In this document: piece by piece, positions 1-64,000 of the stretch
Layout of the letters: every line of letters starts with the position of its first letter
How positions within the stretch are numbered: position 1 is the first letter of the stretch
Assembly: GCA_041498815.1 (NCBI GenBank)
Contig: JBGQJC010000001.1
Coordinates: forward strand, 49,773 to 113,772
Length of the DNA stretch: 64,000 nt
Direction of reading: 5' to 3'
Source of the DNA: Alphaproteobacteria bacterium
GTDB taxonomy: Bacteria; Pseudomonadota; Alphaproteobacteria; DATDPM01
Made by a program: the position numbers and the translations under genes
The notes under the pieces: model-generated
The model's input: only the letters and a program-made list of their open reading frames with translations
Database searches by the model: none
Told to the model about the DNA's origin: nothing

Positions 1-546
1 GAAATGGTCAAGGCGATGCATCAATACCGCGAGCGCCATTGGCGAATTCTGCGCGACATATTGTTTGGCGGCACCGAGGAGTTGGCGCACACGTTGCGCA
101 AAAAGCTGTTCGGCAAAAAGCCCGATGGCGCGCCGCAAGCGCAAGTCGACAAACCAAATTCCTGCGCCAATGATCCGGAACAAGCCCGGCGGGTCGCCGA
201 TACTTTGTGGTCGAACTGGATCGCCGCCAGAGGCGTATTGGCCGCGCGCGGCGTGCCCTTTCTGGCGGTTTTGGAGCCGGTCGCGTCGATCGGCGATCCC
301 AACACCACGTACCTGCCGCCGGACGCGAAGTTGATGGTCGACGATTACCGGGCCGTGTATCCGCTCATCCGGGACAAGATGGCGGGCGGGGCCGATTGGG
401 CCTTGGATCTAAGCCAGGCCCTGGATGGGAACGACCCCATCTTCATGGATTGCTGTCACATTACCGCGAAGGGCAACGAAATAATTGCGCGCCGCCTTGC
501 GGACCGCTTGCGACCGTTACTTCCGGCAGGCGACCGGCAAAAATAA
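1..546 (+). CDS. C-terminal part of a hypothetical protein (5' truncated by window edge); possible SGNH/AlgX-like esterase C-terminus
   Basis: ORF runs off the 5' edge. The C-terminal block FMDCCHITAKGNEIIARRLADRL resembles the DxxH catalytic block of SGNH hydrolases. There is no other recognisable motif. Confidence 0.4.
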   Translation, partial: EMVKAMHQYRERHWRILRDILFGGTEELAHTLRKKLFGKKPDGAPQAQVDKPNSCANDPEQARRVADTLWSNWIAARGVLAARGVPFLAVLEPVASIGDPNTTYLPPDAKLMVDDYRAVYPLIRDKMAGGADWALDLSQALDGNDPIFMDCCHITAKGNEIIARRLADRLRPLLPAGDRQK

Positions 547-648
547 CGTCCCGCCGCCGCAAGGCGAGCCAAAATTCGGTAGTGTCCTAATTTGAATTTG
601 GCGACCAAGACGCCGCCCGCGGTGGCGAAGCTTGGTGGGGACCGCCGC

Positions 649-924
649 TCACGTATCGCTCGGCATGGCGTTGGAGAGATATTTGCAGTTGAAGCCGATG
701 CCTATGTCAAAAGCGTCTTCCTGATCCTGCTCAGAATATTCCGCCGCAAGCCGAGCTTGGCACTGAGCTTCATCTGCAAATGGACCTTCGGACGTCCCCT
801 CAAACCTAGAGGGGAACTGGATATTGACGATATACCAGCCTGGGCCCTGAAAAACTCTTGCCGATGCCGGATCAAACCCGGCAATAAGAAATAGGAGCAC
901 AATCGAGAGTAAGGGTATGCGCAT
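649..924 (-). CDS. small secreted protein, paralog A (signal peptide; conserved PGWY..EGTS..GPFADE..C.ARL..NCKYL core)
   Basis: The ATG at 924 gives MRIPLLSIVLLFLIAGF, a signal-peptide-like N-terminus. The protein shares an ordered motif set with the divergent ORF at 1206-1454. Confidence 0.5.
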   Translation of the reverse strand: MRIPLLSIVLLFLIAGFDPASARVFQGPGWYIVNIQFPSRFEGTSEGPFADEAQCQARLAAEYSEQDQEDAFDIGIGFNCKYLSNAMPSDT

Positions 925-1205
925 GTTCCACCTATCGTGAGGTTTGCTCGACCAATTCCTCAACCGACCATAGCCGATCACTGACGCCCGCCGCCATCGC
1001 TGGCGTCATGCCGAGGGTCTTATGCACGCGCACGAAATTGTAATGCGTGAAGCGCGGGCGCTTCTCGCCTTTGGGGCCTCGGGGCATGGGTCTAATATCG
1101 CGCGTTCATAGCAAGTGCGGGAGGGGCTATATGCGCTTAGTGGGGATAGTGGCGATTTGCCGCCTGACATTGAATGGCGTGGCCAAAACCGCAGAGAAGA
1201 AGGTC

Positions 1206-1454
1206 ATGCCCATCGTCAAAACAACACTCGCCGCCTTTGGCTTATTTATTCTGCCGACGGCGGCGATCTGCGCCGACGCAGTCCATTGGACGGCCCCCGG
1301 TTGGTATGCTTGGGTTGACGTTGAAGAGGGCACATCTCTCATTTATGGCCCGGTCGCAGATGAGCCAACCTGCAAGGCAAGATTGCCGCACGATACACCG
1401 ACCGCGATTTATTACTGCGTCTACTTGGCCAATAGGTCGGATTGGGAAGGGTGA
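1206..1454 (+). CDS. small secreted protein, paralog B (signal peptide; PGWY..EGTS..GPVADE..C.ARL..YCVYL core)
   Basis: ATG at 1206. MPIVKTTLAAFGLFILPTAAICADA is a signal peptide. The same ordered motifs and two conserved Cys occur as in the ORF at 649-924. Confidence 0.5.
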   Translation: MPIVKTTLAAFGLFILPTAAICADAVHWTAPGWYAWVDVEEGTSLIYGPVADEPTCKARLPHDTPTAIYYCVYLANRSDWEG

Positions 1455-1570
1455 CGAGCACAATCTGATCCGGAGGCAATAGCGACGCTTAGCCAAATTG
1501 TAACAGTGCCTGATTTCAAACTGAGGCAGTGCTCAAAATTCGCCGGACGATCTAACCGCGGTTCCGGCGG

Positions 1571-2596
1571 TCAGCCCGCCGTCTGCCGCGGCTCGGGCCG
1601 CCCGAATCCGATGAGCTCCCAGAAGGACGGCTTTTCGTTGCGCCACGGGTTGAGGCAGCACTCCTTGCAGATCGCCGGCTCTTCCGCGAGATAGGCCGTA
1701 AGCCATTCCCTAATCGCCGGGCTGCGCCAGGCCTCGGCAAAGGTCTGATTGACGATGCTGGTATTTCGATAATGCCCCGGATTGTGCAGCTCGACGCAAC
1801 AGGGGGCGAGCATGCCGTCCACCGTCACCGCCGGGTCGAAGAACGGCCGCGAGCAGCGCGAAGCCGGGTTCTTGCGCCGGCGCCGCTTGAATTGCGTGTT
1901 GCGGAACGTCAGGTTTTTCAATTTCGGGGTAATCCGCTCGAGCATCGCGTTGAATTCCGCCTTGTGCTCGCGCTTGGTGAACCAGCCGCCATAATCCTCA
2001 TCCTCGTCGCCGAAGGCGCCGAAGTCGGCGAAGCCGCAATCGAAGCCGCCGATGCCGTTGAGCTCGGCCAAGGTGTCGGCGACGTCGCGCAGGTTTTTGA
2101 CGCTGACGACGATGTTGATGATGATCGGCACCGACAATGCCGTGCGCACGGCGCGCAATCGTTCCTTGAGCCTTTTGGTGTCGGTCCCGAAGCGGACCAG
2201 ATCGGCGATTTCCTGGTTCAGCGAATCGACCGAGACATGAAGCTCGTCCAGGCCTGCCGCCTCCATGCGGCGGTAGAAATCCATTTCGCGCGCGAGCAGG
2301 TTGGAAATGACGAAAACCTTGTCGTAGCTTTGCTTGGCGACCGCGATCATCGCCGGCAGGGCGTCGTTCAAGGTCGGCTCGCCGTAGCCGTTCAGCCAGC
2401 AGGTGCCGCCCGGCGGCAGGTTTTTCATGACCTTGGTGAAGATCTCGAGCGGCATGACCTTGGCCGCCAAAAGGCCGCGCGAATCGCGCCAGGTGCGGTT
2501 GCAGCCGGCGCATTTCAGATTGCAATAGGTGGTCGGCTCGATCTGGACCGATTCGAGCCGGCTCGGCGGCGGCTCGATGCGTAAAACCTGGTCCAT
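1571..2596 (-). CDS. radical SAM enzyme with C-terminal SPASM-like Cys-rich domain
   Basis: It has the CX3CX2C motif YCNLKCAGCN near the N-terminus. The C-terminal Cys cluster (APCCVEL...ICKECCLNPW) is typical of SPASM/twitch auxiliary Fe-S domains. The internal start MDQVLRIEPP at 2596 removes the low-complexity N-terminal extension. Confidence 0.8.
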   Translation of the reverse strand: MDQVLRIEPPPSRLESVQIEPTTYCNLKCAGCNRTWRDSRGLLAAKVMPLEIFTKVMKNLPPGGTCWLNGYGEPTLNDALPAMIAVAKQSYDKVFVISNLLAREMDFYRRMEAAGLDELHVSVDSLNQEIADLVRFGTDTKRLKERLRAVRTALSVPIIINIVVSVKNLRDVADTLAELNGIGGFDCGFADFGAFGDEDEDYGGWFTKREHKAEFNAMLERITPKLKNLTFRNTQFKRRRRKNPASRCSRPFFDPAVTVDGMLAPCCVELHNPGHYRNTSIVNQTFAEAWRSPAIREWLTAYLAEEPAICKECCLNPWRNEKPSFWELIGFGRPEPRQTAG

Positions 2597-2664
2597 TCCG
2601 GAGGGCCCCCAATCCCGCGCGCCGATTTTAGCGCGCGGGCGCCGGCCCCCGCAAATTCCGCGTT

Positions 2665-4011
2665 TTAATGCCGGGTTTGGGCGGCGGTGCGGCTGCAACG
2701 GGGCGGTTTGTTGATCAGGCCCCAGCCGAAGGTGTCGTCCCGGCCCGGCGGCCCCAGGTCCACGGCCTCGCGGCTCAAGGAATGGCGGAAATTGTCGGCG
2801 GAGGTCGCGCCGCCCGCGGCGATGTCGGCCGCGATCCGGCTCGTCAAATACGGCACGGCGAAAGAGGTGCCGCTCTGGAACTTCCCGCCGCCCGGCACCG
2901 CCGTCCACATCTGCACCCCGGGGGCGGCAAAAGCGACATAGGATCCGCGGTTGGCAAAGGAATAGATGGCATCCGTCGAATCGATGGCGGTGACGCCGAT
3001 CACTTGCTCATAGGCCGCCGGAAACGCGGGCCGGTCATAAGTGCCCCAGTTGCCGACGGCGGCGGCCAGCACCATGCCGCGGCTTGACGCCTGGTTGACC
3101 GCTTCGTGCAGAATCCGGTTGTCGGCCCCGGCCATGCTGAGATTCACGGCCTGCACATGCGCCGACGACAGCCAGTCGATGGCCTTCACCATCGCGATCA
3201 CATCGGCGACTTCGGCGCCCTGGTCGTTGAACGTGAAGATGTTCCCGGCCAGCAGCTCGGCGCCCGGCAAAAGCCCGCCGAAGCCCTGGGGATCGGGCTT
3301 GCCAACCAGCATCGCCGCGATGGCGGTGCCGTGGTCCGCGGGCGCCGGCGTGCGCGTGGGCAGTATGAACGACCGGTACATGATTTTCTGGCCGGCAAGG
3401 GCGGGGTGCGTGACATCGACGGGCGTGTCCACCATGCCGATGCGCAATCCCTCGCCGCAGGCCGCATCGATACCGGACCAGCCGATCGCGGTGCGCGCCA
3501 GGCTTTGATCGGATTCGCCGCGGGCGGTTTGGAACTGGTGGTTGGCGTCGATGATCACGCCCGGGAATTGCCGGCGAAGGGCTGCGACCGCCGCCGGCAC
3601 CGGCATCCCGGCGGGCGTGGCCAGCCGGAGCACATCGAGCGACAAGGCGGCAAAATGCAATTTTTCCAGAGTCCGGAAGCCCGCCGCCTCGAACCCCTCC
3701 GGCGCATTGGCGACCACGACTTCGTTCGGCTCGAACCAGGTTTCGGGCGCAAATGCGTTTCTCGTTTCTGGCCTCGTTTCTGGCCTCGCTCCGGGCCTCG
3801 GCCCATTCGGGCCGGAAGTCTTTGGCGCGCCCGGTTGCGCGGTTGGCTGTCCCGGCACCTCGCGCAGTTCCTTCAATTGGCCTTGCGAGTCGTATTCGAG
3901 AATCGAGGAATCCGCGTGCGCCAGTGCCCGCGCGCCAACAACGGCGGCTCCCGCCACCAGCAGCAGTGCGGCGGTGCGTAAAGAAAATTTCGTAAATATT
4001 TTCCAACACAT
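2665..4011 (-). CDS. secreted subtilisin-like serine protease (peptidase S8)
   Basis: N-terminal signal peptide. The catalytic triad blocks are GMVDTPVD (Asp), HGTAIAAML (His) and GTSFAVPY (Ser). An internal RPETRPETR tandem repeat is present. Confidence 0.85.
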   Translation of the reverse strand: MCWKIFTKFSLRTAALLLVAGAAVVGARALAHADSSILEYDSQGQLKELREVPGQPTAQPGAPKTSGPNGPRPGARPETRPETRNAFAPETWFEPNEVVVANAPEGFEAAGFRTLEKLHFAALSLDVLRLATPAGMPVPAAVAALRRQFPGVIIDANHQFQTARGESDQSLARTAIGWSGIDAACGEGLRIGMVDTPVDVTHPALAGQKIMYRSFILPTRTPAPADHGTAIAAMLVGKPDPQGFGGLLPGAELLAGNIFTFNDQGAEVADVIAMVKAIDWLSSAHVQAVNLSMAGADNRILHEAVNQASSRGMVLAAAVGNWGTYDRPAFPAAYEQVIGVTAIDSTDAIYSFANRGSYVAFAAPGVQMWTAVPGGGKFQSGTSFAVPYLTSRIAADIAAGGATSADNFRHSLSREAVDLGPPGRDDTFGWGLINKPPRCSRTAAQTRH

Positions 4012-4035
4012 GGGCGGTGATCCTCTGGATGCGGT

Positions 4036-5268
4036 TTAGCTCGCCCGATCGCGGACTTCGCCCGGCTTTATGAAGCGCACGGACGGCAGCTGCACGGTCA
4101 CGGTGGTGCCCATTGCGATACGGCTTTCGAGCGTGAGCGTGCCGCCGTGGGCCTCCGCCATCGCTTTGGCGAGCGGCAGGCCAAGCCCGGTGCCGTCGAA
4201 CCGGCGCCCGAGCTTGCTGTCGATTTGACCGAAGGGCATCAGGGCCTTTGCGATGTCTTCTTCGGCAATCCCGATTCCGGTGTCGGTGACGACGAGCAAG
4301 ACACGGCCTTTGACGTCGCGCTCGACCCGAACCAGGACGCGTCCGCCGGGAAGCGTGAACTTCACCGCATTCGCAACCAGATTGAGGAGAAGCTGGCGCA
4401 GCAGCCGCTTGTCGCCGCGGATGAAGCAAGGATGCTCCCGGATGTCGGTTTCGAGCCGCACGCGGCCTTCGGTCGCGCGTTGGCGCACCAGGCGTAGCGT
4501 CCCATCGACGAGTGTTTTGGCCGCCACCGTTTCTTCGCGCAGCACGAGCTTGCCGGCCTCGATCCTCGAGATGTCCAGGATGTCGTTGATGATTTCGAGC
4601 AGATGCTCGCCGCTCGATAAGATGTCCTGCGCGTAGCCGCGGTAGCGTTCATACGCGTCCGCTCCGAAAGCGCCATCGGCGATGATCTGCGAGAATCCGA
4701 TGATGGCGTTCAAAGGCGTGCGCAGCTCATGGGTCACGGCGGCCAGGAATTGGGCCTTGCTCTTGTTCGATTCCTCGGCCGCAAGCTGGGCGCGGTCGAT
4801 CTCGTGGTGCCGCTGAATCAAATGTTTGGCCGCGGCGTGCAACAGCGATTTTGCCGTGGCGATGCCGAGGTACCGGCCGGCCTCGGTCACGATGAGGGCG
4901 CCCGGGAGCGCGCCGCAGCATTCTTCCGCGGCCAGACTGGCCACCCGCTCCAGATCGTCCGAAACCTCGACCGCGATAGGGGCCCGGTTCATGATTTTCT
5001 CGACCGGTTCGTTTTCCCCATGGTTCGGGGTAAACCGGCCGGTCATGCCGGCGAAGAGCTCGGCGCGGGATACGAGCCCGACGGGTTTGCCCTCCTCCAC
5101 CACCGGAAGTGCTGGAAGGTCGGGATGGGCGGTGAAAATCGCTTCCGCCTCGCCGATCGTGGCGCCGCTCCCCAGGGGCGCAACCAGGCGCACCCAGCCG
5201 GCGGCGGGTGTTTTCTCCGGCGATTCTTCGATCGCCGGCGCAATCGCAGCGGATTTTGCTAAAATCAC
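4036..5268 (-). CDS. sensor histidine kinase (N-terminal CBS-pair-like sensor, HisKA, HATPase_c)
   Basis: H-box [16 protein letters not shown]. The C-terminal segment GTGLGLPLAK belongs to the ATPase domain. The N-terminal ~150 aa resemble tandem CBS motifs. The gene lies 24 bp upstream of the S8 protease on the same strand. Confidence 0.8.
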   Translation of the reverse strand: MILAKSAAIAPAIEESPEKTPAAGWVRLVAPLGSGATIGEAEAIFTAHPDLPALPVVEEGKPVGLVSRAELFAGMTGRFTPNHGENEPVEKIMNRAPIAVEVSDDLERVASLAAEECCGALPGALIVTEAGRYLGIATAKSLLHAAAKHLIQRHHEIDRAQLAAEESNKSKAQFLAAVTHELRTPLNAIIGFSQIIADGAFGADAYERYRGYAQDILSSGEHLLEIINDILDISRIEAGKLVLREETVAAKTLVDGTLRLVRQRATEGRVRLETDIREHPCFIRGDKRLLRQLLLNLVANAVKFTLPGGRVLVRVERDVKGRVLLVVTDTGIGIAEEDIAKALMPFGQIDSKLGRRFDGTGLGLPLAKAMAEAHGGTLTLESRIAMGTTVTVQLPSVRFIKPGEVRDRAS

Positions 5269-5400
5269 AGTGGCGCGTCCCTCAAGTCGTCGCGCCGATT
5301 ACAACCGAAATAAGTATAGGTTTTGTTAAGACTTGGCCCGCGGCCGCAAACGCCGCGTCATGGATTTAGATGAGCGGGGTCATGGTCTTAGGAGTGGCCG

Positions 5401-6519
5401 TCAGTGCAATCGGGCGATGATGAGATAAGTCATTCCGCCGATCGCCGCGGCGCAAGGCAGCGTCACGATCCACGATAAAACGATTCCCGTGACGGTCTTG
5501 ATGTTGGCCTGGCCGGTCGTAAGCCCGATGCCGAACAGCGCGCCGACGGCGACATGGGTGGTGGAGACCGGGAGCCCGAGCGTGCTCGCCAGGATGACCA
5601 GGATTCCGGTCGCCAGATTCGAGGAGAATCCCTGGCCGTGGTTCATCGCCGTGATCTTGTGGCTCATCGTCTCCGCCACCCGGCGGGCACCGAGCAAACC
5701 GCCGATCGCGATCGCCAGCCCGGTAAGCGCTGCGTCCGTCGCGGGCGCGAGCCATGTCACCAACAGCAGAAGGGCCGCGATCTTGGGCGTGTCGCTGAGG
5801 CCGCGGGCGAAGGAAACGATGCCCGCGCTCAGGAAATGGCCGGCGTCGACGATTCTCTGCGCGTCCACGCCGACGACGGTGCCGGCGTAGCGCTCCCGGC
5901 AGCTCGTCACGTCGCAGCACCCGACATTGACCACCGGCACGGCCCGCATCGCCAGCATCGAATCCCCGCGCGGGATGGCGACGATGCGCACTTCCGTGCC
6001 GATGCAAATGCACCACTCCTTGGGGAGCTTAAGCAGCCAGCGCGCGCCGTGGAAAACGGTATAGAGCGCGGCGCCCAAGGCCACCGCCAGCACCGGGCTT
6101 AGCAGCAGCGGCAGGACGAAGCTTCGGCCGAGCGCGGAAAGATCGACACCGCCAAAGCCGACGGCGGCCCAGCCGGAACCGGCGAGCGCGCCCAGCAAGC
6201 TATGCGTGGTCGAGATCGGAAATCCCAGGCGGGCCGCAAGAATGACCGTAGCACCTGCGCCCAATGCCACCGCCAGCAGGAAATATTCGGAGGCGACCAG
6301 CGTGTCGGGCACCAGCCCCCGGCCGGAGAATTTCTTGAGCAAAGCTTCCGCCAGAAAGATCGAGGCGACCGATCCGGCGAAAGTGGTAAGGGTCGCCCAG
6401 GCGATCGCCACCTTGTAGCCGGCCGTGCCGCTGCCGTAGAGGGTGGCGACTCCCTTGAAGTTGTCGTTCGCGCCGTTGGCGTAGGCGAGGAGGCATGCGG
6501 CAAGGAGGAGCAGGCTCAT
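5401..6519 (-). CDS. inorganic phosphate/anion transporter, PiT family
   Basis: A polytopic membrane protein with duplicated GANDNFKG and GLPVSTTH-type PiT signature blocks. Confidence 0.75.
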   Translation of the reverse strand: MSLLLLAACLLAYANGANDNFKGVATLYGSGTAGYKVAIAWATLTTFAGSVASIFLAEALLKKFSGRGLVPDTLVASEYFLLAVALGAGATVILAARLGFPISTTHSLLGALAGSGWAAVGFGGVDLSALGRSFVLPLLLSPVLAVALGAALYTVFHGARWLLKLPKEWCICIGTEVRIVAIPRGDSMLAMRAVPVVNVGCCDVTSCRERYAGTVVGVDAQRIVDAGHFLSAGIVSFARGLSDTPKIAALLLLVTWLAPATDAALTGLAIAIGGLLGARRVAETMSHKITAMNHGQGFSSNLATGILVILASTLGLPVSTTHVAVGALFGIGLTTGQANIKTVTGIVLSWIVTLPCAAAIGGMTYLIIARLH

Positions 6520-6655
6520 GCCTCGGGAGGCTAGGCAAGACTCCGGGGCGGCGACAAATCACGACTGCGATACCATGGCCCTCCTCCGCCGTCCGGCAAC
6601 TATTTGAGCGGCCCAGGATGGACGGGTATTCGCGCGCCGGGCTAGAACACCCCTG

Positions 6656-6745
6656 GATGGGTGGCCGAGCGGTTTAAGGTACCGGTCTTGAAAACCGGAA
6701 AACCCGCAAGGGTTTCGTGGGTTCGAATCCCACCCCATCCGCCAG
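6656..6745 (+). tRNA. tRNA-Ser (anticodon UGA), 90 nt with long variable arm and encoded CCA
   Basis: Acceptor stem ggatggg/cccatcc, anticodon loop cuUGAaa, a long extra arm and the T-arm ggttcgaatcc. Confidence 0.9.
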
Positions 6746-6976
6746 TTATACCGCAACCCGTTGATCTTCCAGCAAGCTGCTGATCCAGCAAACTTTTTTG
6801 TTCCTGGTTGTTACACCAACCTGTTACACCGGGAGCATGAAAGACATGAGCAAACATCCCCGATTGGTGGCCCGTGGTCGCCGCTATTATTTCCGCGCCA
6901 AAATCCCTGCCGATCTCGTTGAGCATGTGCCCCTAACCAGCGAGGGTAGCCCTTTTGGACGGTTGGGACGGATCGG

Positions 6977-7927
6977 GTGTCAACGAAATCGACGCCAGCA
7001 CGTTCCAAATCGTCGAAACTGGCCAGATCATTCGGAAGATCAGCTAGCGGTATCTTCGTGAAATGGACATATCCATGCGCGTTCACATGCGCGCCAGTAT
7101 CGAGTTCGTTGGCGAGCGGAGACGTGGAGGGAACGGCGGTGTGGAAGAGGATTGTGCGGGCGATTCGCGACGCACTCGTTTCGCCAGCACACGATGACGA
7201 GTACATTTCGCGAGAGTTATTTCACTTCGTTGGGCGTACGCATCCGGACAACGACGAAGCCAATTACGGGATTCTGTCAAAGATAATTTCGTCGCGAACG
7301 GTATCGCATCCGCCTCACAACAGCGACTGGGGCAAAATTAGCTATACGATCACTTCGACGGGCGGATTACTCGAAGGGACGCTCATTGAGCCGACGATTA
7401 CATGCTACAGCGATATCCCGTTGCGCAGCCTGCGAATCCATATTGAGAAATACGGCAAATTTGGTCTTTCATTTCATCGCGAGCCTTTGATTTTTCATGG
7501 CGCTAGGCCCGTCACTTATGTGCCGGTCGATTATGGGCCGGGCAATGTTCACGACTCTCCAGCGCAGGGGCGGTATTTAATCGCAGGCTTCGAGGCAGCA
7601 TATCGTGGCTTTATACGTCACATTTATGATAATGAAGCTCGGGCTGTGAGATCAAGCGTTATTGGCAAAGTGGCCGAAAATCGCGCTCAAACAGTTGAGG
7701 CCGTCAAACGCATCTTTGAGAAAGATTTTCTGGCTTTCATAAAAACGTATGATGACCGACTCCCGAAGGATCATCCAAACAACTACTACATGGAACGTGA
7801 GTGGCGGAAACTCGGGAACTTCCAGTTTACGCCGGATCAAGTAATCAGGGTGGTTGTTCCTTCTGCCTATCAAAACCAGATCGCTCGCGCGTTTCCGAAC
7901 TATGTAGATAAAATCTACACGATCTAG
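6977..7927 (+). CDS. hypothetical protein, sole cargo of the low-GC islet at tRNA-Ser (start uncertain; GTG at 7139 possible)
   Basis: The ORF is markedly AT-richer than its flanks from about 7180 to 7930. It has no ATG inside until residue 270. The C-terminal block is NYYMEREWRKLGNFQF. No family could be assigned confidently. Confidence 0.6.
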   Translation: MSTKSTPARSKSSKLARSFGRSASGIFVKWTYPCAFTCAPVSSSLASGDVEGTAVWKRIVRAIRDALVSPAHDDEYISRELFHFVGRTHPDNDEANYGILSKIISSRTVSHPPHNSDWGKISYTITSTGGLLEGTLIEPTITCYSDIPLRSLRIHIEKYGKFGLSFHREPLIFHGARPVTYVPVDYGPGNVHDSPAQGRYLIAGFEAAYRGFIRHIYDNEARAVRSSVIGKVAENRAQTVEAVKRIFEKDFLAFIKTYDDRLPKDHPNNYYMEREWRKLGNFQFTPDQVIRVVVPSAYQNQIARAFPNYVDKIYTI

Positions 7928-8234
7928 AAAATCGCACCTCTATCGAATAGCGAGTGCAGTTAGTTCATTGCACGGTGCTGCGCCTGGGAGCTACAAGCCG
8001 GGATACGCGAGCTTCTCAAGCGCCTCGCGCTTCACACTCAAAGACGCTCCGCCCGAGTACATGCCATACGTTGTCGTTGGCTTGTCGTGCCCGATAATGT
8101 CCGCCGCTACACCCTCGGGCACCCCGGCGTTCTCCAACAGTGTTGCGACTGCTACCTCAAACTGTTACACCAGACGGGCAACTATGGCCTAAAAAAGCTA
8201 GGATTTCCGCTGGTTTCAGCGTCTCGCTGGCTTC

Positions 8235-8250
8235 TCCCACCCCATCCGCC
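8235..8250 (+). repeat. 16-bp direct repeat of the tRNA-Ser 3' end (attR-like) closing the islet
   Basis: tcccaccccatccgcc is identical to tRNA-Ser positions 6729-6744. Confidence 0.55.
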
Positions 8251-8479
8251 GGCCTTCGCGGCTTCGAAGCTTCGCCGGGCGCCGGCACGCCAATTCGCAG
8301 CTTTGCCTGGGCAATCATGGCGCCTTTGTCACGAATTCGCAGCGCCCGGGGTGGCGCCGGAGCGGCGGATTCCGGGATTTTCCAGCCGCCCATTTCTGTA
8401 CTCGATCCCGCTCGCCGTCTGGTATCATGAATGCAATCGGGCGTTGCGTGAAAGCTTTGCGTCCGGCCGCGGCAAAGCT

Positions 8480-10621
8480 ATGGCGGAAATCGAGCAAAAA
8501 TTCGGCGAGGAAGAGGCGGCGAAGGTCCGCGCGTGCCTGGCGAAGGTGATTGCGAGCGAGGTCTTCGCCCAGGCCAAGCGTCAGAAGCGCTTGCTCGAGT
8601 ACCTGACCGCCGAGACATTGGCCGGCCGCGCCAATCTGCTCAAGGGATATACCATCGGAGTCGAGGTATTCGACCGCGACCCGAGCTTCGATCCCGGCAT
8701 CGACGCGATCGTCCGGGTCGAAGCCGCACGGCTCCGGAACAAGCTCTTGGAATATTACGCCGCAGATGGCAGTTCGGATCCCATCCGCATCGAATTGCCG
8801 AAGGGCTCTTACTTCGTCCGGGTCTCCTACCGCGGCGGCGAAACTGGCCGGCAACCGGAAGCGCCGCCGGTAACGCGAAGGCTGGCCGCCATTCTTTGCG
8901 CGGATGTGAAGGGCTACAGCCATTTGATGGAGAAGGACGAGGGGGCAACCGTTCGTACCTTGAGCTCTCATGGGCATGTCATCGCGGGACTGATGGACAG
9001 TCACAGCGGGCGGATCGTCAGCACGGCCGGAGACGGATTTTTGGCCGAATTCGGCAGCGTCGTGGACGCCGTAAACTGCGCGGTCGCCATTCAGCGCAAG
9101 CTTGGCGAGGAAAATGCCGCGCTCGAAGGCGATAGCCGTTTGGATTACCGGATCGGCATAAATCTTGGGGACATCATCATTCAGGAGAAAACCGTTTTCG
9201 GGGACGGAGTGAATATATCCGCTCGGCTCGAATCTTTGGCGAGACCGGGCAACATTTGCATTTCCGGCAGCGTCTACGATCAGGTCAAACGCAAATTGCC
9301 GCTGTCTTATGAGGACGCAGGCCTCCAAAAGCTCAAGAACATCGAGGAGCCGGTCCACGTCTATCATATTCGCATCGCCGGGCCGTTGCCGCCTGCAGCC
9401 CCCCTTCCGGCGCCGCCCGGGATCTCGCCATCCGCTCTCGTAGCGCCCACGGATAAGCCCTCGCTCGCGGTCCTGCCCTTCGCCAACATGAGCAGCGATC
9501 CGGAGCAGGAATATTTTGCCGACGGCATCACCGAAGACTTGATCACCGAATTTTCCAAGCTGTCCGGATTGTTCGTCATCGCCCGCCATTCCGCTTTCGT
9601 CTACAAGGGCGTGAGGAAGAACATCCAGGAGATCGGGAAGGAACTGGGGGTCCGTTACCTGATCGAGGGCAGCGTCCGGCGCGCGGGCGAGCGGGTCCGG
9701 ATCACGGCGCAGTTGATCGACGCCGCATCCGGCGCCCATGTTTGGGCCGAACGCTACGATCGCGACCTCAAGGACATCTTCGACGTCCAGGACGACGTCA
9801 CCCGGCGCATCGTGGATACGCTGCACGTGACACTTTCGCCCGTCGAATCCCAGCGCATCGGCCACGAGGGCACGGTGAGCATCGAGGCCCACGACATGAT
9901 GCTGCGGGGCCTCGAGCGGTTCTGGACGTATTCGCCGGATGGAACCGCCGACGCGCAGGCGCTCTTCCTCAAGGCATTGGAGCTCGACCCGAATTATGCC
10001 GCGGCGCACGGCTGGGTGGCGCGGACGATGGTCTATCAATGGGCGATGAGATGGATCGAAGGCGACATTCTGGATCGGGCGCTTGAGCACGCGACGGCGG
10101 CGGTTCGATTGGACGATCACCTTCCGTTCAGCTATTTCGCGCTGGGCTGGGTCCTGCTGTGGCGCAGGCAAAAGGAAGAGGCGATTGCCGCCGGCCGCCG
10201 CGCGGTGGCGCTGGATCCGAACAACGCCGACTCTCAAATGTTCTTGTCCCTGAGCCTCAGTGCCGCGGACCGCGGGGAAGAGTCGTTGACCTATATCACG
10301 AGCGCCATGCGGCTCAATCCGCATCCGGCGCTGCTTTATGTCTTCGCGCTCGGTCAGTGCTACTACGTCATGAAAAAGTACGATGAGGCGATCGCCGCCT
10401 TCAAATGGGGCGTCCAGTTGGGCGACCAGTTCCCGCCCAACCACCTCTATCTCGCCGCGATTTACAGCGAGCTGGGGCGCACCGAAGAGGCGGCCGCGGA
10501 AAGAGACAGGACTTTCGCGGCGGCGGGCAGCCGGAAACTGCCGGTCATCAAAATGATGATGTTCGAGGGTGAAACCAGCCGCCGGTTAGAGGAAAACTCG
10601 AAACGCATTGGGCTGGCGTAA
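8480..10621 (+). CDS. class III adenylate/guanylate cyclase with N-terminal winged-helix regulator-like domain, TolB-N-like domain and C-terminal TPR repeats
   Basis: CHD cyclase block: LAAILCADVKGYS...STAGDGFLAEFGS...GINLGD. The N-terminus MAEIEQKFGEEE... resembles a DNA-binding transcription-activator domain. The C-terminal repeats are TPR-like. Confidence 0.85.
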   Translation: MAEIEQKFGEEEAAKVRACLAKVIASEVFAQAKRQKRLLEYLTAETLAGRANLLKGYTIGVEVFDRDPSFDPGIDAIVRVEAARLRNKLLEYYAADGSSDPIRIELPKGSYFVRVSYRGGETGRQPEAPPVTRRLAAILCADVKGYSHLMEKDEGATVRTLSSHGHVIAGLMDSHSGRIVSTAGDGFLAEFGSVVDAVNCAVAIQRKLGEENAALEGDSRLDYRIGINLGDIIIQEKTVFGDGVNISARLESLARPGNICISGSVYDQVKRKLPLSYEDAGLQKLKNIEEPVHVYHIRIAGPLPPAAPLPAPPGISPSALVAPTDKPSLAVLPFANMSSDPEQEYFADGITEDLITEFSKLSGLFVIARHSAFVYKGVRKNIQEIGKELGVRYLIEGSVRRAGERVRITAQLIDAASGAHVWAERYDRDLKDIFDVQDDVTRRIVDTLHVTLSPVESQRIGHEGTVSIEAHDMMLRGLERFWTYSPDGTADAQALFLKALELDPNYAAAHGWVARTMVYQWAMRWIEGDILDRALEHATAAVRLDDHLPFSYFALGWVLLWRRQKEEAIAAGRRAVALDPNNADSQMFLSLSLSAADRGEESLTYITSAMRLNPHPALLYVFALGQCYYVMKKYDEAIAAFKWGVQLGDQFPPNHLYLAAIYSELGRTEEAAAERDRTFAAAGSRKLPVIKMMMFEGETSRRLEENSKRIGLA

Positions 10622-10660
10622 GGGGTATTTTTCACGCTGCGGCGCGCGATCCGTCCTTTA

Positions 10661-10712
10661 TAAAAAAAGAGAAGCCCGCGGGGGGAACCGCAGGCTTCAA
10701 GGGGGCGGAAGG
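10661..10712. terminator. putative bidirectional rho-independent terminator between the convergent cyclase and PepSY genes
   Basis: An imperfect GC-rich hairpin (gaagcccgcgg...ccgcaggcttc) is flanked by an A-run upstream, which gives a T-run on the other strand. Confidence 0.35.
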
Positions 10713-10733
10713 AGCTTCGGGGGGAGGAATTCC

Positions 10734-11027
10734 TTAGCGCTGGTCATCGCTGGCGACCGTGCTGATCTCGTGGCCGGTGACGGCGTCGATCTTGAGCTGC
10801 TTTGCGGTCCCGTCGTCTGCGGTATAGCGGAAGTCATAGGCCCGGGCGGAGGTGTCGTAGCGGACGGCCTGGAACTCGCCGTAGTCCGAGCGCTGCTCGA
10901 GGGCGTGCATGACGGTCGAGAATGCGACGATCGGGGAATTGGCGGGCTCTTGCGCGGACGCGGTCGTGGCGGTTAGGGCGAACAGGACGGCGATCATCTT
11001 CACTGTGGTTTCGATTTGGGTCTTCAT
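10734..11027 (-). CDS. PepSY domain-containing periplasmic protein
   Basis: A signal peptide followed by a single PepSY-like fold (YDFRYTADDGTAKQLKIDAVTGHEI). Confidence 0.65.
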   Translation of the reverse strand: MKTQIETTVKMIAVLFALTATTASAQEPANSPIVAFSTVMHALEQRSDYGEFQAVRYDTSARAYDFRYTADDGTAKQLKIDAVTGHEISTVASDDQR

Positions 11028-11208
11028 GGCGTCTCTCCCGGCGAGGGTTGGTTGCTTCGATGGCCGGGAGTATGAGGAGAAGAGCCGCGCCCCATCAGTT
11101 TCATACGGTTCCTACCCCGGGAATCCGGCCTTTTCCGCCGAAAATCCCGGTTCGCCGCAATAGGTACGTACCGTTAAAAATGGCCGTGAGGGCCGACGCG
11201 GCCGCGGC

Positions 11209-12552
11209 TCAAACCGCGATCACGTAATCGAACCAGAAGGGCCCTTCGGTAAATCCGGGCACCGGCTTGGGCGCCGGGCCGTCGGGCGCCCCGGCAACGT
11301 GGATCGAATCGCTGCGGACGACTCCCTTGGCCTTGTTCTTTAGCGCGTCCATCAATTTCCCGAAGGGGATCGAGGGCCAGGGCTTGTTCTGCGTCGAAAT
11401 CATCGCCGCGAATCGCCCTTGGGTCATTTTCTCCAACGCGCTTTTCGGGGTCGCGTTGTGGCTCCCGTGGTGGCCGACCTTGTAGAAATCGACGCTCGCC
11501 AGGATGTCCTTGGCCTCCGGAGATTCGATCCAGGATTGCCAATTTCCGTATTGGGCGTCCCCCGGGAACAGCAGGTTCCGCCCCTTGTAGGAGAAAAGCG
11601 TTACCAGGCTGGTGTTGTTCACCGCCTGATCCAGCGTGAACGCCAGTCCTTCCGGGTCCCCCGCCATTTGCTCCAGCGCCGCCGCGTCCATCTTGGACAG
11701 GATTCCGGACGGGTAATCCTTGGCGCTTGCGTTCCACTTCTTCGCATTCGGGAACGGGGCGACGGCGTTCACCGTTTCGGCGGCGCTGCCGGCAAGCCGG
11801 AGGAATCGGTCGCCGGCCGGCGGGTCCATCTTGGCGAGGAATTTGGGGTCGCGCGGCGGCCCCAGCACGCGCACGGAAAGCCCGGCGATTCCGGCCGCGT
11901 TCTCGAGCTTGTCGCCGGCTTGATAAAATCGGACCCGGCCTCCGGAGATGCCGTTCTTCAGCAATGCCATGGCTTCGGCATTCGGGGCGAGATTTTGGAT
12001 CGCGTATTGCGCCTGCGCGTCCACTTTGGACATCGCCAGGAAGTGGTGCTCAAGCAACCCGATCAGGGCGAGCTGCTTTCTTTTGAGCTTCGCGGCGGCC
12101 GCGTCGTCCGGGTTTTCGGTCCAGGGCATCCACACTTCACCCACCGACAGTTTCCGGAACGCGTCGCCGAAGCGGCCGAATCCCGACACGTGATCTTGAT
12201 GGGCGTGGGTGGCGATCACGAGCGCGAGCCTGCCGCCGGATTCGCGGGCGATGTCGTTGACCGCATCGCCGATGGTCTTGGCGTCTCCCTGAGAATGCAC
12301 GCCGCAGTCGACCAGGATATGCGCCGCCCCGGATTCGGTCGGCAGCGACAACAGGAAGCAATCGCCGAATCCCACCCGGTACATCCGGATGCGGATTTGG
12401 CCGGCATTCGCGCCGGCCGGACCCGGACGCTTGGCGCGCGGCGCCGGCGTTCGCGCGTTTCTGCGAGGCGCTTTTCCCACATTCCGGGCGCGGGCCCTGC
12501 CCTTCCGGGCCGTCTGGCGCGGCTTTGCGCGTTTTCGCGGCGGTCTCGCCAT
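11209..12552 (-). CDS. MBL-fold metallo-hydrolase (alternative start at 12384)
   Basis: HAHQDHVSG (HxHxDH) and a distal VGHHGSHN block. The long start at 12552 has a GGGGA Shine-Dalgarno and lies 3 nt after the upstream stop, so the two genes are translationally coupled. Confidence 0.75.
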   Translation of the reverse strand: MARPPRKRAKPRQTARKGRARARNVGKAPRRNARTPAPRAKRPGPAGANAGQIRIRMYRVGFGDCFLLSLPTESGAAHILVDCGVHSQGDAKTIGDAVNDIARESGGRLALVIATHAHQDHVSGFGRFGDAFRKLSVGEVWMPWTENPDDAAAAKLKRKQLALIGLLEHHFLAMSKVDAQAQYAIQNLAPNAEAMALLKNGISGGRVRFYQAGDKLENAAGIAGLSVRVLGPPRDPKFLAKMDPPAGDRFLRLAGSAAETVNAVAPFPNAKKWNASAKDYPSGILSKMDAAALEQMAGDPEGLAFTLDQAVNNTSLVTLFSYKGRNLLFPGDAQYGNWQSWIESPEAKDILASVDFYKVGHHGSHNATPKSALEKMTQGRFAAMISTQNKPWPSIPFGKLMDALKNKAKGVVRSDSIHVAGAPDGPAPKPVPGFTEGPFWFDYVIAV

Positions 12553-12555
12553 GGC

Positions 12556-14373
12556 TTAAAATCCCCGATGGATCGCCGCGAAATCGAGTTTCTGCAGCGT
12601 CGCGTCCTTCTGGTACGGCGACAGCGCGGCAACCTCGCCCAGACGCGATTGAAACTCCCGTTGCCGCTGGAGCCGGGACTTGTTGCCGATGCTTTTCCGG
12701 ACCACGTAGCGCACGTTTCCGTTATGATCGAAAATCACGGTCGAGCCGCCCCGGAACGTGAATGCCGGAGATTTGGGATCGGCGGGATCGACCTTTTCGG
12801 GACGTTGCTGCATGAACTCGACGACGAATTCGACGACCAGCCGCCCGTTCGGCGCAATGCGGTGAATGGGGTGGAACGACGACGCCTGAATCTTCAACCC
12901 GCCCTTCTTCGATAGCCCCAAGTCCGCGGCGTGAGTCTTGGCGTAAGCCACCAGAATCTTGGCATTCTTCTTCGCCTTGTCCGCATTCAACTTGGCCGCT
13001 TCCTCGTCCGTTTCGTGGAACACTCCGAATCGCAGCCCTTCGCAGGGCGGGAGGCTCTTGCCGTCGTCGGCCGGGCCGCGCCAGCGCAACGCTTCTTCGC
13101 CATAAGACGCCACATCCTCGGGCACGATGCCGCGGCGGCGGAAGGCGCCGATGAGCTCCGCCCGGTAGCCGTGCGGGTCGTCGGGGACGAGATCGGAATC
13201 GGCGGTGATGATGGCGCGCAGGAACTCCCCGAACTGGATGTCCACGGGCGGCGCATAGTCGATCGCCCGGATGCAGATGTTGAGGAAGTTGCCGGCAATC
13301 TTAACCGCCTCGCGGCACAACCGGTCGGCCAAGTCCGGATGAAGATCGCCGGCAGCGCTGACCGCCCCGCCGGCGCGGCCGATCCGCATCAAATCGGCGG
13401 TCCGCTTGAGATAGACGCTGAAGAACGCATCGAAGACCGCGGCGACCAGGATGGCGCCCCGGTTGTGCGGCTCGAATTCCCTTTCGAGCAATGCGGGATC
13501 GGGCGTGGTGCCCAGGGCCTCCCGCAGCGCCTTTCTCGTGCCCATGGCCTCGCCAAACTGCTTGGCCAGCTCGACCAACGGATTATGGCGGCTGATTTCG
13601 GCGCCGATCACCGGCGCGCCGTCCGGCTTCGCGTCGGGGCGAAGCTCCGGTTTGTAGAGCTGTCCGCCCGTCCGGTTGAGGGTGTCGATGACGGCCTCGC
13701 GCATGGAAAAGTGTTGGAACAGGGCGACGATGTCGGCGAACGCCTCGTGGAACGCGGGGGTGTCGGGGCTGGTCGGTTCGGTAAAATACGTGCGGATCCG
13801 GTCTATGACGGCGTGCGTCGTTTCATGGGCGACGATGTCGTGCGACAGGCACGTGAAGACCGTTTGGCCCGGCAGGTTTTCCCCCGCGTCCGTTTCGGAT
13901 GCCGGGAAGTAACCGAACACCAGCGCTTTCAAATCGGGATCGTAGAAAGCGTTGGCCTGCTGGAATGCGTGGGGGAAAATCCGCAAATGGGCGCGGAACG
14001 GCGCATCCTTGCGCGTGCCCGGCTTGGGGCGGAAGTAGATGTCGCGGCCGAGCGCGGTTTCGAAGCGGCTGATCGTTTCGCTGGCGACGGCGTAAACCAT
14101 TTGCTGATGGAATTGAGGATTCGATTCGCCCGGCTCGACGCCGCCGCGAAGAAGAATGTTGGGGTCGTCGAGATTGACCGGGGCGTACCAGCGCTTGTTG
14201 CTGGCGTCGTAATCGACCACGGCGATCTTGCCGCCGACGGGTCCGGGCCTCAGTTCCTCGTACGGCACGCGAATCTGCATGTAATTGCTGAGATTGCGCC
14301 CCATGCTCGGATCGAAGGCGTAGACCGTGAGCGGCCTCGATGTCGGTTTCGCGTATCGGGGCATTTTAGGCAT
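12556..14373 (-). CDS. cytoplasmic thermolysin-like (M4-family-like) zinc metalloprotease domain protein, 605 aa
   Basis: HETTH (HExxH), then about 24 aa on HEAFADI (third zinc ligand Glu), and a distal HNRGAILVAAVF block resembling the thermolysin His231 region. There is no signal peptide. Confidence 0.65.
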   Translation of the reverse strand: MPKMPRYAKPTSRPLTVYAFDPSMGRNLSNYMQIRVPYEELRPGPVGGKIAVVDYDASNKRWYAPVNLDDPNILLRGGVEPGESNPQFHQQMVYAVASETISRFETALGRDIYFRPKPGTRKDAPFRAHLRIFPHAFQQANAFYDPDLKALVFGYFPASETDAGENLPGQTVFTCLSHDIVAHETTHAVIDRIRTYFTEPTSPDTPAFHEAFADIVALFQHFSMREAVIDTLNRTGGQLYKPELRPDAKPDGAPVIGAEISRHNPLVELAKQFGEAMGTRKALREALGTTPDPALLEREFEPHNRGAILVAAVFDAFFSVYLKRTADLMRIGRAGGAVSAAGDLHPDLADRLCREAVKIAGNFLNICIRAIDYAPPVDIQFGEFLRAIITADSDLVPDDPHGYRAELIGAFRRRGIVPEDVASYGEEALRWRGPADDGKSLPPCEGLRFGVFHETDEEAAKLNADKAKKNAKILVAYAKTHAADLGLSKKGGLKIQASSFHPIHRIAPNGRLVVEFVVEFMQQRPEKVDPADPKSPAFTFRGGSTVIFDHNGNVRYVVRKSIGNKSRLQRQREFQSRLGEVAALSPYQKDATLQKLDFAAIHRGF

Positions 14374-14445
14374 TGGGATTCCTCTCCCCTGATTCTTCCT
14401 TGCGGCGCAGCGGCCTCATGGCCGATCCCGCTCGGCCCGGTCTCC

Positions 14446-15591
14446 TCATACGCCTGCATTCGGATAGGGAAAATTCCCGGGCGCCTTCAGACCGGGGTCG
14501 TGAAAGCTGCGCAGCGCGGCATCGCAAACCGCGTATCCCCAATTGATGAGACGTACCTGGACATCCGGCTCCATCGATGCGAGCCGCGTCGGGATACCCG
14601 CGAGGGCCATAGTTCGTTGCGCGGGGCACGGAAGCGCCCCGGGCGCGGGGTACTCGCTTATGTCCGTCCGGATGCTCCAATACGCGCCCTTGCGCGTCTT
14701 GTCCTTGAACGAGCCGATGACCCCCCGTTTCCGGAGCCCGCGCACCTGGTTGTCCACGAGATCGAAGACCCGGTAGGCGTGACGCGCCCAATCCCCCTTC
14801 GGCTGCGGCTCGGGAGGCATCTTGGCGCCGCCGTCGCTGACCAGGATGGTGTCGAATTCCTTCCAAACCGTTTCCAGCCCCAGGTTGTCGTAAACGCCCC
14901 CGTCGCTGAGGACGACCCGGCGGAGGTAAGGATCTTGCTGCAGATCGTCGCCGGAATTCGGTGCGAACGACTTTGGATCGAGCTCGATGGTCATCGGCGA
15001 AAGAAACGGGGGAAAGGCGGACGATGCGGCCACCGCCGTGGCCAAAGGGATAACGGGATTCATGACGCGCCCCACCCGATAGTCGCCCATGTACGGCTTG
15101 GAAAAACGCCACAGCGCGCCCGACTGAACGTTGGTTGCGTTGATCACGAAACGGGGCCGATCGGGGAGAGATTGCAAAGTCGCGTCGCCGAAAAGGTTGC
15201 TGCGGTAGGCGCCGGCGACACGTTCCGCGATCGTGCCGGGCAGAAGCATGCCGCCAACAACCGCGCCGATGTCGATCGTTTTACCGGCGAGTCGGCGGAG
15301 CGGGCCGACCACGAGATCGGCGAAATCGGTTTTTGCGGAATCGAAGGAAAGCCTGCTCCAGGCCAGCGCCAGAACACCCGCGGCAATCGAGCCACCCGAC
15401 ACGCTCGACACCCGGTTTACGGTTTTGAGAATCCCGCTGTCGTAGAGCCGCCAGAGTACCCCCGCATGGAATACCATGGCACGGTAACCGCCGCCCGAGA
15501 GGCAAAGGCCTATGCCGGGTTGGGGCGCGCGGCCGGACCGCGTGTCATTGAGCGGGCTGTTGCGTGCGGCGGGGGAATCGTCCACGAACAT
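14446..15591 (-). CDS. patatin-like phospholipase
   Basis: Oxyanion-hole GGGYRA, nucleophile elbow GVSGGS, and a DGG-type catalytic Asp block. Confidence 0.85.
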   Translation of the reverse strand: MFVDDSPAARNSPLNDTRSGRAPQPGIGLCLSGGGYRAMVFHAGVLWRLYDSGILKTVNRVSSVSGGSIAAGVLALAWSRLSFDSAKTDFADLVVGPLRRLAGKTIDIGAVVGGMLLPGTIAERVAGAYRSNLFGDATLQSLPDRPRFVINATNVQSGALWRFSKPYMGDYRVGRVMNPVIPLATAVAASSAFPPFLSPMTIELDPKSFAPNSGDDLQQDPYLRRVVLSDGGVYDNLGLETVWKEFDTILVSDGGAKMPPEPQPKGDWARHAYRVFDLVDNQVRGLRKRGVIGSFKDKTRKGAYWSIRTDISEYPAPGALPCPAQRTMALAGIPTRLASMEPDVQVRLINWGYAVCDAALRSFHDPGLKAPGNFPYPNAGV

Positions 15592-15803
15592 GACGATCGG
15601 GCCCCTTCACCAAGATCTTCCTCAGAGGAACACCATCCTATTCGAGACGGCATCGTACTTCAACAACGCAGCTTGAATACCCGCGTCGGATCGCGCAACG
15701 GGAAATGTCGCCAATTTGCGCCGGACGCGCGCCATGCGCCGAAGAAGCTATTATGCCCGCCGGCCGAATCTTAGACCGGCGCACGACATTTTAATTGGGG
15801 ATG

Positions 15804-17057
15804 TTACGCCGACTTGAGCGCGGCGGGGCGCGCCTTGAGTTCGGAAACGAGGCGTTCACGGGGGAACCACAGCGTCACCGTGGTACCCGTGCCGGGGATG
15901 CTTGTCATCGTGATCGTGCCGCCGTGAAGCTCGATCAATCCCTTGGTGAGCGATAGGCCGAGCCCGGTACCCTCGTAACGGCGCTTGAGCGAGCCGTCCA
16001 CTTGCGCGAACGGCGTGAATACCACCGGAATATTCTCTTCGGCGATGCCGATGCCGGTATCCGCAACCGTGATGTCGATTCCGCTCGAATCGATGCGCGT
16101 CGTGACCGTTACCTGCCCGCGGGCGGGCGTGAACTTGACCGCGTTCGACAGCAGATTGAGAAGCATCTGCTTCACGCGCCGCGCATCGGCCAGCAAATGC
16201 GGCTGGCCCGGATGCGGCGCGAAGTCGATTCGCACATCCGCCTCCCGCGCGCGCTCGATAACGAGCCGGATCGCGGACTGAATCGTTCCGTCCACATCGA
16301 AGGCGGTTTCCTGCAGGTCGATCTTTCCCGCTTCCACCTTCGAGACGTCGAGGATGTCGTTGATGACTTCGAGGAGATGCTTGGCGCTGCCGAAGATGTC
16401 GCGCACATATTCGCGGTAAAACGGGTTATTGACCGGGCCCGAAAGCTCGTCCTTCATGATCTCGGAAAATCCGATGATCGCGTTCAAGGGCGTGCGCAGT
16501 TCGTGGCTCATGTTGGCCAGGAACTCGGATTTGGCGCGGTTGGCAAGCTCCGCCTGCTCCTTGGCGGCGGCCAAGGACACCGATTTTTCGATCAGCGATT
16601 GGCGGTCGCGCGCCTGGGCGATGGCGTAGCGGATCGAACGGTCGAGCAGCGGGGCGGTGAGCGTCGTCTTATCCAGAAAGTCGGCGGCGCCCGCCTCCAT
16701 CGCCGCGATGTCGATGTCGCGGTCGCTGGCCCCCGTGAGCAGGATGGCGGGGGCGAGCGAGCCCATTTGGGGTGCGTCGCGCAACAAATCGAGCCCGCTT
16801 TTGCCGCCCAGGCGGTAATCGATCAAACAGGCGTCGTGTTCATTGCGCGCGAGGGCGGCCAGCCCGTCGTCGAAAGTTTGCGCCCAGCGGACCTCATACT
16901 GACCGGCCGCGACCTCGGCCAAGAGATCGCGGGTAATCAGATAATCGTCCTCGTCGTCCTCGACCAGAAGGACGCGGATCGCCACGAGTGCCTCCGTCCC
17001 CGCGGTCAGGCCGCGGCCGGTTTGCTGGCCGGCGGCAACTCGACGATTTCCACCCAA
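15804..17057 (-). CDS. hybrid response regulator / histidine kinase (REC-HisKA-HATPase)
   Basis: N-terminal REC ([10 protein letters not shown] ... D), then H-box [17 protein letters not shown] and the C-terminal GTGLGLSL block of the ATPase domain. Confidence 0.85.
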
Positions 17058-17473
17058 TAGTTGCCGAGCACCTGGACGACATGAACCAGATTCTCGAACG
17101 TCACCGGTTTGGTGATGAAGGAATTGGCGCCGAGGTCGTAGGTGCGAAGAATATCTTCTTCCGCGCGCGAGGTGGTGAGCACCACGACCGGAATGCGCCG
17201 CAAATCGGCGTGCGCCTTGATCTCGGCCAAGGCCTCGCGGCCGTCCTTCTTCGGCATGTTGAGATCGAGAAGGATGAGGCCGGGATAAGGCGTGCCGGAC
17301 AGATTCGCGTACTTACCGCGGCGGAAGAGGTAATCGAGAAGCTGCTCGCCGTCCTCGACGAAATGGATATCGTTGTTGAGGCGGCTTTCCTGGAATGCTT
17401 CCTTGACCAGCATGCGGTCGTCGGAATCGTCGTCCGCCATCAGAATCGTGATCGGTTTGCCGTTGGGCCTCAT
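17006..17473 (-). CDS. single-domain response regulator (REC)
   Basis: [10 protein letters not shown]...[11 protein letters not shown]...K is a CheY-like fold. Its 3' end overlaps the next gene by 52 nt. Confidence 0.8.
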
Positions 17474-17478
17474 AGGGC

Positions 17479-19098
17479 TTACTCCTTATTGGCGTGCCGG
17501 ATTGGAACCAGCACGATGAAGGTGGCGCCTTCCCCGGGGGCGGTTTTCGCGGTGATCGTGCCGCCGTGCCGCTCGATGATTTTGCGGCAGGTGGCGAGCC
17601 CGATCCCGGTTCCTTCATATTCGCCGCGGCCGTGAAGCCGCTGGAACATGTTGAATATCCTGTCCACGTATTTTTCGTCGAAGCCGATGCCGTTGTCGGC
17701 GACGGTAATTTTGCACCAGGCCTCCTCGGAATCCGGTTGCGCGGCCGTTCCGTCGGCCATGCAAAGCGAGGCTGCGACGCGGACAACGGGCGGCACGCCC
17801 TCCTGGTGGAACTTGAGGGCGTTGCCGATGAGATTCATCAAGATCTGGCGCATCTGCGTGGGGTCGGCGTCGATCGTCGGCATAGCGCCGATTTCCACCT
17901 TGCCGCCGCTTTTCTCGATCCGCACATGCAGGTCGGCGGCCGCATCCTGCGCGGCCTCGCTCAGATTCACGGGGACGAAGGGCAGAGCCTTGCTGGTGAC
18001 GCGCGAATAGGTAAGCAGATCGTTGATGAGAGAGCGCATGCGCGCGGACGCCTTTTGCATGCGATCGAGGTAAAGCTGCCCGTCTTCGCCCAACTGATCG
18101 CCGCATTTCACCTTCAGCCGGTCGCCGAACGCCTCGATCTTGCGCAATGGCTCCTGGAGATCGTGGGAGGCGACGTAAGCGAAGTCCTGGAGCTCTCGGT
18201 TGCTGCGCTCGAGGCGCCCGGCATATTCCTTGACGGCCTCTTCGGCGCGCTTGCGGTCGCTGATGTCCACCCAATAGCCCACGACCTCGAGCGGCGTGCC
18301 GTCGTTGTCCTCGACCAGCACCAGCTCGTCCCGCATCCACCGGTAGCTCCCGTCCTTGTGGCGGAAGCGGTATTCCTGGACGTGGCGGCCGGTCTTGAAA
18401 AGTTTTGCGAGGTCCGCGAACACGCGCGGCGCGTCCTCGGGATGGATTTGGTGAGTCCAGAACCCCGGATCGTCCAAGAACTCATGCGGCTCGTGGCCGA
18501 GCTGGGTCTTGATGTTGTTGCTGGCGAACGTCGCGGCATGATCGCCGCCGGCCTTGAAGCTGTAGATCATGGCCGGGCTGGTATTGAGCAGATGCTCCAG
18601 CCTGGCCTTCACGGCGAACAGGTTCTCATGGGTGCGTTCGGACTCGGTCACGTCGCGGCCGGTTCCGCGATAGCCCTGGAAACGGCCTTGGGGATCGAAA
18701 TAGGGCCGGCCGTGCACCCGGAATTGCCGCGTCTCGCCCGAAGCCACGGCCACCGAAAACGCGAAATCCGTGATCGGGCGCTGGGCCAAAAAATCCTCGA
18801 GATAGCGTTGCCAATGCGTGTCCCGAAGGTCGGCCTTGGCGACCTCGAGCAACGTGTGCCCCAGCACATTGTCGCGCTTGAGGCCGGTGATTTCCTCGAA
18901 CTGGTCCGAGAGATAGGAGAAGCGGAGGCTGGGGCCGGTTTCCCAGATCCAGTCGGAGACCAGCTCGGCGAAGTCGTGGAAGCGCTGCTCGGCGGCGGTA
19001 AGTCGCGCGGTGAGTTCGGCAAGACCGCCATGCTGCGGCATGGCGGCAGGCTGTTCCTCTCCGATCTCCTGGCGAAGCTCCGCGTTCGGTTTCCGCAT
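17479..19098 (-). CDS. PAS-domain sensor histidine kinase (alternative start at 19155)
   Basis: Two PAS-like segments, then H-box ASHDLQEPLRKI and the C-terminal GTGIGLA block of the ATPase domain. Confidence 0.8.
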   Translation of the reverse strand: MRKPNAELRQEIGEEQPAAMPQHGGLAELTARLTAAEQRFHDFAELVSDWIWETGPSLRFSYLSDQFEEITGLKRDNVLGHTLLEVAKADLRDTHWQRYLEDFLAQRPITDFAFSVAVASGETRQFRVHGRPYFDPQGRFQGYRGTGRDVTESERTHENLFAVKARLEHLLNTSPAMIYSFKAGGDHAATFASNNIKTQLGHEPHEFLDDPGFWTHQIHPEDAPRVFADLAKLFKTGRHVQEYRFRHKDGSYRWMRDELVLVEDNDGTPLEVVGYWVDISDRKRAEEAVKEYAGRLERSNRELQDFAYVASHDLQEPLRKIEAFGDRLKVKCGDQLGEDGQLYLDRMQKASARMRSLINDLLTYSRVTSKALPFVPVNLSEAAQDAAADLHVRIEKSGGKVEIGAMPTIDADPTQMRQILMNLIGNALKFHQEGVPPVVRVAASLCMADGTAAQPDSEEAWCKITVADNGIGFDEKYVDRIFNMFQRLHGRGEYEGTGIGLATCRKIIERHGGTITAKTAPGEGATFIVLVPIRHANKE

Positions 19099-19286
19099 CG
19101 ATATAATTCCGGCGCCCCAATAATAATTCGACGCCTCACGCGCAGGTCGGCGCATGAGGCGAGTAAATCCTTGCTCCCGCGGGGGAAATCATGGCCCCGG
19201 ACGGTAAAGAAGCGGTTAACCTAGCCCCTCGCGCGGGGTGTCCGCGCGCGCGCGTAAGTTGTGGAACCAGCTTCGGATAATGGCGT

Positions 19287-19730
19287 TTAGCCGGACTCGC
19301 GGCCGCCTTCGGCGAAGGCGCGGCCCAAGTCGCCTTCGCGCTCGACCTCCGCCAACTCGTTGCCGGCGAAATCGCGCAACGACACGATCCCGGAAAGCCG
19401 GCCTTTCCGCGTCACCGGCAAATGCCGGAAACGGCCGAGCTGCATCAGGCGCAGGGCAGAGAGCGCCGGAGCGTCGGCTTCGACGGTGCGCGGATTTCTG
19501 GTCATCACCGAATCCAAGGTGGTGGCGTCGAGATTGCACCCTTCCGCCGCCACCCGGTTCACCATGTCGCGCTCGGTGAAAATGCCGACCAGCCGGCCCG
19601 ACTCCGTCACCAGCACGGCGCCGATGTGGCGCTCGGCCATCAGGCGCACGGCTTCGCGCACCGCGGCGCCCGGCGGCAACTGCACCAAGACTTGAGTTCC
19701 GACGAGATCGGAAACGGTTCTGTGCCTCAT
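19287..19730 (-). CDS. CBS domain pair protein
   Basis: Tandem CBS motifs (HIGAVLVTESGRLVGIFTERD ... HLPVTRKGRLSGIVSLRD). Confidence 0.7.
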   Translation of the reverse strand: MRHRTVSDLVGTQVLVQLPPGAAVREAVRLMAERHIGAVLVTESGRLVGIFTERDMVNRVAAEGCNLDATTLDSVMTRNPRTVEADAPALSALRLMQLGRFRHLPVTRKGRLSGIVSLRDFAGNELAEVEREGDLGRAFAEGGRESG

Positions 19731-20038
19731 GGCGTGTCGTCCTTTAGGGGCTCCATCATACCCAATCATACCCGCGTCGCGGCCCGTTGCGCCACCTTCG
19801 ATGGACTAGCCTTTATGGTTAAAAAACGGGCCATTGGCCCAGGATTTTTCTTGCCTCGGGTGGCAAAAGCGCCAATATAAGGCCGGAAGTCGCACAAATG
19901 ATCGGCGTACCCGTGCTCAGTTGCCTTACCTTCAAAAAACCCGGCCTAGCCAGGTTACCCCCCGAAATTGTGAGACCCACACGCGCCGCGGCCGATGTTG
20001 GCGAGGGCGGTTTTGCATATCTTTAAATAGGAGCGATC

Positions 20039-20251
20039 ATGGCTACCGGAACAGTAAAGTGGTTTAACGCAACCAAGGGCTACGGATTCATCACGCCGGA
20101 TCCCGGTCAGGGCGATAAGGACGTCTTCGTCCACATCACGGCGGTCGAGCGCGCCGGCATGCGTTCCCTCATGGAAGGGCAACGCGTCAGCTACCAAGTG
20201 CTGAACGAGCCGCGCGGCGCCAAGGCCGTCGATCTCGCGGCCGCCGACTAG
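20039..20251 (+). CDS. cspA: cold-shock protein CspA family
   Basis: MATGTVKWFNATKGYGFITPD contains the RNP1/RNP2 motifs. A long 5' leader precedes the gene. Confidence 0.9.
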   Translation: MATGTVKWFNATKGYGFITPDPGQGDKDVFVHITAVERAGMRSLMEGQRVSYQVLNEPRGAKAVDLAAAD

Positions 20252-20288
20252 GAATCCGCGCTCCCGTATCGGGAGCCGGCCAAGTCAA

Positions 20289-20327
20289 AAAACCCGTCCT
20301 GGGGAAAGACCGCAGGGCGGGTTTTTT
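20289..20327. terminator. bidirectional rho-independent terminator between cspA and the convergent kinase
   Basis: aaaaaacccgtcctg...cagggcgggtttttt is a perfect 9-bp GC stem flanked by an A-run and a T-run. Confidence 0.7.
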
Positions 20328-20371
20328 CCGTCTTGAACACCGTTTTCTGAAATTCGTTTAACTCGGGACCG

Positions 20372-21415
20372 TCATGCCGCATGGCGCACCGAGCGCGACG
20401 CGGGGAAGATTACCGTCACCGCGGTGCCCTTGCCTTGCTCGCTCTTGATGTCGAAGCGGCCCTGATGCAGCTCGATCAGGGCCTTGGCAAGCGGCAGGCC
20501 GAGCCCGGTTCCCTCGAACTTGCGGTTGAGCGCCGAATCCACCTGGCTGAAGGGCGCAAGCGCCACGGCGATGTCCTTGGGCGCGATGCCGATGCCGGTG
20601 TCGCTGACGGAAATCGTCATCGCGCCGGTTGCATCCACCGCCACCTCGGCCGTGATGCGCCCGCCGGCCCTCGTGAACTTGATGGCGTTCGAAAGAAGAT
20701 TGAGAAGAATCTGCCTCAGCTTGCGTGGGTCGGCCCAAAGCACCGGCAATCCCGCCGGCGTCTCGGCGCGAAGCGTTACGCCGCCGTGGTCCGCGCGCTC
20801 GCGCATCAACGCCACGCAGGAGCGGATGATCGAGCCCACGTCCACCTCCTCTTCGTAAAGGTCCAGCTTGCCCGCCTCGACCTTCGAAAGATCGAGGATG
20901 TCGTTGAGGATGGCGAGCAGATGCCGGCCCGATTCGTTGATGTGGCCCGCGTATTCGACCAGCTTTTCGGGAGACGCGGCGTTGCCCATCCCGTCGCGGA
21001 TCATGTCGGAAAATCCGATGATCGCATTCAGGGGCGTGCGCAATTCGTGGCTGGTATTCGCCAGGAACGCGGATTTGGTGCGGTTGGCGGAATCGGCGAT
21101 TTCGATCGCCAGGCGCAACGCATCTTCCGCGCGCTTGCGATCGTCCACCTCGCGCCGCAGGTGATGGACGACCGACGTGAACAGAAGCGAGGCGATGGGC
21201 GCCGCCAGCACCGGCGCCACCAAAGCGGCAACCGTCACCACCCGGGGAACGGTTCCGACCATGATTACGCTCACCGCCGCCGATACCGCTTCGGCGAACA
21301 CGACCGCGACTATGGTTGCGAGCGCCACCAGCACCGGAGTAGGCAGCGTGAGCAGAAAGCCGGCAAGCCTTCCGGGACTAGGCGAAAGCCCGGCGCCCGC
21401 AGCCAAGCGCCGCAT
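20372..21415 (-). CDS. membrane-anchored sensor histidine kinase (alternative start at 21529)
   Basis: Two TM segments, then [17 protein letters not shown] and the C-terminal GTGLGLPLAK block of the ATPase domain. Confidence 0.8.
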   Translation of the reverse strand: MRRLAAGAGLSPSPGRLAGFLLTLPTPVLVALATIVAVVFAEAVSAAVSVIMVGTVPRVVTVAALVAPVLAAPIASLLFTSVVHHLRREVDDRKRAEDALRLAIEIADSANRTKSAFLANTSHELRTPLNAIIGFSDMIRDGMGNAASPEKLVEYAGHINESGRHLLAILNDILDLSKVEAGKLDLYEEEVDVGSIIRSCVALMRERADHGGVTLRAETPAGLPVLWADPRKLRQILLNLLSNAIKFTRAGGRITAEVAVDATGAMTISVSDTGIGIAPKDIAVALAPFSQVDSALNRKFEGTGLGLPLAKALIELHQGRFDIKSEQGKGTAVTVIFPASRSVRHAA

Positions 21416-21620
21416 GTATGCCTGCCGTGCAACCGTTACGGTTGGCGCCCTGTGATATGCCATCGACCGTGCGGTGCCGATATCGTCCCCCCTGCCGGGC
21501 CCTGAAACGGGCCGATCGGCAGCCGGCACCCCTAGGGCGCGAAGTTTACGCCGCGATATGCTTAATTTCGGGTTAACGGAACGACGCCGGGCCGTTGCGC
21601 GCCCCGACGCTTGTCCGCCC

Positions 21621-22145
21621 TCACCGGCCCGATTTGTCGCCGCGAACAGCAGGATCGGCGGATTTGATCTTGTCGATCAAGGTCCGGTCGATGAGGTTCG
21701 ACACCTCGATCTTCGCGCCGAGCTCGAACCGGCGCAGTGCCGCGCGCGTCTGCCCGCCCGCGACACCATCCACCGCGCCCACGTAATAGCCGCGGCGCGA
21801 GAGCAGCGTCTGGACCTCGATCACCTCGGGCTTGGCCCGACTCCCGCGCCCTTTTTCCACCTTGGGCAGAACGAATTGCAGGTGATCCACCAGCCCCTTG
21901 GAGATGCAGCCGTCGACCGGCAGCTTGGCGTCCTGCTGATAGGCGCCGATGGCGGATTCGGTTTTCAGCGACGGCTGGCCGTCGGGCTGGCCCGCGTCAT
22001 AGCCATGAATATTAAGTTCGAGCTGTATCGTTCGGGTATAGGCCGCAGAAACCGCATCGGGCATGCCGCTGGGACAGGCGGCTCCGGCGGTATTTGCGGC
22101 GGCGCCGATCAACAGCGATACCGCCAGCACGATCGGTTTTCTCAT
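21621..22145 (-). CDS. secreted protein with two peptidoglycan-binding (PG_binding_1-like) repeats
   Basis: A signal peptide and two repeats of the type GYDAG..DG..G..T..A...FQ. Confidence 0.6.
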   Translation of the reverse strand: MRKPIVLAVSLLIGAAANTAGAACPSGMPDAVSAAYTRTIQLELNIHGYDAGQPDGQPSLKTESAIGAYQQDAKLPVDGCISKGLVDHLQFVLPKVEKGRGSRAKPEVIEVQTLLSRRGYYVGAVDGVAGGQTRAALRRFELGAKIEVSNLIDRTLIDKIKSADPAVRGDKSGR

Positions 22146-22269
22146 CGTTTCGACCCTTTATCAACTTCCGGCAACTTCCGGGCTCACGCCCTCTACATAA
22201 TCCCGGACGGCCCCGGACAGAAGTGGGCTTGGCGTTAGCAGGCCTGGCTCGCCGCCTTGCACTCACTAT

Positions 22270-23709
22270 TTGGTAATAAATAATTGTAATTATCCTCAAA
22301 TGTTTCCCTGGGGCAAAGCGGGCGCGCCGGACATCGGCCCGGCCAAGGCCGGATCGAAGCTCGGCGTCCGGGGCGGAACCGCGGCCTGCCTTGCCCGGAT
22401 CCTCGTGCTCGGCCAGGACCAGGGCCGCGCGCGCGAGCTTGCCAAGCTGCTCCGGGGCGAAGGCTATGCCGCCTTCGCCGGCGATTTTTCGGTAAGGGTC
22501 GGCCGCCTGTCCCCGGACGAACATCCCGATCTCGCCCTGATCGACGCTGACGATGCCGGCGAAAAGGGCCTCAAGCTTGCGGCTTCCTTCAAGAACGGCA
22601 ACGGCGTTCGCATCCCGGTCATGATGCTCGCCGAATCCGCCGCCCCGGAGACGCGCCGCCGCTGCCTCGAAGCCGGCATCGACGACCTGATCACACCGCC
22701 CTACAGCGACTCCGTTGTGCTCGCGCGCCTCAAGCCGCTGATCCGGCTCGCCATCATGGAGGCCGAGCTGGAACGCCGTCTGGCGACCGCGCGCGGCCTT
22801 GGGCTGGACCCGGGCGACGTTCAAGATGCGCGGCGCGATACCGCGTTCCACCGGGTGCTGGTGGTGGGCGACGGCACCGATGACCTCTCCGAGGTCGAGA
22901 AGGCTCTCTGCACCGGCGTGCAACTGATCCCCGCGGGCGATGTGTTCGCCGCCGCCTCGATGCTGCACCAAGAAATTTTCGACGCGCTCGTCGCCGTCAT
23001 CAAGGGTGCGGGGGAAGATTCTCTCTACTTCTGCAGCCAGTTGCGCAACAACACGAAGCTTTTCGATCTTCCGGTCCTGCTGGTCGCCGACGGCGGCGCC
23101 TTCGAGTCCGTGGACGACCCGTACCGTTCCGGGGCCAGCGCCGTGGTGCTGCGCCCGGTGGACGAGGCCGAGCTTCAAACCACGATCGAGTCGCTGGTGC
23201 GGCGGCAAAAGCGGCGCCATGCGATCCGCGACCGTCTGGCCGCGATAAAGGCCAAGGCGGGACACGCCGAATTGGGCGGGGTATTTGGCCACGATTTCCT
23301 GCTCGCGCACTTGGAGCGCCTGACCGGAACGGCGCGCGCCTGGCACAAGCACCTGTCGCTCGTTTCCTTCCAGATTCAAAATCTCGCCTGGGTCGTGCGC
23401 GATTTCGGGCCCGGAGCCGGCACCGACCTGATGCGCCAGGTCGCGGAATGGATCGGCGTCCTGATTCGCGCCGAAGATCTGGTCGCGCGCCACAGCGACA
23501 AGGAATTCTGCGTCGCACTCCCCGATACCGCGATCGAAGAGGCCGAGGTTGTGGCGCAGCGAATAGCCGGCGTGGTCCTCAACACCCAATTCGCGGTCAA
23601 GGGCGTGGATCTGCCGCTCGGCGTCTGGCTCCAGACGGGCGCCGCCGAATACGCGCCCGGCGATTCCCCCTCCACCCTCATCGAGCGCGCCCACCGCGAC
23701 CTGCGCTAA
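22270..23709 (+). CDS. PleD-like regulator with two REC-like domains and a degenerate GGDEF domain (start uncertain)
   Basis: Two receiver-like segments. In the C-terminal GGDEF-like domain the signature is replaced by RHSDKEF. Confidence 0.65.
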   Translation: MVINNCNYPQMFPWGKAGAPDIGPAKAGSKLGVRGGTAACLARILVLGQDQGRARELAKLLRGEGYAAFAGDFSVRVGRLSPDEHPDLALIDADDAGEKGLKLAASFKNGNGVRIPVMMLAESAAPETRRRCLEAGIDDLITPPYSDSVVLARLKPLIRLAIMEAELERRLATARGLGLDPGDVQDARRDTAFHRVLVVGDGTDDLSEVEKALCTGVQLIPAGDVFAAASMLHQEIFDALVAVIKGAGEDSLYFCSQLRNNTKLFDLPVLLVADGGAFESVDDPYRSGASAVVLRPVDEAELQTTIESLVRRQKRRHAIRDRLAAIKAKAGHAELGGVFGHDFLLAHLERLTGTARAWHKHLSLVSFQIQNLAWVVRDFGPGAGTDLMRQVAEWIGVLIRAEDLVARHSDKEFCVALPDTAIEEAEVVAQRIAGVVLNTQFAVKGVDLPLGVWLQTGAAEYAPGDSPSTLIERAHRDLR

Positions 23710-23723
23710 TCCGGGGACAAAAC

Positions 23724-26700
23724 CTAGGCTCTTCCGGCGCTCCGCTCCGGCATCTTCGCGGCGCGCGCCGCGATCTCGGAGATCTGGCGCAACAGCTGCC
23801 GCAATCCCGCCACCCGCTCGGACGCCGCCTCCCAAGCCCTTTGCACCACAAGTTTGTGGTCGGGACGGAGCTTCACCGTCCCGGCGTTGCGGGCGATGAA
23901 ATCCACCAGTCCCGCCGGATCGGGAAATTTGTTGCCGCGGAAGGCGATGACCGCGCCCTTGGGCCCGGCCTCCGCTTTCTCGACATTGGCCTCGCGGCAC
24001 AATTGTTTGAGCGCCACGATGTCGAACAGATTCGAAACTTCGCCCGGAAGCGGCCCGAAGCGGTCGATCATCTCGGCGGCGAAGGCCTCGATCTCCCGCT
24101 CGTCCTGAAGATTGGCGATGCGCCGGTAAAGCCCAAGCCGCACGCCCAAGTCGCCGACATAGGATTCCGGGATCAAGACCGGCATCCCAAGCGAGATCTG
24201 CGGCGTCCAAGTTTCCTCGGCGGCAAGCGCCGTGCCGCGCGCCTCCGCCACCGCCTGTTCCAGCATGCTCTGGTAAAGCTCGATTCCGACCTCGCGGATG
24301 TGGCCCGATTGCTCGTCGCCCAAAAGGTTTCCGGCGCCCCGGATGTCGAGATCGTGGCTGGCGAGGCTGAATCCGGCGCCGAGCGAATCGAGGGCGTGGA
24401 GAATTTCCAATCTGCGCTGCGCGACCGGGGAAAGCACGCGCCCGGGCGGAAGCGTCAGATAGGCATAGGCCCTGAGCTTGGCCCTCCCGATGCGCCCGCG
24501 CAGCTGATAGAGCTGGGCCAAGCCGAACATGTCGGCGCGGTGCACGACCAGCGTGTTCGCGGTCGGGATATCGAGGCCCGATTCGATGATGTTGGTGGAA
24601 ACGAGAACGTCGTAGGCCCCGTCGTAAAACGCCGACATCACGGATTCGAGCTGGCGCGCCGCCATCCGGCCGTGGGCGCTTGCGATCTTGACCTCGGGCA
24701 CAAGCTTTTGCAGCCGCTCGGTCACGTCGGCCAGATCCTCGATCCGGGGGCAGACGTAAAAAATTTGCCCGCCCCGGTAATGCTCGCGCAGGATCGCCTC
24801 CCGCACCACCACCGGGTCGAAGGGCAGGATGAAGGTCCGGATCGCGAGCCGATCGACCGGAGGCGTCGCGATCACGCTCATCTCCTTGACCCCGGCAAGG
24901 GCCATCTGAAGCGTGCGCGGTATGGGGGTGGCGGTGAGAGTCAACACATGGACGTTGGCGCGAAGCCGCTTCAAGCGCTCCTTCTGGACCACGCCGAAAT
25001 GCTGCTCCTCGTCCACGATCAAGAGCCCGAGGTTCTGGAACGCCACGTCCTTGGCGAGAAGCGCGTGGGTCCCGATCACGATGTCGATGCCGCCGGTTTT
25101 CAGGCCGGCCTTCACACCCGCCGCCTCGCGCGCGGGGGTGAGCCGCGACAACTGTCCGATGTTCACCGGCAGCCCTTCGAAACGCTTGCGGAAGGTGATG
25201 CTGTGCTGGCGCGCCAAAAGCGTGGTGGGGGTCACGACCGCCGTTTGAACGCCGCCCATCGCGGCGACGAAGGCGGCGCGCAAGGCGACTTCGGTCTTGC
25301 CGAAGCCGACGTCGCCGCAAATCAGCCGGTCCATGGGCTTGCCCGAGCCGAGGTCGGCCAGCGTATCGGCGATGGCCGTCACCTGATCGTCGGTCTCGGC
25401 ATAGGGAAACCGTGCCGCGAATTCGTCGTAATACCCCTCGGGCGGAGTCAAAACCGGGGCCTCGTGAAGCTCGCGGGCGGCCGCCACCTTCAACAGCTGC
25501 TCGGCGATGTCGCGGATGCGTTTCTTGACGCGGGCTTTGCGCGCCTGCCAACCGGCGCCTCCCAGCCGGTCCAGTTCGGCGGCGCTGTCCTCCGAGCCGT
25601 AGCGCGACAGCACCTCGATGTTCTCGACCGGCACGAACAGCTTGTCCCCGCCCTGGTACACGAGCTTCAGGCAATCGTGGGGTGCTGCGTCCACCTCTAT
25701 GGCGGTCAGTCCTTCGTAGCGCCCGATCCCGTGCTCGACATGGACGACCAGATCGCCGTCCGAAAGATTCGAGGCCTCGGCGATGAAAGCTTCGGCCCGC
25801 CGTTTGCGCCGTTGCGGGCGCGCCAAACGGTCGCCCAGAATATCCTGCTCGGTGATGACCAGCGCCTGGGGCGCGGAAAAGCCGTGCTCGATCGGCAGCA
25901 CCACAAGCGCCGTGGCCTCGGCGCCGAGATGGGTCACTTGATGCCAGGATTCGCAAACCGCGAGCCCCAAAATGCCGTGATCGCGCAGCATCGCGCCCAT
26001 GCGCTCCCGCGATCCCTCGCTGTAACAGGCGATCACGCTGCGGCGGCCCGTTTTTCCCTCGCCCGCAATCGTCTCGCGCACCGCGTCGAACACATTGGCG
26101 CCGGGGCGCGCCCGGATGCCGGCGAAGTCAGGCGCCGGCCTGCCCCCGGCATCGAAGGTTCGGGTGGCGTGTTCGGGTGCCGCGAAAGGCGAGAAGATGC
26201 CGGCGGCGCGCGTCTCCAGCAGCCGGTCCCAGTCTTCGCGGTTGAGATAGAGGCGCTCCGGCGGCAGCGGCCGGTAGGGCGCTTCGCCCTCGGCGCGCAA
26301 GGCTGCGGCTCGCGCCGCGTAATAATCGGCGATGGTATCGAGGCGCGCGTCCCTTGCGTCCTCGCTATTGTGATCCAGCGTCACCACGCTCGCCGGCAGA
26401 TAATCGAACAATGTTTCCAGGCGCTCATAGAACAGCGGCAGCCAGTGCTCGAGGCCCGGATAGCGCCGCCCCGCGCTTAGGGCTTCGTAGAGCGGGTCGG
26501 TGCCGGTCACCGCGCCGAACAGCTCGCGGTAGCCCTCGCGGAACCGGGCGATGGATTCGTCGGTCAGCAAGATTTCGCTCACCGGCATCAAGGTGAAATT
26601 TTCGAGTTTTCGGGCCGAGCGCTGGCTCACCGGATCGAAAGTGCGGATGGCCTCGATCATCTCGCCGAAGAGGTCGAGCCTGAGCGGCTCCTCGCAGCCC

Positions 26701-27221
26701 GGCGGGAACAGATCGACGATGCCGCCGCGGAGAGCAAATTCGCCGGGCTCGCGTACGGTCTCGGCCCGGGTATAGCCGTTGCGGGCGAGATAACCGGAAA
26801 GATCCGATAGCGAAAGGCGGTCGCCAGCGCCGGCCCGGAACACCGCGTCGCGAAAAACCTGCCGGGGCGGCACCCGCTGCAAGAGCGCGCTGACGGTCGT
26901 GACCACGACAAGGCCCTGCCCGGCGCCGGCCTCCGCAAGCCGGGTCAGCGTCTCGACGCGCCGCGCGACCGTTTCGCCGTTGGGCGATACCCGGTCGTAG
27001 GGCACGCAGTCCCAAGCCGGAAAGGTCAGGACTTCAAGCCCGGGGGCGAAGAATTTCAGGCTCTCCGCCGTGCGGGCCATGCGCCCTTCGTCTTCGGCAA
27101 CGTGCACGATGGGCGCGAGGCTCTGGGCAAGCCCGGCCAGGACCAGGGCATCGAACCCTTCCGGCGCGCCCGCGATCGCAACCCGGCTGGGCGCAGAGAA
27201 AAATTTCTTGAGGTGTTCCAA
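23724..27221 (-). CDS. mfd: transcription-repair coupling factor
   Basis: 1165 aa. It has a UvrB-homology N-terminus, helicase motifs GDVGFGKTEVA and DEEQHFGV, and a TRG/CarD-like domain. Confidence 0.95.
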   Translation of the reverse strand: MEHLKKFFSAPSRVAIAGAPEGFDALVLAGLAQSLAPIVHVAEDEGRMARTAESLKFFAPGLEVLTFPAWDCVPYDRVSPNGETVARRVETLTRLAEAGAGQGLVVVTTVSALLQRVPPRQVFRDAVFRAGAGDRLSLSDLSGYLARNGYTRAETVREPGEFALRGGIVDLFPPGCEEPLRLDLFGEMIEAIRTFDPVSQRSARKLENFTLMPVSEILLTDESIARFREGYRELFGAVTGTDPLYEALSAGRRYPGLEHWLPLFYERLETLFDYLPASVVTLDHNSEDARDARLDTIADYYAARAAALRAEGEAPYRPLPPERLYLNREDWDRLLETRAAGIFSPFAAPEHATRTFDAGGRPAPDFAGIRARPGANVFDAVRETIAGEGKTGRRSVIACYSEGSRERMGAMLRDHGILGLAVCESWHQVTHLGAEATALVVLPIEHGFSAPQALVITEQDILGDRLARPQRRKRRAEAFIAEASNLSDGDLVVHVEHGIGRYEGLTAIEVDAAPHDCLKLVYQGGDKLFVPVENIEVLSRYGSEDSAAELDRLGGAGWQARKARVKKRIRDIAEQLLKVAAARELHEAPVLTPPEGYYDEFAARFPYAETDDQVTAIADTLADLGSGKPMDRLICGDVGFGKTEVALRAAFVAAMGGVQTAVVTPTTLLARQHSITFRKRFEGLPVNIGQLSRLTPAREAAGVKAGLKTGGIDIVIGTHALLAKDVAFQNLGLLIVDEEQHFGVVQKERLKRLRANVHVLTLTATPIPRTLQMALAGVKEMSVIATPPVDRLAIRTFILPFDPVVVREAILREHYRGGQIFYVCPRIEDLADVTERLQKLVPEVKIASAHGRMAARQLESVMSAFYDGAYDVLVSTNIIESGLDIPTANTLVVHRADMFGLAQLYQLRGRIGRAKLRAYAYLTLPPGRVLSPVAQRRLEILHALDSLGAGFSLASHDLDIRGAGNLLGDEQSGHIREVGIELYQSMLEQAVAEARGTALAAEETWTPQISLGMPVLIPESYVGDLGVRLGLYRRIANLQDEREIEAFAAEMIDRFGPLPGEVSNLFDIVALKQLCREANVEKAEAGPKGAVIAFRGNKFPDPAGLVDFIARNAGTVKLRPDHKLVVQRAWEAASERVAGLRQLLRQISEIAARAAKMPERSAGRA

Positions 27222-27226
27222 GCCTG

Positions 27227-27502
27227 TTAGGTCTTGATCCTGAAGTTCCGCAACAACCCCATGACGTCGTGATCCTGGCCTCGCGGAATAGTGTCGCGGC
27301 CGGTGATCCAGCCGTAAAGGTCCGGGTCGCTGTTCTGGAGCAGGGCTTCGAACCGGTCAAGCTGCGCCGCCGAAAAGCCGGCCATGTGCCGGTCGGCAAA
27401 GCCGCCCAGGAGCAGGTCCATCTCCTTGGTGCCGCGGTGGCGGCTGCGGAAGAGCAGACGTTTGCGCCGCGTCTCCAAATCCACTTCCGTTCGCCCGGTC
27501 AT
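27227..27502 (-). CDS. sdhE: succinate dehydrogenase flavinylation assembly factor SdhE family
   Basis: RRKRLLFRSRHRGTKEMDLLLGGFAD...LYGWI is the SdhE/YgfY fold. The gene lies 3 bp downstream of... it sits immediately upstream of mfd on the same strand. Confidence 0.7.
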   Translation of the reverse strand: MTGRTEVDLETRRKRLLFRSRHRGTKEMDLLLGGFADRHMAGFSAAQLDRFEALLQNSDPDLYGWITGRDTIPRGQDHDVMGLLRNFRIKT

Positions 27503-27571
27503 ACAATCCATACCCAACTTGGCCTAGGATATAGAACCTCCGTCCTGTCAGCCTTGGGAAATTCCGGCACC

Positions 27572-29647
27572 TTGCGCCCCGAAATCCTGTTTCCCCTGTT
27601 CGCCCCGGTCACCGCCCTGCCGGGCATCGGGCCCCGTCTCGCCAAGCTGGTCGAGAAAGTGGCCGGGCCCAAGATCGTCGACCTCTTGTGGCATCTGCCC
27701 ACCGGCATCATCGACCGCCGCTATGCCCCGAAAATCCGCGACGCGGAGCCGGGCCGAATCGCGACCCTGACGGTAAAGGTCGATGCCCATATTCCGCCCC
27801 GCATCAAGCGCCTCCCCTACCGGGTGCACTGTTCCGACGATACCGGCGAGATCGAACTCGTCTTCTTCCACGCCCGGCCGGATTATTTGAAAACCGTGCT
27901 CCCCGTTGGGGAAACCCGCGTCGTCAGCGGAACCGTCGAGCATTTCCGCGATGCGATCCAGATGACCCACCCAGACCATATCGGCAGCTTGGCCGAACTC
28001 GCCCAGCTCCAGTCGGTCGAGCCCGTGTATCCCATGACCGCGGGGCTGACGGCCAAGCCCCTGGGAAAGGCTATTCGCGCCGCCCTTGAGCGCGCCCCAA
28101 GTCTTCCGGAATGGATCGACGCGGTGGCGGAGCGTCGCTGGCCGAATTGGCGGGACTCGATCGAAGCCGTCCATGCTCCGGCCTCCGAATCCGATCTTTC
28201 GCCCGAGACGCCCGCCAGAATGCGCCTTGCCTATGACGAGCTGTTGGCGAACCAATTGGCGCTGGCCATGATCCGCGCGCGCCAGCGCAAACTGCCGGGG
28301 CGCAGCATCGAGGGCGATGGAAAGCTGGTCGGACGCGCGCTCGTGGCCCTGCCCTTCGAACTCACCGCGTCGCAAGAGCAAGCCTTGGGCGAAATCCGGC
28401 GCGACATGGCGGCGCCCGCGCGCATGCTCCGGCTCCTTCTCGGTGACGTCGGCAGCGGCAAGACGGTGGTGGCGTTCTTGGCGATGCTCACCGCGGTCGA
28501 GGCCGGATACCAAGCGGCATTGATGGCGCCGACGGAAATCCTGGCGCGCCAGCATTTCGCGACCATCGAGCCCTTGGCGGCGCAAGCCGGCGTCCCGATC
28601 GCCCTGCTTACCGGCCGCGAAAAAGGCAAGGCGCGAAGCGCGGTGCATGAAGGCTTGGCTTCGGGCGCGATCAAGCTCGCGGTCGGGACCCATGCCCTGT
28701 TCCAGGAAGAGGTCGAATTCGCGGACCTGGCGCTCGCCGTCGTCGACGAGCAGCACCGGTTCGGCGTCCACGAGCGCATGGCCTTGGCGGGAAAAGGCGG
28801 GGCGGCCGACATCCTGGTCATGACGGCGACGCCCATTCCGCGCACCATGATGCTGACGGTCTACGGCGATCTCGATGTCTCGCGCCTCACCGAAAAACCG
28901 GCGGGGCGCAAGCCCGTGGATACCCGCGCGATTCCGCTGGAGCGCTACGACGAAGTCATCGCCGCGGTTTCGCGGACGATCCAGAACAAGGCCCGCGTTT
29001 ATTGGGTATGCCCGCTGGTGGCCGAATCCGAAGCCCTCGATCTTGCCGCGGCCGAAGAGCGTTTCGCGGAGCTCGCAAAGCGGTTCCCGGGCCGCGCCGG
29101 GCTCGTCCACGGCCGCATGAAGGGCCCGGACAAGGACCGGGTCATGGCCGCGTTCGCCGCCGGCGATCTCGATATCCTGGTCGCGACCACGGTGATCGAG
29201 GTCGGGGTGGACGTGCCCGAGGCGACCGTCATGGTGATCGAGCATGCCGAACGTTTCGGCCTTGCCCAGCTTCACCAGCTTCGCGGCCGGGTCGGGCGCT
29301 CACATCGCCCTTCCACCTGTCTGCTGCTTTACGCCACGCCGCTCTCGGAGACGGCGCGCGCCCGAATCACGATTCTGCGCGAGACCGACGACGGTTTCCG
29401 CATCGCCGAGGAGGACCTGCGCCTGCGCGGCGCCGGCGAGATTTTGGGGACGCGGCAAAGCGGCTTCGCGCAGTTCCGTCTCGCCGACCTCGTCCGCCAC
29501 GAGGCCCTTCTGGCCGCGGCATCGGGCGACGCCGAGCTGGTGCTGCGTAGCGATCCGGAGCTTTCGTCCGCGCGCGGCGCGGCGCTCAAGGTTCTGCTGT
29601 ACCTTTTCGAGCGCGACGCGATGGTCTCGACACTGCGTTCCGGGTAG
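27572..29647 (+). CDS. recG: ATP-dependent DNA helicase RecG (TTG start inferred)
   Basis: A wedge domain, then LLGDVGSGKTVVA, DEQHRFGV and the helicase C-terminal motifs. There is no in-frame ATG, and the TTG at 27572 gives MRPEILFPLFAP. Confidence 0.85.
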   Translation: MRPEILFPLFAPVTALPGIGPRLAKLVEKVAGPKIVDLLWHLPTGIIDRRYAPKIRDAEPGRIATLTVKVDAHIPPRIKRLPYRVHCSDDTGEIELVFFHARPDYLKTVLPVGETRVVSGTVEHFRDAIQMTHPDHIGSLAELAQLQSVEPVYPMTAGLTAKPLGKAIRAALERAPSLPEWIDAVAERRWPNWRDSIEAVHAPASESDLSPETPARMRLAYDELLANQLALAMIRARQRKLPGRSIEGDGKLVGRALVALPFELTASQEQALGEIRRDMAAPARMLRLLLGDVGSGKTVVAFLAMLTAVEAGYQAALMAPTEILARQHFATIEPLAAQAGVPIALLTGREKGKARSAVHEGLASGAIKLAVGTHALFQEEVEFADLALAVVDEQHRFGVHERMALAGKGGAADILVMTATPIPRTMMLTVYGDLDVSRLTEKPAGRKPVDTRAIPLERYDEVIAAVSRTIQNKARVYWVCPLVAESEALDLAAAEERFAELAKRFPGRAGLVHGRMKGPDKDRVMAAFAAGDLDILVATTVIEVGVDVPEATVMVIEHAERFGLAQLHQLRGRVGRSHRPSTCLLLYATPLSETARARITILRETDDGFRIAEEDLRLRGAGEILGTRQSGFAQFRLADLVRHEALLAAASGDAELVLRSDPELSSARGAALKVLLYLFERDAMVSTLRSG

Positions 29648-29748
29648 ACTCAGCAGCGCGGGGGGCCGAACGGCATGCCCTTGACCCTGGTCAAGGCGGA
29701 CTCGCCGCTCCTCCCCCAATGTCCGCCGCGAACTTGCGAGCCTGAACG

Positions 29749-31188
29749 ATGAGCTTGGCTGCCGAACAGCAACGGCCCGAACCGCCGCCCCAAAGCGCGC
29801 CGGCTGGCGATGCACCGCCGCAGGTTCCGCATCCTCGCCACCGCTTGGTTTGGGCAGGAGTCGCGGTCGCCGCCGCGTTGGCGATCCTTGGACTCGGCTA
29901 CCGTTACTTAGGCAACGCCAGCGCTGCCCCCGTGTATCGCTTCGGCACCGTCACGCTCGGCCCGGTGACCGCTTCCGTCATCGCCTCCGGCACGGTCAAT
30001 CCGGTTACCACGGTCCAGGTCGGATCGCAGGTTTCCGGCCGGATCAAGGAGCTCTACGCGGATTTCAATTCCCAGGTCACCAAAGGCCAATTGATCGCGC
30101 GGATCGATCCCGACGTCTTCGACACCCACGTCGCTCAGGCGGAAGCGGATCTTGCCGTCGCAAAGGCGGCCGTCGTGATGCAGCAGGCGGCGGTCGAGCG
30201 CTCCAAGACCGACCTTGAATCCGCCAAGGCCGATCTCACGGCTTTGGAGGCGCAGACGGTCAAGGCCCGCGCCGCGCTCGGCGATGCGGAGAAGAACTTC
30301 AAGCGGCAGAGCGAACTTTCGGTCTCGGGCGCCGCGGCGATGGCGACGCGCGACACGGCCGAAGCGAATTATGCCCAAACGAGGGCCCAGGTCGGAACGG
30401 CGCAGGCTCAAGCGCAAAGCCAAGAGGCGGCGATCCGTTCTGCGGAAGCACAGGTCCGCACCGCCGAGGCGACCGTGGTGTCGGCCGGGGCTCAGGTCGC
30501 GCTTAAAGCGGCCGCTCTGCGCGCCACCCAAGTGGATCTCGAACACACTTATATTCGTGCGCCGGTTGACGGGACGGTCGTGCTGCGGAACGTGGACGTC
30601 GGGCAGACGGTCGCCGCCAGCCTTCAGGCGCCTGTTCTGTTCACCATCGCGCGGGACCTGCGGGCGATGCAGGTAGATACCTCGATCGACGAGGCGGATG
30701 TCGGCGGAATCAAGGTCGGCCAGCGAGCCCTTTTCACGGTTGATGCCTATCCGGGCCACACCTTCGAGGGCGAGGTGGTACAAATTCGAATTGCGCCGCA
30801 GGTCGTTCAAAACGTCGTGACCTACGACGTCGTGACCTCCGCGCCGAATCCCGACCTGCTGTTGCTGCCCGGCCTCACGGCGAACGCGCGGGTCATCACG
30901 GCCGAGCGCAAGGATGCGCTGCTCGTGCCGAACGCGGCGTTGCGCTACGGCCAGGCGCAGGCGGCGAAGGCCGCGGCTCCGCCGGCCGGCGCGCAAGTCT
31001 TCGTGCTTGGGACCGATGGCAAGCCGCAAGCCGTGGCCGTGAAGCTCGGCATCGGCGACAACAACGTGACCGAGATCACCGGGGGCGCCCTTACGCCGGG
31101 CCAGCAAGTCATTGTCGGCGAGGCGCCGCCGGCCGGTGCCAAACCCGCGGCCTCGCTGCCGGGGTTCGGCGCCGGGCCCAGGATGTAA
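29749..31188 (+). CDS. macA: efflux periplasmic adaptor subunit (MacA/HlyD family)
   Basis: A membrane anchor, a coiled-coil and beta-barrel blocks (RIDPDVFDT ... IRAPVDGTVV). Confidence 0.8.
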   Translation: MSLAAEQQRPEPPPQSAPAGDAPPQVPHPRHRLVWAGVAVAAALAILGLGYRYLGNASAAPVYRFGTVTLGPVTASVIASGTVNPVTTVQVGSQVSGRIKELYADFNSQVTKGQLIARIDPDVFDTHVAQAEADLAVAKAAVVMQQAAVERSKTDLESAKADLTALEAQTVKARAALGDAEKNFKRQSELSVSGAAAMATRDTAEANYAQTRAQVGTAQAQAQSQEAAIRSAEAQVRTAEATVVSAGAQVALKAAALRATQVDLEHTYIRAPVDGTVVLRNVDVGQTVAASLQAPVLFTIARDLRAMQVDTSIDEADVGGIKVGQRALFTVDAYPGHTFEGEVVQIRIAPQVVQNVVTYDVVTSAPNPDLLLLPGLTANARVITAERKDALLVPNAALRYGQAQAAKAAAPPAGAQVFVLGTDGKPQAVAVKLGIGDNNVTEITGGALTPGQQVIVGEAPPAGAKPAASLPGFGAGPRM

Positions 31189-31190
31189 AA

Positions 31191-31937
31191 ATGACCGTCT
31201 GGCTCGTCGAGACCGAGGACCTGATCAAGGAATACCGGAGCGGCGAGCAGAGGCTTATGGCCGTACGCGACGTTTCGGTGAAAATCGCGCGGGGCGAGTT
31301 CGTGGCCATTATGGGGCCGTCCGGCTCCGGTAAATCTACCTTCATGAATCTCTTGGGCTGCCTCGACAGCCCGACCGCGGGCAAATACCGGCTCGACGGG
31401 CGCGACGTTTCGCGCCTCGACCGCGAGGCTCTCGCGCGCATCAGGAACCGCAGCATCGGATTCGTGTTCCAGCACTTCAATCTTTTGCCGCGGATGACCG
31501 CGCTGGAGAATGTCGAGCTGCCTCTCATCTATGCGGGAATCCCCGCCGCAGCCAGGCGTGCCAAGGCGCTGCGGCGCCTGCGCGAGGTGGGCCTTGTGGA
31601 ACGCGCCTACCACCAGCCGTCCCAGCTTTCGGGCGGCGAACAGCAGCGGGTCGCGATCGCCCGGGCGCTCGCCAACGATCCGATCCTGATCCTGGCGGAC
31701 GAGCCGACGGGCGCTCTCGATTCGCGCACCAGCATCGAGGTCATGGGCTTGTTCCAGCAACTGAACGACCAAGGCATCACCGTCGTGGTGGTCACCCACG
31801 AGTCCGACGTCGCGGCCTTTACCCGCCGGATCCTGAGCTTCCGCGACGGCCGGCTGGTCGGCGACCATCCGGTCGCCGCGCCGCGCCGCGCCGCGGAGAT
31901 GCTCGCAAAGCTCGCCCCGGTGGGTTCGGCGGCATGA
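31191..31937 (+). CDS. macB: ABC transporter ATP-binding protein (MacB-type, separate ATPase)
   Basis: Walker A GPSGSGKST, signature LSGGEQQRVAIARAL and Walker B ILILADEPTGALD. Confidence 0.9.
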   Translation: MTVWLVETEDLIKEYRSGEQRLMAVRDVSVKIARGEFVAIMGPSGSGKSTFMNLLGCLDSPTAGKYRLDGRDVSRLDREALARIRNRSIGFVFQHFNLLPRMTALENVELPLIYAGIPAAARRAKALRRLREVGLVERAYHQPSQLSGGEQQRVAIARALANDPILILADEPTGALDSRTSIEVMGLFQQLNDQGITVVVVTHESDVAAFTRRILSFRDGRLVGDHPVAAPRRAAEMLAKLAPVGSAA

Positions 31938-33166
31938 TGCTTCTTGCCAGCATCCGCATGGCGCTCGAGGCGCTGCGCCTCAACCTCTTGCGCAGCGCCT
32001 TGACGATGCTGGGCATCATCATCGGCGTCGCTTCGGTGATCACGATGATTGCGGTCGGTTCCGGCGCCGAAGCCCAGGTCGCCGAGCAGATCCGCACGCT
32101 CGGCTCGAACCTCATGATCGTGGTTTCCGGGGCGATCACTTCGGGCGGCGTGCGGCTGGGATTCGGAACCGAGCTGACGTTGAGCGAGGATGACGCGCTT
32201 GCCATAAAACGCGAGGTGCCCGAAACGCTGGTGGTGGCGCCGGGCGTGCGCGGCTCGGCCCAGGTCATTTACGGCAACGTCAATTGGTCCACCGTCATCT
32301 TCGGCACGACGCCCGATTTCATGATCGCGCGCGAATGGAACGTCGTCGAAGGCCGCATTTTCAGCCAAGCCGATGTGGAGGGCGCAGCCAAGGTCGCGCT
32401 CTTGGGGCAGACCGTCGCGCGCACCCTGTTCGGGGACGCCGATCCCGTCGGCCAGATGATCCGCGTCAAGAAGGTGCCCTTTACGGTGATTGGCGTCCTC
32501 GATCGCAAGGGCCAAAGCCTTTCGGGACAGGATCAGGACGACACCGTCATCATGCCGCTCTCGACGGCGCGCAACCGCGTCATCGGCGCCAGCCAGGCGA
32601 ACCGGCGCGCCGTCGGCGCCATCATCGTCAAGATGGAGCAAGGCGCAGACCTGCACGCGGGCGAGGATCAGATCAAGGGACTATTGCGCCAGAGGCACCA
32701 CATTCAACCCGGACAGGACGACGATTTCTGGACGCGAAACCTGTCCGACGTGGTCTTGGCCCAACAGGCCTCGACGCGCGCGCTGACCGTGCTATTGGCC
32801 GCCATCGCTTCGGTCTCGCTGGTGGTGGGCGGCATCGGCATCATGAACATCATGCTCGTCTCGGTGACCGAGCGCACCCGCGAGATCGGATTGCGCATGG
32901 CGATCGGCGCCCGCGCCCGCGAGATCCTGAGCCAGTTCCTGATCGAGGCGACGACGCTTTCGCTGGTCGGCGGCGCCGCCGGAATCGCGGTGGGCTTGGC
33001 CGCTTCGCTCATCATCGGCAATTGGGCGGGTTGGCAGACGCGGCTCGAGCCGCACTCGATCCTGCTGGCGGTCGGATTTTCGGCGACGGTTGGAATCTTC
33101 TTCGGGTTCTATCCGGCGCGAAAGGCTTCGCTTCTGCTCCCTATCGAGGCCTTGCGATACGAGTGA
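31934..33166 (+). CDS. ABC transporter permease (MacB/FtsX-like)
   Basis: A MacB periplasmic domain plus a FtsX 4-TM C-terminus. A 4-nt overlap with the upstream ATPase gene is present. Confidence 0.85.
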   Translation: MMLLASIRMALEALRLNLLRSALTMLGIIIGVASVITMIAVGSGAEAQVAEQIRTLGSNLMIVVSGAITSGGVRLGFGTELTLSEDDALAIKREVPETLVVAPGVRGSAQVIYGNVNWSTVIFGTTPDFMIAREWNVVEGRIFSQADVEGAAKVALLGQTVARTLFGDADPVGQMIRVKKVPFTVIGVLDRKGQSLSGQDQDDTVIMPLSTARNRVIGASQANRRAVGAIIVKMEQGADLHAGEDQIKGLLRQRHHIQPGQDDDFWTRNLSDVVLAQQASTRALTVLLAAIASVSLVVGGIGIMNIMLVSVTERTREIGLRMAIGARAREILSQFLIEATTLSLVGGAAGIAVGLAASLIIGNWAGWQTRLEPHSILLAVGFSATVGIFFGFYPARKASLLLPIEALRYE

Positions 33167-33172
33167 CGGGTG

Positions 33173-33961
33173 CTAGGCCTGCTTGCGTCCGCCTTCGTGG
33201 GAGGTCGCTACGCCGCGCGTTCTTGCCCTCAGCTCCGGCGGCCGGTCGTCGGGGGGCGACACGATGCCGCCCGAGATCACCATCTTGATCCCCTCCTCCA
33301 CCGTCATCGACAGCACGACGATTTCGCTGCGAGGCACGAATAGCAGGAATCCCGAGGTCGGGTTGGGCGTGGTCGGAACGAACACATTCACGACCTCTTC
33401 CTCGGTCAGCTCCTGAACCTCGCCTTCCGTGATCCCGGTGATGAAGCCAAGGCCCCAAATCCCGCGGCGCGGGTATTCGACCAGCACCACCTCGCGGAAA
33501 GCGGTCGAATGGGTGCCGACGACGGTTTCGGTGAGTTGCTTGACCGCGCCGTAGACCCCGCGCACCACCGGCATGCGTGCGAGCACGCGGTCGCTGAGGC
33601 GCAAGAACAGCCTTCCCGCCAAGTTGGAGGTCAAGGCGCCGACCAGGATAAGCCCGACGATGGCGACGATCAGGCCGAATCCGGGCAGGCCGAAGGGCAG
33701 GTAATTCTGGGGGTTGTAGCGCTCCGGGATGAGCGGGGTGACCCAGCCGTCGACGATGCCGACGAAGGTCAGAACCAGGTAAACCGTGATACCGATCGGC
33801 GCGGTAACCAGGATTCCGGCAATGAAATAGTTCCGCAGGCGCGCAGCCAACCCCCCGTGCCCCGGACGCGGGGCGCTTCGCGGGCCTTGCGCCGGAAGGT
33901 CCAAATCCTGCTGGCTGCCGGAGGTGCCGCCGGCATCCTGGGGTTTTTGAGGGGTCGGCAT
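33173..33961 (-). CDS. DUF502 family membrane protein
   Basis: Two N-terminal TM segments and a conserved VRGVYGAVKQL...FITG...FVPTTPNPTSGFL block. Confidence 0.65.
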   Translation of the reverse strand: MPTPQKPQDAGGTSGSQQDLDLPAQGPRSAPRPGHGGLAARLRNYFIAGILVTAPIGITVYLVLTFVGIVDGWVTPLIPERYNPQNYLPFGLPGFGLIVAIVGLILVGALTSNLAGRLFLRLSDRVLARMPVVRGVYGAVKQLTETVVGTHSTAFREVVLVEYPRRGIWGLGFITGITEGEVQELTEEEVVNVFVPTTPNPTSGFLLFVPRSEIVVLSMTVEEGIKMVISGGIVSPPDDRPPELRARTRGVATSHEGGRKQA

Positions 33962-34159
33962 GGGTTATTGCGGCCTGGTTGCGGGCGGCGGATCACAACA
34001 CGATAAACACACGCCGCGCAACGGCGTACCATGGAAGCGCAATTTCGCTTTTGCGGTTCCGGCCGGTGCCGGTCACAAACCCGTGAACGCCTGGGCGCGG
34101 CATTGGCAAGCGGCGCCATTGGCACGAAATTAAGCGCCCGCTGAGGAGCCCCGCAAATC

Positions 34160-35206
34160 ATGACCAACCGCCCCCGCTTGCTCGGATTGGCTACCGCCGT
34201 CCCTCCCCACCGTCTGCAGCAATCCGATGTCATCGCCCGCGCCGAAAAATTGTTCGACCGCGACGCGAGCGAGATCGAGCGCATGATGGGCGTTTACGGC
34301 AACGCCGGAATCGAAAGCCGGTATTCCTGTGTGCCGCTCGAATGGTACGAGCAGCCCCACGGCTGGACCGAGAAGAACCGGCTGTTCCTCGAGCACGCCG
34401 TGGACCTGCTGGAGCGCGCGACCGGCGACGTGCTTGGGCAAACCGGGCTCGACGCCGCCGACATCGACGGTATCGTCGCGGTTTCGACCACCGGCATCGC
34501 AACCCCCAGCTTGGACGCTCTTCTTATGGAGCGCATGGGGTTCCGCCGCGACGTCTGGCGGCTCCCCGTGTTCGGGCTCGGCTGCGCGGGCGGCGTGCTG
34601 GGCCTCGCCAGGGCGGCGGCGATGGCGGCGGGCGCGCCGAAACAGAAAATCCTCTATCTCGTGGTCGAGCTGTGCGCCCTCACCTTCCGCCGCTCCGACC
34701 AGTCCAAAAGCAACATCATCGCCACCGCCCTGTTCGGCGACGGCGCCGCCGCGGCGATCGTGAGCTGCGAGGGCGACGGCCCCGAAATCTCCGCCTGGGG
34801 CGAGCACTGCTGGCCCGACTCTCTCGAGGTGATGGGCTGGCAGGTCGAAGACGACGGATTGGGCGTGGTCTTTTCGCGTAATATTCCCAATATCATCCGG
34901 TCCGATCTTCGCGCGGCGACCGAAGCGTTTTTGCAGGCCAACGGACTTGCGCTCCCGGATATCGCGAGCTTCATCTGCCATCCCGGCGGGGCCAAGGTGA
35001 TCGAGGCGCTGGAAGACGCCTTCGGGCTTGTCCGGGGCGCCATGGCGGAAGGCCGCTCGGTGCTGCGGGACTTCGGCAACATGTCGGCCGCAACCATCAT
35101 GTTCGTGCTGCAGCGGGCATTGGGCGCAGCCGCTCCCGGCCGGGCCCTTTTACATGCGCTCGGGCCCGGCTTCACCGCCGGGTTCCTGCTGCTGAACCGG
35201 GCCTAA
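34160..35206 (+). CDS. type III polyketide synthase (chalcone/stilbene synthase family)
   Basis: Active-site Cys in GLGCAGG, His in CHPGGAKV and Asn in GNMSAAT. Confidence 0.85.
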   Translation: MTNRPRLLGLATAVPPHRLQQSDVIARAEKLFDRDASEIERMMGVYGNAGIESRYSCVPLEWYEQPHGWTEKNRLFLEHAVDLLERATGDVLGQTGLDAADIDGIVAVSTTGIATPSLDALLMERMGFRRDVWRLPVFGLGCAGGVLGLARAAAMAAGAPKQKILYLVVELCALTFRRSDQSKSNIIATALFGDGAAAAIVSCEGDGPEISAWGEHCWPDSLEVMGWQVEDDGLGVVFSRNIPNIIRSDLRAATEAFLQANGLALPDIASFICHPGGAKVIEALEDAFGLVRGAMAEGRSVLRDFGNMSAATIMFVLQRALGAAAPGRALLHALGPGFTAGFLLLNRA

Positions 35207-35211
35207 AGGCC

Positions 35212-35718
35212 ATGACGATGCACTACATCATCGTCGCCGCGATCGTGCTGCAGCGGCTGGCGGAGCTCGTCTATTCCCGCCGCAACTTGGAGCGGCTGGT
35301 GGCAAACGGCGCCGCCGTGATAGCGGAGCCTTCCTACCCCTGGCTCGTCGCCGTGCACACGGCCTGGATCGCGGCGCTGGTCATTGCGGTTCCGGCCGAC
35401 GCCCCGGTTCAAATCCCCTTCCTTGCGCTCTATCTGGTCCTTCTGGTGCTGCGGGTCTGGGTGATGACAAGCCTGGGGCGGTACTGGTGCACAAGGATCG
35501 TGACGCTGCCCGAAGCACCGCTGGTGACCAGCGGGCCTTACCGCTTCCTGCGGCACCCGAACTACGCGGTGGTGGCGGGCGAGATTCTGGTGGCGCCTCT
35601 CATCTTCGGCGCCTGGGAGATCGCGGCGATCTTCAGCGTGTTGAACGCGGCGCTGATCTATCTGCGGATCGAGCGCGAGGATGCGGTGCTGGCGGCGCGC
35701 CGCGCCCCGTCCATCTAA
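35212..35718 (+). CDS. isoprenylcysteine carboxyl methyltransferase (ICMT)-family membrane methyltransferase
   Basis: GPYRFLRHPNY plus a C-terminal E..E..Y block. It lies 6 bp after the PKS gene. Confidence 0.8.
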   Translation: MTMHYIIVAAIVLQRLAELVYSRRNLERLVANGAAVIAEPSYPWLVAVHTAWIAALVIAVPADAPVQIPFLALYLVLLVLRVWVMTSLGRYWCTRIVTLPEAPLVTSGPYRFLRHPNYAVVAGEILVAPLIFGAWEIAAIFSVLNAALIYLRIEREDAVLAARRAPSI

Positions 35719-35723
35719 ACCAT

Positions 35724-37178
35724 CTAAAGAAGGCCGCGCACCGCGGGCGCGGCGGTGATCCGGCCTTCGCCCGTGTAGGCCTCGTGGTTGGCCTCGATCT
35801 CGTCGATCTTATAGCGGTAGTTCACCATCAGCCCGGCCGACTGCGCCAAGCCCTTGGCGGAACGGTCGCCCAGCCAATTGAGGCGCTCGACCCGCGCCCC
35901 GTTGCCGAGGTGGAAATGCGCGACCCGGTCGCGTGCATTCGCCCCGCGCCGCTCCAGCAGCAGGTAGCGCGCGCAAAGCCGCAGCAACACGGGTTTCAAA
36001 AGCTCGACCTTTACCGCGTCGCCGACCCACGCCTGGTCGCGCAGCATTGCGAGCAACGCCGCGTTGCCGTCGTTGGCATGGGCGGCGGCCGCCAGCTCGT
36101 TCGCCTCGGGCGGCTCCAAGACCTCGTGGCCGGCGCCGATCTCGGCCTCCAGCCAGCGCATGAACGAAGGCATCGGCGACAGCGTCACGAATTGCCGGAG
36201 ATTGGGGAACTCGTGGGCGAGGTCCTCCACCACCCGTTTGATCAGGAATCCGCCGAAGCTGACGCCCACCAAACCCTTCTGGGCATTGGAGATCGAATAG
36301 AAGACAGCGGTGTCGGCGCTCTTCGGGTCCTGGCGGGGGGCGCCCTCGTCGAGAAGCGCCTGAACGTCCCCGGCCATGCCGGTGGTGAGGGCCGCCTCGA
36401 GGAAGATCAAAGGCTCGTCCGGCATGCGGGGGTGGAAGAAGGCGTAACAGCGCCGGTCGGAATCGAGCCGGTTCTTGAGATCGCCCCAGGAGCGGATCTG
36501 GTGCACCGCTTCGTAGTCGATGAGCTTTTCCAGCAAGGCGGCCGGCGACTCCCAGGTAATGCGCTTCAACTCCAGGATTCCGATGTCGAACCAGGACGCC
36601 AAGAGGTCGCGCAGTTCCGAGTCGAGCCCGGTCAGTTCGGGCTCCGACTTCGAGAACCGGATGAGGTCGGCGCGAAGGTCCGTCAGAAACTTAATTCCCT
36701 CGCCCAAGGTGCTGAACTGCCGCAGGAACTTGAGGCGCGGCGGAACGAGGGCCTGGCGCAAGTCCGAGACCGCCGCGGCAAAGGCGGGCTCGTTCTTTGC
36801 GGCGCTCAGGGAAGCGGCGGCGGCCGCGGCCGTTTTGCGGTCGAGGCCATAGTCGCGGGCCAAGAGACCGAGAAACCGGGCCCGGCCGGCATCGTTGAGA
36901 TCGAGATAGCAGGCACCTAGTTCCGCGGCCCTAGCGCGTGCCGAAACTTCGCCGCCTAAGGCTAGCAGGCACTCGTCGATGCGTTCGCGCAGGCGCGCGA
37001 GGTCGTCGGGCGGGAGATCGGGACGGAAGGCGCCGGAGAGGCGCAGCCGGGCCGTGCCGACGATGTCGCGCCAAGCGTTGATAAGGGCGCTTCGGGTGCG
37101 GCCAAAGAACCCGGCCCGATCCGGCATGCGCGCCACTGTGCCGGGTTCGCTCATTTCTTTCAAGGCCGTGGGCTTCAT
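35724..37178 (-). CDS. malonyl-CoA decarboxylase
   Basis: MCD family blocks (YSISNAQKGL...VAHFHLGNGA). Its start overlaps the upstream stop (ATGA). Confidence 0.8.
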   Translation of the reverse strand: MKPTALKEMSEPGTVARMPDRAGFFGRTRSALINAWRDIVGTARLRLSGAFRPDLPPDDLARLRERIDECLLALGGEVSARARAAELGACYLDLNDAGRARFLGLLARDYGLDRKTAAAAAASLSAAKNEPAFAAAVSDLRQALVPPRLKFLRQFSTLGEGIKFLTDLRADLIRFSKSEPELTGLDSELRDLLASWFDIGILELKRITWESPAALLEKLIDYEAVHQIRSWGDLKNRLDSDRRCYAFFHPRMPDEPLIFLEAALTTGMAGDVQALLDEGAPRQDPKSADTAVFYSISNAQKGLVGVSFGGFLIKRVVEDLAHEFPNLRQFVTLSPMPSFMRWLEAEIGAGHEVLEPPEANELAAAAHANDGNAALLAMLRDQAWVGDAVKVELLKPVLLRLCARYLLLERRGANARDRVAHFHLGNGARVERLNWLGDRSAKGLAQSAGLMVNYRYKIDEIEANHEAYTGEGRITAAPAVRGLL

Positions 37179-38209
37179 GGCTTCCATCCCGCAAGAAGTT
37201 CTGGCGCCGGGCGCACACTTCCCACCTTCGTACCAACCCAATTAAAAATCGGTGACTCGAAAACCTCGGCCAGCCCTGCCGTCTCGGCTTCGCCGAAAAC
37301 GCCGAAGCGCCGCAACAGCCCGCCCATCGCCGTTTCGGCCGCGCGGTTTGCCCCGTCGTCGATCTTGAGCGCCAAGCCAAGGCCCGGCAATGCCGCGCAA
37401 TAAACGCCCTCGGCCCCGCCCTTGACCAAGACGCGCCCGCGGGCCGCCTCCATGACCCTGGTCCCGAACCGTCCGGTGCCCGCGATCAGGAAAGGGTTGG
37501 CTTCCATGGCTCTGCTAATCCGCAGCAGCGCCGACTGGCGAGGTCCGGGCTCGGACTTCGGATCGGCCAAGCGCGCGATCCCGCGGGCAAGCGCAACCAG
37601 GGGAACCGCATGCACCGGGATGCCGCAGCCGTCGATCCCGCCCGGCGCGGATTCGAGGTCGGTCTCGAAGACCTCGGACAAGATCTTGCGCAGCAGGCGC
37701 TGAACCGGGTGGCCGGGGCGGATGTATCCCATGACGGGCTCGTTCAAATGGCGGGCGACGGTCAAGAAGCCGGCATGCTTGCCCGAGCAGTTGTTGTCGA
37801 CGGCGGATGGGCCCCGCCCCTCGCGCCAAAGAGTACGGGCGGCGGAATCGGTGCGGGGCGGCTCCGGCCCGCATTCGAGATCGGCCTCGCTGCATCCGAT
37901 CCGCTCCAGCCAAGCCGTCACGATTTCGACGTGGCGGGGCTCGGCCGTGTGGCTGGCGCAGGCGAGCGCGACCTCGTCATCGCCCAATCCGAACGCGTCG
38001 GCGGCGCCGGATTCGAGCAGGGCCAAGGCCTGCAGCGGCTTGATGGCCGAGCGCGGAAAGACCGGGGCATCCACCGCCCCTGTTGCGAAAACCAGGTTCC
38101 CGCCGGAATCGACGGCCGCGACCGCGCCGCGGTGGCGGCTTTCGACCAAATCGCCCCGGGTCACCTCGACCAGGACCGGATTTGCGGCTCGCGCCGGGAT
38201 CTCAACCAT
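37175..38209 (-). CDS. L-asparaginase II family (Rhizobium-type asparaginase)
   Basis: Family blocks RSAIKPLQAL, CSGKHAGFL and GGAEGVYCAA. The internal start MVEIPARAANP was used. Confidence 0.8.
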   Translation of the reverse strand: MVEIPARAANPVLVEVTRGDLVESRHRGAVAAVDSGGNLVFATGAVDAPVFPRSAIKPLQALALLESGAADAFGLGDDEVALACASHTAEPRHVEIVTAWLERIGCSEADLECGPEPPRTDSAARTLWREGRGPSAVDNNCSGKHAGFLTVARHLNEPVMGYIRPGHPVQRLLRKILSEVFETDLESAPGGIDGCGIPVHAVPLVALARGIARLADPKSEPGPRQSALLRISRAMEANPFLIAGTGRFGTRVMEAARGRVLVKGGAEGVYCAALPGLGLALKIDDGANRAAETAMGGLLRRFGVFGEAETAGLAEVFESPIFNWVGTKVGSVRPAPELLAGWKP

Positions 38210-38235
38210 TGCCGGGGATTCGGATGCCGTCGCGG

Positions 38236-38586
38236 TTATTCGAAATGCCGGGCGACCAAAACCCGGGTCTCCCGGTCCATCATCGTAAAGACGCCCGCCA
38301 CTTCGCCCGTTTCCTTGTCGGCGCGGACGATGATCGCCTTGCACGCGAAATGGATGGTGTTTCCCGGCACTTCGATCCGGAACCGGATGTCGACGCCGTC
38401 GCCTTCGCGCCGGGGGCAATCGCAGGGCATGGCCAGGAACCCGGTCGAGCTCCAGTTCTTCACCGGATAGCTGCGCCCGTCGATCTCCACCGTGCCGAGC
38501 TTGACCTCTTCACGCCGCTCGCGGCGCTTCTCGCCTGCTGCTAGGCCCACGAGCGACAGGAGCGTTGTCAACAGGTTGCGCGACAT
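38236..38586 (-). CDS. PilZ domain protein (small)
   Basis: The short form of 116 aa has RxxxR...DxSxxG-like PilZ elements (RRERREE ... NWSSTGF). Confidence 0.5.
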   Translation of the reverse strand: MSRNLLTTLLSLVGLAAGEKRRERREEVKLGTVEIDGRSYPVKNWSSTGFLAMPCDCPRREGDGVDIRFRIEVPGNTIHFACKAIIVRADKETGEVAGVFTMMDRETRVLVARHFE

Positions 38587-38950
38587 GGGACGGCCGATCT
38601 CCTTGGCTGGCTCAGGCCTGCGACCATAACACCCTTGGCCCCCGGCCAAAGCGGCCGGGGACGCCGGTATGCGCGCCATTCTTGCCCGGGCGGGTAAAAC
38701 CGCCGATACTGCCGCCGCCCTTTGAGCAGGGCAATTCGAGCAAAGTCGTGGGCGACGACCCAAGTTGCGGTCCCGGCTGGGACGAAATCCTGACATTCGA
38801 TGACGCGACGCTTTGGCGTGCCGATGCGGGCGGCGGCGTTTTGTCCCGGTGCTTGGCAGCAAGGGGGGCCGCCGGCCCGGGAATTCGGCGCGGGATTGGG
38901 GCGAATGCCGGCATTTGTAAACAAGACTCGCCGGGGCGGAAGGCGTTGGC

Positions 38951-39376
38951 ATGAGCTGGACCAATTCCGAACTGGTCGAAGTTCGAACCCGTGAGGGCGG
39001 CCATCGCGCCGTCTTCAGCCGCGCCGATATCCCCAAGGACGCGATCGTCGCCATTTTCGACGGCCGGGCGGTGACCTTGGACATCCGCGAGGACGGCACC
39101 GTGGAGTACCGCGACGAGAACCCGCATATGCTCATCCACCTCGCGGTCCAGGGGCGCAAGTTCTTCGCCCTTTCCCCGATCGCCCCCGACGACGTGGGCG
39201 GGGTGGATTTCATGAACCATTCCTGCGAGCCCAACTGCTATATCGAGCGCACGCTGGTGGTGCGCGCCAAGAACCCTATCCCCCGCGGCACCGAACTCAC
39301 TTGGGATTACCGCGAGACCGATCTCATCGCGCAAGGTATACCATGCTGGTGCGATGTTCCTAAGTGCGTGCTTTAA
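38951..39376 (+). CDS. SET domain protein (putative protein lysine methyltransferase)
   Basis: FMNHSCEPNC (NHSCxPN) and ELTWDY (the Tyr motif) form the SET core. A C-terminal Cys pair suggests a post-SET-like region. Confidence 0.8.
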   Translation: MSWTNSELVEVRTREGGHRAVFSRADIPKDAIVAIFDGRAVTLDIREDGTVEYRDENPHMLIHLAVQGRKFFALSPIAPDDVGGVDFMNHSCEPNCYIERTLVVRAKNPIPRGTELTWDYRETDLIAQGIPCWCDVPKCVL

Positions 39377-39532
39377 GCACAGACACTTAGGGCGTTGATC
39401 TCATCCATTTTCGAAAAATTTTCGAGGGGCGAAATCGTTGCCGGCGCATGAACGCCGCGAGACGCAATTTAACCATGATTTAACTATGTACCGTTAAAAC
39501 CGTCGGCTTAACCGGAGACCGGAGTAAGACCG

Positions 39533-41446
39533 ATGCGCTACCGGCGCCGCTGGGCCCTGTTGGCCGCAGTTCTTTCCGTACTTTCCCTGGAATCCTGCTC
39601 GAGCGATCCGATCATCAGTTCGCTGCGCCCGACGGCAGAGGACAGGAAGGAACAGCCGCAACCGCCTGCCGGGGCCATTTCCGCCTTGATGCGGGTCGGC
39701 GAAGCAACGCGCCAAGGCGGCGATCCGGCCACCGCCGTCACCCTCTTCCGCCGGGCCCACGCGCTGGACCTGTTCCAGGTCGCACCGCTGGTCAAACTGG
39801 GTGCGGCGCTCAACGACGTCGGCGCCTACAACGAGGCTTCCGAAGCGTTCAAGGACGCGATCAACCTCGACCACAACAACGTCGAGGCGCTGCGGGGAAT
39901 GGGGACCGCGCTCATCGGCCTCAACCAGCCGGCGCTGGCGATCGACCAATTCAAGGCGGCCCTTGCGATCGAGCCCGACTACCGGACCTTTAACGGACTG
40001 GCCGTTGCCAGCGATCATCTGGGCGAGCACAAGGTCGCCCAGGACTATTACCAATCCGGTCTAAAGGAATTCCCGAGAAATCTGACTCTCCTCAACAATC
40101 TCGGGCTCTCGCAAATCCTCAGCCGCGATTATGACGCGGCGATCACGACCCTCGTCGCCGCCTCTCAGGAGCCCGGCTCAACCGCGCGTCAGCGTCAAAA
40201 CCTGGCGCTCGCCTATGGGCTGGCCGGCCGGGACAGTGACGCCGAGCGGGTTTCGCGCATCGACCTCGACGACCGGTCGGTGCAATCGAACCTCGCCTAC
40301 TACGGGATCTTGCGCGCCGGCGACGACGCCGCGCTGATGCAGGCCGTCATGGGCATCCATGTCCCGGTCAAGTCGGCGGCGGTGCCCGCCCAGCCGGGCG
40401 TTGCCGAGAAGCCCCAAGCCGGGGCCCCGGACCAAGGTTCATCGGCCGAGACGCCGCAATCGAATAACTCGAGCACAAGCGCCGAAACCACCGCCGCGCC
40501 CCAGGCGATCGGCTCGAGCACAAGCGCGCAGCCGGCCGCGGCACCGCAGGCCTCGGCGCCCGCAACCGAGGTTCCATCATTCGCGGCGGTTGTGACCCAG
40601 GCCCCGCAACAGCAAGCCGAGGCAGTTCCCGCCAAGACAACGGAACCGGCCGCGGCACCGCAGCACTCGGCGCCCGCAACCGAGGTTCCGTCATTCGCGG
40701 CGGTTGTGACCCAGGCCCCGCAACACCAAGCCGAGGTAGCTCTCGCCAAAAAGTTGGCGAAGACGGCGCCGGACCGGACTGAGCTTATGAACGTGACTAC
40801 TCCGGCCGGGCACCCGATAACGGTCATTCCGATAATCCAGGTAACGAACGGTGAGCGGCCGGGAACCCAGGAGCCGGTTGATCCGGCCGCGACCAACGAG
40901 CAGGAGCCGGGCATCCTGGCAACTCCTCCCGCCGTGAGCCAGGCATCGGCCACACCGGTCTCCGACAGCCAGACCAATAACTTGACAGAATCTTCTCGTA
41001 ATTCATCTGAGGCGGCACACCCGGTGCGGATCGAGATCCGCCCAAGCGGACCCGCGCCAATCACGACCGGCTATTCGGATTTGGCAACCCCAATGCCGGC
41101 GGCCAGCCGCCAAATCGGTGTTCTTCCGCCGTATATTGCGGGTCCGGTTTCGCCGGGACCGCCGATCTGGTACATGCAGCCCAAGATGGCCTCCGAATAC
41201 GTTACGTCGAGGCGCGATCCGATCACGGCGCTGGTCGATTACATTTTTGGGCCCTCGGCACCGGAAATGCCCGCGATGACCTCGCTTCGGCCTGCTGCGG
41301 GACTCGAGGAAACAAGCGCAATACCCACCGACGTATCCGGCGATCTCGATGCCCGTTACCACGGCCGCCTCCAATCGGTTCGTGGACCCCACGGTTCCGC
41401 CTCGACCGGCGCCGGGCCGCCCACCCTCCTTCGCGGCGCTCGCTAG
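39533..41446 (+). CDS. TPR-repeat lipoprotein with Pro/Ala/Gln-rich repetitive C-terminal region
   Basis: Lipobox LSLESC, several TPR units and a 120-bp tandem duplication in the low-complexity region. Confidence 0.7.
   Translation: MRYRRRWALLAAVLSVLSLESCSSDPIISSLRPTAEDRKEQPQPPAGAISALMRVGEATRQGGDPATAVTLFRRAHALDLFQVAPLVKLGAALNDVGAYNEASEAFKDAINLDHNNVEALRGMGTALIGLNQPALAIDQFKAALAIEPDYRTFNGLAVASDHLGEHKVAQDYYQSGLKEFPRNLTLLNNLGLSQILSRDYDAAITTLVAASQEPGSTARQRQNLALAYGLAGRDSDAERVSRIDLDDRSVQSNLAYYGILRAGDDAALMQAVMGIHVPVKSAAVPAQPGVAEKPQAGAPDQGSSAETPQSNNSSTSAETTAAPQAIGSSTSAQPAAAPQASAPATEVPSFAAVVTQAPQQQAEAVPAKTTEPAAAPQHSAPATEVPSFAAVVTQAPQHQAEVALAKKLAKTAPDRTELMNVTTPAGHPITVIPIIQVTNGERPGTQEPVDPAATNEQEPGILATPPAVSQASATPVSDSQTNNLTESSRNSSEAAHPVRIEIRPSGPAPITTGYSDLATPMPAASRQIGVLPPYIAGPVSPGPPIWYMQPKMASEYVTSRRDPITALVDYIFGPSAPEMPAMTSLRPAAGLEETSAIPTDVSGDLDARYHGRLQSVRGPHGSASTGAGPPTLLRGAR
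40531..40770 (+). repeat. two tandem ~120-bp repeat units inside the TPR lipoprotein gene
   Basis: ccggccgcggcaccgcag..ctcggcgcccgcaaccgaggttcc.tcattcgcggcggttgtgacccaggccccgcaaca.caagccgagg occurs twice. Confidence 0.7.
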
Positions 41447-41647
41447 CCCGCATTCCAAATCTCGCCGTCAAATGTTGCCGCGCCGGCCCATGAGCCGGCG
41501 CGGCAAACGATTCATCGGGCTTGCGGAATCGAGTCCGGCCCGTAGGCTATTAGCCCAGGCCATGTGCCGGGAGGCTCGCGGGCGGTGGGCCGTTGCAGTA
41601 GGTTTCGGTCCGGGGCCTTCCCCAGCCAATGAGATGGAGAGGCGACG

Positions 41648-41941
41648 ATGACGACCTATATCATGCTCGCCAATTACACCGGTCAGGGCATACGAAAGAT
41701 CAAGCAATCTCCCAAACGCCTTGATGCCGCGCGCAAATTGGCCAAGCGCTATGGCTGCCAGATTAAGCTCTGGTACCTGACGCTCGGCAGCTACGACGCC
41801 GTGATGGTCATGGACGGTCCGAATGACGAGGCCGTGGCCAAATTTCTGCTGGCCGTGGGGTCGCTCGGCAATGTGCGCACGGTGACGCTCCGCGCCTTCG
41901 ACGAAAAGGCATTTCGAAAGATCGCCGGCGCCGTGCGCTGA
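41648..41941 (+). CDS. GYD domain protein
   Basis: LGSYD and an alpha/beta pattern typical of the GYD family. Confidence 0.75.
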   Translation: MTTYIMLANYTGQGIRKIKQSPKRLDAARKLAKRYGCQIKLWYLTLGSYDAVMVMDGPNDEAVAKFLLAVGSLGNVRTVTLRAFDEKAFRKIAGAVR

Positions 41942-42144
41942 CGGCGGCGTATCCGGGCTTTTGCGCGCGGCAAAACCGGAATCCGGCTCGCGAACGGCGC
42001 GCTTCCCTGCGTCAGGCGCGCGGAAATTGGTGGAATTTGCTAAGATGGCGGCGGATCGCGCCTGGAAAGTGCCGGTAACGGCCAGGCGAAAGGCGCTTTA
42101 AGCATCGGAACCGTCACGAAACCGGCCATTTAGGGGGGAAATCC

Positions 42145-42441
42145 ATGAGCGACGACAACCAACAGTCCATCAACGCGGCCTCGCGGCAGGCGGTTTGGCT
42201 CCGGCTCCTGTTCATGATTCTTTTTGTCGTCATCGGCCACATCACCGGTTGGCTCGTGGTCGCGGTCGGCATATTCCAGTTCCTGTGCGTGGTCATCACC
42301 GGCCAGAAGAATGCACAGGTCGCAGACTTCGGCGACGGGCTCAGCAAATATCTGTACCAAATCGCCCGCTTCATAAGTTTCGGCGGCGAGGACAAGCCGT
42401 TTCCGTTCACCGATTGGCCGGGTGCGGCGCCCGGACGCTAG
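42145..42441 (+). CDS. small two-TM membrane protein (DUF4389-like, uncertain)
   Basis: Two hydrophobic helices and a conserved aromatic C-terminus. Confidence 0.5.
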   Translation: MSDDNQQSINAASRQAVWLRLLFMILFVVIGHITGWLVVAVGIFQFLCVVITGQKNAQVADFGDGLSKYLYQIARFISFGGEDKPFPFTDWPGAAPGR

Positions 42442-42563
42442 ATTTTGCGTTGACCGCGGCGCAAAGGCGCGGCAGTTTGAATCCTTAATAGGGCCGGACG
42501 TGAACCGGCCACAATCTTCGGATTGATAATCTGGGAGGGCGGCTAGCAGACAAGGAGGACGCC

Positions 42564-43133
42564 ATGCGTCGTTATCTTTGTGTTCTGGCTGTTACGAGCG
42601 CGGTGCTCGCCGGATGCGGTAGTTCCACCGGCGAGCGGACGGTGACGGGTGCTGGCATCGGCGCCACCGCGGGCGCGATCGTGGGCGCGGTCACCGGTGT
42701 CGACATGGGCTTGTTGGCGATCGTCGGCGCGACCGCGGGCGGTATGGCCGGCATGCTCACCGACACGGACGAGCTCGATCTGGGGCCGGCGCCTTGGGAT
42801 TCGAGTTCGGGCGAGCGCGCGGACGCAAATCAGACGGCCGCGGCCAAGGGGAACGCGGGACCGAACCAAGCGGCGACCGCGGCGGATGCCGCAGCGGTTG
42901 CACCGGCAGCGGGGACGCCGGGACCGCAGCCGGGGGCCGACCCGGAAACGGTGCGCGGCATCCAATCTGGGTTGGCCAAGCTCGGCTTCGATCCGGGCTC
43001 CGCCAACGGTATCGCCGGCGCCAAAACCCGGAGCGCGATCCGCGCCTTCCAGCAGCAGAATGGCCTTCCGGCCGACGGCGTGCCGACGCGCGAATTGGCG
43101 CAGCAGATCCAGCAGCAACTGGGACCGAATTAG
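42564..43133 (+). CDS. lipoprotein with glycine-zipper segment and C-terminal peptidoglycan-binding domain
   Basis: Lipobox LAGC, a GxxxG zipper (GAGIGATAGAIVGAVTG) and a PG_binding_1-like C-terminus (GFDPGSANGIAGAKTRSAIRAFQ). Confidence 0.65.
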   Translation: MRRYLCVLAVTSAVLAGCGSSTGERTVTGAGIGATAGAIVGAVTGVDMGLLAIVGATAGGMAGMLTDTDELDLGPAPWDSSSGERADANQTAAAKGNAGPNQAATAADAAAVAPAAGTPGPQPGADPETVRGIQSGLAKLGFDPGSANGIAGAKTRSAIRAFQQQNGLPADGVPTRELAQQIQQQLGPN

Positions 43134-43261
43134 AACGCCCGTAGCGGGCTTTCGGATATTTGCGGGGCGCCGGCCCCGTTTTTTTTGCGGGCCAAGCAAA
43201 AATGAAGCGGGCCGCCCGATTGGGGCGGCCCGCCTTAAGGAAACTATTAAACCTCGAAGCC

Positions 43262-43423
43262 TTACTTCTTTTCCACCTTGCATTCGGGTTTATCGACGTT
43301 TTCCTTCTTCGTGCAATCGACCTTCGGCTTGTCCTCTGCGAATGCCGCGACGGGCATGAAGCTGACGGTGCCGACAGCCGTCACGAAGGCAGCGGCCATG
43401 GCCGAGAGAAGGACTTTTTTCAT
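43262..43423 (-). CDS. small secreted protein (53 aa, Lys-rich, two Cys)
   Basis: Manual translation gives MKKVLLSAMAAAFVTAVGTVSFMPVAAFAEDKPKVDCTKKENVDKPECKVEKK. It has a signal peptide. It is absent from the ORF track because it is under 60 aa. Confidence 0.45.
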   Translation of the reverse strand: MKKVLLSAMAAAFVTAVGTVSFMPVAAFAEDKPKVDCTKKENVDKPECKVEKK

Positions 43424-43594
43424 TTATAGCGACTCCGGTTAAGTAGTTGCGGTGGCAGACATATACGGCGCGCACGGCGGCGGCGGCAAATGAACAAATT
43501 GTAATAATATGGCCGGATTGCCATCTTTGTTTCGCGGCGGTTAATGCGGGCCGGCCGCCTTACGCCGTTCGGCTAGGCCGGTGCCGGCGGCGTG

Positions 43595-44059
43595 TCAGCC
43601 CGGGGCCTTGGGCGCGCAGCCGAAGTGGTGCTTGGGATCTTCGGCGAGCACGTTGCGCTCCGCCGGGAACGGCCCGGCGACGGCGGCGTTGCTGCCGGCA
43701 TCGAGCACGGTCAGCGCCGCCTTGTTGGTTTTTCCGTCGAGATCCCCTTCCACCAGGTATTTGGCGCCGGCAACGGCGGTGAACTCGAACTGGCCGAAAT
43801 AGTCGGCGCAGGGCCGATCCACGCCGCATACCGAATACGAAGCGACGACGCGGTGGGGCCCGGCGGGCAGCGAAAGCCCGAGCAGCGATTGGGTCTCGAT
43901 GCCGTCCAGGCAGTGGATATCGGTTCCGCTATAGACGCCGACCGCGTTTGAAAGCCGGGCCATCGCCGGCTTGGGCGGGGGCGGAGGCGCCGCATGCTTT
44001 TCGGCGCAGGCGGCCAACGCCGCGGCGGCGGCAAGCATCAAGGCAAGCGTGCGGGATTT
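43595..44059 (-). CDS. lipoprotein (hypothetical)
   Basis: The start MTGKSRTLALMLAAAAALAAC has a lipobox and lies 5 bp after the upstream membrane-protein gene. Confidence 0.55.
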   Translation of the reverse strand, partial: KSRTLALMLAAAAALAACAEKHAAPPPPPKPAMARLSNAVGVYSGTDIHCLDGIETQSLLGLSLPAGPHRVVASYSVCGVDRPCADYFGQFEFTAVAGAKYLVEGDLDGKTNKAALTVLDAGSNAAVAGPFPAERNVLAEDPKHHFGCAPKAPG

Positions 44060-44064
44060 GCCGG

Positions 44065-44433
44065 TCATCCTCCACGATGGCGCATGAAGTTGACGAGGAA
44101 TATCGCCATGCTCGCAAGCGTGAGCAGCGAGCCGACGATGACCATGGGATAGCTCTCGGTGGTGATGACGATGAAAATGCCGGGGATGAAGATGACCGCG
44201 CCTAGATTCGCGACCCAGAAATGGACCTTGGTGAGAGGGCTTTCCCGCATCGCCGGATAGGCGCGGTAAACCAGGCCGAAGATCGCCAGCGTGACCCACC
44301 CGACCAGATTGATATGGGCGTGGACGTCCCGATAGTCGAAGGCGTGGCCGATTCCGATGACGATTCCGATTGCCATGCCCAGGACCGCGTAAACGACCGC
44401 GACGGTGATGAACAGAACGTCGACGTTCTTCAT
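44065..44433 (-). CDS. four-TM membrane protein (hypothetical)
   Basis: Strongly hydrophobic helices and a clean start. Confidence 0.55.
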   Translation of the reverse strand: MKNVDVLFITVAVVYAVLGMAIGIVIGIGHAFDYRDVHAHINLVGWVTLAIFGLVYRAYPAMRESPLTKVHFWVANLGAVIFIPGIFIVITTESYPMVIVGSLLTLASMAIFLVNFMRHRGG

Positions 44434-44614
44434 AACGCCCCCCCTCCAGCCGCTCTCTCCGCGCGGATTTCCCGGTGGCCGCGATTATAGGGAGAGAACG
44501 GCCTCGCCGAAAGGCAGCTTGCGACGGGACGGAGCCGCTTGCGGCGCAGGTGCCGGAGCCCCAATTCGGTGGTATTCTTCGGGCTTCGGCAAATCCCAGG
44601 CAAAGGAGGAGAGC

Positions 44615-45022
44615 ATGACTCTCGCGCGAGCCCTTGGTTTGGCGGCGGGCCTGTGCCTCATGTGCGCCGCGGGCGGTTCCGCGGCATTGGCCCTGGAAGG
44701 CAACACGGTATCCGGTGCGGCGTATTCCGGTTTTCTGGTCCCGGCCGGATGCGGCGGATATGGCGGCGCCGACTGCCCGACCGACGTATCCAAGGCCAAG
44801 CCGGAATCGACCGAAGCGGATTCGCAGCGGAAACCGCAAGACCAATGCGCCAAGGGCGGCTACGGCGCGGCCGACTGCAAGTCACGCGATCCGAGCAACG
44901 GGGCGCCCGATTCCGCGGCGGACCCGACGCCTCCCCAGGGATGCGGCGGTTACGGCGAGGCGGCATGCCCGAGTGGCGCCGGCGGCAGCTTCGACAAGGG
45001 AGGAAAAACTGACCCTTATTAG
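44615..45022 (+). CDS. secreted Cys-rich repeat protein (C-x2-GGYG-x-ADC units)
   Basis: A signal peptide and three repeats of the type GCGGYGGADCP / QCAKGGYGAADCK / GCGGYGEAACP. Confidence 0.6.
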   Translation: MTLARALGLAAGLCLMCAAGGSAALALEGNTVSGAAYSGFLVPAGCGGYGGADCPTDVSKAKPESTEADSQRKPQDQCAKGGYGAADCKSRDPSNGAPDSAADPTPPQGCGGYGEAACPSGAGGSFDKGGKTDPY

Positions 45023-45320
45023 ACTCGCCTGCGGGCTTTTCGTCTTGGCGTTCGGCTTGTCGCTCGACGGTCCGGCGAGTTTGGCCGGCGCTTACGTCGC
45101 CGATGCGGTGCCCGCAACTGGAGATCGGAATCCGGAAGGGGATTCGAAAATGGCACCCACACAGGGTGCGGCCCCGTCATCCGGCGAAGACCCGCAAGGC
45201 CCGATGCATCAATGCAAGCTCGGTTGCGAGCCCCAGTGCCGGGCGTTCGGCAACGCGGATTTGGCGGCGGAATGCCGCGACGCCTGCGAAGCGAAGTGCC
45301 AGACGAATAACGGGCAGTAA
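45009..45320 (+). CDS. secreted Cys-rich protein with apparent non-ATG start
   Basis: A signal-peptide-like LTLIRLACGLFVLAFGLSL is in frame and preceded by the AAGGGAGG Shine-Dalgarno at 44997-45004. The C-terminus is CKLGCEPQCRAFGNADLAAECRDACEAKCQ. The only start options are CTG (45009), ATT (45018) or TTG (45045). Confidence 0.4.
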   Translation: MTLIRLACGLFVLAFGLSLDGPASLAGAYVADAVPATGDRNPEGDSKMAPTQGAAPSSGEDPQGPMHQCKLGCEPQCRAFGNADLAAECRDACEAKCQTNNGQ

Positions 45321-45338
45321 TCAACGCCGGGGAAGGTC

Positions 45339-45656
45339 TTGAAACTCATTGCGCCGGAACGGGCCGCGGAATTGATGCGCCAGGGCGCTATGCTGGTGGA
45401 CGTCCGCGAGGCGGACGAATTTGCGCGCGAACACATCGTCGGCGCCAAGCACCGGCCCTTGAGCGCGATCGCGGCCGGCGGGGCGGCCGGCGCGGCCGGC
45501 CAAGCCGTGATCTTCCATTGCCGCAGCGGGGGGCGAACGTTGATCAACGCGGAAAAGCTCTTGCCGCTTGCGCAGGGCGATACCTACATCCTCGAAGGCG
45601 GGATCGAAGCCTGGAAGCAGGCGGGATTGGCGGTCGAAGCCGGCCAAAATAGTTAG
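45339..45656 (+). CDS. rhodanese-domain sulfurtransferase (single domain)
   Basis: Active-site loop FHCRSGGRT. A TTG start follows a GGGAAGG Shine-Dalgarno. Confidence 0.75.
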   Translation: MKLIAPERAAELMRQGAMLVDVREADEFAREHIVGAKHRPLSAIAAGGAAGAAGQAVIFHCRSGGRTLINAEKLLPLAQGDTYILEGGIEAWKQAGLAVEAGQNS

Positions 45657-45696
45657 GCGTTCAGGGGCGGCGATTGGCGGGGCAAAGGAGGAAGGC

Positions 45697-46188
45697 ATGA
45701 TCTCCGGCGGAATCCTCGGCGTTGCGGCAGCCCTGTCGCTGGCGCTCATCGTTCATCCGGCGGAAGTTTCGGCGCGATGCGGCCTGGGCGGCTACGGTGT
45801 TTCCCAATGCCCGGATTACTTCACCACGACCAAGCGGAATTACGGCGGCGAGGCGGAAACCTATGAGCCGCCGCCGATGGCGGCGCATCCGGCGCCTTGG
45901 GATCAATGCGCCAAGACCGGCTGGGGCATCACCGGATGCCCGGGATACAAAACCGGGATCACGCCGGGCGCGCCGGAGTCCGGGTATCGGCAAAACCTGG
46001 ACGATTGCATGAAGACGGGCTGGGGCATTACCGGATGCCCGAATTGGCCTACCGGAACCACGCCCCAGCCGCCGGGATCGCCCCGGAGGCCCGCTTGGTC
46101 GCAGGAAATTCAAGAGAGATGCGGCAAGGCGGCCGATCCCGAATGCTCCGGGGGCGAAAAGCCCGCGTCATCGCCGCCGCCCTATTAA
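45697..46188 (+). CDS. secreted Cys-rich repeat protein (C-x-TGWGITGCP units)
   Basis: A strong Shine-Dalgarno aaggaggaagg, a signal peptide, and repeats QCAKTGWGITGCPGY / DCMKTGWGITGCPNW. It shares DQCAK.G.G with the 44615 protein. Confidence 0.65.
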   Translation: MISGGILGVAAALSLALIVHPAEVSARCGLGGYGVSQCPDYFTTTKRNYGGEAETYEPPPMAAHPAPWDQCAKTGWGITGCPGYKTGITPGAPESGYRQNLDDCMKTGWGITGCPNWPTGTTPQPPGSPRRPAWSQEIQERCGKAADPECSGGEKPASSPPPY

Positions 46189-46209
46189 AAGGCGCCGCGG
46201 CTTCACGCC

Positions 46210-46665
46210 CTAGTCCGGCTCCTGCGGTTTCAGGTGCGGCAAGAGCTTGCGCGCGAATTCCGGAGTGATGTGGGCGAAGAGCTCTTTGTCGAAGGTCGCG
46301 CCCATCGCCGCCTCGAGGAAATAAGTTTGCCCGGCCGCGGCGTTCACCGTCAGATCCGGAATCATCGGCAGTCCATCGCAGGTAAACGTGTGGCGGCCGG
46401 GCGCGATCTGAACGACCGCGTAGCGCCTTTGGTCCAAGGTCACGATCTTCCGCTCGCCGTCATAGATCGTCTTGGACGATCCGAATACGGTCGGCGTACT
46501 CATGTTGAGCACGTAGAGGGCCGCCATTCCGGGAGCGGGCGCTTCGATTTGCGGCGGCGCGGAAGCCCGGTTCGCGCAGCCGGACGCCATCAGCGCGGCG
46601 GCCAACAGCGCGGCAAGATTCCGGCGGCGCCGGTTAGGACCGGAACAGGGCAAAGTAGAGGACAT
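46210..46665 (-). CDS. DUF2846-like lipoprotein
   Basis: Internal start MSSTLPC...LMASGC with a lipobox, and a conserved ...YAVVQIAPGRHTF... core. Confidence 0.55.
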   Translation of the reverse strand: MSSTLPCSGPNRRRRNLAALLAAALMASGCANRASAPPQIEAPAPGMAALYVLNMSTPTVFGSSKTIYDGERKIVTLDQRRYAVVQIAPGRHTFTCDGLPMIPDLTVNAAAGQTYFLEAAMGATFDKELFAHITPEFARKLLPHLKPQEPD

Positions 46666-46810
46666 ACAGCCAGCCCAGGACTCCGTGGATAATGGCCCAA
46701 AGGATGGAATGGTTCGCGGTATAAGAAATCGCGATCGCCAGCGCCGAGCCGAAGCCGATGCCGTATTTCGCGCCTTCGACACGGAAACTATAGGCTTGGA
46801 CTCCGTTCAT
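46634..46810 (-). CDS. YqaE/Pmp3-family small membrane proteolipid (58 aa)
   Basis: ATG preceded by GGGGAGGAAGG. The protein is MNGVQAYSFRVEGAKYGIGFGSALAIAISYTANHSILWAIIHGVLGWLYVLYFALFRS. Its 3' end overlaps the next start by about 30 nt in another frame. Confidence 0.5.
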   Translation of the reverse strand: MNGVQAYSFRVEGAKYGIGFGSALAIAISYTANHSILWAIIHGVLGWLYVLYFALFRS

Positions 46811-46896
46811 GCCTTCCTCCCCGATTGCGATGCCCGGGGCGCCATCAAATTTGCCCGCCCGAGCGAGAAGGGCAACCGGCATCGAACGACCCTTCG

Positions 46897-47931
46897 TCAA
46901 TGCCCGGGATTTTGACGATCGGCCGGAAGGCGGTCAATAAGCGGTGCAACCTGTTCGGCGACCAGCGCGTTGCCGTTCTCATTCAAGTGCGGATCCACGG
47001 CGAAATAGTCGCTCTTGTCGAAAAGAGGCGCCAGGTCGACGACGTTTCGAGCGCCGTTCTCGGTCAGCAACGCGAGGAGGGTTCGGTGCGGGTTAACGAA
47101 TTTGGGATTGCCGTCGTAAAATCTCTTGTCGGGGATCACGAAATAAACGACCGGTACTTTCGCGGCGATGACATCGAACGCTTTGAATACCGTTGCCGCC
47201 TTGTTCTCGGGTACGACCTCACCGGGCCGTCCAAAGACGAACGTCAACATTCGTTCGGCGTGCCGTACGATTGAAGTCAGCAAATAGCTGTTCCGCACGA
47301 CCGGCCAGGATTCATAGGCCGTGATTTGAATGAAGCGCCCGTTGACATCCGAATAGAGTCGCTCGGTCTGGACGCGGATGGGTCCGCCGTTTTCGTCCAC
47401 GCCGAGCCAATGGTTTATTTCGAAATCCCTTGAGTCACTGAACGTGGTGACGAACATGATCAAGAGATCCGGTTGAAGTTGCAGACCTTCCTTCGTGACG
47501 TATGCGTAATAAGTGTCGGGAGAATAAGCGTCGTGAAAGCCGGCGTTGATGACCTCGATCCCGTTGTTTCGAAACTTGGAAGCAAGTATTGCGGCGAAGC
47601 TCTTGTTGTCTCCCATTCCATATCCCACGGCAACGGAATCACCAAGCAGGATAATGCGTTTTACGCCGGCCGGTTTGGCCACCGACTTCGGAAATTCACC
47701 GAGGTAGCCGAGCGTGTTGGTGCGGTAGGTGACGTCGTATTCCGGCGCCACATGGCGAAAAGTCAGATTCGGAGCCAGGGTGAAGGGAAGATAATCGCTT
47801 TTCACCAGGAACTGCGGCATGGAATGTATGAAATACGGTCCAATGAGAATCCGAAGGCCGATTTCGGCAAGAACCAGGCAAACGACGATCGTTAGCGACA
47901 GCAGCATCAGATTCTTCGTCCGGTCGTTCAT
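46897..47931 (-). CDS. SGNH/GDSL hydrolase-type esterase
   Basis: N-terminal TM, block I LLGDSVAVGYG and block V DPHLNENGNALVAEQV. Somewhat AT-richer than its neighbours. Confidence 0.75.
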   Translation of the reverse strand: MNDRTKNLMLLSLTIVVCLVLAEIGLRILIGPYFIHSMPQFLVKSDYLPFTLAPNLTFRHVAPEYDVTYRTNTLGYLGEFPKSVAKPAGVKRIILLGDSVAVGYGMGDNKSFAAILASKFRNNGIEVINAGFHDAYSPDTYYAYVTKEGLQLQPDLLIMFVTTFSDSRDFEINHWLGVDENGGPIRVQTERLYSDVNGRFIQITAYESWPVVRNSYLLTSIVRHAERMLTFVFGRPGEVVPENKAATVFKAFDVIAAKVPVVYFVIPDKRFYDGNPKFVNPHRTLLALLTENGARNVVDLAPLFDKSDYFAVDPHLNENGNALVAEQVAPLIDRLPADRQNPGH

Positions 47932-47969
47932 TTATCGCTCCGTGGAGCCGGCGGGATTGGCGCACATGG

Positions 47970-49805
47970 CTAGTCGGGATCGAAGACATTTCTGTAATCG
48001 CGCTTAAGCGACGGGTTCTGCTCGCTTTTCACGAGATAGAGATTGCCCACCGCCAGCGAGTCCAATTCGGTGCCCATGAAGCAGCGGAACGCATCCTCGG
48101 GCGTGCACACGATCGGTTCGCCGCGCACGTTGAAACTGGTGTTGCACAGCACGGGACAGCCGGTCTTCGCCTTGAAGACCGAGAGCAAGGCGTGGAAGCG
48201 CGGGTTAGTCTCGCCGTGGACGGTTTGGATGCGCGCCGAGTAGTCGACGTGGGTCACCGCGGGTATTTCGGAGCGCGGCACCTTGAGCTTCTCGATGCCG
48301 AAAAGCTTCTGCTCTTGCGCCGTCATCTGGCGCCGGCGGCGCTTCGCCACGTCGGCAACCAGCAGCATGTAAGGGCTGTCGGTGTCGAGATCGAACCAAT
48401 CGGAGACGTCGTCCCGCAACACGGCGGGCGCGAACGGGCGGAACGATTCGCGGTACTTGACCTTGAGGTTGAGGGCCGATTGCATTTCGGGCCGGCGCGC
48501 GTCGGCGAGGATCGAGCGATTGCCGAGCGCCCGCGGCCCGAACTCCATGCGGCCCTGGAACCAGCCGAGCACCTTGCCGTCCGCCAGATCCGCGGCCGCG
48601 CGCGCGATGACCGCGTCGCCGCCGAGCCGCAGGAAACGGGCGCCCGCGGCTTCGAGCCGTTTGGCGCTGTCATCGTCGTCGAATTCGGGACCGAGATAGG
48701 CGCCGCTCATGCCGTCCTGCCGGTTGGCGACCTGGCGCGGGCGATCCTTGTAGACGTGATAGGCGGCGAGTGCGGCGCCCAAGGCCCCGCCGGCGTCCCC
48801 GGCCGCGGGCTGGATCCAGATGCGCTTGAATTTGCCGTCGCGCAAAATCTTGCCGTTCGCGACGCAGTTGAGCGCGACGCCGCCGGCAAGGCACAGATTT
48901 TCCGCGCCGGTCTCGCTTGCTATGCCGCGCGTGAGGCGCAGCACGATTTCCTCGGTCACGGTCTGGATCGACGCGGCGAGATCCATGTGGCGCTGCGAGA
49001 GCGCCTCATCGGCTTTACGCGCCGGCCCGCCGAGCAGCCGGTCGAATTTGCCGCTGGTCATCCGCAGGCCGGTGCAATAGTCGAAATACGACTGGTCGAG
49101 GCGGAAAGTGCCGTCGGGCTTGAGGTCGACGAGATTCTCGAGAATGAGCTTGGTGTATTTGGGCTCGCCGTAAGGGGCAAGACCCATGAGCTTGTATTCT
49201 CCCGAATTGACCTTGAAGCCGGTGTAATAGGTGAAGGCCGAGTACAAGAGGCCGAGCGAATGGGGGAAGTGCAATTCCTTCACCATCTCGAGATGGTTCC
49301 TGCTTCCGAACCCGACCGAGGTCGTCGCCCACTCGCCGACGCCGTCCATGGTCAGGATCACCGCTTCTTCAAACGGAGAGGGAAAGAAGGCGGACGCCGC
49401 GTGGCTTTGGTGATGTTCGCCGAAGAGAAGCCGGTTCTGCCAGTCGTAGTCCGCCGCGAATTTCCCGAGCTCGTCGCGCAGGAGCTGCTTCTGGAACAGC
49501 TTTTCGCGCAGCCAAAGCGGGATCGCCATGCGGAAGGACGCGAATCCCCTGGGCGCGAAGGAAAGATAGGTTTCGAGCAGGCGCTCGAACTTCAGGAACG
49601 GCTTGTCGTAGAAGACGACGTGGTCGACCGAATCCAGCGAGATCCCGCCTGCCCGCAAACAGTATTCGATCGCGTGGCGGGGAAAGCCGGCATCGTGCTT
49701 CTTGCGCGTGAAACGCTCTTCCTGGGCCGCGGCCACGATGGCGCCGTCCCGGAGAAGGGCGGCGGCGCTGTCGTGGTAGAAGGCGGAAATGCCGAGGATG
49801 TGCAT
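47970..49805 (-). CDS. carbamoyltransferase (NodU/CmcH family)
   Basis: MHILGISAFYHDSAAAL starts a Kae1/YgjD-like fold. The C-terminal domain is the carbamoyltransferase domain. Confidence 0.9.
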   Translation of the reverse strand: MHILGISAFYHDSAAALLRDGAIVAAAQEERFTRKKHDAGFPRHAIEYCLRAGGISLDSVDHVVFYDKPFLKFERLLETYLSFAPRGFASFRMAIPLWLREKLFQKQLLRDELGKFAADYDWQNRLLFGEHHQSHAASAFFPSPFEEAVILTMDGVGEWATTSVGFGSRNHLEMVKELHFPHSLGLLYSAFTYYTGFKVNSGEYKLMGLAPYGEPKYTKLILENLVDLKPDGTFRLDQSYFDYCTGLRMTSGKFDRLLGGPARKADEALSQRHMDLAASIQTVTEEIVLRLTRGIASETGAENLCLAGGVALNCVANGKILRDGKFKRIWIQPAAGDAGGALGAALAAYHVYKDRPRQVANRQDGMSGAYLGPEFDDDDSAKRLEAAGARFLRLGGDAVIARAAADLADGKVLGWFQGRMEFGPRALGNRSILADARRPEMQSALNLKVKYRESFRPFAPAVLRDDVSDWFDLDTDSPYMLLVADVAKRRRRQMTAQEQKLFGIEKLKVPRSEIPAVTHVDYSARIQTVHGETNPRFHALLSVFKAKTGCPVLCNTSFNVRGEPIVCTPEDAFRCFMGTELDSLAVGNLYLVKSEQNPSLKRDYRNVFDPD

Positions 49806-49822
49806 CCTGCGGGCGGCCGCGA

Positions 49823-49975
49823 TCAGAAGAGCGTGTAAATGAAGGGGGCGACCGCGGAGCCCATGGTGAGCGCGATGAGCCCGCCGAATATCACCATCAT
49901 GACGAGGACCGGCAGCAACCAATATTTTTTGCGCACCCTCAGGAACATCCAAATCTCGGACAGAAACGAAAGCAT
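49823..49975 (-). CDS. DUF5989 family small membrane protein (50 aa)
   Basis: MLSFLSEIWMFLRVRKKYWLLPVLVMMVIFGGLIALTMGSAVAPFIYTLF. Its start lies 2 bp after the SxtJ-like stop. Confidence 0.7.
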   Translation of the reverse strand: MLSFLSEIWMFLRVRKKYWLLPVLVMMVIFGGLIALTMGSAVAPFIYTLF

Positions 49976-49977
49976 GT

Positions 49978-50415
49978 TCAGAACTGATTCTTCATCGATT
50001 CGGGAGGCGGCCCCGGCGGGTTCCGCGGGATCCAGTAGCTGGCGGCGGCGGCATCCCGTCGCAACCGGAGGGGATCGTTTCCGAACGCGCGCATGAGCAC
50101 GCCGACTGGGGTCACGAAAAGATAGTAAAGCAGCCCGAGGAAAACCGGACTGACGATGCGGTTGAGCAGGAGGCCGAGCCCGGTCCAGAGGCGGTTGAGC
50201 GGCGCCAGACCATCCGGCCAGGCCAGTGCCAGGACCAGGAACAGGGCCGAAAGCCCGAGCGCCCACCAGCGCACCGGTCCATGCCCTTCCAGGACCAAGG
50301 GGGCTAGAGCCACGATCGCGAAGAAGGCGGCCATGACCAGCCCGAAGGTGCGATCGGAGGAGCCGTGGATCTCCTCGGGCCGGCTGAAATCCTCGTGCAT
50401 TCGGGACCGTTCCAT
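49978..50415 (-). CDS. SxtJ-like membrane protein
   Basis: About three TM helices. This protein is the usual partner of DUF5989 and a carbamoyltransferase in this conserved gene trio. Confidence 0.6.
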   Translation of the reverse strand: MERSRMHEDFSRPEEIHGSSDRTFGLVMAAFFAIVALAPLVLEGHGPVRWWALGLSALFLVLALAWPDGLAPLNRLWTGLGLLLNRIVSPVFLGLLYYLFVTPVGVLMRAFGNDPLRLRRDAAAASYWIPRNPPGPPPESMKNQF

Positions 50416-50714
50416 TTAGTGGGACGTTGCCAGGGTATTAAGTATCTTGTTAAAGATTTGAAGGGAAGAGCCAAGGGAATCGCGATCGAAGCGGGCGGAT
50501 CGATGCCAGGGGGGTGGCCTTTTGTCCAGCGCCGCGAGGGGCTTGCCGGGCGCTTCCCGGGTATGGCGGATTGCCGGACCGGAACAGGAAACTCCGGAGC
50601 CCCTTTTGAGCCGATGACGATCGCGTCGAGCGAGACCCCTTGCGGCGGTAAGTTCACGCGCCCGCACATAGCCTGAGTTGCGTGAACCATTGGCCTGGAG
50701 GGCCAGGCAAGGGC

Positions 50715-51695
50715 ATGCCGTCGAAAATCAAATCCATTCTGTCTTCCGCGGCGCTGGCCGCCGTTTCGGTGGCCGTTTCGCTTGGCGCCGCCGAGGGCAT
50801 CTTGCGGATCAAGAACGCATCGATGACCAATTACGACATCGAGATGTGGCGTTACGCCAAGGAGCTGAAGATCCGCAGCGACGATCCCGCGCTCGACTTC
50901 GACCATTTGAAATCGAAATCCGCCGTCCTCGAGAACGTCGCCATACGGCTCAACGATTGGGGCTTGCGCGGCGGACCCATAGCACCCGCGCCCGGCAGGC
51001 GCATCCTCTTTCTCGGCGGGTCGATTACCTTGGGCTGGGGCGTGGCCGAAGAGGACACGGTCGAGGCCAGGCTCGAAAAGATGCTGGCCGGCCAAAAAGC
51101 CGAGGTCCTCAACGGCGGGGTCGGCAACTACAACGCCGAGCGTTACGTATCGCGCTTCTTTCACGAACTCACCGGGCTGAAGCCCACCGATATCGTCGTG
51201 CACTATTTTCTGCGGGATGCCGAGGATCTGCCGCCGGGCGGCGGGAACTTTCTGCTGCGGCACAGCGAGCTCGCGGTCACCTTGTGGATCGCCGCCCACA
51301 GGACGTTCGACAAATCCGGGGAGGCGTCGCTGGTGGAGCATTACCGGCAAGCGTACCGGCCGGACGCCCCCGGATTCCTCAAGATGAAGGACGAGCTGAA
51401 AAAGCTCGCCGATTACGCCAAAGAGAACGGCATCCGCATCTACCTCGCCATGGTCCCCGACGTCCACGACTTGATCGATTACAAGTTCGCATTCGTGCAT
51501 GACATCATGCGCCGGATCGCGGAGACGGACGGCTATACCTACATCGACCTGTTGCCCGCCTTGCAAGGGCGGCCGCCGCAGGAACTCTGGGCTATGCCGG
51601 GCGACCCGCACCCCAATGCGCTGGGCCACGAAGCAATGGCGCAGGCGATTTTTCCGGCGATCGCGAAAACGGGCGAGAGCCCAAGCGGCCGATGA
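50715..51695 (+). CDS. SGNH/GDSL hydrolase (AlgX/AlgJ-like, alternative start at 50682)
   Basis: N-terminal signal/anchor, block I LFLGGSITLGWG and block V GDPHPNALGH. Confidence 0.75.
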   Translation: MPSKIKSILSSAALAAVSVAVSLGAAEGILRIKNASMTNYDIEMWRYAKELKIRSDDPALDFDHLKSKSAVLENVAIRLNDWGLRGGPIAPAPGRRILFLGGSITLGWGVAEEDTVEARLEKMLAGQKAEVLNGGVGNYNAERYVSRFFHELTGLKPTDIVVHYFLRDAEDLPPGGGNFLLRHSELAVTLWIAAHRTFDKSGEASLVEHYRQAYRPDAPGFLKMKDELKKLADYAKENGIRIYLAMVPDVHDLIDYKFAFVHDIMRRIAETDGYTYIDLLPALQGRPPQELWAMPGDPHPNALGHEAMAQAIFPAIAKTGESPSGR

Positions 51696-51734
51696 GCGCG
51701 GACGCTCGATCCACCCGGAAAGGCTCGAGCCGCC

Positions 51735-53129
51735 ATGCTCTTTAGCTCGCCCGTTTTTTTCCTGTTCTTCGCCGCGTATTTTTTGCTGCATCTCGTGGTT
51801 CCCAAGCGCTTCAGGATTTATCTGATCATCGCCGGCAGCACGGTTTTCTACGCCTGGTGGCGGCCGGAATATGCCTGGATCCCGTATCTGCTGATGGCGA
51901 CGGCGTTCGGCGGCGCGCTGTGGATGGGGCAAGCGGATAGCCGCGGCCGGCGCAAGCGGCGCGTCCTATGCACCATCGCCGCGCTGTTCCTCCCCCTCCT
52001 CTTCTTCAAATACACGAATTTCATCTACCGCGACGTGATCGGCCCGTTCATCGGCAACCACGACAAGCTCATGGATCTCCCGCTGCCGCTTGGCGTGTCG
52101 TTCATCACCTTCACCCTCACGGCCTACGTCGTGGATGCGTTCAAGGGCAAGTTTGCCGTGAGCCGGTCGGCTTCGACGGTGCTTGGCTATGTGCTCTTCT
52201 TTCCCCATTTGATTGCCGGCCCGATTCTGCGGCCCGCCGACCTCATTCCGCAACTCGAACGCCCAAAGCCGGCGGCCCTTCGCCGCGCCGCGGTGCCGAT
52301 CGCGATCTTCACGCTCGGTCTCGTCAAAAAGCTGGTGTTCGCCGATCAGATCGGCGAGGCCGTCAACACGATTTACGCCCAGGCCGGGCCGAGCGGCCCG
52401 GCCACGCTGCTCGCGATCTACGGTTTCGCGGTCCAGATATACTGCGACTTCAGCGGCTATACCGACATGGCCATTGGTCTCGCGCTTATGCTCGGCATCC
52501 GGCTGCCGAACAATTTCCTCCGGCCTTACGCTTCAGAATCCCTGATCGATTTCTGGCAGCGGTGGCACATCACCCTTTCCTATTGGCTGCGGGATTATCT
52601 CTATATCCCGCTCGGCGGCAACCGCGGCAGCCGCGTCCGGCAGGCCGGCAACGTCATGATCACCATGGTGCTGGGCGGGCTTTGGCACGGCGCGAATTGG
52701 ACTTTCGTGATCTGGGGCATGCTCCACGGCATCGGCGTCGTTTTCGTGCAAGCGCTGAAACGGGATTTTCCCGGGCATTGGCTGCTTCGGATGCCGCGGT
52801 GGCTGGGCGTGTTCGTCACCTTCCACTTCGTCACCCTGGCTTGGGTATTTTTCCGGGCCGAAAGCCTTGGCAAGGCGCTCGCCATGCTCGCCGCCCCGTT
52901 TGCGGGCGGCTGGGAAAACGCTTACCCCGTGTTCGCCGCGAATGTTTTGCCGATCCTGCTGATCGTGATGTTCTTCGGCGTGCACCGTTACGACGATCAC
53001 CGCCGCATCAAGGCCGCGGTCCGGTACGTGCGCCCCGAAATCGTCTGGCCCGCGATCTTGCTCGGCTGGATTATCGCGATCGCGCTCAGCCAAGGCAGCT
53101 CGGCCAAGTTCATCTATTTCGATTTCTGA
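51735..53129 (+). CDS. MBOAT family membrane-bound O-acyltransferase (AlgI/DltB-like)
   Basis: Polytopic. It has the invariant His in the WHITLS..LRDY block and the GGLWHGA block. Confidence 0.9.
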   Translation: MLFSSPVFFLFFAAYFLLHLVVPKRFRIYLIIAGSTVFYAWWRPEYAWIPYLLMATAFGGALWMGQADSRGRRKRRVLCTIAALFLPLLFFKYTNFIYRDVIGPFIGNHDKLMDLPLPLGVSFITFTLTAYVVDAFKGKFAVSRSASTVLGYVLFFPHLIAGPILRPADLIPQLERPKPAALRRAAVPIAIFTLGLVKKLVFADQIGEAVNTIYAQAGPSGPATLLAIYGFAVQIYCDFSGYTDMAIGLALMLGIRLPNNFLRPYASESLIDFWQRWHITLSYWLRDYLYIPLGGNRGSRVRQAGNVMITMVLGGLWHGANWTFVIWGMLHGIGVVFVQALKRDFPGHWLLRMPRWLGVFVTFHFVTLAWVFFRAESLGKALAMLAAPFAGGWENAYPVFAANVLPILLIVMFFGVHRYDDHRRIKAAVRYVRPEIVWPAILLGWIIAIALSQGSSAKFIYFDF

Positions 53130-53181
53130 GAATCAAAGACGAGGGCACGGGCGCCGTCCGGGCGGCGGTTGCTTCGGGACT

Positions 53182-54075
53182 TTAGGTTCGGCAGTAGCTC
53201 GGGACCCAGCTTCTCTCGACCATGCCCGGCGGCATGCCGGTGTAGTTGAAGGCGAGTCCGTCCTCGACCATGCGGTCGATATCGAAGATGCGCTTCGCCT
53301 CGGGAATATCGTGGTAGAAGGCGCGGAACAGCGGACCGACCAGCAGCCGGGCGAATCTGATTCCGATCGGCCCGATGAAATTGCGCCGCTGTCCGACATG
53401 GGCAAGCTCATCGACCATGATCTCGTGCAGCAGGTCGCGAATGCGCGTTTTCGCCTCGGGCTCGTCGGCGAGGATGTCGTCGAGCACCGCATCGAGGTGG
53501 CGATAGAAGACGATGCCCATCAATTCGGTCACGAAGGCCGGGGCGTCGAGCAAGGCAGCCGGAAAATACGGGAACACCCGGTAGATCCGCCCCATGATCG
53601 GGCCGAGCGGCATCCATTTGACGTTTTCCAGGCGCATGGTCCGGAACATCTCGTGGAAGAAGCGCACATGGCAGAATTCCTCCGCCAGGTGGTAGCGCGT
53701 GATCTTGTCGGTGAGGCCGCGCGCCGCCGATATGGAAGGAACGGCGTCCCACGCGCCCGATATGCCGACCCATTCGTGGCGCGCGAATTTGTAGACGCAG
53801 GTGAGGAGCAAGGTGCGGCGGTCGAGTTTGCTTGGATCGTCGACGAGCTTGACGTAGTTCCGGTAGAAGGCGTCCGGATCGGCCAACGGCCGCCGGGAGC
53901 GCACCGGATTGTCCTGGAAATATTTGAGGCGCGCGCGCTTGAGGGTGAGATCCTTTTCGGCCTCGATGATCTCGCCGGAATGCCCCCGCGAAAATTCGAA
54001 ATAGGTCTCGAAGTTGGAGACCCGCTCGGTCGCGGTGCTGGGTGAAAATATCGAGCGGAAGGTCATCGGCGCCAT
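53182..54075 (-). CDS. hypothetical protein with ferritin-like di-iron carboxylate motifs
   Basis: Two ExxH elements, HLAEEFCH and MVDELAH, are about 90 aa apart. Confidence 0.45.
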   Translation of the reverse strand: MAPMTFRSIFSPSTATERVSNFETYFEFSRGHSGEIIEAEKDLTLKRARLKYFQDNPVRSRRPLADPDAFYRNYVKLVDDPSKLDRRTLLLTCVYKFARHEWVGISGAWDAVPSISAARGLTDKITRYHLAEEFCHVRFFHEMFRTMRLENVKWMPLGPIMGRIYRVFPYFPAALLDAPAFVTELMGIVFYRHLDAVLDDILADEPEAKTRIRDLLHEIMVDELAHVGQRRNFIGPIGIRFARLLVGPLFRAFYHDIPEAKRIFDIDRMVEDGLAFNYTGMPPGMVERSWVPSYCRT

Positions 54076-54336
54076 GAGGCCATCCTCGCAAAGAAGGCGT
54101 TAGAGGTTGCAGACAGGCATGCGAGACACCCCCGGCGAAGCCCCCGGCCACGGCCGGCATCTTGGGCCCCGGATAGACGGCATCCGAGCAGGCCGGATAA
54201 TAACGGACCCGGGCGGCCAACATCAATCGCTTCGATGCCGCGCTTGGTGGGGGGGCGCCCGAAGGAGACCGGTGGCTGCATCAATGCGTTGTCCGCGCGG
54301 TCGGAATGACTTAACATTGATAAAAGTGGCTGGAGG

Positions 54337-54846
54337 ATGATTATGCATATCAGACATTTGCGAACATCGGCGTCTTTGATCCTGGCCGTGAGCGTGGCGG
54401 CGATTCCGCTCTACGGTTGCGAATCGATCGAAAGGGAAACGGGGCTCAGCAAGGAAACCCAGACCGGTGCCGCCGGCGGGGCGGCCTTCGGCGGCATCAT
54501 CGCGGCGCTGGCCGGCGCCAATCCGGCGTGGATCGCGGCGAGCATACTCCTGGGCGGCGTTACGGGCGGCGTGATCGGCAATGCCCTCGGCAAGGAGGAT
54601 GCCCAAAAGCACGCCGACAACAATCTCCATTCCCTCGATACGCTTGGGGCGGGACAAAGCTCGACCTGGGAGGACAGCAAGACCGGCAACAGCGGCGGCA
54701 CCACCGTGACCGCCGTCAACAGCCGGCAGGACGGCACCATCTGCAAGTCCTATACCGAGACGGTGAAGACCAGCGCCAAGACCGTGACCCAGCAGGCGAC
54801 GGCCTGCAAGGCGCCCGGCGGCGGTTGGAAAGTGCAAGGGGCTTAA
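54337..54846 (+). CDS. outer-membrane lipoprotein, SlyB / 17-kDa surface antigen (glycine zipper) family
   Basis: Lipobox LYGC. The glycine zipper is GAAGGAAFGGIIAALAG...GGVTGGVIGNALG. Confidence 0.65.
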   Translation: MIMHIRHLRTSASLILAVSVAAIPLYGCESIERETGLSKETQTGAAGGAAFGGIIAALAGANPAWIAASILLGGVTGGVIGNALGKEDAQKHADNNLHSLDTLGAGQSSTWEDSKTGNSGGTTVTAVNSRQDGTICKSYTETVKTSAKTVTQQATACKAPGGGWKVQGA

Positions 54847-54967
54847 AGCCGGACGGAGAGACCGCTAAGGCCGGGGCCGCCGCGGACGGCGGCGGGATGC
54901 AACACGCCCGGCTTTTTGCCGGCGGCGGTCAGCCGCGCAAGTCGCCTTCGATACGGATGCCGTTTGG

Positions 54968-55360
54968 ATGCTGATCGTCGCGCGCATCGTCATTGGAATC
55001 TTCGGGCTCGCGGCCGCGAGCCAGTTCTTCCGGTTTGCCGTTTACCTGGTCTGGGGCGCGGTCGAAGGCAGATCGGACCCGCTGCTCATTTTTATCTTGG
55101 CGTTTCTGGGGCCGGTCATGTTCCTCGCCCTGTGGTTCGCGTTCTTTGGCGCAGACCCGGCCGAGCGGGCGCGGATGGGATTGACCTTGAAAATCGCCGC
55201 CGCCATCGGCGTCATTGGATTCCTGGGCGGCTTCATCTTGCCGATGATCTTGACGCCCGAGGCCAATCAGGGCCCGATGATGGGAATATTCCTCACCGGC
55301 CCGGCGGGATTGGCACTCGGGTGCATCGGCGGATTCATCTGGGCGCGGCGGTCCATGTGA
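54968..55360 (+). CDS. small membrane protein (hypothetical)
   Basis: Four hydrophobic helices. Confidence 0.5.
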   Translation: MLIVARIVIGIFGLAAASQFFRFAVYLVWGAVEGRSDPLLIFILAFLGPVMFLALWFAFFGADPAERARMGLTLKIAAAIGVIGFLGGFILPMILTPEANQGPMMGIFLTGPAGLALGCIGGFIWARRSM

Positions 55361-55641
55361 AATCAATTTTCAGGGCATCCGGACCAAAGCCGATTAATCC
55401 TTGGCGCACGGTGGCGGCGATCGGCGGCGGTGCCGCGCTGTCGCTAGCCGCGCTCGGGATCTTCGTCTATCTCGAATACGGCGACCTCGGTCTCGGCGCC
55501 AACGGCTATATCGCGCTCACGCTCGGCGCCATCGGCACCGCGCTGGTGGGCGTCGCCCTCATGTCCCTCGTTTTCCTGAGCGACCGGCTGGGCTACGACG
55601 ACGAAGTGGGGAAATTCCGTAAAGATTCGAAACGCCGCTAG
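55357..55641 (+). CDS. small membrane protein (GTG start overlapping the upstream stop, ATGTGA)
   Basis: In-frame GTG at 55357. The protein is VKSIFRASGPKPINPWRTVAAIGGGAALSLAALGIFVYLEYG... with 2-3 TM helices. Confidence 0.45.
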   Translation: MKSIFRASGPKPINPWRTVAAIGGGAALSLAALGIFVYLEYGDLGLGANGYIALTLGAIGTALVGVALMSLVFLSDRLGYDDEVGKFRKDSKRR

Positions 55642-55772
55642 GAGATTGGCCGGCTAAGGCGGCGCGGATTTTATTATCCAGGCACCGAACGCTTGCGCCG
55701 AGGCCGCCGTGGCATGGGCGGGCAAGGGCGGGTATATTCGGGCGGCCCGGTATCGCGAAATCAGGAGAAGCC

Positions 55773-56135
55773 ATGACGCGCTTTCGTTTCCTGTGGATCG
55801 CTTTCGTTCTCGCGGGCTGCTACCCCGGTCCCGAAAATCCGCCCGATTACGGGCCTTATCCCGACGGTTACGAGTCCATCGTCACGACCTGGATCCAGGG
55901 GCATGTCTTCAACGCGCCGACCGTCAAGGATGTTTCGATGACCAAGCCGGTCCAGGACCAGCTTTGGGTCGGCAAGCTTTATGGCGGCTTCGCTTACGGA
56001 TACAAGACCTGCCTTTCTTACGACGTTCAGGATCGCGACGGCCGTTACAAGGGCATCGCGCAATACACCGTGCTTTTGAAAGACGGCGCCGTCGCCCACG
56101 CCGGCGTTTACGATCTCGTCAACGAGGGGTGTTAG
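55773..56135 (+). CDS. lipoprotein whose 3' end is the source of a direct-repeat family
   Basis: Lipobox VLAGC. The C-terminus ...AGVYDLVNEGC is encoded by the repeat core. Confidence 0.7.
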   Translation: MTRFRFLWIAFVLAGCYPGPENPPDYGPYPDGYESIVTTWIQGHVFNAPTVKDVSMTKPVQDQLWVGKLYGGFAYGYKTCLSYDVQDRDGRYKGIAQYTVLLKDGAVAHAGVYDLVNEGC

Positions 56136-56140
56136 GGGGG
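56101..56140 (+). repeat. direct repeat copy A (core GGCGTTTACGATCTCGTCAACGAGGGGTGTTAGGG, gene 3' end plus stop)
   Basis: The same core recurs at 57608-57643, 59260-59294 and 60991-61018. Confidence 0.8.
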
Positions 56141-56188
56141 GCGCGGCAAAAAGCGCGCGCCTCGCCCCGTAGAAGGAAGGAGAATATC

Positions 56189-56470
56189 ATGACCCTCCCA
56201 ACAGTTAAGGCGGCGAGCGGCTTGATCAATATCGTGGCCTTAGGGTGGGCTCTTTCGGCGGCGCTTGTCGTCTTGTATGTAATTTGTGCGCTGGCCGGGA
56301 TGATATTTCCGGAGGCCCCGCTCACCCACGGATGGTTGAGTCTCTTCTCAACCGCACCGCTCGGTACCCTGAAGAGCTTCGTCGACGGCATCGTTGGCAG
56401 TATCGGGTTTGCCTGGGTGACGGCCTTTGTTCTTGGGTTGGTATACAATCGCCTCGCCTCGCGCGGATGA
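56189..56470 (+). CDS. small membrane protein (93 aa, hypothetical)
   Basis: Shine-Dalgarno gaaggaaggag and 2-3 TM helices. It is the first gene after repeat copy A. Confidence 0.5.
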   Translation: MTLPTVKAASGLINIVALGWALSAALVVLYVICALAGMIFPEAPLTHGWLSLFSTAPLGTLKSFVDGIVGSIGFAWVTAFVLGLVYNRLASRG

Positions 56471-56643
56471 CAGAAAAACGGCGTTCAGCCAAAGTTTCCG
56501 CCCGAACCCGTCCACCTTCCTGGCGGCGTGGTGGCCGCCGCCATGCCGTTCGATGAGGACTCGGGCCGAGCGGTAATGTCACGGTCGTGCGGCCGGCCGC
56601 ATGGGCGCGATACGATCGACGCCGAAGTGGAGGAACGCGGGGC

Positions 56644-56868
56644 ATGAATGATCGATCCCAAACGCCCTGGTGGCGCACCAAGGCCGGGCTCGTATTCTGC
56701 GGCTTCCTGGCGGTCGCGGGCTTCTTCCTGATCACCGAGCACACCGCGCATGTCTTCGGTGCTTTGCCCTATCTGCTCCTTGCCGCATGTCCTTTGATGC
56801 ACCTCTTCATGCACCACGGGCACAGCGGCCGCCATCACGGCGGCGATGACGAGCATCGGCCGCGATGA
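56644..56868 (+). CDS. DUF2933 family small protein (His/Cys-rich metal-binding-like)
   Basis: A TM helix plus CPLMHLFMHHGHSGRHHGGDDEH. Confidence 0.6.
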   Translation: MNDRSQTPWWRTKAGLVFCGFLAVAGFFLITEHTAHVFGALPYLLLAACPLMHLFMHHGHSGRHHGGDDEHRPR

Positions 56869-57497
56869 ACGGTACGCCGGCCTATGGCCTGTGGTCGCTC
56901 GCCGCCATCAATTCGGCCGTGTTCATCATCTTTGCGTACAGCTTTACGAAGCCGCGGACGAACAGGGACTGGCGCTCGTTCGGCGCGTTCAGCGCCTTCA
57001 TCGTCGCGCTCTTTTCGGAGATGTACGGCTTTCCGTTGACGATTTACTTCCTCTCCGGTTGGCTGCAGAGCCGTTATCCTCAGGTCGATTGGTTTTCGCA
57101 CGACGCCGGCCACCTATTGGAGGAACTATTCGGCTGGAACGTTAATCCGCACTTCGGGCCATTCCATATCCTGAGCTTCATCTTCATCGGGGGTGGCTTC
57201 ATCTTGCTTGCGGCGGCGTGGCGCGTTCTCTATGACGCGCAGCGGCAGCATCGTCTCGCGGTAGCCGGCCCGTACGCATATGCGCGGCACCCGCAATATG
57301 TGGGCTTTGTCGCCATCATGTTCGGGTTCCTCCTGCAATGGCCGACGATCCTCACATTGGCGATGTTCCCGCTGCTGGTGTTCATGTACGTGCGCTTGGC
57401 GGTCGCCGAAGAGCATGACGCGCGGCGCGAATTCGGCGAGGCCTACGAGCGGTACGCCGCGGTAACACCACGGTGGGTGCCGCGCCTCGGCGGATAA
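56865..57497 (+). CDS. ICMT/PEMT-like membrane methyltransferase family protein
   Basis: GPYAYARHPQYVG plus a C-terminal EE..L...FGE.Y block. Its start overlaps the DUF2933 stop (ATGA). Confidence 0.75.
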   Translation: MNGTPAYGLWSLAAINSAVFIIFAYSFTKPRTNRDWRSFGAFSAFIVALFSEMYGFPLTIYFLSGWLQSRYPQVDWFSHDAGHLLEELFGWNVNPHFGPFHILSFIFIGGGFILLAAAWRVLYDAQRQHRLAVAGPYAYARHPQYVGFVAIMFGFLLQWPTILTLAMFPLLVFMYVRLAVAEEHDARREFGEAYERYAAVTPRWVPRLGG

Positions 57498-57563
57498 TGC
57501 TCGGCTTACAGCGGCATCCCGTCAAAAATTTTCATTGGGTCATGGGCTTCGCGGCGACCGCGG

Positions 57564-57655
57564 GGGCAATACACCGTGCTATTGAAGGACGGCGCCGTCG
57601 CTAGAGCCGGCGTTTACGATCTCGTCAACGAGGGATGTTGAGGGGGCGCGGCAAC
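57564..57655 (+). repeat. direct repeat copy B (about 90 bp duplicate of the lipoprotein gene 3' end, including stop)
   Basis: About 90% identical to 56061-56150. It encodes ...AIEGRRRR.AGVYDLVNEGC stop. Confidence 0.8.
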
Positions 57656-57795
57656 CGCTGGGCTTAAGAAACTCCGCTCTACAATCCTGTTGCCGACGAT
57701 ATTACCTATCACTTTAGTCCATTCGCGGCCGGGGCCGGCGGGTGGTCAACCGCACCGTCCAGAACGCCGAGCGCCCGGCCATAAGGGAGGCGGCC

Positions 57796-58230
57796 ATGCA
57801 TGTGGCGCAGATACTGAAGGCCAAGGGAGACCGCGTTGAAACCGTCGGCGAGACGGTGAGTATTGCCAAGGTGTCGCAAATGCTTCGGGAAAAGCGGATC
57901 GGTGCCGTGGTCGTCACCGGCGGCGATGGAGCCGTGTCCGGCATCCTCTCCGAGAAGGAAATCGTCCATGGTCTCGCCGCTTACGGGACCGCCCTGCTCG
58001 GAATGACGGCGGCGCAGATCATGAATCGGGAGGTCGTAACCTGCACGCCCGAATCCCGTGTCGAGGAGCTGATGCGCGAGATGACGACGCGCCGCGCCCG
58101 GCATCTGCCGGTCATCCATCAAGGCGCGCTCGCCGGCATCGTCAGCATCGGCGACGTCGTCAAGTGGCGGCTCGACGAACTCCAGTCCGAGGCCCAAAGC
58201 TTGCGGGATTACGTGACCGGATCGCGCTGA
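57796..58230 (+). CDS. CBS domain pair protein (alternative start at 57742)
   Basis: Shine-Dalgarno aagggagg. Tandem CBS motifs (IGAVVVTGGDGAVSGILSEKE ... HLPVIHQGALAGIVSIGD). Confidence 0.7.
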   Translation: MHVAQILKAKGDRVETVGETVSIAKVSQMLREKRIGAVVVTGGDGAVSGILSEKEIVHGLAAYGTALLGMTAAQIMNREVVTCTPESRVEELMREMTTRRARHLPVIHQGALAGIVSIGDVVKWRLDELQSEAQSLRDYVTGSR

Positions 58231-58339
58231 CGTAAACGCGGCGGTTTAGGCGATGCGGGTTTTTGGCGCGGATTCCGGGACGGAGGCGAGGTGGCGGGCC
58301 CGAAGACCCGCCACTTCGTTGAGCTTCAAGTCTTGCGCG

Positions 58340-58621
58340 TCACTTCGTCGGCGCCGGCGCCGGCGCCGGTGCGCACGCCTTTAGCGTCGTGGAGTACACC
58401 ATGCCCGTCGGGCAAGTCGGTGTTGGCGCCGTAGTAGTAGGAGCGGGAGCAGCAGTAGGAGGGGGGGCGGGCACGCATGCTTTTTTGGTCGCGTCCCACA
58501 CCAAGAGCGGGGGGCACGCAGGAACAGGAGCGGCTTTAGTCTGAGCGTATGCGGCCATCGGAGCCGAGACAGCGAGCAGAAGGCCAGCAAGAGCTGCGCC
58601 TGTAATGATTTTAAACAACAT
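58340..58621 (-). CDS. small secreted Pro/Ala/Thr-rich protein with four Cys
   Basis: A signal peptide, then APVPACPPLL..KKACVPAPPP...CPTGMVYSTTLKACAPAPAP. Confidence 0.45.
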   Translation of the reverse strand: MLFKIITGAALAGLLLAVSAPMAAYAQTKAAPVPACPPLLVWDATKKACVPAPPPTAAPAPTTTAPTPTCPTGMVYSTTLKACAPAPAPAPTK

Positions 58622-58884
58622 CTGGAACTCCTTTTTTTGACTTACTTAGTCGCCATGCGATAATTGTATTACATTTATCATTTGTCACAAAGATTCCTCG
58701 ACGGTGACCCGAGACCCTCGTTTTCCTCCAGATTTGAGTAGAGTCCGTGACTCCAGGAAGGAGACGGACGAGGCGTAAGTCGAGGTTCACGCTGACATGC
58801 CGCGACCGGTAGACGATGGCGGCTTTCGGTCCGGAAGCGGAAGCTCGCGCGCTGCTGTCAGTCCGGATTTATGGGTTCACGGAT

Positions 58885-59187
58885 TCAGCGCCGCCGATTT
58901 ACGTTGTTTTTCCATTCGCGCCGGCCCCTGCGGATGAGCCGGACAATCCAGCGCTTGAGCGGCGGCACGTCGTCGGCCAGAAGCAGAAGGCCCAAGGGAA
59001 TCATCCAAATTCCGAGAACGGGCAGGAATCCGAAAATCCCGCCAATAATGAAAACGACGGCGGCCGGCAGGCGCACCCATCGGCCGGCGGGCGCGCGCAG
59101 CCAATGCACGGCGCCGCGCAGCCGCACCGGCAACGTATCGATCATGTGCCGGATATAGCGCTCGCGGCGCTCGTGACTCGGGCTCAT
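58885..59187 (-). CDS. PGPGW/YbaN-like small membrane protein
   Basis: A basic N-terminus, then IIGGIFGFLPVLGIWMIPLGLLLLADDVP. Confidence 0.45.
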   Translation of the reverse strand: MSPSHERRERYIRHMIDTLPVRLRGAVHWLRAPAGRWVRLPAAVVFIIGGIFGFLPVLGIWMIPLGLLLLADDVPPLKRWIVRLIRRGRREWKNNVNRRR

Positions 59188-59257
59188 GGCGACATCCGCG
59201 GGCGATCATGCAATTGCATGGTTTCGGTGTCAGGAGATTCAAAATCGAATGGTGAGC

Positions 59258-59296
59258 CTGGCGTCTACGATCTCGTCAACGAGGGGTGTTAGGGCG
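59258..59296 (+). repeat. direct repeat copy C
   Basis: ggcgtctacgatctcgtcaacgaggggtgttaggg. Confidence 0.8.
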
Positions 59297-59315
59297 GCGG
59301 GCAACGGCGGGTAAT

Positions 59316-59690
59316 TTAACGACAACTCTCGATGTTGCCTCCCCGGTCTGCACCGCAAGCGGAGTTGCCAAAGACGGTGTTGTTATTGATCGTTGCGGAG
59401 GCGCAATCGGTTACTTCGACACTCCAGTACTGGCTGGTACCATTTCCGAGGTCTCTCCTGCACAGCGCTCTGGCGTATACTGCTCCTTCTTGCTGCTGGT
59501 TCGGAACAACCCCTTTTTGCGGCACGAGAGATAGGCGAAGGATATTCTTGTCCAGCACACTGTCGTCCCGAAGTGTGATCTCTGTCGAATTTTTCAGGAG
59601 AGCGAGTCGCGCCTGATCATTCGAGTCAAGGTTGCACCCGGTGAGAGACAAGACCATAAAGAGAACACCGAAGCATTGAGTCTTTATCAT
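59316..59690 (-). CDS. lipoprotein (hypothetical), AT-richer
   Basis: Lipobox LSLTGC and four Cys. Confidence 0.55.
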   Translation of the reverse strand: MIKTQCFGVLFMVLSLTGCNLDSNDQARLALLKNSTEITLRDDSVLDKNILRLSLVPQKGVVPNQQQEGAVYARALCRRDLGNGTSQYWSVEVTDCASATINNNTVFGNSACGADRGGNIESCR

Positions 59691-59763
59691 TTTTATCCTC
59701 GCTTTTTTGCCGTGTTCTGATTTGCCAGGAGAGGACTATTCTTGCCCAATTGGAGGCCAGTAA

Positions 59764-59913
59764 CATGTCCCGCCATGAAATCGTGTTGGGCAGGAAAAGC
59801 AAACCGCTATGGAGTGCCGCTCGGTCAGTCGCCCCGAGCGCATGGGATTTAGGCCGGTATTCCACTGGGGCGCACAAGGTCCCGAGGACGTCGAAATCGT
59901 GGATTACCACTGA
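59764..59913 (+). pseudogene. 5'-truncated higB-like toxin remnant (only the C-terminal ~25-50 codons retained)
   Basis: A frame ending in TGA at 59911-13 reads ...MGFRPVFHWGAQGPEDVEIVDYH, which is the characteristic HigB/RelE-family C-terminus. A stop lies at 59761 and no room remains for the N-terminal two thirds. Confidence 0.45.
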
Positions 59914-59938
59914 CGGTTTCTTGTCGAGGACAACAGCC

Positions 59939-60232
59939 ATGCCAAGCCCCAAGCCCATCCACCCCGGTGTCGTTCTCAAAGAGGACGTGATGGACGAGCT
60001 CAAGCTCAGTGCCAACGCCTTGGCGCTGGAGCTGCACGTACCCGCGAACAGGATCACCGGGATCGTCAATGGCGAGCGCGCCATCACGCTGGAGACGGCG
60101 CTGCGATTGGAGCGCTATCTCGGCGCCTCGGCCGACTTCTGGCTGAACCTTCAGAGCCGGTACGAATTGGAGGCCGCTTCGGGGCTGCGCCGGCGCGTGA
60201 AGCGCGAGGTCCGGCCGCGGAAGATGGCTTGA
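59939..60232 (+). CDS. higA: HigA-family antitoxin (XRE-type HTH)
   Basis: MPSPKPIHPGVVLKEDVMDELKLSANALALELHVPANRITGIVNGERAITLETALRLERYLGASADFWLNLQSRYELE. Confidence 0.8.
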   Translation: MPSPKPIHPGVVLKEDVMDELKLSANALALELHVPANRITGIVNGERAITLETALRLERYLGASADFWLNLQSRYELEAASGLRRRVKREVRPRKMA

Positions 60233-60366
60233 GAGGCGCGGGACGGAGGCGCGGGCCAAAAGAGAGCGATCTCTATTAGGGCGATTCTTGAACGGAGGCG
60301 CGGGCGAAAGTAGGCCGTGGCGATTAAGGTGGCACAGATTGTGGGGATGCCTGAAATTTCACGCTC

Positions 60367-60843
60367 TTAGAATTGCCTTTGTGCAAGGCCTTTCCTTATG
60401 CGTTTAAGGCGGCGCGTTTGCTCACTTTGAATCTTCTTCAGCACCTTCGTGAGATCAGCGTCACGATGGAACTGCCCGCTTACTGAATTCCCAGGAGGAC
60501 GTGCGACACGCAGCAGTATGGACTCGATGTCCTTGAGATAACGAACTCGACCCACGCGGAAGATCGCGAAGCTGTCCCATTTGGCCCGGTGTTTGTTCTT
60601 TGTATGACCCAGGAGTCTCCAATACAGGTTTTTCGCTAGGCCGACGTAGTAGAGGGTTTTACGCCTGTAGAGAAGATAAATGCCTGAATACCCCCGCGTG
60701 ATTTCTTCAAGTCCGTGTTTGAAGGTTGGTTCGTAAAGAAGATCGATCGGAAGCCGCGCCGATACGCCCTTCACCAAGGCGCCCTTGCTCGAACCTTTCT
60801 TGATCTTGCGGTGCGTACGGAATCGTTGCCGTTTCTTTGGCAT
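60367..60843 (-). CDS. GIY-YIG nuclease family protein
   Basis: GIYLLYRRKTLYYVGLAKNLYWRLLGH (GIY ... YVG ... R) with a basic N-terminus. AT-richer. Confidence 0.7.
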   Translation of the reverse strand: MPKKRQRFRTHRKIKKGSSKGALVKGVSARLPIDLLYEPTFKHGLEEITRGYSGIYLLYRRKTLYYVGLAKNLYWRLLGHTKNKHRAKWDSFAIFRVGRVRYLKDIESILLRVARPPGNSVSGQFHRDADLTKVLKKIQSEQTRRLKRIRKGLAQRQF

Positions 60844-60989
60844 AGGCACCCACTGAAGAGGTCTAACTTCGGCCCCGTGATATTGTAACGATGCGGCAAG
60901 CGTTGGGCTAGTCCAGCATACTACGGTGGGCGAGCGCTTGGTCCGTTTTGGACGCCGCCACGAGCCGGAAAGATTTGGCGCCATAGCTC

Positions 60990-61018
60990 GCGCCGGCGTC
61001 TATGATCTCGTCAACGAG
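60990..61018 (+). repeat. direct repeat copy D (shortest; 28 bp core) fused to the start of the next gene
   Basis: gccggcgtctatgatctcgtcaacgagg followed immediately by tacgaATG. Confidence 0.7.
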
Positions 61019-61024
61019 GTACGA

Positions 61025-61309
61025 ATGAAGACTTTGATCTACATCCTTGCCGTGACTGTATTGGTTGGCTGTGCAGGGGGTCCCGTTGGTTGGGGGGGCA
61101 CTGATGAGGTGCTTTTTTCCGACAAGGATACGATTAAGATTCAATGGGACAACACGGTAACTAGTGAAGACGCCGTACGTCAGAAGGCGATAGCTCACTG
61201 TGCAAGGACGAACCGCGGGGCTCAAGTCGTTGATGCAACGTCTGACCCATTTACCTTTGGGTTGATTCAATCGAAGACATGGAAATGCACTGAGTTGCAC
61301 GCTAACTAA
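61025..61309 (+). CDS. lipoprotein (hypothetical, 94 aa)
   Basis: Lipobox LVGCAG. Its Shine-Dalgarno is supplied by the repeat core (GAGG). Confidence 0.55.
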   Translation: MKTLIYILAVTVLVGCAGGPVGWGGTDEVLFSDKDTIKIQWDNTVTSEDAVRQKAIAHCARTNRGAQVVDATSDPFTFGLIQSKTWKCTELHAN

Positions 61310-61339
61310 CCGACCAAACGGCCGCTAAAATAGAAGATT

Positions 61340-61393
61340 TGGTGAGCCCGGAAGAAGTCGAGCCCGCGGCCCTCTGATTAAAAGTCAGATGCT
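61340..61393 (-). repeat. partial duplicate of the tRNA-Lys 3' two-thirds (att-like)
   Basis: tggtgagccc plus a diverged T-arm plus ggccctctgattaaaagtcagatgct, matching 61926-61979 of the intact gene. Confidence 0.7.
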
Positions 61394-61894
61394 TTAGTGT
61401 GCCAATACCTTGGCGATGCAGAAAGCTCCTGCGATGAAAAAACCAAACGACGCAAACGCAAAAATGATCATTGCAATAGCAGTGCCTCTCGTAGCGTGTG
61501 CTAACCAGTTAAGTGGCTTGAGTTTGTCAGCGTCCGTCGAAACCTCGGCGAGAGCACGCACGTTTTTAAACGTGACGAAGCTTTGATGGAAATAAGCCAC
61601 GAGGCCTGCAAAACCAGCAAGAATTACACCCCATAAGAACGGGCGCATGCCTTGTAGGACTTGCGACAATACATTTTCTTTCCCGGCTTTGTCCCAAAGC
61701 TGACCTACGAATGCGAGCAGCGCAATGACTGCGCCTGCATTGAGCACTACGGCTGTGCGTAGGGCGACTAGGCCGATCTCGCCAGCCATGCGGTCACTAT
61801 GTAACTGGGACTCAAATCGGGCCTGCCAGTGTTGCTCCTGGCGGCGGAGAGTGGCTCGATAACGCTCAAGTTCTTTTTCTTCGTCGAGTGTCAC
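61394..61894 (-). CDS. membrane protein (hypothetical), AT-richer, between the partial and intact tRNA-Lys
   Basis: 166 aa with three C-terminal TM helices. Confidence 0.5.
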   Translation of the reverse strand: MTLDEEKELERYRATLRRQEQHWQARFESQLHSDRMAGEIGLVALRTAVVLNAGAVIALLAFVGQLWDKAGKENVLSQVLQGMRPFLWGVILAGFAGLVAYFHQSFVTFKNVRALAEVSTDADKLKPLNWLAHATRGTAIAMIIFAFASFGFFIAGAFCIAKVLAH

Positions 61895-61925
61895 CGATAA
61901 TCCACGCGGCTAGTGATTAGCGCTT

Positions 61926-62000
61926 TGGTGAGCCCGCCGGGGATCGAACCCGGGGCCCTCTGATTAAAAGTCAGATGCTCTACCGCTGAGCTACGGGCTC
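61926..62000 (-). tRNA. tRNA-Lys (anticodon UUU), 75 nt with encoded CCA
   Basis: The reverse complement gives the acceptor GAGCCCG/CGGGCTC, the D-arm GCTCAGCGGTAGAGC, the anticodon loop CTTTTAA and the T-arm CCGGGTTCGATCCCCGG. Confidence 0.9.
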
Positions 62001-62129
62001 ACTGGGGCGGGAAGATAGGCTTGCCGGCGCGGTTTATCAATCGAGCCGCCCGCAGGCGGCCGACCACCGCACTCTATTACAAGCAGCCCGTTGCGGCGCT
62101 GATGCTTCTTATCGCGCGGCGGGTTGAAG

Positions 62130-62321
62130 CTATCCGCTGTCGCGGATTCGGCCGTCGGGACGGTGCGTCACGACCTCAACATGCTCGCGGCGGGCGGTTT
62201 CGCGTGCGGCGTCATACGCCTCGGTCTGGGTATCGAAATTCCGGCTTACCCGGTCGGCACCCTCGCGGCGAGTTGCCCAGTTATCCCCGTGCGTCACGAC
62301 ATGAATGTCTGTTTTGGACAT
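62130..62321 (-). CDS. DUF2188 domain protein (63 aa)
   Basis: MSKTDIHVVTHGDNWATRREGADRVSRNFDTQTEAYDAARETARREHVEVVTHRPDGRIRDS. Confidence 0.65.
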   Translation of the reverse strand: MSKTDIHVVTHGDNWATRREGADRVSRNFDTQTEAYDAARETARREHVEVVTHRPDGRIRDSG

Positions 62322-62547
62322 GAAACGCCCTCGTTTCACAATGGCGGGCCCATTGCCCACCTTTGTATCGATAGGGACATAAACTGGCCAAAAAATCAAG
62401 GTATTGTTAGTTAGCGTTAAACAAACACCACATACAGAGGGCCGGGCGCCCGCCCCGGCGGGGCCGAAATGCTAATATGAGTCGGTTGAACTTGGCGGCT
62501 TGCCAAGGGCTTTGCCGCGGCCCGGCAGAGCATTTGGCCAAGGGGGC

Positions 62548-62979
62548 CGGATGCCGCATCGAACGAAGCTTCTCGACGATTTGGGAGTCGTGGTCGTCCG
62601 GTTTCGGGACGGCGTCACCTTCGTCGACGTCAAGACCGCGATGGACGAGGTGCCGGCGATGCCCGGGTTCCGGGAGGGACTGAAGGCGGTCGCCGATTTC
62701 CGGGATTGCACCACGGCCCTGCGCGGGGCGGAGGTGAAGAAGCTTGCGGATTACGCCAAACGCGCCGATCCGGCTTGGGGCGAAACCAGATGGGCGCTGC
62801 TGGCCGCAAGCGACATCATTTACGGGTTGTCCCGCATGTATATGGTTTATACGGCGGGATACAAGGTGACGAGCCATGCATTCCGGACCGCCGGGGACGC
62901 CAACGACTGGCTCGGCATCGGCGTCGACGTGGACGATATCTTGAAGCGGGCGGGCAACAAAATCCCGGAAAACTCCTAG
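62548..62979 (+). CDS. hypothetical protein
   Basis: Clean ATG and balanced composition. Its stop overlaps the convergent coaD stop. Confidence 0.4.
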   Translation, partial: RMPHRTKLLDDLGVVVVRFRDGVTFVDVKTAMDEVPAMPGFREGLKAVADFRDCTTALRGAEVKKLADYAKRADPAWGETRWALLAASDIIYGLSRMYMVYTAGYKVTSHAFRTAGDANDWLGIGVDVDDILKRAGNKIPENS

Positions 62980-63512
62980 ACCGCCTTGGGCTGTTTGGCG
63001 GAGGGGGTTTCCTCGCGGCCGAAGCGGCGCATCAAATGATTGGCGACGCGGGGACTGACGAATTGGGAGACGTCGCCGCCCAAGCGCGCGACCTCCTTCA
63101 CCAGCTTGGCGGAGATGAACTGGTGCTTGTCGGAGGCCATGAGGAACACGGTTTCGATCTCCGGGTCCATGCGGGCGTTCATGCCGGCCATCTGGAATTC
63201 GAATTCGAAATCGGAAACCGCGCGCAGGCCCCGGATGACCACCGACGCGCCCATGTCGGCGGCGAAGGAGACGAGGAGCGTGTCGAAGCGGTGCACCTCC
63301 ACGGTTTTTCCATTGGAGTAGGCCCCGAACGCGAGCTCGTCCTGGATCATCTGGACGCGCTCTTCGACCTCGAAGAAGGGCGATTTGCCGTCGGAGACCG
63401 CGACCGCGACGATCAGGCGGTCGACGATGTGGGTGGCGCGCCGGATGATGTCGAGGTGGCCGTAGGTGACGGGATCGAAGGTGCCGGGATAGATGCCGGT
63501 CGGTTTCGTCAT
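62976..63512 (-). CDS. coaD: phosphopantetheine adenylyltransferase
   Basis: GIYPGTFDPVTYGHLDII (the HxGH-type nucleotidyltransferase motif). Confidence 0.9.
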   Translation of the reverse strand: MTKPTGIYPGTFDPVTYGHLDIIRRATHIVDRLIVAVAVSDGKSPFFEVEERVQMIQDELAFGAYSNGKTVEVHRFDTLLVSFAADMGASVVIRGLRAVSDFEFEFQMAGMNARMDPEIETVFLMASDKHQFISAKLVKEVARLGGDVSQFVSPRVANHLMRRFGREETPSAKQPKAV

Positions 63513-64000
63513 TCGCTCCCTTCCCTTCCGCCTTCGCCCGATGGCTTGCGCGGACCGGCGCCGTTTTCGCCCGGGCCGGTTCCGCCATTCGGCCCGGCTT
63601 CGTTTTCCGGCCCGTTGTTTTCGCCCAAACCGCCTTCCGTCCGGTTGTTTTCGTCCGGGCCGGTTTCCGTCCCGGTGCTTTCGCCCAAACCGGTTTCCGT
63701 CCCGGTGCCGTTGCCGGGGGTGCCGTTTTCGGGCTCGGCTTCAACCGGATCGCCTTCATCGGCAAGACGGGTGACGGAGACCACGCGCTCGGCCTCGGCG
63801 ACCTTGAACAGGATCACGCCCTGGGTCTGGCGGCGCGCGATGCGGATGTCGTGCACCGGGCAGCGGATGATCTGGCCGCCGTCCGTCACCAGCATGACCT
63901 GATCCTTGGCCGCCACCGGAAAGGCCGCGACCACCGGGCCGGTGCGGTTGGTGAGCTCCATGTTGGCGATGCCCTTCCCGCCGCGATTGGTGATCCGGTA
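63509..64000 (-). CDS. gyrA: DNA gyrase subunit A, C-terminal end (gene continues beyond the 3' edge of the window)
   Basis: GyrA C-terminal beta-pinwheel blade (QVMLVTDGGQIIRCPVHDIRIARRQTQGVILFKV) followed by an acidic Gly/Glu/Thr-rich tail. ATGA overlap with coaD. Confidence 0.85.
   Translation of the reverse strand, partial: YRITNRGGKGIANMELTNRTGPVVAAFPVAAKDQVMLVTDGGQIIRCPVHDIRIARRQTQGVILFKVAEAERVVSVTRLADEGDPVEAEPENGTPGNGTGTETGLGESTGTETGPDENNRTEGGLGENNGPENEAGPNGGTGPGENGAGPRKPSGEGGREGSE
63540..63730. repeat. imperfect tandem repeats encoding the low-complexity acidic GyrA tail
   Basis: Reiterated ccggtttccgtcccggtgc / ttttcgcccaaaccg units. Confidence 0.5.

Follow-up and report, generated by a model that had tools for sequence, protein, structure and literature searches.

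An uncatalogued, mainly alphaproteobacterial family of small two-cysteine proteins with predicted signal peptides, represented by a divergent gene pair

The two small open reading frames (ORFs) A and B, found in a 64,000-nucleotide stretch of an alphaproteobacterial contig (hereafter, the window), belong, as judged from sequence comparison, to a real and uncatalogued family of predicted exported proteins that is mainly alphaproteobacterial. We consider it likely that A and B are separately transcribed genes, each encoding a Sec-exported, disulfide-stabilised binding module of the periplasm. The family is compact, missing from curated libraries and widespread in environmental Alphaproteobacteria, which would justify a new domain entry. 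It should also be considered that uncatalogued small secreted families are common in metagenomes and that this one overturns nothing; it attaches to no mechanism or phenotype, and its novelty is that of a domain family within the small disulfide-stabilised periplasmic proteins. The practical gain is a corrected annotation (start codons, signal peptides and paralogy), while the domain itself offers a possible tractable target for structure determination and for a search for its periplasmic partner.

Results

Reading frames, start sites and conservation between strains

The features considered here are listed in Table 1. The coordinates of both ORFs, their divergent orientation and the 82-residue length of B stand as in the initial annotation, while A encodes 91 residues rather than 92 and the gap between the two measures 281 bp. 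For A, the JGI gene call gives the same 91 residues, and a Shine-Dalgarno-like AGGTGG site lies 3 nt 5' of the ATG. For B, the JGI call begins further upstream, and a GGGAGG site 6 nt before the ATG at position 1131 counts for this longer start. Nonetheless, because all three of the strain differences within the extension are non-synonymous and because relatives of B are found without such an extension, the start at position 1206 is favoured and the upstream segment is probably a 5' leader rather than coding sequence.

When the window was compared with the sister strain L003, there were 3 differences over the 276 positions of A and 3 over the 249 of B (1.1-1.2%), as against 6 of 89 and 7 of 96 positions in the flanking non-coding DNA. 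Non-coding DNA near the ORFs is 7-11% divergent between strains. Over two strains, the changes in B comprise four that are synonymous and one that is conservative (R to K), with such counts being few as the available strains are only 1-2% divergent.

Some properties of the pair would suit ORFs that are open by chance, in non-coding DNA or in mobile DNA undergoing decay. The GC3 values of 0.54 (A) and 0.61 (B) are low as compared to 0.75-0.85 for neighbouring genes, an IS fragment is adjacent and no promoter consensus was seen, in that no sigma-70-like consensus was found in the gap (925-1205) and the EcfG-type GGAAC..CGTT general-stress promoter motif is absent upstream of both A and B. We nonetheless assign this reading next to no probability, as other organisms have dozens of homologues that agree in length and layout, with E-values down to 2e-24, as coding sequence is about 6-fold more conserved between strains than are the flanks, and as a confident fold is predicted for B. 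The homologues and the strain conservation of the coding sequences refute it in practice. The initial annotation had reckoned with spurious ORFs should homologues or conservation be lacking; both were found, and on these comparative grounds we treat the two ORFs as real genes.

Table 1. Features of the analysed region (positions refer to the window)
Feature	Position	Strand	Description
Low-GC segment	547-1570		Carries A, the IS1 fragment and B; flanked by a GDSL-like hydrolase gene and the radical SAM gene
ORF A	649-924	minus	276 nt, 91 aa and stop; member of the minor 'A-like' clade
Mature domain of A	652-858	minus	69 aa, pI about 4.1, two Cys
Predicted Sec signal peptide of A	859-924	minus	22 aa, MRIPLLSIVLLFLIAGFDPASA; ASA|R cleavage site, then RV
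Divergent intergenic gap	925-1205		281 bp between ORF A and ORF B
IS1-family transposase fragment, decayed	932-1087	minus	51 codons; ends 8 nt upstream of the A start
In-frame upstream extension of B	1131-1205	plus	25 codons; within the JGI 107-aa call
ORF B	1206-1454	plus	82 aa and stop; member of the major 'B-like' clade
Predicted Sec signal peptide of B	1206-1274	plus	23 aa, MPIVKTTLAAFGLFILPTAAICA; cleavage before DAVHW
Mature domain of B	1275-1451	plus	59 aa, pI about 4.5, Cys33 and Cys48
Radical SAM/SPASM gene	1571-2596	minus	CX3CX2C at YCNLKCAGC
S8 subtilase gene	2665-4011	minus	Signal-peptide-like N-terminus, by eye
HisKA histidine kinase gene	4036-5268	minus	Follows the S8 gene

Members, motifs and range of the family

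A HMMER profile built from the two mature sequences, as the initial annotation had suggested, revealed the family. Searched exhaustively against 1.84 billion cluster representatives, this profile gave 39 matches at E<=1e-3. Of these, 38 are credible; the other, P0033, is a 1026-aa repeat protein that was considered spurious and dropped. A 30-sequence profile added 47 further clusters, with E-values down to 2e-24. None of the 47 carries a precomputed Pfam domain and all are unnamed or 'hypothetical', except for P0050, to which JGI attaches the stray label 'opacity protein-like surface antigen'. When A or B was used singly, word-indexed protein searches returned only near-identical sequences from the same species. 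Likewise, a genome scan with the two-sequence alignment gave no match, while a 15-sequence alignment did, with all of the matches being MAGs with alphaproteobacterial labels (Rhodobiaceae, Caulobacteraceae and Micropepsaceae). No member was found in the plasmids and viral contigs searched, and motif strings returned nothing relevant from the searchable literature.

Across the family, the medians are 58 residues for the length of the mature domain and 4.05 for its pI, and exactly two Cys are present in 72 of 75 mature domains. The GWY and GP motifs and the two Cys are invariant, while in the major clade near-invariance extends to a W preceding GWY, a Y following the second Cys and P.WD at the C-terminus. 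The short islands of conservation first noticed between A and B correspond to the invariant positions (GWY, GP and both Cys).

The domain also appears in longer architectures. Two-domain relatives include P0005, P0007, P0008, P0009, P0021, P0028 and P0034, as well as proteins at loci L029 and L030. P0009 and P0028 have a hydrophobic C-terminal stretch resembling a membrane anchor, and P0005 has a lipobox-like LAGC, together with a sub-threshold match to LptM_cons (21 bits vs. a cut-off of 27.3). At locus L014 (2653-3183), a divergent domain copy (PPWRAAWY...GGTPYDDKAACERDL) is fused to TPR repeats, and in P0030 two domain copies are fused to ankyrin repeats.

Homology and divergence of A and B

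The motifs quoted in the initial annotation (PGWY, EGTS, GP.ADE..C.ARL and C.YL.N) line up in the alignment of A with B, as do both Cys. BLASTP aligns the two proteins at E=9e-9, with 38% identity across 69 columns. For an independent test, we used an HMM of 62 B-like relatives from which A, the clade of A and B were all left out. This HMM gave 41.6 bits for A and 70.9 bits for B, as compared to a best score of 8.0 bits among 1000 shuffles of A. As a model lacking both proteins scores A far above its shuffles, the similarity between A and B reflects homology rather than chance, in agreement with the paralogy proposed earlier. With the family HMM, A and B score 71.5 and 92.3 bits, respectively.

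A neighbour-joining tree built from 71 mature domains puts A and B into separate clades, and in this set their mature identity is 33%. A clusters with P0003, P0006 and P0036 (56, 51 and 38% identity, respectively), which resemble A in having its long loop and a C-terminus of the form A(M/L)P(S/T)D; P0003 comes from another organism. B lies within the large clade having W.G(A/P)GWY ... P.WD, and its best match is P0041, from another organism (50%). The view that this is not a recent duplication is thus upheld, as each protein is nearer to a relative elsewhere than to the other. Because of the different clades and the 33% identity, we regard A and B as old paralogs, or as a pair of which one was acquired by transfer, and not as the outcome of a recent local duplication.

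Signal peptides, predicted fold and proposed role

Judged by eye from the sequence, the N-termini of A and B fit the type I signal-peptide pattern, with a basic N-terminus, a hydrophobic core of 10-15 residues and small residues at -3 and -1; the n-h-c layout is accompanied in A by A-x-A. The same layout recurs in all aligned relatives (30-sequence alignment), and signal-peptide-like N-termini are found family-wide, the domain being preceded by a median of 22 residues. The secretion proposed in the initial annotation is thus the likely fate of the whole family.

AlphaFold2 modelling of mature B with a 50-sequence alignment gave a pLDDT of 91.7 and a pTM of 0.75. The model consists of a strand (residues 9-16), a second strand (19-27), a helix (30-35) and a third strand (44-51); the helix contains Cys33 and the third strand Cys48, such that one disulfide could pin the helix to the sheet. 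As compared to B, A carries insertions at the hairpin turn as well as in the loop from the helix to strand 3. These insertions map mainly to loops of the B model, which is consistent with a shared fold. Searches of the PDB and of viral models with the B model returned no informative match, so that a confidently predicted fold is unmatched among the solved and viral-model structures searched.

Combining these data, we propose the following. Each precursor would be exported by Sec, with a signal peptide of about 22 residues being removed. The acidic mature domain (58-69 residues) would adopt, in the periplasm, a fold made up of a beta-hairpin followed by a short helix and a third strand, and the invariant Cys in the helix and strand 3 would form a single disulfide that holds the helix to the sheet. 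The domain would most likely have a non-catalytic role in the periplasm, as a binding or adaptor module that is possibly dimeric. For an enzyme, the domain is too small and has too few invariant polar residues. A binding role is suggested by the small size, by the lack of invariant polar residues except for Cys and by the tandem copies, and further by the fusions to TPR and ankyrin repeats and by the forms that look membrane-tethered (P0009, P0028 and P0005). As such, the ideas of binding and of dimerisation both draw on domain architectures, with dimerisation being hinted at by the tandem-domain relatives. The model of a two-domain relative has a pTM of 0.49 and shows no confident inter-domain geometry; as this arrangement is of low confidence, we infer a dimer only tentatively. 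Since the clades of A and B separated long ago, the two proteins probably have different partners, or else pair with each other. Among the searches made, no sequence or fold relative of known function was found.

The acidity of the domain could also be read as pointing to binding or buffering of periplasmic cations (Ca2+ or other metals) through the loop between the helix and strand 3. There are 9-15 acidic residues per about 58, in keeping with the median pI of 4.05, and most B-like members have a D/E-rich stretch (LP.DDDE) before the second Cys. However, this loop varies in both length and sequence and contains no canonical metal-binding motif, the family alignments contain no invariant D, E or H positions, and no metal-related neighbour recurs. 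We thus consider cation binding to be quite unlikely and favour the binding or adaptor module proposed above.

Comparison with catalogued families and known systems

The family had not been recognised in the initial annotation, and it is likewise unmatched in Pfam, NCBIfam, PHROGs, PADLOC and the PDB. When 30 members were scanned against Pfam-A (2025), none gave a match at E<=0.01 and none reached a gathering cut-off; in the Pfam and NCBIfam scans of these 30, no model was matched by more than one member. NCBIfam 20.0 gave no match for A or B, PHROGs v4 and PADLOC 2.0 gave nothing meaningful for the family, and profile searches of PDB sequences were empty or insignificant. The sole Pfam model to touch A was DUF6316 (PF19837), over the GPFADEAQCQARL stretch. 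With E=0.18, 12.1 bits against a cut-off of 28.5 and a match in only one of the 30 members, this was treated as chance.

BA14K and DUF4189 are small alphaproteobacterial secreted Cys proteins of unknown function that are common in Hyphomicrobiales-type genomes and are often multi-copy. The A/B family resembles them in being short and in having a signal peptide, a small domain and conserved Cys, but differs in its set of motifs (W..GWY, GP, C and C.Y). The BA14K and DUF4189 Pfam models were matched by none of the 30 scanned members at E<=0.01. The cysteine-stabilised alpha/beta (defensin-like) folds offer another comparison, as they too are of about 50-60 residues and a disulfide between helix and strand is possible in both. 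The A/B family, however, has one possible disulfide rather than two or more, lacks CxxxC...CxC, follows the order strand-strand-helix-strand and is strongly acidic rather than cationic. No defensin-like match came from the fold search.

Local setting of the pair

The gap between A and B contains a decayed transposase fragment. In tblastn searches, positions 932-1087 matched the C-terminal part of IS1 family transposases (E=7e-10 to 9e-6, 56-71% identity); four of the seven matches are annotated as IS1 family transposase and lie on alphaproteobacterial plasmids, with the best matches being in Hyphomicrobiales. A full-length relative has 294 aa, of which the fragment keeps about 51 codons. The N-terminal part is gone and no terminal repeats flank the fragment. 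In L003, the fragment has an additional 93 bp, and 17 of 156 positions are changed (11%), making it the most divergent stretch locally. We regard this fragment as a scar and not as an active element. Because the fragment lies inside the gap, we do not regard the gap as a clean bidirectional or shared promoter region. The surrounding low-GC segment has a GC content of 56%, as compared to 63% for the window. Given the low GC and the IS1 scar, the pair seems to sit in a compositionally foreign, IS-scarred islet.

Elsewhere in the window, a second low-GC stretch (about 6600-8000; 45-57% vs. 63% for the window) starts at a tRNA-Ser (6655-6744) and contains an ORF with an AbiGi domain (7124-7927, plus strand). 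This stretch is probably a tRNA-linked island with an abortive-infection or toxin-antitoxin gene.

The radical SAM neighbourhood

A distance of 116 bp separates the ends of B and of the radical SAM/SPASM gene, and the S8 protease gene is next. This setting resembles that of QhpD and QhpE and was, therefore, tested as a rival explanation, in which the radical SAM/SPASM enzyme and the S8 subtilase would mature A and/or B by introducing Cys-Asp/Glu thioether cross-links before export, in the manner of QhpC. QhpC is the thioether cross-linked gamma subunit of quinohemoprotein amine dehydrogenase. Like the QhpC/QhpD/QhpE system, the locus has a small polypeptide containing Cys and Asp/Glu, destined for the periplasm and encoded beside radical SAM/SPASM and S8 genes. 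In addition, the S8 protein shows a sub-threshold likeness to QhpE (76 bits vs. a cut-off of 165), inspection of the ORF list beside the radical SAM gene run brought up no further small candidate for a precursor, and the invariant Cys of the family are near conserved acidic residues (ADE..C).

The differences from the Qhp system are, however, considerable. B and the radical SAM gene are convergent and hence do not form one operon, and a Sec-type signal peptide takes the place of a leader that is cleaved in the cytoplasm. The signal-peptide-like N-terminus of the S8 protein (by eye) is unlike QhpE, which is cytoplasmic. None of the radical SAM, S8 and HisKA proteins reached an NCBIfam equivalog cut-off, with the radical SAM protein being below every one. 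Family members had no Pfam match, QhpC-type models included, and likewise none in NCBIfam (E<=0.01). The gene association is absent from the other family loci examined: phmmer searches with the radical SAM, S8 and GDSL proteins found no relative at the fetched family loci, and at three later loci no Radical_SAM or Peptidase_S8 domain is listed. Finally, the compact fold predicted for B would let the two Cys simply pair. Such maturation before export is, in our judgement, very unlikely, even if it would define a new class of enzyme-cross-linked secreted mini-proteins. The suggestion in the initial annotation that the conserved islands might mark cross-link sites thus found no support beyond a disulfide, given the absence of radical SAM, S8 and GDSL relatives at the other loci examined. 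Similarly, we give very little credence to the broader alternative that the Cys are cross-linked by the radical SAM/SPASM enzyme with trimming by the subtilase, or that A and B form an obligate heterodimer, either of which would represent a new class of enzyme-matured secreted mini-proteins in Alphaproteobacteria.

Genomic arrangement across relatives

To describe the arrangement of family genes, the family HMM was run over six-frame ORFs from the window and from every fetched locus. The initial annotation had raised the question of whether relatives always occur as divergent pairs. This is not the case, as the divergent pair was seen only in the source species (the window, L001-L003, L022 and L023), while about 17 other contexts hold a single member. 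L014 presents a same-strand tandem, with the TPR-fused divergent member directly upstream of a canonical member. No third member was found in the 64-kb window. The Micropepsaceae MAG GCA_044220975.1 has at least two unlinked members, P0056 and P0063, on contigs JBGAPZ010000024.1 (L008) and JBGAPZ010000039.1 (L032), and the family can thus be multi-copy and dispersed within a genome. Neighbours vary by locus, are shared only among closely related loci, and include TPR proteins, a DinB-family protein, a hybrid kinase, an M23-like protein, a GerE regulator, an MFS transporter and a TacA antitoxin. The side-by-side position of A and B looks like a local accident rather than a family trait. Divergent pairing and the radical SAM neighbour are, therefore, both negative results at the level of the family.

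These contexts also bear on whether the proteins might be periplasmic immunity or inhibitor proteins directed against a peptidoglycan hydrolase, a protease or a secreted toxin and carried on mobile DNA. Small acidic disulfide-containing periplasmic proteins are typical of immunity and inhibitor proteins, a class that A and B would fit. The low-GC segment with its IS1 fragment, the unlinked copies on separate contigs of one MAG, the SLT_2, RlpA-like and PBP5 peptidoglycan-remodelling genes upstream in the source contig, and the M23-like gene beside a family member in L010 all point in the same direction. On the other hand, no toxin, effector or hydrolase gene recurs beside members at the fetched loci, no PADLOC or PHROGs match was obtained, no member was found on the plasmids or viral contigs searched and no known inhibitor was matched structurally. 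We thus consider an immunity or inhibitor function unlikely and retain a periplasmic binding or adaptor module as the preferred role.

Two recurrent neighbours were seen at individual loci. A gene for a protein of 179-181 aa lies directly upstream of a family member at L012 (3118-3657), L013 (4397-4936) and L017 (4266-4811). The L012 product matches Pfam DinB, and the L013 and L017 copies have near-identical N-termini; recurrence of this gene may only reflect relatedness of the MAGs. At L004 (6250-6543) and L008 (6253-6540), which represent two related MAG lineages, a conserved ORF of 95-97 aa follows a family member 13-16 bp downstream. Its product has a signal-peptide-like N-terminus, contains GYGQITLVNQT...DLYVDDHYGCRA, has no Pfam match and may be a lineage-restricted operon partner.

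Follow-up and report, generated by a model that had tools for sequence, protein, structure and literature searches.

An eroded integrative islet at tRNA-Ser(UGA) that retains an intact AbiGi-family gene with a predicted ADP-ribosyltransferase fold

The canonical AbiG abortive-infection system is bicistronic, consisting of abiGi and abiGii (PMC13064643; PMC3985639). In Lactococcus, AbiG shuts off phage transcription in response to a major tail protein; a 2026 review describes the mechanism as unknown and also reports no structural or functional similarity for lactococcal AbiGi (PMC13064643). Since neither lactococcal AbiG protein is toxic in E. coli (PMC3985639), the Pfam label 'antitoxin' for AbiGi is speculative. 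A 2025 survey lists AbiGi (PF10899) among the known families that resemble ADP-ribosyltransferases (ARTs), near DUF2971 and DarT (PMC12522546).

A member of the AbiGi family is encoded next to tRNA-Ser(UGA) in the window, the whole 64-kb stretch of DNA analysed here. On balance, positions 6744-8250 are probably an eroded small integrative element with an intact AbiGi gene, whose product would be an NAD+-using single-gene defence effector. It ranks as a rather commonplace defence islet, not as a novel type of system. The classification of AbiGi as an ART has already been published (PMC12522546), and the present result is therefore a confirmation and extension rather than a discovery. Its main value lies in the comparative reconstruction of the islet and in a testable ADP-ribosylation hypothesis.

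Islet boundaries and integrase remnants

The islet begins at the 3' end of a complete tRNA-Ser gene, and a copy of that 3' end marks its other border. Three features define these boundaries:

6655..6744, plus strand: tRNA-Ser(UGA), complete, its 3' end being the integration target (ARAGORN; Rfam RF00005, 61 bits)
6728..6743, plus strand: attL core, exact 16-nt repeat TCCCACCCCATCCGCC, present in only two copies in the window
8235..8250, plus strand: attR core, second 16-nt copy of the tRNA 3' end, TCCCACCCCATCCGCC (repeat search)

Even with up to two mismatches allowed, a search of the 64 kb recovers TCCCACCCCATCCGCC at these two places and nowhere else, against 0.09 occurrences expected from shuffles, and two matches were reached in none of 100 shuffles. 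The duplication of the tRNA 3' end at both islet borders, proposed in a first-pass annotation of this DNA, is borne out by this exact repeat and its low expectation. The second copy was also placed correctly at 8235-8250, whereas the first, given as 6729-6744, was one nucleotide off and lies at 6728-6743. An Rfam search of the islet found the tRNA alone and no other RNA family.

The DNA between the repeats (6745-8234, about 1.49 kb) has a GC content of 0.522, compared with 0.633 for the whole window and 0.61-0.66 for the flanking genes, in agreement with the earlier description of an islet richer in AT than its flanks. It is among the two lowest-GC stretches of 1.5 kb in the window. The cargo gene itself has a GC content of 0.496 and a GC3 of 0.54, while the neighbouring genes have GC3 values of 0.78-0.85.

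Inside the att cores lie short repeated motifs and two integrase fragments:

6778..6800, plus strand: hairpin with a T-run just 3' of the tRNA, terminator-like, in the left arm (pattern scan only)
6809..6830, plus strand: left-arm pair TGTTACACC-N4-TGTTACACC, 6 nt upstream of the ATG of integrase 1, putative arm-type integrase sites
6837..6926, plus strand: remnant of integrase 1 (int1), first 30 codons MKDMSKHPRLVARGRRYYFRAKIPADLVEH, DUF6538-type N-terminus (Pfam DUF6538, E 6e-6)
6946..7138, no strand assigned: spacer separating the int1 remnant from the cargo gene, containing a GGAGGG ribosome-binding site at about 7127-7132
7991..8152, minus strand (coding 8149-7994): remnant of integrase 2 (int2), last 52 or so codons, VATLLENAGVPEGVAADIIGHDKPTTTYGMYSGGASLSVKREALEKLAYPGL, followed by the stop codon (translation, integrase matches)
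8150..8171, plus strand: right-arm sites, a degenerate TGCTACCTC and then, at 8163-8171, a perfect TGTTACACC (motif scan; counterpart in the metagenome locus L183)

The 9-mer TGTTACACC is present in three copies in the 64 kb, at 6809, 6822 and 8163, all on the plus strand and all in the islet, against 0.05 expected. The right-arm copy at 8163-8171 lies 72 nt before the attR core. These copies are putative arm-type integrase binding sites. Apart from the hairpin listed above, the promoter and terminator pattern scan of the islet was uninformative. The spacer also holds a minus-strand open reading frame of 131 aa, which has no Pfam or PADLOC match.

The int1 remnant opens with an ATG at 6837, and in DNA alignments its homology to relatives is gone by about 6945. 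With the N-terminus of the L183 integrase, which is intact and 593 aa long, it shares 63% identity. The int2 remnant, convergent with the cargo gene, is truncated just past the HxxR motif; its closest counterparts, at 84-88% identity, are the C-termini of certain metagenomic integrases that form one group (P0121-P0128), and it has a PHROG integrase match at E 6e-4. In four intact relatives of the element (L183, L131, L104 and L126), the integrases share 63-100% identity over their N-terminal 30 residues and 61-80% over their C-terminal 70. When the window fragments are compared with the same four, the N-fragment is 53-64% identical and the C-fragment only 29-35%. Because the C-fragment is this distant from the int1 class but 84-88% identical to another group, the two fragments, which face opposite ways, are stubs of distinct integrases. 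A single integrase gene with an inversion was considered and dropped, as the two fragments differ when compared with the four intact relatives. A concatenated query of both fragments matched C-terminal relatives only. Integrases of the int2 class also carry a DUF6538 N-terminus, with a sequence other than that of int1, and in one contig (L091) an Abi_C gene and a resolvase come after such an integrase. Another candidate, in which the right end of the islet is a degenerate second copy of the 5' region of the integrase gene, was rejected because the alignment was similar at the arm motif only.

No further part of the int1 or int2 gene, and no integrase of either class, was found elsewhere in the 64-kb window. 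Contrary to the first-pass annotation, which had reported that no integrase was present, the islet holds stubs of two (30 codons on the plus strand and about 52 on the minus strand) together with arm motifs.

Intact relatives and the origin of the islet

Relatives of the islet were sought by scanning metagenomes for TGTTACACC-N4-TGTTACACC, followed by tblastn and blastn filtering. The motif pair, followed by GGGAGC-ATG, precedes intact integrases in L183, L131, L126 and L104. The L183 element provides the clearest view of the layout. At its left end, tRNA-Ser(CGA) is followed by the same motif pair and the same GGGAGC-ATG as in the window, and by an intact 593-aa gene with DUF6538 and Phage_integrase domains. 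Downstream of the integrase lie an uncharacterised gene, a resolvase, an Abi_C/AbiJ-like gene, an AAA_25 ATPase and another uncharacterised gene. The right end consists of a degenerate and a perfect motif copy, CGTTACCCC-N4-TGTTACACC, then exactly 72 nt, then a 17-nt repeat of the tRNA 3' end (attR). The 17-nt repeat occurs at its tRNA-Ser and again 7.36 kb downstream, giving an element length of 7.36 kb.

Other relatives occupy different tRNA genes. Further tRNA-Ser genes are used in L131 and L152, and in L126 and L104 the tRNA is truncated by the contig end. Relatives were also found at tRNA-Thr (L130, with an integrase ORF shortened to 57 aa, and L191) and at tRNA-Trp (L134 and L168). The element family integrates at the 3' ends of Ser, Thr and Trp tRNA genes by means of a DUF6538-type tyrosine integrase of about 590 aa.

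The window islet shares with these DUF6538-integrase tRNA islands, L183 for example, the att core at the tRNA 3' end, the TGTTACACC arms with their spacings, and the integrase start; alignments of the islet with L183 show homology running through both arms. Unlike the L183-type islands, it has been stripped of some 95% of the integrase and of every other backbone gene, and holds instead a foreign abiGi gene and a fragment of a second integrase. Since the same layout and the same 72-nt spacing are found in the intact L183, the islet is best explained as a deletion derivative of that element family, a known style of tRNA-integrating element, with both att ends kept. By sequence comparison, the ends belong to this first element, while the interior, namely the cargo gene and the convergent int2 stub, has a separate origin, with junctions near positions 6945 and 8150. 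An element of this family inserted at the 3' end of tRNA-Ser and later lost its integrase and backbone. Its interior has been lost or replaced, and what stands there now is a single intact gene together with the 3' part of a second, different integrase gene that faces the other way.

The islet is a remnant and not an active island, as the integrase next to attL is reduced to a stub. No intact integrase remains in the islet, nor does the rest of the 64 kb encode one of either class; the islet is presumably fixed in place unless a related integrase acts in trans. The decayed island postulated earlier is therefore upheld, with both att ends kept, the integrases reduced to stubs and no capacity for self-mobilisation. 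The locus offers a worked example of defence-gene persistence, in which an element has been whittled down to its att ends and integrase stubs while a defence-type gene stays intact.

An empty site was sought in two collections. A scan of species-representative genomes for the flanking PHO4 (PF01384) phosphate transporter found no close genome, and tRNA-Ser adjoined the transporter in none of the 12 loci checked; the best match to this transporter is 74% identical (MAGs of Chthoniobacterales/Verrucomicrobiota), and synteny is not kept there. Judged by these best transporter matches, the host is a Chthoniobacterales-like member of the Verrucomicrobiota. The predicted attB junction, GGTTCGAATCCCACCCCATCCGCC joined to GGCCTTCGCGGC (tRNA end and right flank), had no match in the metagenome collection. 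Exact-protein look-ups of the flanking genes returned the same locus only, or nothing, and the other records of the locus (L001, L085 and L086) have the same arrangement as the window. The lack of an empty site for comparison in the species-representative genomes and the metagenome collection is what could be said for a 16-nt repeat that arose by coincidence, with the low-GC gene an old resident rather than an insertion. This reading has hardly any probability, in view of the repeat statistics (0.09 expected), the restriction of three element-specific motifs to the two ends of the islet, the identical architecture and 72-nt spacing in the intact element L183, the two integrase remnants, and the strong compositional contrast of the islet. 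Comparative anatomy already contradicts it. The first-pass annotation was right to see in the repeat a true attL/attR scar left by a tyrosine-integrase element, on which the arm motifs, the integrase stubs and the L183 layout agree.

The AbiGi-family gene and its neighbourhood

The islet contains a single intact gene:

7139..7927, plus strand: cargo gene, intact, encoding a 262-aa AbiGi-family (PF10899) protein with a predicted ADP-ribosyltransferase fold (Pfam; predicted model)

The open reading frame first noted at 6977/7139-7927 exists, but its longer form of 316 aa is unsupported, as homologues start near residue 18-20 of the 262-aa form and the plus-strand frame upstream of 7139 is not conserved. 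The 262-aa form has a GTG start at 7139 with GGAGGG upstream, and is the form on record at NCBI and Logan (P0001).

With 55.5 bits over residues 87-234 (cut-off 22.4, E 9.6e-15), Pfam places the protein in AbiGi (PF10899), the sole family found in a scan at E<=1. The same family is carried by all 120 listed homologues. A word-indexed search returned 287 relatives, the next best being only 55% identical, and a profile search of 1.84 billion cluster representatives gave 3033 matches at E<=1e-3, of which 494 reached E<=1e-30. The clusters of this family are nearly all single-domain proteins of 230-270 aa (about 245 aa). The first-pass annotation could name no family and considered the protein a novel candidate; with 55 bits against 22.4 and thousands of relatives, it is instead a clear member of PF10899. 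The accompanying guess of an Abi-like function fared better, since the sole intact gene belongs to a family named for abortive infection. The distinctive C-terminal block NYYMEREWRKLGNFQF is likewise real and proves to be the most conserved motif of the family. The window copy is full length and keeps every invariant residue. A tblastn search of phage and plasmid collections with the cargo protein gave no match, and the gene is rare in viral contigs.

The relationship to lactococcal AbiG is a distant one. The two share the Pfam family (55 bits) and carriage on mobile elements, and the central block of the cargo protein, TC[YF]xDIP...H..KYG.FG, fits both the PADLOC and the NCBIfam AbiGi models. 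PADLOC, which had been suggested as a check, does match an AbiGi-like gene at the locus (E 1.5e-10), the match being partial and covering residues 86-128 only. Unlike lactococcal AbiG, the cargo protein is very distant in sequence, scoring 18.9 bits with the lactococcal AbiGI equivalog NF042957 of NCBIfam, below its cut-off of 300, and it has no AbiGii partner.

No AbiGii was found among the open reading frames of the islet or its neighbours. The same holds for eight homologue loci (L002-L004, L213-L217), where no AbiGii Pfam family occurs among the called neighbours. In these eight neighbourhoods the gene stands alone, and it often adjoins HicAB or DUF433/DUF5615 toxin-antitoxin pairs. Defence genes also occur in the wider context of the islet, with an AbiJ-like gene in the island relatives and Abi_C on a contig with an int2-class integrase. 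The window adds a Verrucomicrobiota member to a large, uncharacterised, partner-less branch of AbiGi, the wider value of which is modest.

Predicted fold and possible function

The predicted model of the cargo protein, of high confidence, is a mixed alpha/beta ADP-ribosyltransferase fold by structure comparison, with DarT and Tpt1 as the nearest solved structures and CopC, OspC3, pertussis toxin S1 and heat-labile enterotoxin as further neighbours. Foldseek searches against the PDB and against viral structures returned nothing significant for the cargo protein. Four residues, H29, C89, E219 and E221, are invariant across 120 sequences. In the model, H29 lies at the end of strand 1, residues 26-30 (LFHFVG), T88-C89-Y90-S91-D92 corresponds to strand 87-91 before helix 95-105, and E219-R-E221 (the 'EREWR' block) sits at the start of strand 221-225. 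The conserved residues appear to follow the canonical ART motif order, in which H or R on strand 1 precedes Y or S-x-S on strand 2 before a helix, and E or ExE begins a late strand; they may cluster around a putative NAD+ pocket.

The H / Y / ExE pattern described for AbiGi and its neighbour DUF2971, a predicted DNA-acting ART family (PMC12522546), is also seen in the cargo protein, which by Pfam is no member of DUF2971. DarT, the ssDNA thymidine ADP-ribosyltransferase of DarTG, has a single Glu where the cargo protein has ExE, and the cargo protein has no match to the DarT family PF14487 in Pfam; a DarG macrodomain antitoxin gene was not found in the islet or among neighbouring open reading frames. 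Unlike the RNA 2'-phosphotransferase Tpt1/KptA, with which the comparison concerns the NAD+ lobe, it lacks a Tpt1 Pfam match and has no separate RNA-binding lobe evident.

If the model is correct, the cargo protein would bind NAD+ and ADP-ribosylate a nucleic acid or protein target, the former being favoured by the DarT-like structural neighbours. By analogy, such modification upon phage infection could stop the phage from expressing its genes or replicating, as abortive-infection effectors do, and the cargo would need no second gene, in contrast to the lactococcal system with its AbiGii partner. A defence role via ADP-ribosylation is a prediction drawn from the fold and the defence context.

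Two nuclease readings arise from short motifs. The sequence R96-S-L-R-I-H101 matches the R-x4-H element (RSLRIH) that led the first-pass annotation towards a HEPN-type RNase, and H101 is nearly invariant. In homologues, however, an acidic residue (D or E) mostly occupies position 96, and position 99 varies, which leaves H101 alone conserved. No HEPN match was obtained in Pfam or PADLOC. The structure model shows an alpha/beta fold with ADP-ribosyltransferases as neighbours and not the all-helical HEPN fold, which makes a HEPN RNase scarcely credible. An RNase T2-like nuclease is no less improbable a candidate. YMEREWRKLGN resembles the CAS II motif FWEHEWNKHGTC, and the top match of a PDB profile search is Actibind, an RNase T2, over that motif; yet that match falls short of significance (E 0.27), the K-H-G motif has its catalytic His opposite a position that varies, and the fold search yields ADP-ribosyltransferases and no RNase T2.

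Two further readings accept the AbiGi family assignment or the ART fold but dispute the function. As canonical AbiG is bicistronic (PMC13064643; PMC3985639), the islet has clearly suffered deletions, and no AbiGii was detected near the window gene, the cargo could be the orphaned half of a two-gene AbiG, a functionless 'antitoxin' left behind when AbiGii was lost in the same deletions. This is improbable, given that no AbiGii Pfam family occurs among the called neighbours of the eight homologue loci, that the 494 clusters at E<=1e-30 are nearly all single-domain, and that the window copy keeps its full length and all invariant residues; moreover, the toxin and antitoxin labels are themselves speculative, the lactococcal proteins being non-toxic in E. 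coli. An ART-fold enzyme outside phage defence, whether a host regulator, an addiction or toxin function of the element, or an enzyme of RNA 2'-phosphotransferase-like repair, is rather unlikely but carries some weight. Against it stand the location of the gene in an islet that was gained by horizontal transfer and has relatives with Abi genes, the toxin-antitoxin modules that adjoin its homologues, and a family name derived from a proven defence system, while the missing Tpt1 Pfam match speaks against the repair function.

A broader version of the defence reading concerns the solo AbiGi subfamily of about 245 aa as a whole. Its members may be self-contained, DarT-like NAD+-dependent ADP-ribosyltransferases that modify nucleic acid of the phage or the host and work without AbiGii or a macrodomain antidote, a proposal put forward tentatively and held as possible rather than probable. 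If true, this would supply the long-missing mechanism for abortive infection of the AbiG class. The high-confidence model near DarT and Tpt1 makes the ADP-ribosylation hypothesis for AbiG defence easily testable, with H29 and E221 as the residues of choice.

Compact tRNA-targeting elements related to the islet

An intact relative of the element that left the tRNA-Ser(UGA) islet is found in a metagenome locus (L183), where it occupies 7.36 kb at a different serine tRNA gene.

L183 1627-9080: intact element at tRNA-Ser(CGA), with a 17-nt repeat at both ends

Its genes encode a 593-aa DUF6538 integrase, an unknown protein, a resolvase and an Abi_C/AbiJ-like protein, for which the PADLOC match scores 74 bits, as well as an AAA_25 ATPase and an unknown protein of 359 aa. 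Elements of this type are a compact integrative family that carries defence genes and targets tRNA-Ser, tRNA-Thr and tRNA-Trp.

The integrase of the L183 element belongs to the int1 class, represented in the islet by an N-terminal stub. In contig L091 (395-2593), an integrase of the int2 class, the class of the islet's C-terminal stub, is divided by a frameshift into a DUF6538 part of 222 aa and a catalytic part of 263 aa, with an Abi_C gene immediately after it and a resolvase at a greater distance. Because this gene set is the same as that of L183, it suggests that the int1 and int2 classes serve similar small defence islands.

Decayed integrase stubs also recur outside the window.

L130 43-375: includes a 57-aa N-terminal integrase stub at tRNA-Thr
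L087 4630-6192: includes a decayed integrase stub
L088 203-361: decayed integrase stub
L089 6001-6228: decayed integrase stub

The int2-class C-terminal stubs P0122, P0133 and P0146 are short (52-75 aa) and are located in long contigs, and one of these stubs lies directly 3′ of an intact P4-type integrase. Several stubs are truncated near a common point, just before or at VATLLENAG, which may be meaningful or may reflect the way the ORFs were called.

Genes around the islet and around an AbiGi homologue

Downstream of the islet lies an adenylate/guanylate cyclase-TPR gene (8087-10621), whose start differs between gene callers: a GTG at 8087, inside the islet, gives 844 aa, while the JGI call begins just past the islet and gives 756 aa. 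The conserved-looking start is the ATG at 8480 (MAEIEQKF...), and the islet therefore adjoins the upstream region of this gene, whose promoter it may supply or disturb.

PADLOC matches in the neighbouring genes at 11209-12552 (-) and 2665-4011 (-) are at the domain level, and no complete defence system was recognised. The metallo-beta-lactamase-fold neighbour matches models for LmuA, Avs1a and DRT-associated MBL, the best of these matches being partial with an E of 4e-23, and the S8 peptidase neighbour matches a ‘subtilase’ model (E 2.5e-19). In the gene table of L085, another record of the window locus, a radical-SAM/SPASM gene adjoins the S8 peptidase.

The AbiGi homologue P0039 adjoins HicA/HicB in four metagenome contigs (L213-L216), flanked in each by the same unannotated genes, of 184 or 196 aa upstream and 136 aa downstream. 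Together these genes may form a small module conserved within the P0039 lineage, an arrangement not seen around the AbiGi gene of the window.

A mini-islet at tRNA-Lys

The window holds a second tRNA-associated mini-islet (61339-62000).

61926-62000 (-): tRNA-Lys(UUU)
61394-61894 (-): single 166-aa ORF with hydrophobic stretches
61339-61395: partial copy of the 3′ ~57 nt of the tRNA, identical across a 26-nt block at the anticodon arm but with mismatches in the T arm

The ~0.5 kb separating the tRNA from its partial copy has a low GC content (~0.50), and no family match was found for the ORF. The mini-islet looks like another one-gene, tRNA-associated remnant. Further from the tRNA, low GC (0.50-0.56) extends over 59200-61400, where several small ORFs returned no Pfam match and another, at 60367-60984 (-), has a weak GIY-YIG match (E 0.006). 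This zone may be more remnant mobile DNA.

Follow-up and report, generated by a model that had tools for sequence, protein, structure and literature searches.

A thermolysin-like metalloprotease gene coupled to a ComEC-like MBL-fold hydrolase gene: probably a metalloprotease version of protease-switched suicide-nuclease immune modules

Introduction

A patatin-like phospholipase gene, a thermolysin-like protease gene and an MBL-fold hydrolase gene stand in line on one strand of an alphaproteobacterial contig, and the question is whether the three make up one defence system, and how such a system might work. The initial annotation of the window (the whole 64,000-nucleotide stretch analysed here) proposed an obligatory, coupled three-gene defence cassette that is controlled by an adjacent phosphorelay. 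MBL pro-nucleases that need a trypsin-like or caspase protease for their activation have been described, and a subtilase-associated class has also been detected (Tuck et al., Science 2026; PMC12799240). In that work the gated nucleases are compared against ComEC as a reference, and only three protease families, trypsin, caspase/CHAT and subtilase, are named in the paper and its supplement (PMC12799240).

Gene arrangement and junctions

Genes were called with a GC3>GC1>GC2 filter, which favours the three cassette frames over long antisense shadow ORFs; greedy choice of ORFs by length was abandoned, as it selected these antisense shadow ORFs in the high-GC DNA. ORF coordinates and the sequence itself agree that all three genes lie on the minus strand with the junctions first annotated (Table 1). 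The TGA of the patatin gene is followed, after 72 nt, by the ATG of the protease gene, which has a GGAGAGG Shine-Dalgarno sequence about 7 nt before it. The protease TAA (12558-12556) lies only 3 nt (GCC) before the MBL ATG (12552), and the GGGGA previously assigned to the MBL gene can be read directly at 12566-12562. By its sequence, this second junction is a signature of translational coupling. On the 5' side of the cassette, a gap of 212 nt lies between patatin and the upstream REC-kinase gene; we can only infer a cassette promoter in it, because no sigma-70 consensus was found on its minus strand. The GC content of the cassette is that of its surroundings, and no att-site repeat of the tRNA-Ser 3' end delimiting an island with the cassette was found in the window.

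Table 1. Coordinates of the cassette genes and their features, in window positions.
Feature	Position	Strand	Size or basis
Patatin-like phospholipase	14446..15591	minus	381 aa; Pfam Patatin E=2.8e-21
Patatin-protease spacer	14374..14445	minus	72 nt; sequence read
Thermolysin-like zinc metalloprotease (clan MA, M4/M36-like fold), predicted cytoplasmic	12556..14373	minus	605 aa
HExxH zinc-binding/catalytic motif of protease	13813..13827	minus	invariant columns, alignment A1
Third ligand E210 and D214 (FHEAFAD) of protease	about 13732-13752	minus	alignment A1
C-terminal extra domain of protease, about residues 455-605	12559..13011	minus	model secondary structure
Protease stop/MBL start junction	12553..12566	minus	sequence read; gaps in 60 other pairs
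ComEC-like MBL-fold hydrolase, predicted (pro-)DNase	11209..12552	minus	447 aa; Pfam Lactamase_B E=4.6e-11
N-terminal MBL tail, residues 1-50	12403..12552	minus	pLDDT about 40; alignment A2
MBL metal-binding motif HxHxDH	12190..12207	minus	invariant columns, A2 and 60 pairs
Helical MBL insertion, residues 146-205	11938-12117	minus	model; ComEC comparison
Low-confidence MBL insertion, residues about 241-300	11653..11832	minus	pLDDT 54-64
Intergenic region 5' of patatin, likely site of cassette promoter	15592..15803	minus	212 nt; sequence read

The protease and MBL genes form a widespread pair

In 77 of 80 independent loci, the MBL gene follows the protease gene directly and in the same orientation, an arrangement that is far beyond chance. 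Stop and start codons are -4 to +3 nt apart in the majority of 60 pairs, and the two proteins co-diverge (Mantel r=0.88, with 0/2000 permutations as high). The loci belong to Acidobacteriota, Alpha-, Beta- and Gammaproteobacteria, Chloroflexota, Myxococcota, Planctomycetota, Gemmatimonadota, Bacteroidota, Clostridia and others, and the family spans at least 1500 50%-identity clusters and at least 582 species. It occurs patchily and in an HGT-like manner, identities across phyla being 40-68%; 57 plasmids carry the pair, 35 of them conjugative. The pair is frequent among soil-dwelling, social and plant-associated bacteria, for example in Myxococcota and on rhizobial plasmids. No relatives were found among IMG/VR viral contigs, a result that is neutral for a phage-defence reading.

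The proximity of defence genes that the initial annotation had proposed to check proved to be only modest among the 100 flanking proteins surveyed. Chromosomal neighbours are mostly housekeeping genes, and in the window an AbiGi-like ORF, 3.3 kb off, is the one defence-like gene nearby. On pColt5.8d, CBASS, ImmA/HTH and AAA+HNH genes border the pair; on pCMU01 it is bordered by SIR2 (two copies), AAA+exonuclease and IS5, with DUF2235 nearby; and on pBq66S1MBa, where the order is PLD-M4-MBL, by CHAT, IS630 and VapC. Canu-like CHAT+MBL pairs adjoin the M4-MBL pair in five genome loci. No recognisable sensor NTPase was found beside the pair, unlike in Hachiman, AVAST and Lamassu. Strictly syntenic, coupled and co-diverging as they are, the two genes are supported as functionally linked and defence-like.

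The patatin is facultative and the phosphorelay is not a conserved neighbour

The patatin has the motifs GGGxR (oxyanion), VSGGS (nucleophile S65) and DGG (D230), all invariant in 11 cassette patatins. A patatin gene is found near the pair in 17/80 loci (about 21%), where it is upstream, downstream or divergent; the order patatin-M4-MBL recurs in about 10/80 loci and on pColt5.8d. In two loci (L030 and L043) and on plasmid H1 the lipase partner is a PLD, and 75-80% of loci have no lipase at all. Patatin and protease identities are not congruent (in L068, for example, 63% versus 40%). Most close homologues of the window patatin occur apart from any M4-MBL pair, and the same patatin family adjoins S8-MBL, papain-MBL and CHAT-STAND-S8 genes. 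The patatin is a facultative accessory and a putative effector, and an obligatory three-gene system was rejected because so small a share of the loci has one. Of the coupled cassette as first described, the linkage of protease and MBL holds, here and in the loci compared, whereas the patatin, set off by its 72-nt gap, does not belong to the conserved unit.

The genes upstream of the cassette encode PAS-HisKA-HATPase, REC and REC-HisKA-HATPase proteins. Outside the window, such phosphorelay genes lie directly beside the pair in no more than three near-identical contigs (L001-L003) and L081, which has two kinase-type genes upstream of the pair; two-component genes of any position were counted in 15 of 84 sequences (the window and 83 fetched loci). 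Signal control is unsupported by synteny because of this restricted adjacency; the 212-bp gap itself was confirmed. An obligatory trio under phosphorelay control thus appears very improbable. It can draw on the three near-identical contigs, where the trio and the same two-component genes recur together, on the loci and plasmid that keep the three-gene order, and on L081. It is opposed by the absence of patatin from about 79% of loci, its variable position and strand, its incongruent identities and the scarcity of adjoining two-component genes; the 212-nt gap also has room for a promoter of the cassette's own.

The protease is predicted to be a cytoplasmic thermolysin-like enzyme

The window protease matches nothing in Pfam, NCBIfam, PADLOC or PDB sequences, including Pfam Peptidase_M4/M4_C at E<=0.1, and its homologues score 17.8-20.3 bits with Peptidase_M4, under the 22.4 cut-off. 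The PADLOC search proposed earlier was thus informative for the MBL protein, which matches defence MBL models, and silent on the protease. As profile searches gave the protease no identity, structure prediction was needed. By structure comparison, the AF2 model has a thermolysin-like fold (thermolysin/M36), which begins at about residue 10, and the alignments to thermolysin-like proteins span only about 260-300 residues. Across 24 homologues, H183-E184-T-T-H187, E210, D214, H221 and H303 do not vary (alignment A1), and HExxH, E210 and D214 are also kept in 6/6 long fusion forms. By inspection, the N-terminus (MPKMPRYAKPTSRPLTVYAFDPS) has no hydrophobic segment, and Pfam FTP/PepSY propeptide domains are absent; on this basis we assign the protease to the cytoplasm. 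The cytoplasmic thermolysin-like enzyme of the initial annotation is borne out by the modelled fold, the invariant zinc residues and the lack of a visible signal or propeptide.

Compared with thermolysin (M4) and fungalysin (M36), of MEROPS clan MA(E), the window protease has the same predicted fold, HExxH motif and downstream Glu ligand. Those families are secreted pre-pro-enzymes, whereas the window protease has neither a visible signal peptide nor an FTP/PepSY propeptide, is extended by a C-terminal domain of 150 aa and a disordered loop of 40 residues, and is operon-linked to a predicted nuclease gene. The C-terminal domain, which is missing from thermolysin, is modelled as a four-stranded sheet with one helix before and one after it; Foldseek gave only weak, non-significant NTF2-like matches to it, and it is a candidate sensor or oligomerisation domain.

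Lineage-specific fusions were found in the protease family. A subtilase (S8) domain is fused N-terminal to the M4-like domain in L059, L077, L082, L083 and on plasmid pCMU01, and in L039 the fusion partner is a PLC-like phosphoesterase; the subtilase fusion is missing from the window protease itself. Protease cascades are a hallmark of innate immunity in eukaryotes, and the fusions of subtilase with M4 are a hint of such cascades. Among the genome loci, the longer forms have the architecture S8-M4, PLC-M4 or M4-M4, and a reading of the 843-1053-aa homologues as protease-MBL or patatin-protease fusions was not borne out, Pfam being silent in their N-terminal extensions.

The classic effectors of T6SS and contact-dependent systems include nucleases as well as lipases of the patatin, PLD and DUF2235 (Tle1-like) types. 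The cassette could accordingly serve conflict with other bacteria or eukaryotic hosts, as a secreted toxin set, or form a programmed-death or developmental lysis module. The lipase and nuclease types, DUF2235 near the pair on pCMU01 and the abundance of the pair in soil, social and plant-associated bacteria would suit such a role, which we nevertheless consider improbable: a signal peptide, PAAR, Rhs, VgrG and MIX are absent from all three proteins, there is no conserved small immunity-like neighbour and no conserved secretion genes lie nearby, and the closest relatives of the MBL protein are anti-phage MBLs.

The MBL protein resembles gated defence nucleases

The best sequence matches of the MBL protein are the Avs1a, LmuA-type and DRT MBLs in PADLOC and NCBIfam models, which upholds its earlier assignment to a defence-associated kind, although its NCBIfam Avs1a score of 61.8 bits is far under the 420 cut-off. 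The motif residues H116-A-H118-Q-D120-H121 are followed by later ligands D332 and H361/H362 (A2; 60 pairs). The best structural match of the model is the ComEC nuclease domain, with 247 of about 395 core residues aligned, and we would expect the protein to be a DNase. In hhalign comparisons, the M4-associated MBL family is homologous over its full length to a CHAT-associated MBL (97.5% probability, 295 columns), and its match to a ComEC domain is limited to the first 84 columns. Unlike the C-terminal nuclease domain of ComEC/Rec2, the window MBL is soluble and stand-alone, with no competence channel domain, and has about 130 extra residues in two insertions, plus a basic tail.

The first insertion (residues 146-205) is modelled with confidence as a folded bundle of helices and not as a disordered loop. 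The second (about 241-300), which ComEC lacks, is a candidate for a gating loop or a site of cleavage; here P266 (92%) and F267 (98%) are conserved within an otherwise variable stretch of the 60 pairs. The N-terminal tail is rich in Lys, Arg, Ala and Pro, is predicted to be disordered and may bind DNA; many homologues share this composition but not its sequence, and tail length varies (A2).

These features also bear on a metabolic role, in which the MBL protein would be a Pce/phosphorylcholine-esterase-like phosphodiesterase that works with phospholipases in phospholipid head-group turnover, and the peptidase would serve some unrelated purpose in the cytoplasm. This seems quite improbable given the patchy, HGT-like distribution with 40-68% identity across phyla and conjugative plasmids, the 75-80% of loci that have no lipase, the basic tail and the sequence similarity to defence nucleases. 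Moreover, the clade of this MBL and the family of this patatin are found paired with proteases of four unrelated classes, which fits zymogen control and not a metabolic pathway.

Proposed mechanism

We think it rather probable that the pair is a conflict module in which the thermolysin-like protease activates a co-translated, gated ComEC-like MBL nuclease, most likely in anti-phage abortive infection. The MBL protein would be produced as an inactive or restrained proenzyme, a state that we propose because of its two insertions relative to ComEC. The trigger, presumably a phage, might be sensed through the C-terminal extra domain of the protease or its oligomerisation. The protease would then cut an MBL insertion loop, for which the near-invariant Pro266-Phe267 is a candidate site, and the freed DNase would destroy cellular and viral DNA; by analogy with characterised pairs, cleavage should activate rather than destroy the MBL protein. 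In the window, the patatin would add a second effector, aimed at the membrane, which the protease might license as well or which might work in parallel. Against this mechanism speak the lack of a recognisable sensor NTPase, the mostly housekeeping chromosomal neighbours with their modest defence content, the AbiGi-like ORF as sole defence-like neighbour in the window, the protease's lack of a PADLOC match, and the folded, helical form of the first MBL insertion.

Regulation could also run the other way, with the MBL protein (perhaps also the patatin) constitutively toxic and restrained by the metalloprotease, which would degrade or bind it, until loss of the protease or plasmid, or phage inhibition of the protease, frees the toxin. 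Tight coupling and co-divergence of the pair, its frequency on conjugative plasmids beside VapC and IS elements, the lack of a separate sensor gene, and the upstream position of the protease, which is hence made first, are all compatible with this scheme. We judge it unlikely, since activation of a gated pro-nuclease is what the protease does in every protease-MBL pair characterised (PMC12799240), the MBL insertions and the conserved Pro-Phe in a variable loop suggest site-specific cleavage rather than bulk degradation, and a 605-aa enzyme with an extra domain would be an atypical antitoxin.

If activation by the protease is confirmed, the protease-activated pro-nuclease principle would extend to zinc metalloproteases, a fourth and mechanistically unrelated class, in a large, cross-phylum and plasmid-borne family whose protease existing defence-annotation models miss entirely. 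The pair would also be a minimal two-gene system, free of helicase, STAND or SMC sensors, for the study of infection sensing, and a natural case of one protease with two effector types, a DNase and a phospholipase. More tentatively, the metalloprotease might be both sensor and activator in a self-contained module, with sensing by its C-terminal extra domain or, in other lineages, by a fused subtilase in a two-step protease cascade; it would then license two chemically different suicide effectors, the gated DNase and a phospholipase of the patatin, PLD or PLC type. If this is true, metalloproteases would be a fourth, independently recruited class of zymogen activator in prokaryotic immunity, and the first tied to membrane as well as DNA destruction.

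Comparison with known systems

The patatin shares its fold, Ser-Asp dyad and immune-type neighbours with CBASS CapV and other patatin-like defence effectors, and a CapV-like suicidal hydrolysis of membrane phospholipids is plausible by analogy. The likeness to CapV drawn in the initial annotation does not extend to orthology: the patatin scores 15 bits with NCBIfam CBASS_lipase, against a cut-off of 200, and the cassette has no CD-NTase or cyclic-nucleotide sensor. A nearby 844-aa protein on the other strand has TPR repeats and belongs to the class III adenylate/guanylate cyclases, not to the CD-NTases.

The pair also has features in common with the protease-MBL pairs of Hachiman (HamMAB), AVAST type 1 (Avs1a/Avs1b), Lamassu and DRT, which likewise have a ComEC-like MBL with two insertions, an adjacent co-evolving protease, horizontal spread and defence-island neighbours. 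Their proteases are trypsin-like serine enzymes and their nuclease genes lie upstream of the protease, whereas the window protease is a thermolysin-like zinc enzyme with the nuclease gene downstream, and an extra phospholipase is frequent in window-type loci. Nor does the window protease form a fusion with HamA, a STAND NTPase or LmuA, and it has no companion sensor gene of the helicase, STAND or SMC kind, unlike Hachiman, AVAST and Lamassu; for AVAST type 1, the absence of a STAND gene from the neighbourhood adds to the low Avs1a score. Canu (CanABC; PMC12799240) shares the layout of a stand-alone protease gene followed by an MBL gene, with no classical defence core. The window protease differs in being a metalloenzyme rather than a caspase/CHAT cysteine protease (the cassette has no Peptidase_C14/CHAT domain), in lacking a CanB-like partner and Ig-like or TPR domains, and in its family's conserved loop residues, which are Pro-Phe where Canu has Gly.

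Literature searches found no metalloprotease-MBL defence pair. The initial claim that the trio resembles no named system is thus correct as to names, but the pair within it fits, by analogy, the paradigm of protease-activated MBL pro-nucleases published in 2025/26, with a different class of protease, and is probably an undescribed metalloprotease version of protease-switched suicide-nuclease immune modules.

Gene organisation of the cassette

All three minus-strand genes described in the initial annotation, encoding a patatin-like phospholipase, a thermolysin-like protease and an MBL-fold, ComEC-like protein, were recovered by ORF calling. The window has 63% G+C and its antisense shadow ORFs are longer than those of the cassette; a codon-position GC filter (GC3>GC1>GC2) selected the three described frames. 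The spacing also agreed with the earlier reading: 72 nt separate the patatin TGA from the protease ATG (about 70 bp had been claimed), which is preceded by GGAGAGG, and 3 nt separate the protease TAA from the MBL ATG, with GGGGA 9 nt upstream. A 212-nt gap lies between the patatin and a REC-HisKA-HATPase hybrid gene, and domain searches likewise recovered the REC protein and PAS-HisKA-HATPase kinase reported upstream.

An ORF directly downstream of the MBL gene is kept in L001 and L003, two contigs near-identical to the window, and is absent from other loci; its hairpin-bearing region may be the end of the cassette transcript. A cyclase-TPR gene convergent with the cassette recurs in the same arrangement in both contigs.

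Positions of features in the window and in related loci
Sequence	Feature	Position	Strand	Remarks
Window	Patatin gene	14446-15591	-	381 aa; Pfam Patatin 2.8e-21
Window	Protease gene	12556-14373	-	605 aa; M4-like fold in AlphaFold2 model
Window	MBL gene	11209-12552	-	447 aa; Pfam Lactamase_B 4.6e-11
Window	97-aa ORF, including hairpin	10671-11027	-	Signal-peptide-like N-terminus
Window	Hairpin after 97-aa ORF	10698-10671		Sole strong intrinsic-terminator-like hairpin in region
Window	Cyclase-TPR gene	8087-10621	+	844 aa; class III adenylate/guanylate cyclase domain, C-terminal TPR repeats; weak PADLOC PycC-like match, 2.6e-08
Window	tRNA-Ser	6655-6744
Window	ORF start like tyrosine-integrase N-terminus	from about 6838		MSKHPRLVARGRRYYFRAKIPADLVEH
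Window	AbiGi-like ORF	6977-7927		Pfam AbiGi 1.7e-14; PADLOC AbiGi 2.9e-10
Window	Low-GC stretch	46000-48000		0.585
Window	Low-GC stretch	58000-62000		0.55-0.59
Window	tRNA-Lys	61926-62000	-	Adjoins preceding stretch
L059, L077, L082, L083	S8-M4 fusion	about 8.1-11.9 kb
pCMU01 (NC_011758.1)	S8-M4 fusion	293913-297011		Methylorubrum plasmid
L013	Tandem M4-like units	8219-11779
L039	Phosphoesterase-M4 fusion	8321-11794		PF04185
L006	Canu-like pair beside M4-MBL pair	13284-17415
L123	Patatin-family gene, C1 protease, MBL	2129-6495
L148	Patatin-family gene, CHAT-STAND-S8 protein	3308-7417

A conserved protease-MBL pair

We identified at least 582 loci with one genome sampled per species, and analysed the best 80, drawn from many phyla. 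In 77 of these 80 the protease gene is followed immediately, on the same strand, by an MBL homologue; of the other three, two stop at a contig end and one has an extra gene in between. Of 60 pairs that could be called cleanly, the great majority have -4 to +3 nt between stop and start, and the pairwise divergences of the two proteins are strongly correlated (Mantel r=0.88; no value above 0.10 in 2000 permutations). Protease and MBL thus form a conserved, translationally coupled and co-inherited unit, and the association is real, beyond chance juxtaposition. Part of the proposed three-gene cassette therefore stands, as this coupled pair, but the patatin is not obligatory, being found near it in only 17 of the 80 loci.

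The sole archaeal-labelled locus (L032, DASPYG010000180.1, binned as Candidatus Nitrosopolaris) has 64% G+C and encodes proteins 52-56% identical to those of the window. It has the look of a bacterial contig binned wrongly, or of a recent transfer, and is not usable as support for an archaeal distribution.

The metalloprotease family

The window protease has no match in Pfam, where it falls below the M4 threshold, or in NCBIfam, PADLOC or PDB sequences. It is a member of a large uncharacterised family, comprising at least 8000 clusters at 90% identity and 1505 at 50% identity (E<1e-30), labelled "hypothetical" or occasionally "peptidase M4". Its AlphaFold2 model (pLDDT 77.7, pTM 0.84) matched thermolysin, vibriolysin and aureolysin in Foldseek (E 1e-5 to 1e-4), and H183-E184-x-x-H187, E210, D214, H221 and H303 are invariant in an alignment of 24 diverse homologues. 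By inspection the N-terminus contains no hydrophobic segment, and Pfam detected no propeptide domain. The description as a cytoplasmic thermolysin-like enzyme was accordingly right for fold and active site. In the model the thermolysin-like part stops near residue 430. Beyond it, about 150 residues make up a distinct domain (helix, four strands, helix), for which Foldseek gave weak, non-significant NTF2-like matches. A 40-residue loop (240-280) is predicted to be disordered and is variable across the family.

Lengths of 1100-1350 aa are common in the family. Five members, including one on the plasmid pCMU01, carry an S8 subtilase domain fused N-terminally to the M4-like domain, uniting two protease classes in a single polypeptide upstream of the MBL; these may belong to the "subtilase-associated" nuclease clade of Tuck et al. 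(PMC12799240). L013 has two full M4-like units head to tail before a single MBL; they share 43% and 50% identity with the window protease, and both have intact catalytic residues. This tandem, whether one polypeptide or two adjacent genes, hints that the protease may act as a dimer. Zincin catalytic residues are retained in all of these long forms (S8-M4, M4-M4 and Phosphoesterase-M4).

The MBL-fold protein

The window MBL matched PADLOC models of LmuA-type MBL (3.9e-23), DRT RTasMBL (6e-14) and Avs1a (8e-13), and NCBIfam Avs1a (4.6e-17), all with scores well under equivalog cut-offs. The family profile aligned over 295 columns with a CHAT-associated MBL (97.5% probability), versus just 84 with a true ComEC domain. 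Its 395-residue core exceeds that of ComEC (266) by about 130 residues, distributed in the predicted structure over two insertions, one helical (146-205) and one of low confidence (241-300). Within the latter, Pro266-Phe267 is 92-98% conserved among 60 diverse homologues, in a variable flanking loop. The metal-binding motifs (HxHxDH 116-121, D332, H361/H362) are invariant. The N-terminal tail (first 50 residues) is predicted to be disordered and is enriched in Lys, Arg, Ala and Pro, a composition common to many homologues.

Patatin and other lipid hydrolases

Patatin homologues near the pair occur upstream, downstream or on the opposite strand. How closely they resemble the window patatin does not follow the resemblance of the proteases (63% and 40% identity, respectively, in L068), which indicates that the modules have recombined repeatedly. 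Other lipid hydrolases are found in the patatin's place: L030, L043 and a Bradyrhizobium plasmid each have a PLD-like gene immediately upstream, and in L039 a phospholipase C/AcpA-like, acid-phosphatase-type Phosphoesterase is fused to the N-terminus of the protease, tying the protease, in Rosetta-stone fashion, to a hydrolase of lipids or phosphoesters.

Approached from the patatin side, 8 of 80 close metagenomic relatives (54-69% identity) adjoin M4(-MBL) genes, and about one third of the patatin contigs longer than 4 kb adjoin some protease-MBL module. Given this and the 17 loci, patatin is a facultative yet non-random companion of protease-nuclease modules. Patatin-family genes also lie beside subtilase-MBL pairs (L089, L090 and L093), a papain-type C1 protease (Peptidase_C1) with an MBL (L123) and a 1370-aa CHAT-STAND(AAA_16)-S8 (subtilase) protein (L148), which suggests that patatin, protease and MBL recur together more broadly, with other protease partners still to be described. 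The parallel drawn with CapV effectors does not extend to orthology (CBASS_lipase 15 bits, cut-off 200).

Genomic context and mobility

Only three near-identical contigs and one other locus have two-component genes next to the pair, so the phosphorelay adjacency looks incidental. An obligatory trio under phosphorelay control, as first proposed, thus retains the widespread metalloprotease-MBL linkage but neither the obligatory patatin nor the control, and we consider it very improbable.

On chromosomes, most neighbours of the pair are unrelated housekeeping genes. In 100 flanking proteins the commonest Pfam family was Patatin (10); short-chain-dehydrogenase families (5 each), Lactamase_B (4) and CHAT (3) came next. 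Four or five flanking MBLs strongly matched the LmuA-type defence model, representing canu-like (caspase-nuclease) pairs, and PD-T4-6, Mad, HipA and MkoA were matched once each. In L006, L024, L025, L027 and L031 a canu-like pair, of a CHAT protein of about 990 aa and a 380-aa LmuA/Avs1a-type MBL (PADLOC E down to 8.7e-77), lies directly beside the M4-MBL pair, placing two different protease-nuclease modules in tandem.

The protease family occurs on 57 plasmids, of which 35 are conjugative, and plasmid copies sit in clear defence islands: between a CBASS cyclase+SAVED pair, ImmA/HTH genes and an AAA+HNH pair on R. rhizogenes pColt5.8d; between two SIR2 genes, an AAA+exonuclease pair and IS5 on pCMU01; and near CHAT, IS630 and VapC genes on pBq66S1MBa. 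No relatives were found in viral contigs (IMG/VR).

In the window, the GC content of the cassette equals that of its surroundings. A tRNA-Ser/integrase/AbiGi region lies 3-4.5 kb away, with the AbiGi-like ORF at 3.3 kb, and a search of the window found no att repeat linking this region to the cassette. The integrase fragment and AbiGi-like ORF occupy a low-GC islet (0.49-0.55 against 0.63), and the region (6655-7927) looks like a decayed integrative element with an abortive-infection gene. Two other low-GC stretches may be additional islands.

Proposed mechanism

The folds, motifs, synteny, coupling, co-divergence, homology and contexts observed here point, with somewhat better than even confidence, to a protease-activated MBL DNase acting in abortive infection. 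Metalloprotease and pro-nuclease would be made by co-translation, and a trigger, presumably phage, would switch on the protease, perhaps via its C-terminal domain or oligomerisation. Thermolysin-type (family M4) enzymes favour bulky hydrophobic P1' residues, and the protease may cut an insertion of the MBL, Pro266-Phe267 being a candidate site. Cleavage would activate and release the DNase, leading to abortive infection, and the patatin, possibly dependent on the protease, would add or parallel membrane damage. The same coupled pair could instead reflect inverse, antitoxin-like control by the protease or an inter-bacterial or developmental toxin set, both of which we regard as unlikely. The centre of the finding moves from a phosphorelay-controlled patatin-protease-MBL trio to a widespread pair of metalloprotease and putative pro-nuclease, with the phospholipase optional.

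Comparison with known systems

The ComEC-like MBL nucleases of Hachiman, AVAST, Lamassu and DRT are "gated" proenzymes, in which two insertions block the active site and a co-evolving trypsin-like protease activates the nuclease by site-specific cleavage; canu loci are activated likewise (Tuck et al., Science 2026, PMC12799240). That study mentions neither a metalloprotease nor a phospholipase, and our literature search for a thermolysin-like/MBL pair found no description. The window pair resembles these systems in its ComEC-like defence-type MBL with extra insertions, its adjacent co-evolving protease, and the horizontal mobility of its relatives and their location in defence islands. It differs in its protease family, which is thermolysin-like, and in having no associated sensor NTPase. 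On these two grounds the pair belongs to no named system, as the initial annotation had said of the trio, though it is akin to the gated MBL-protease kind.
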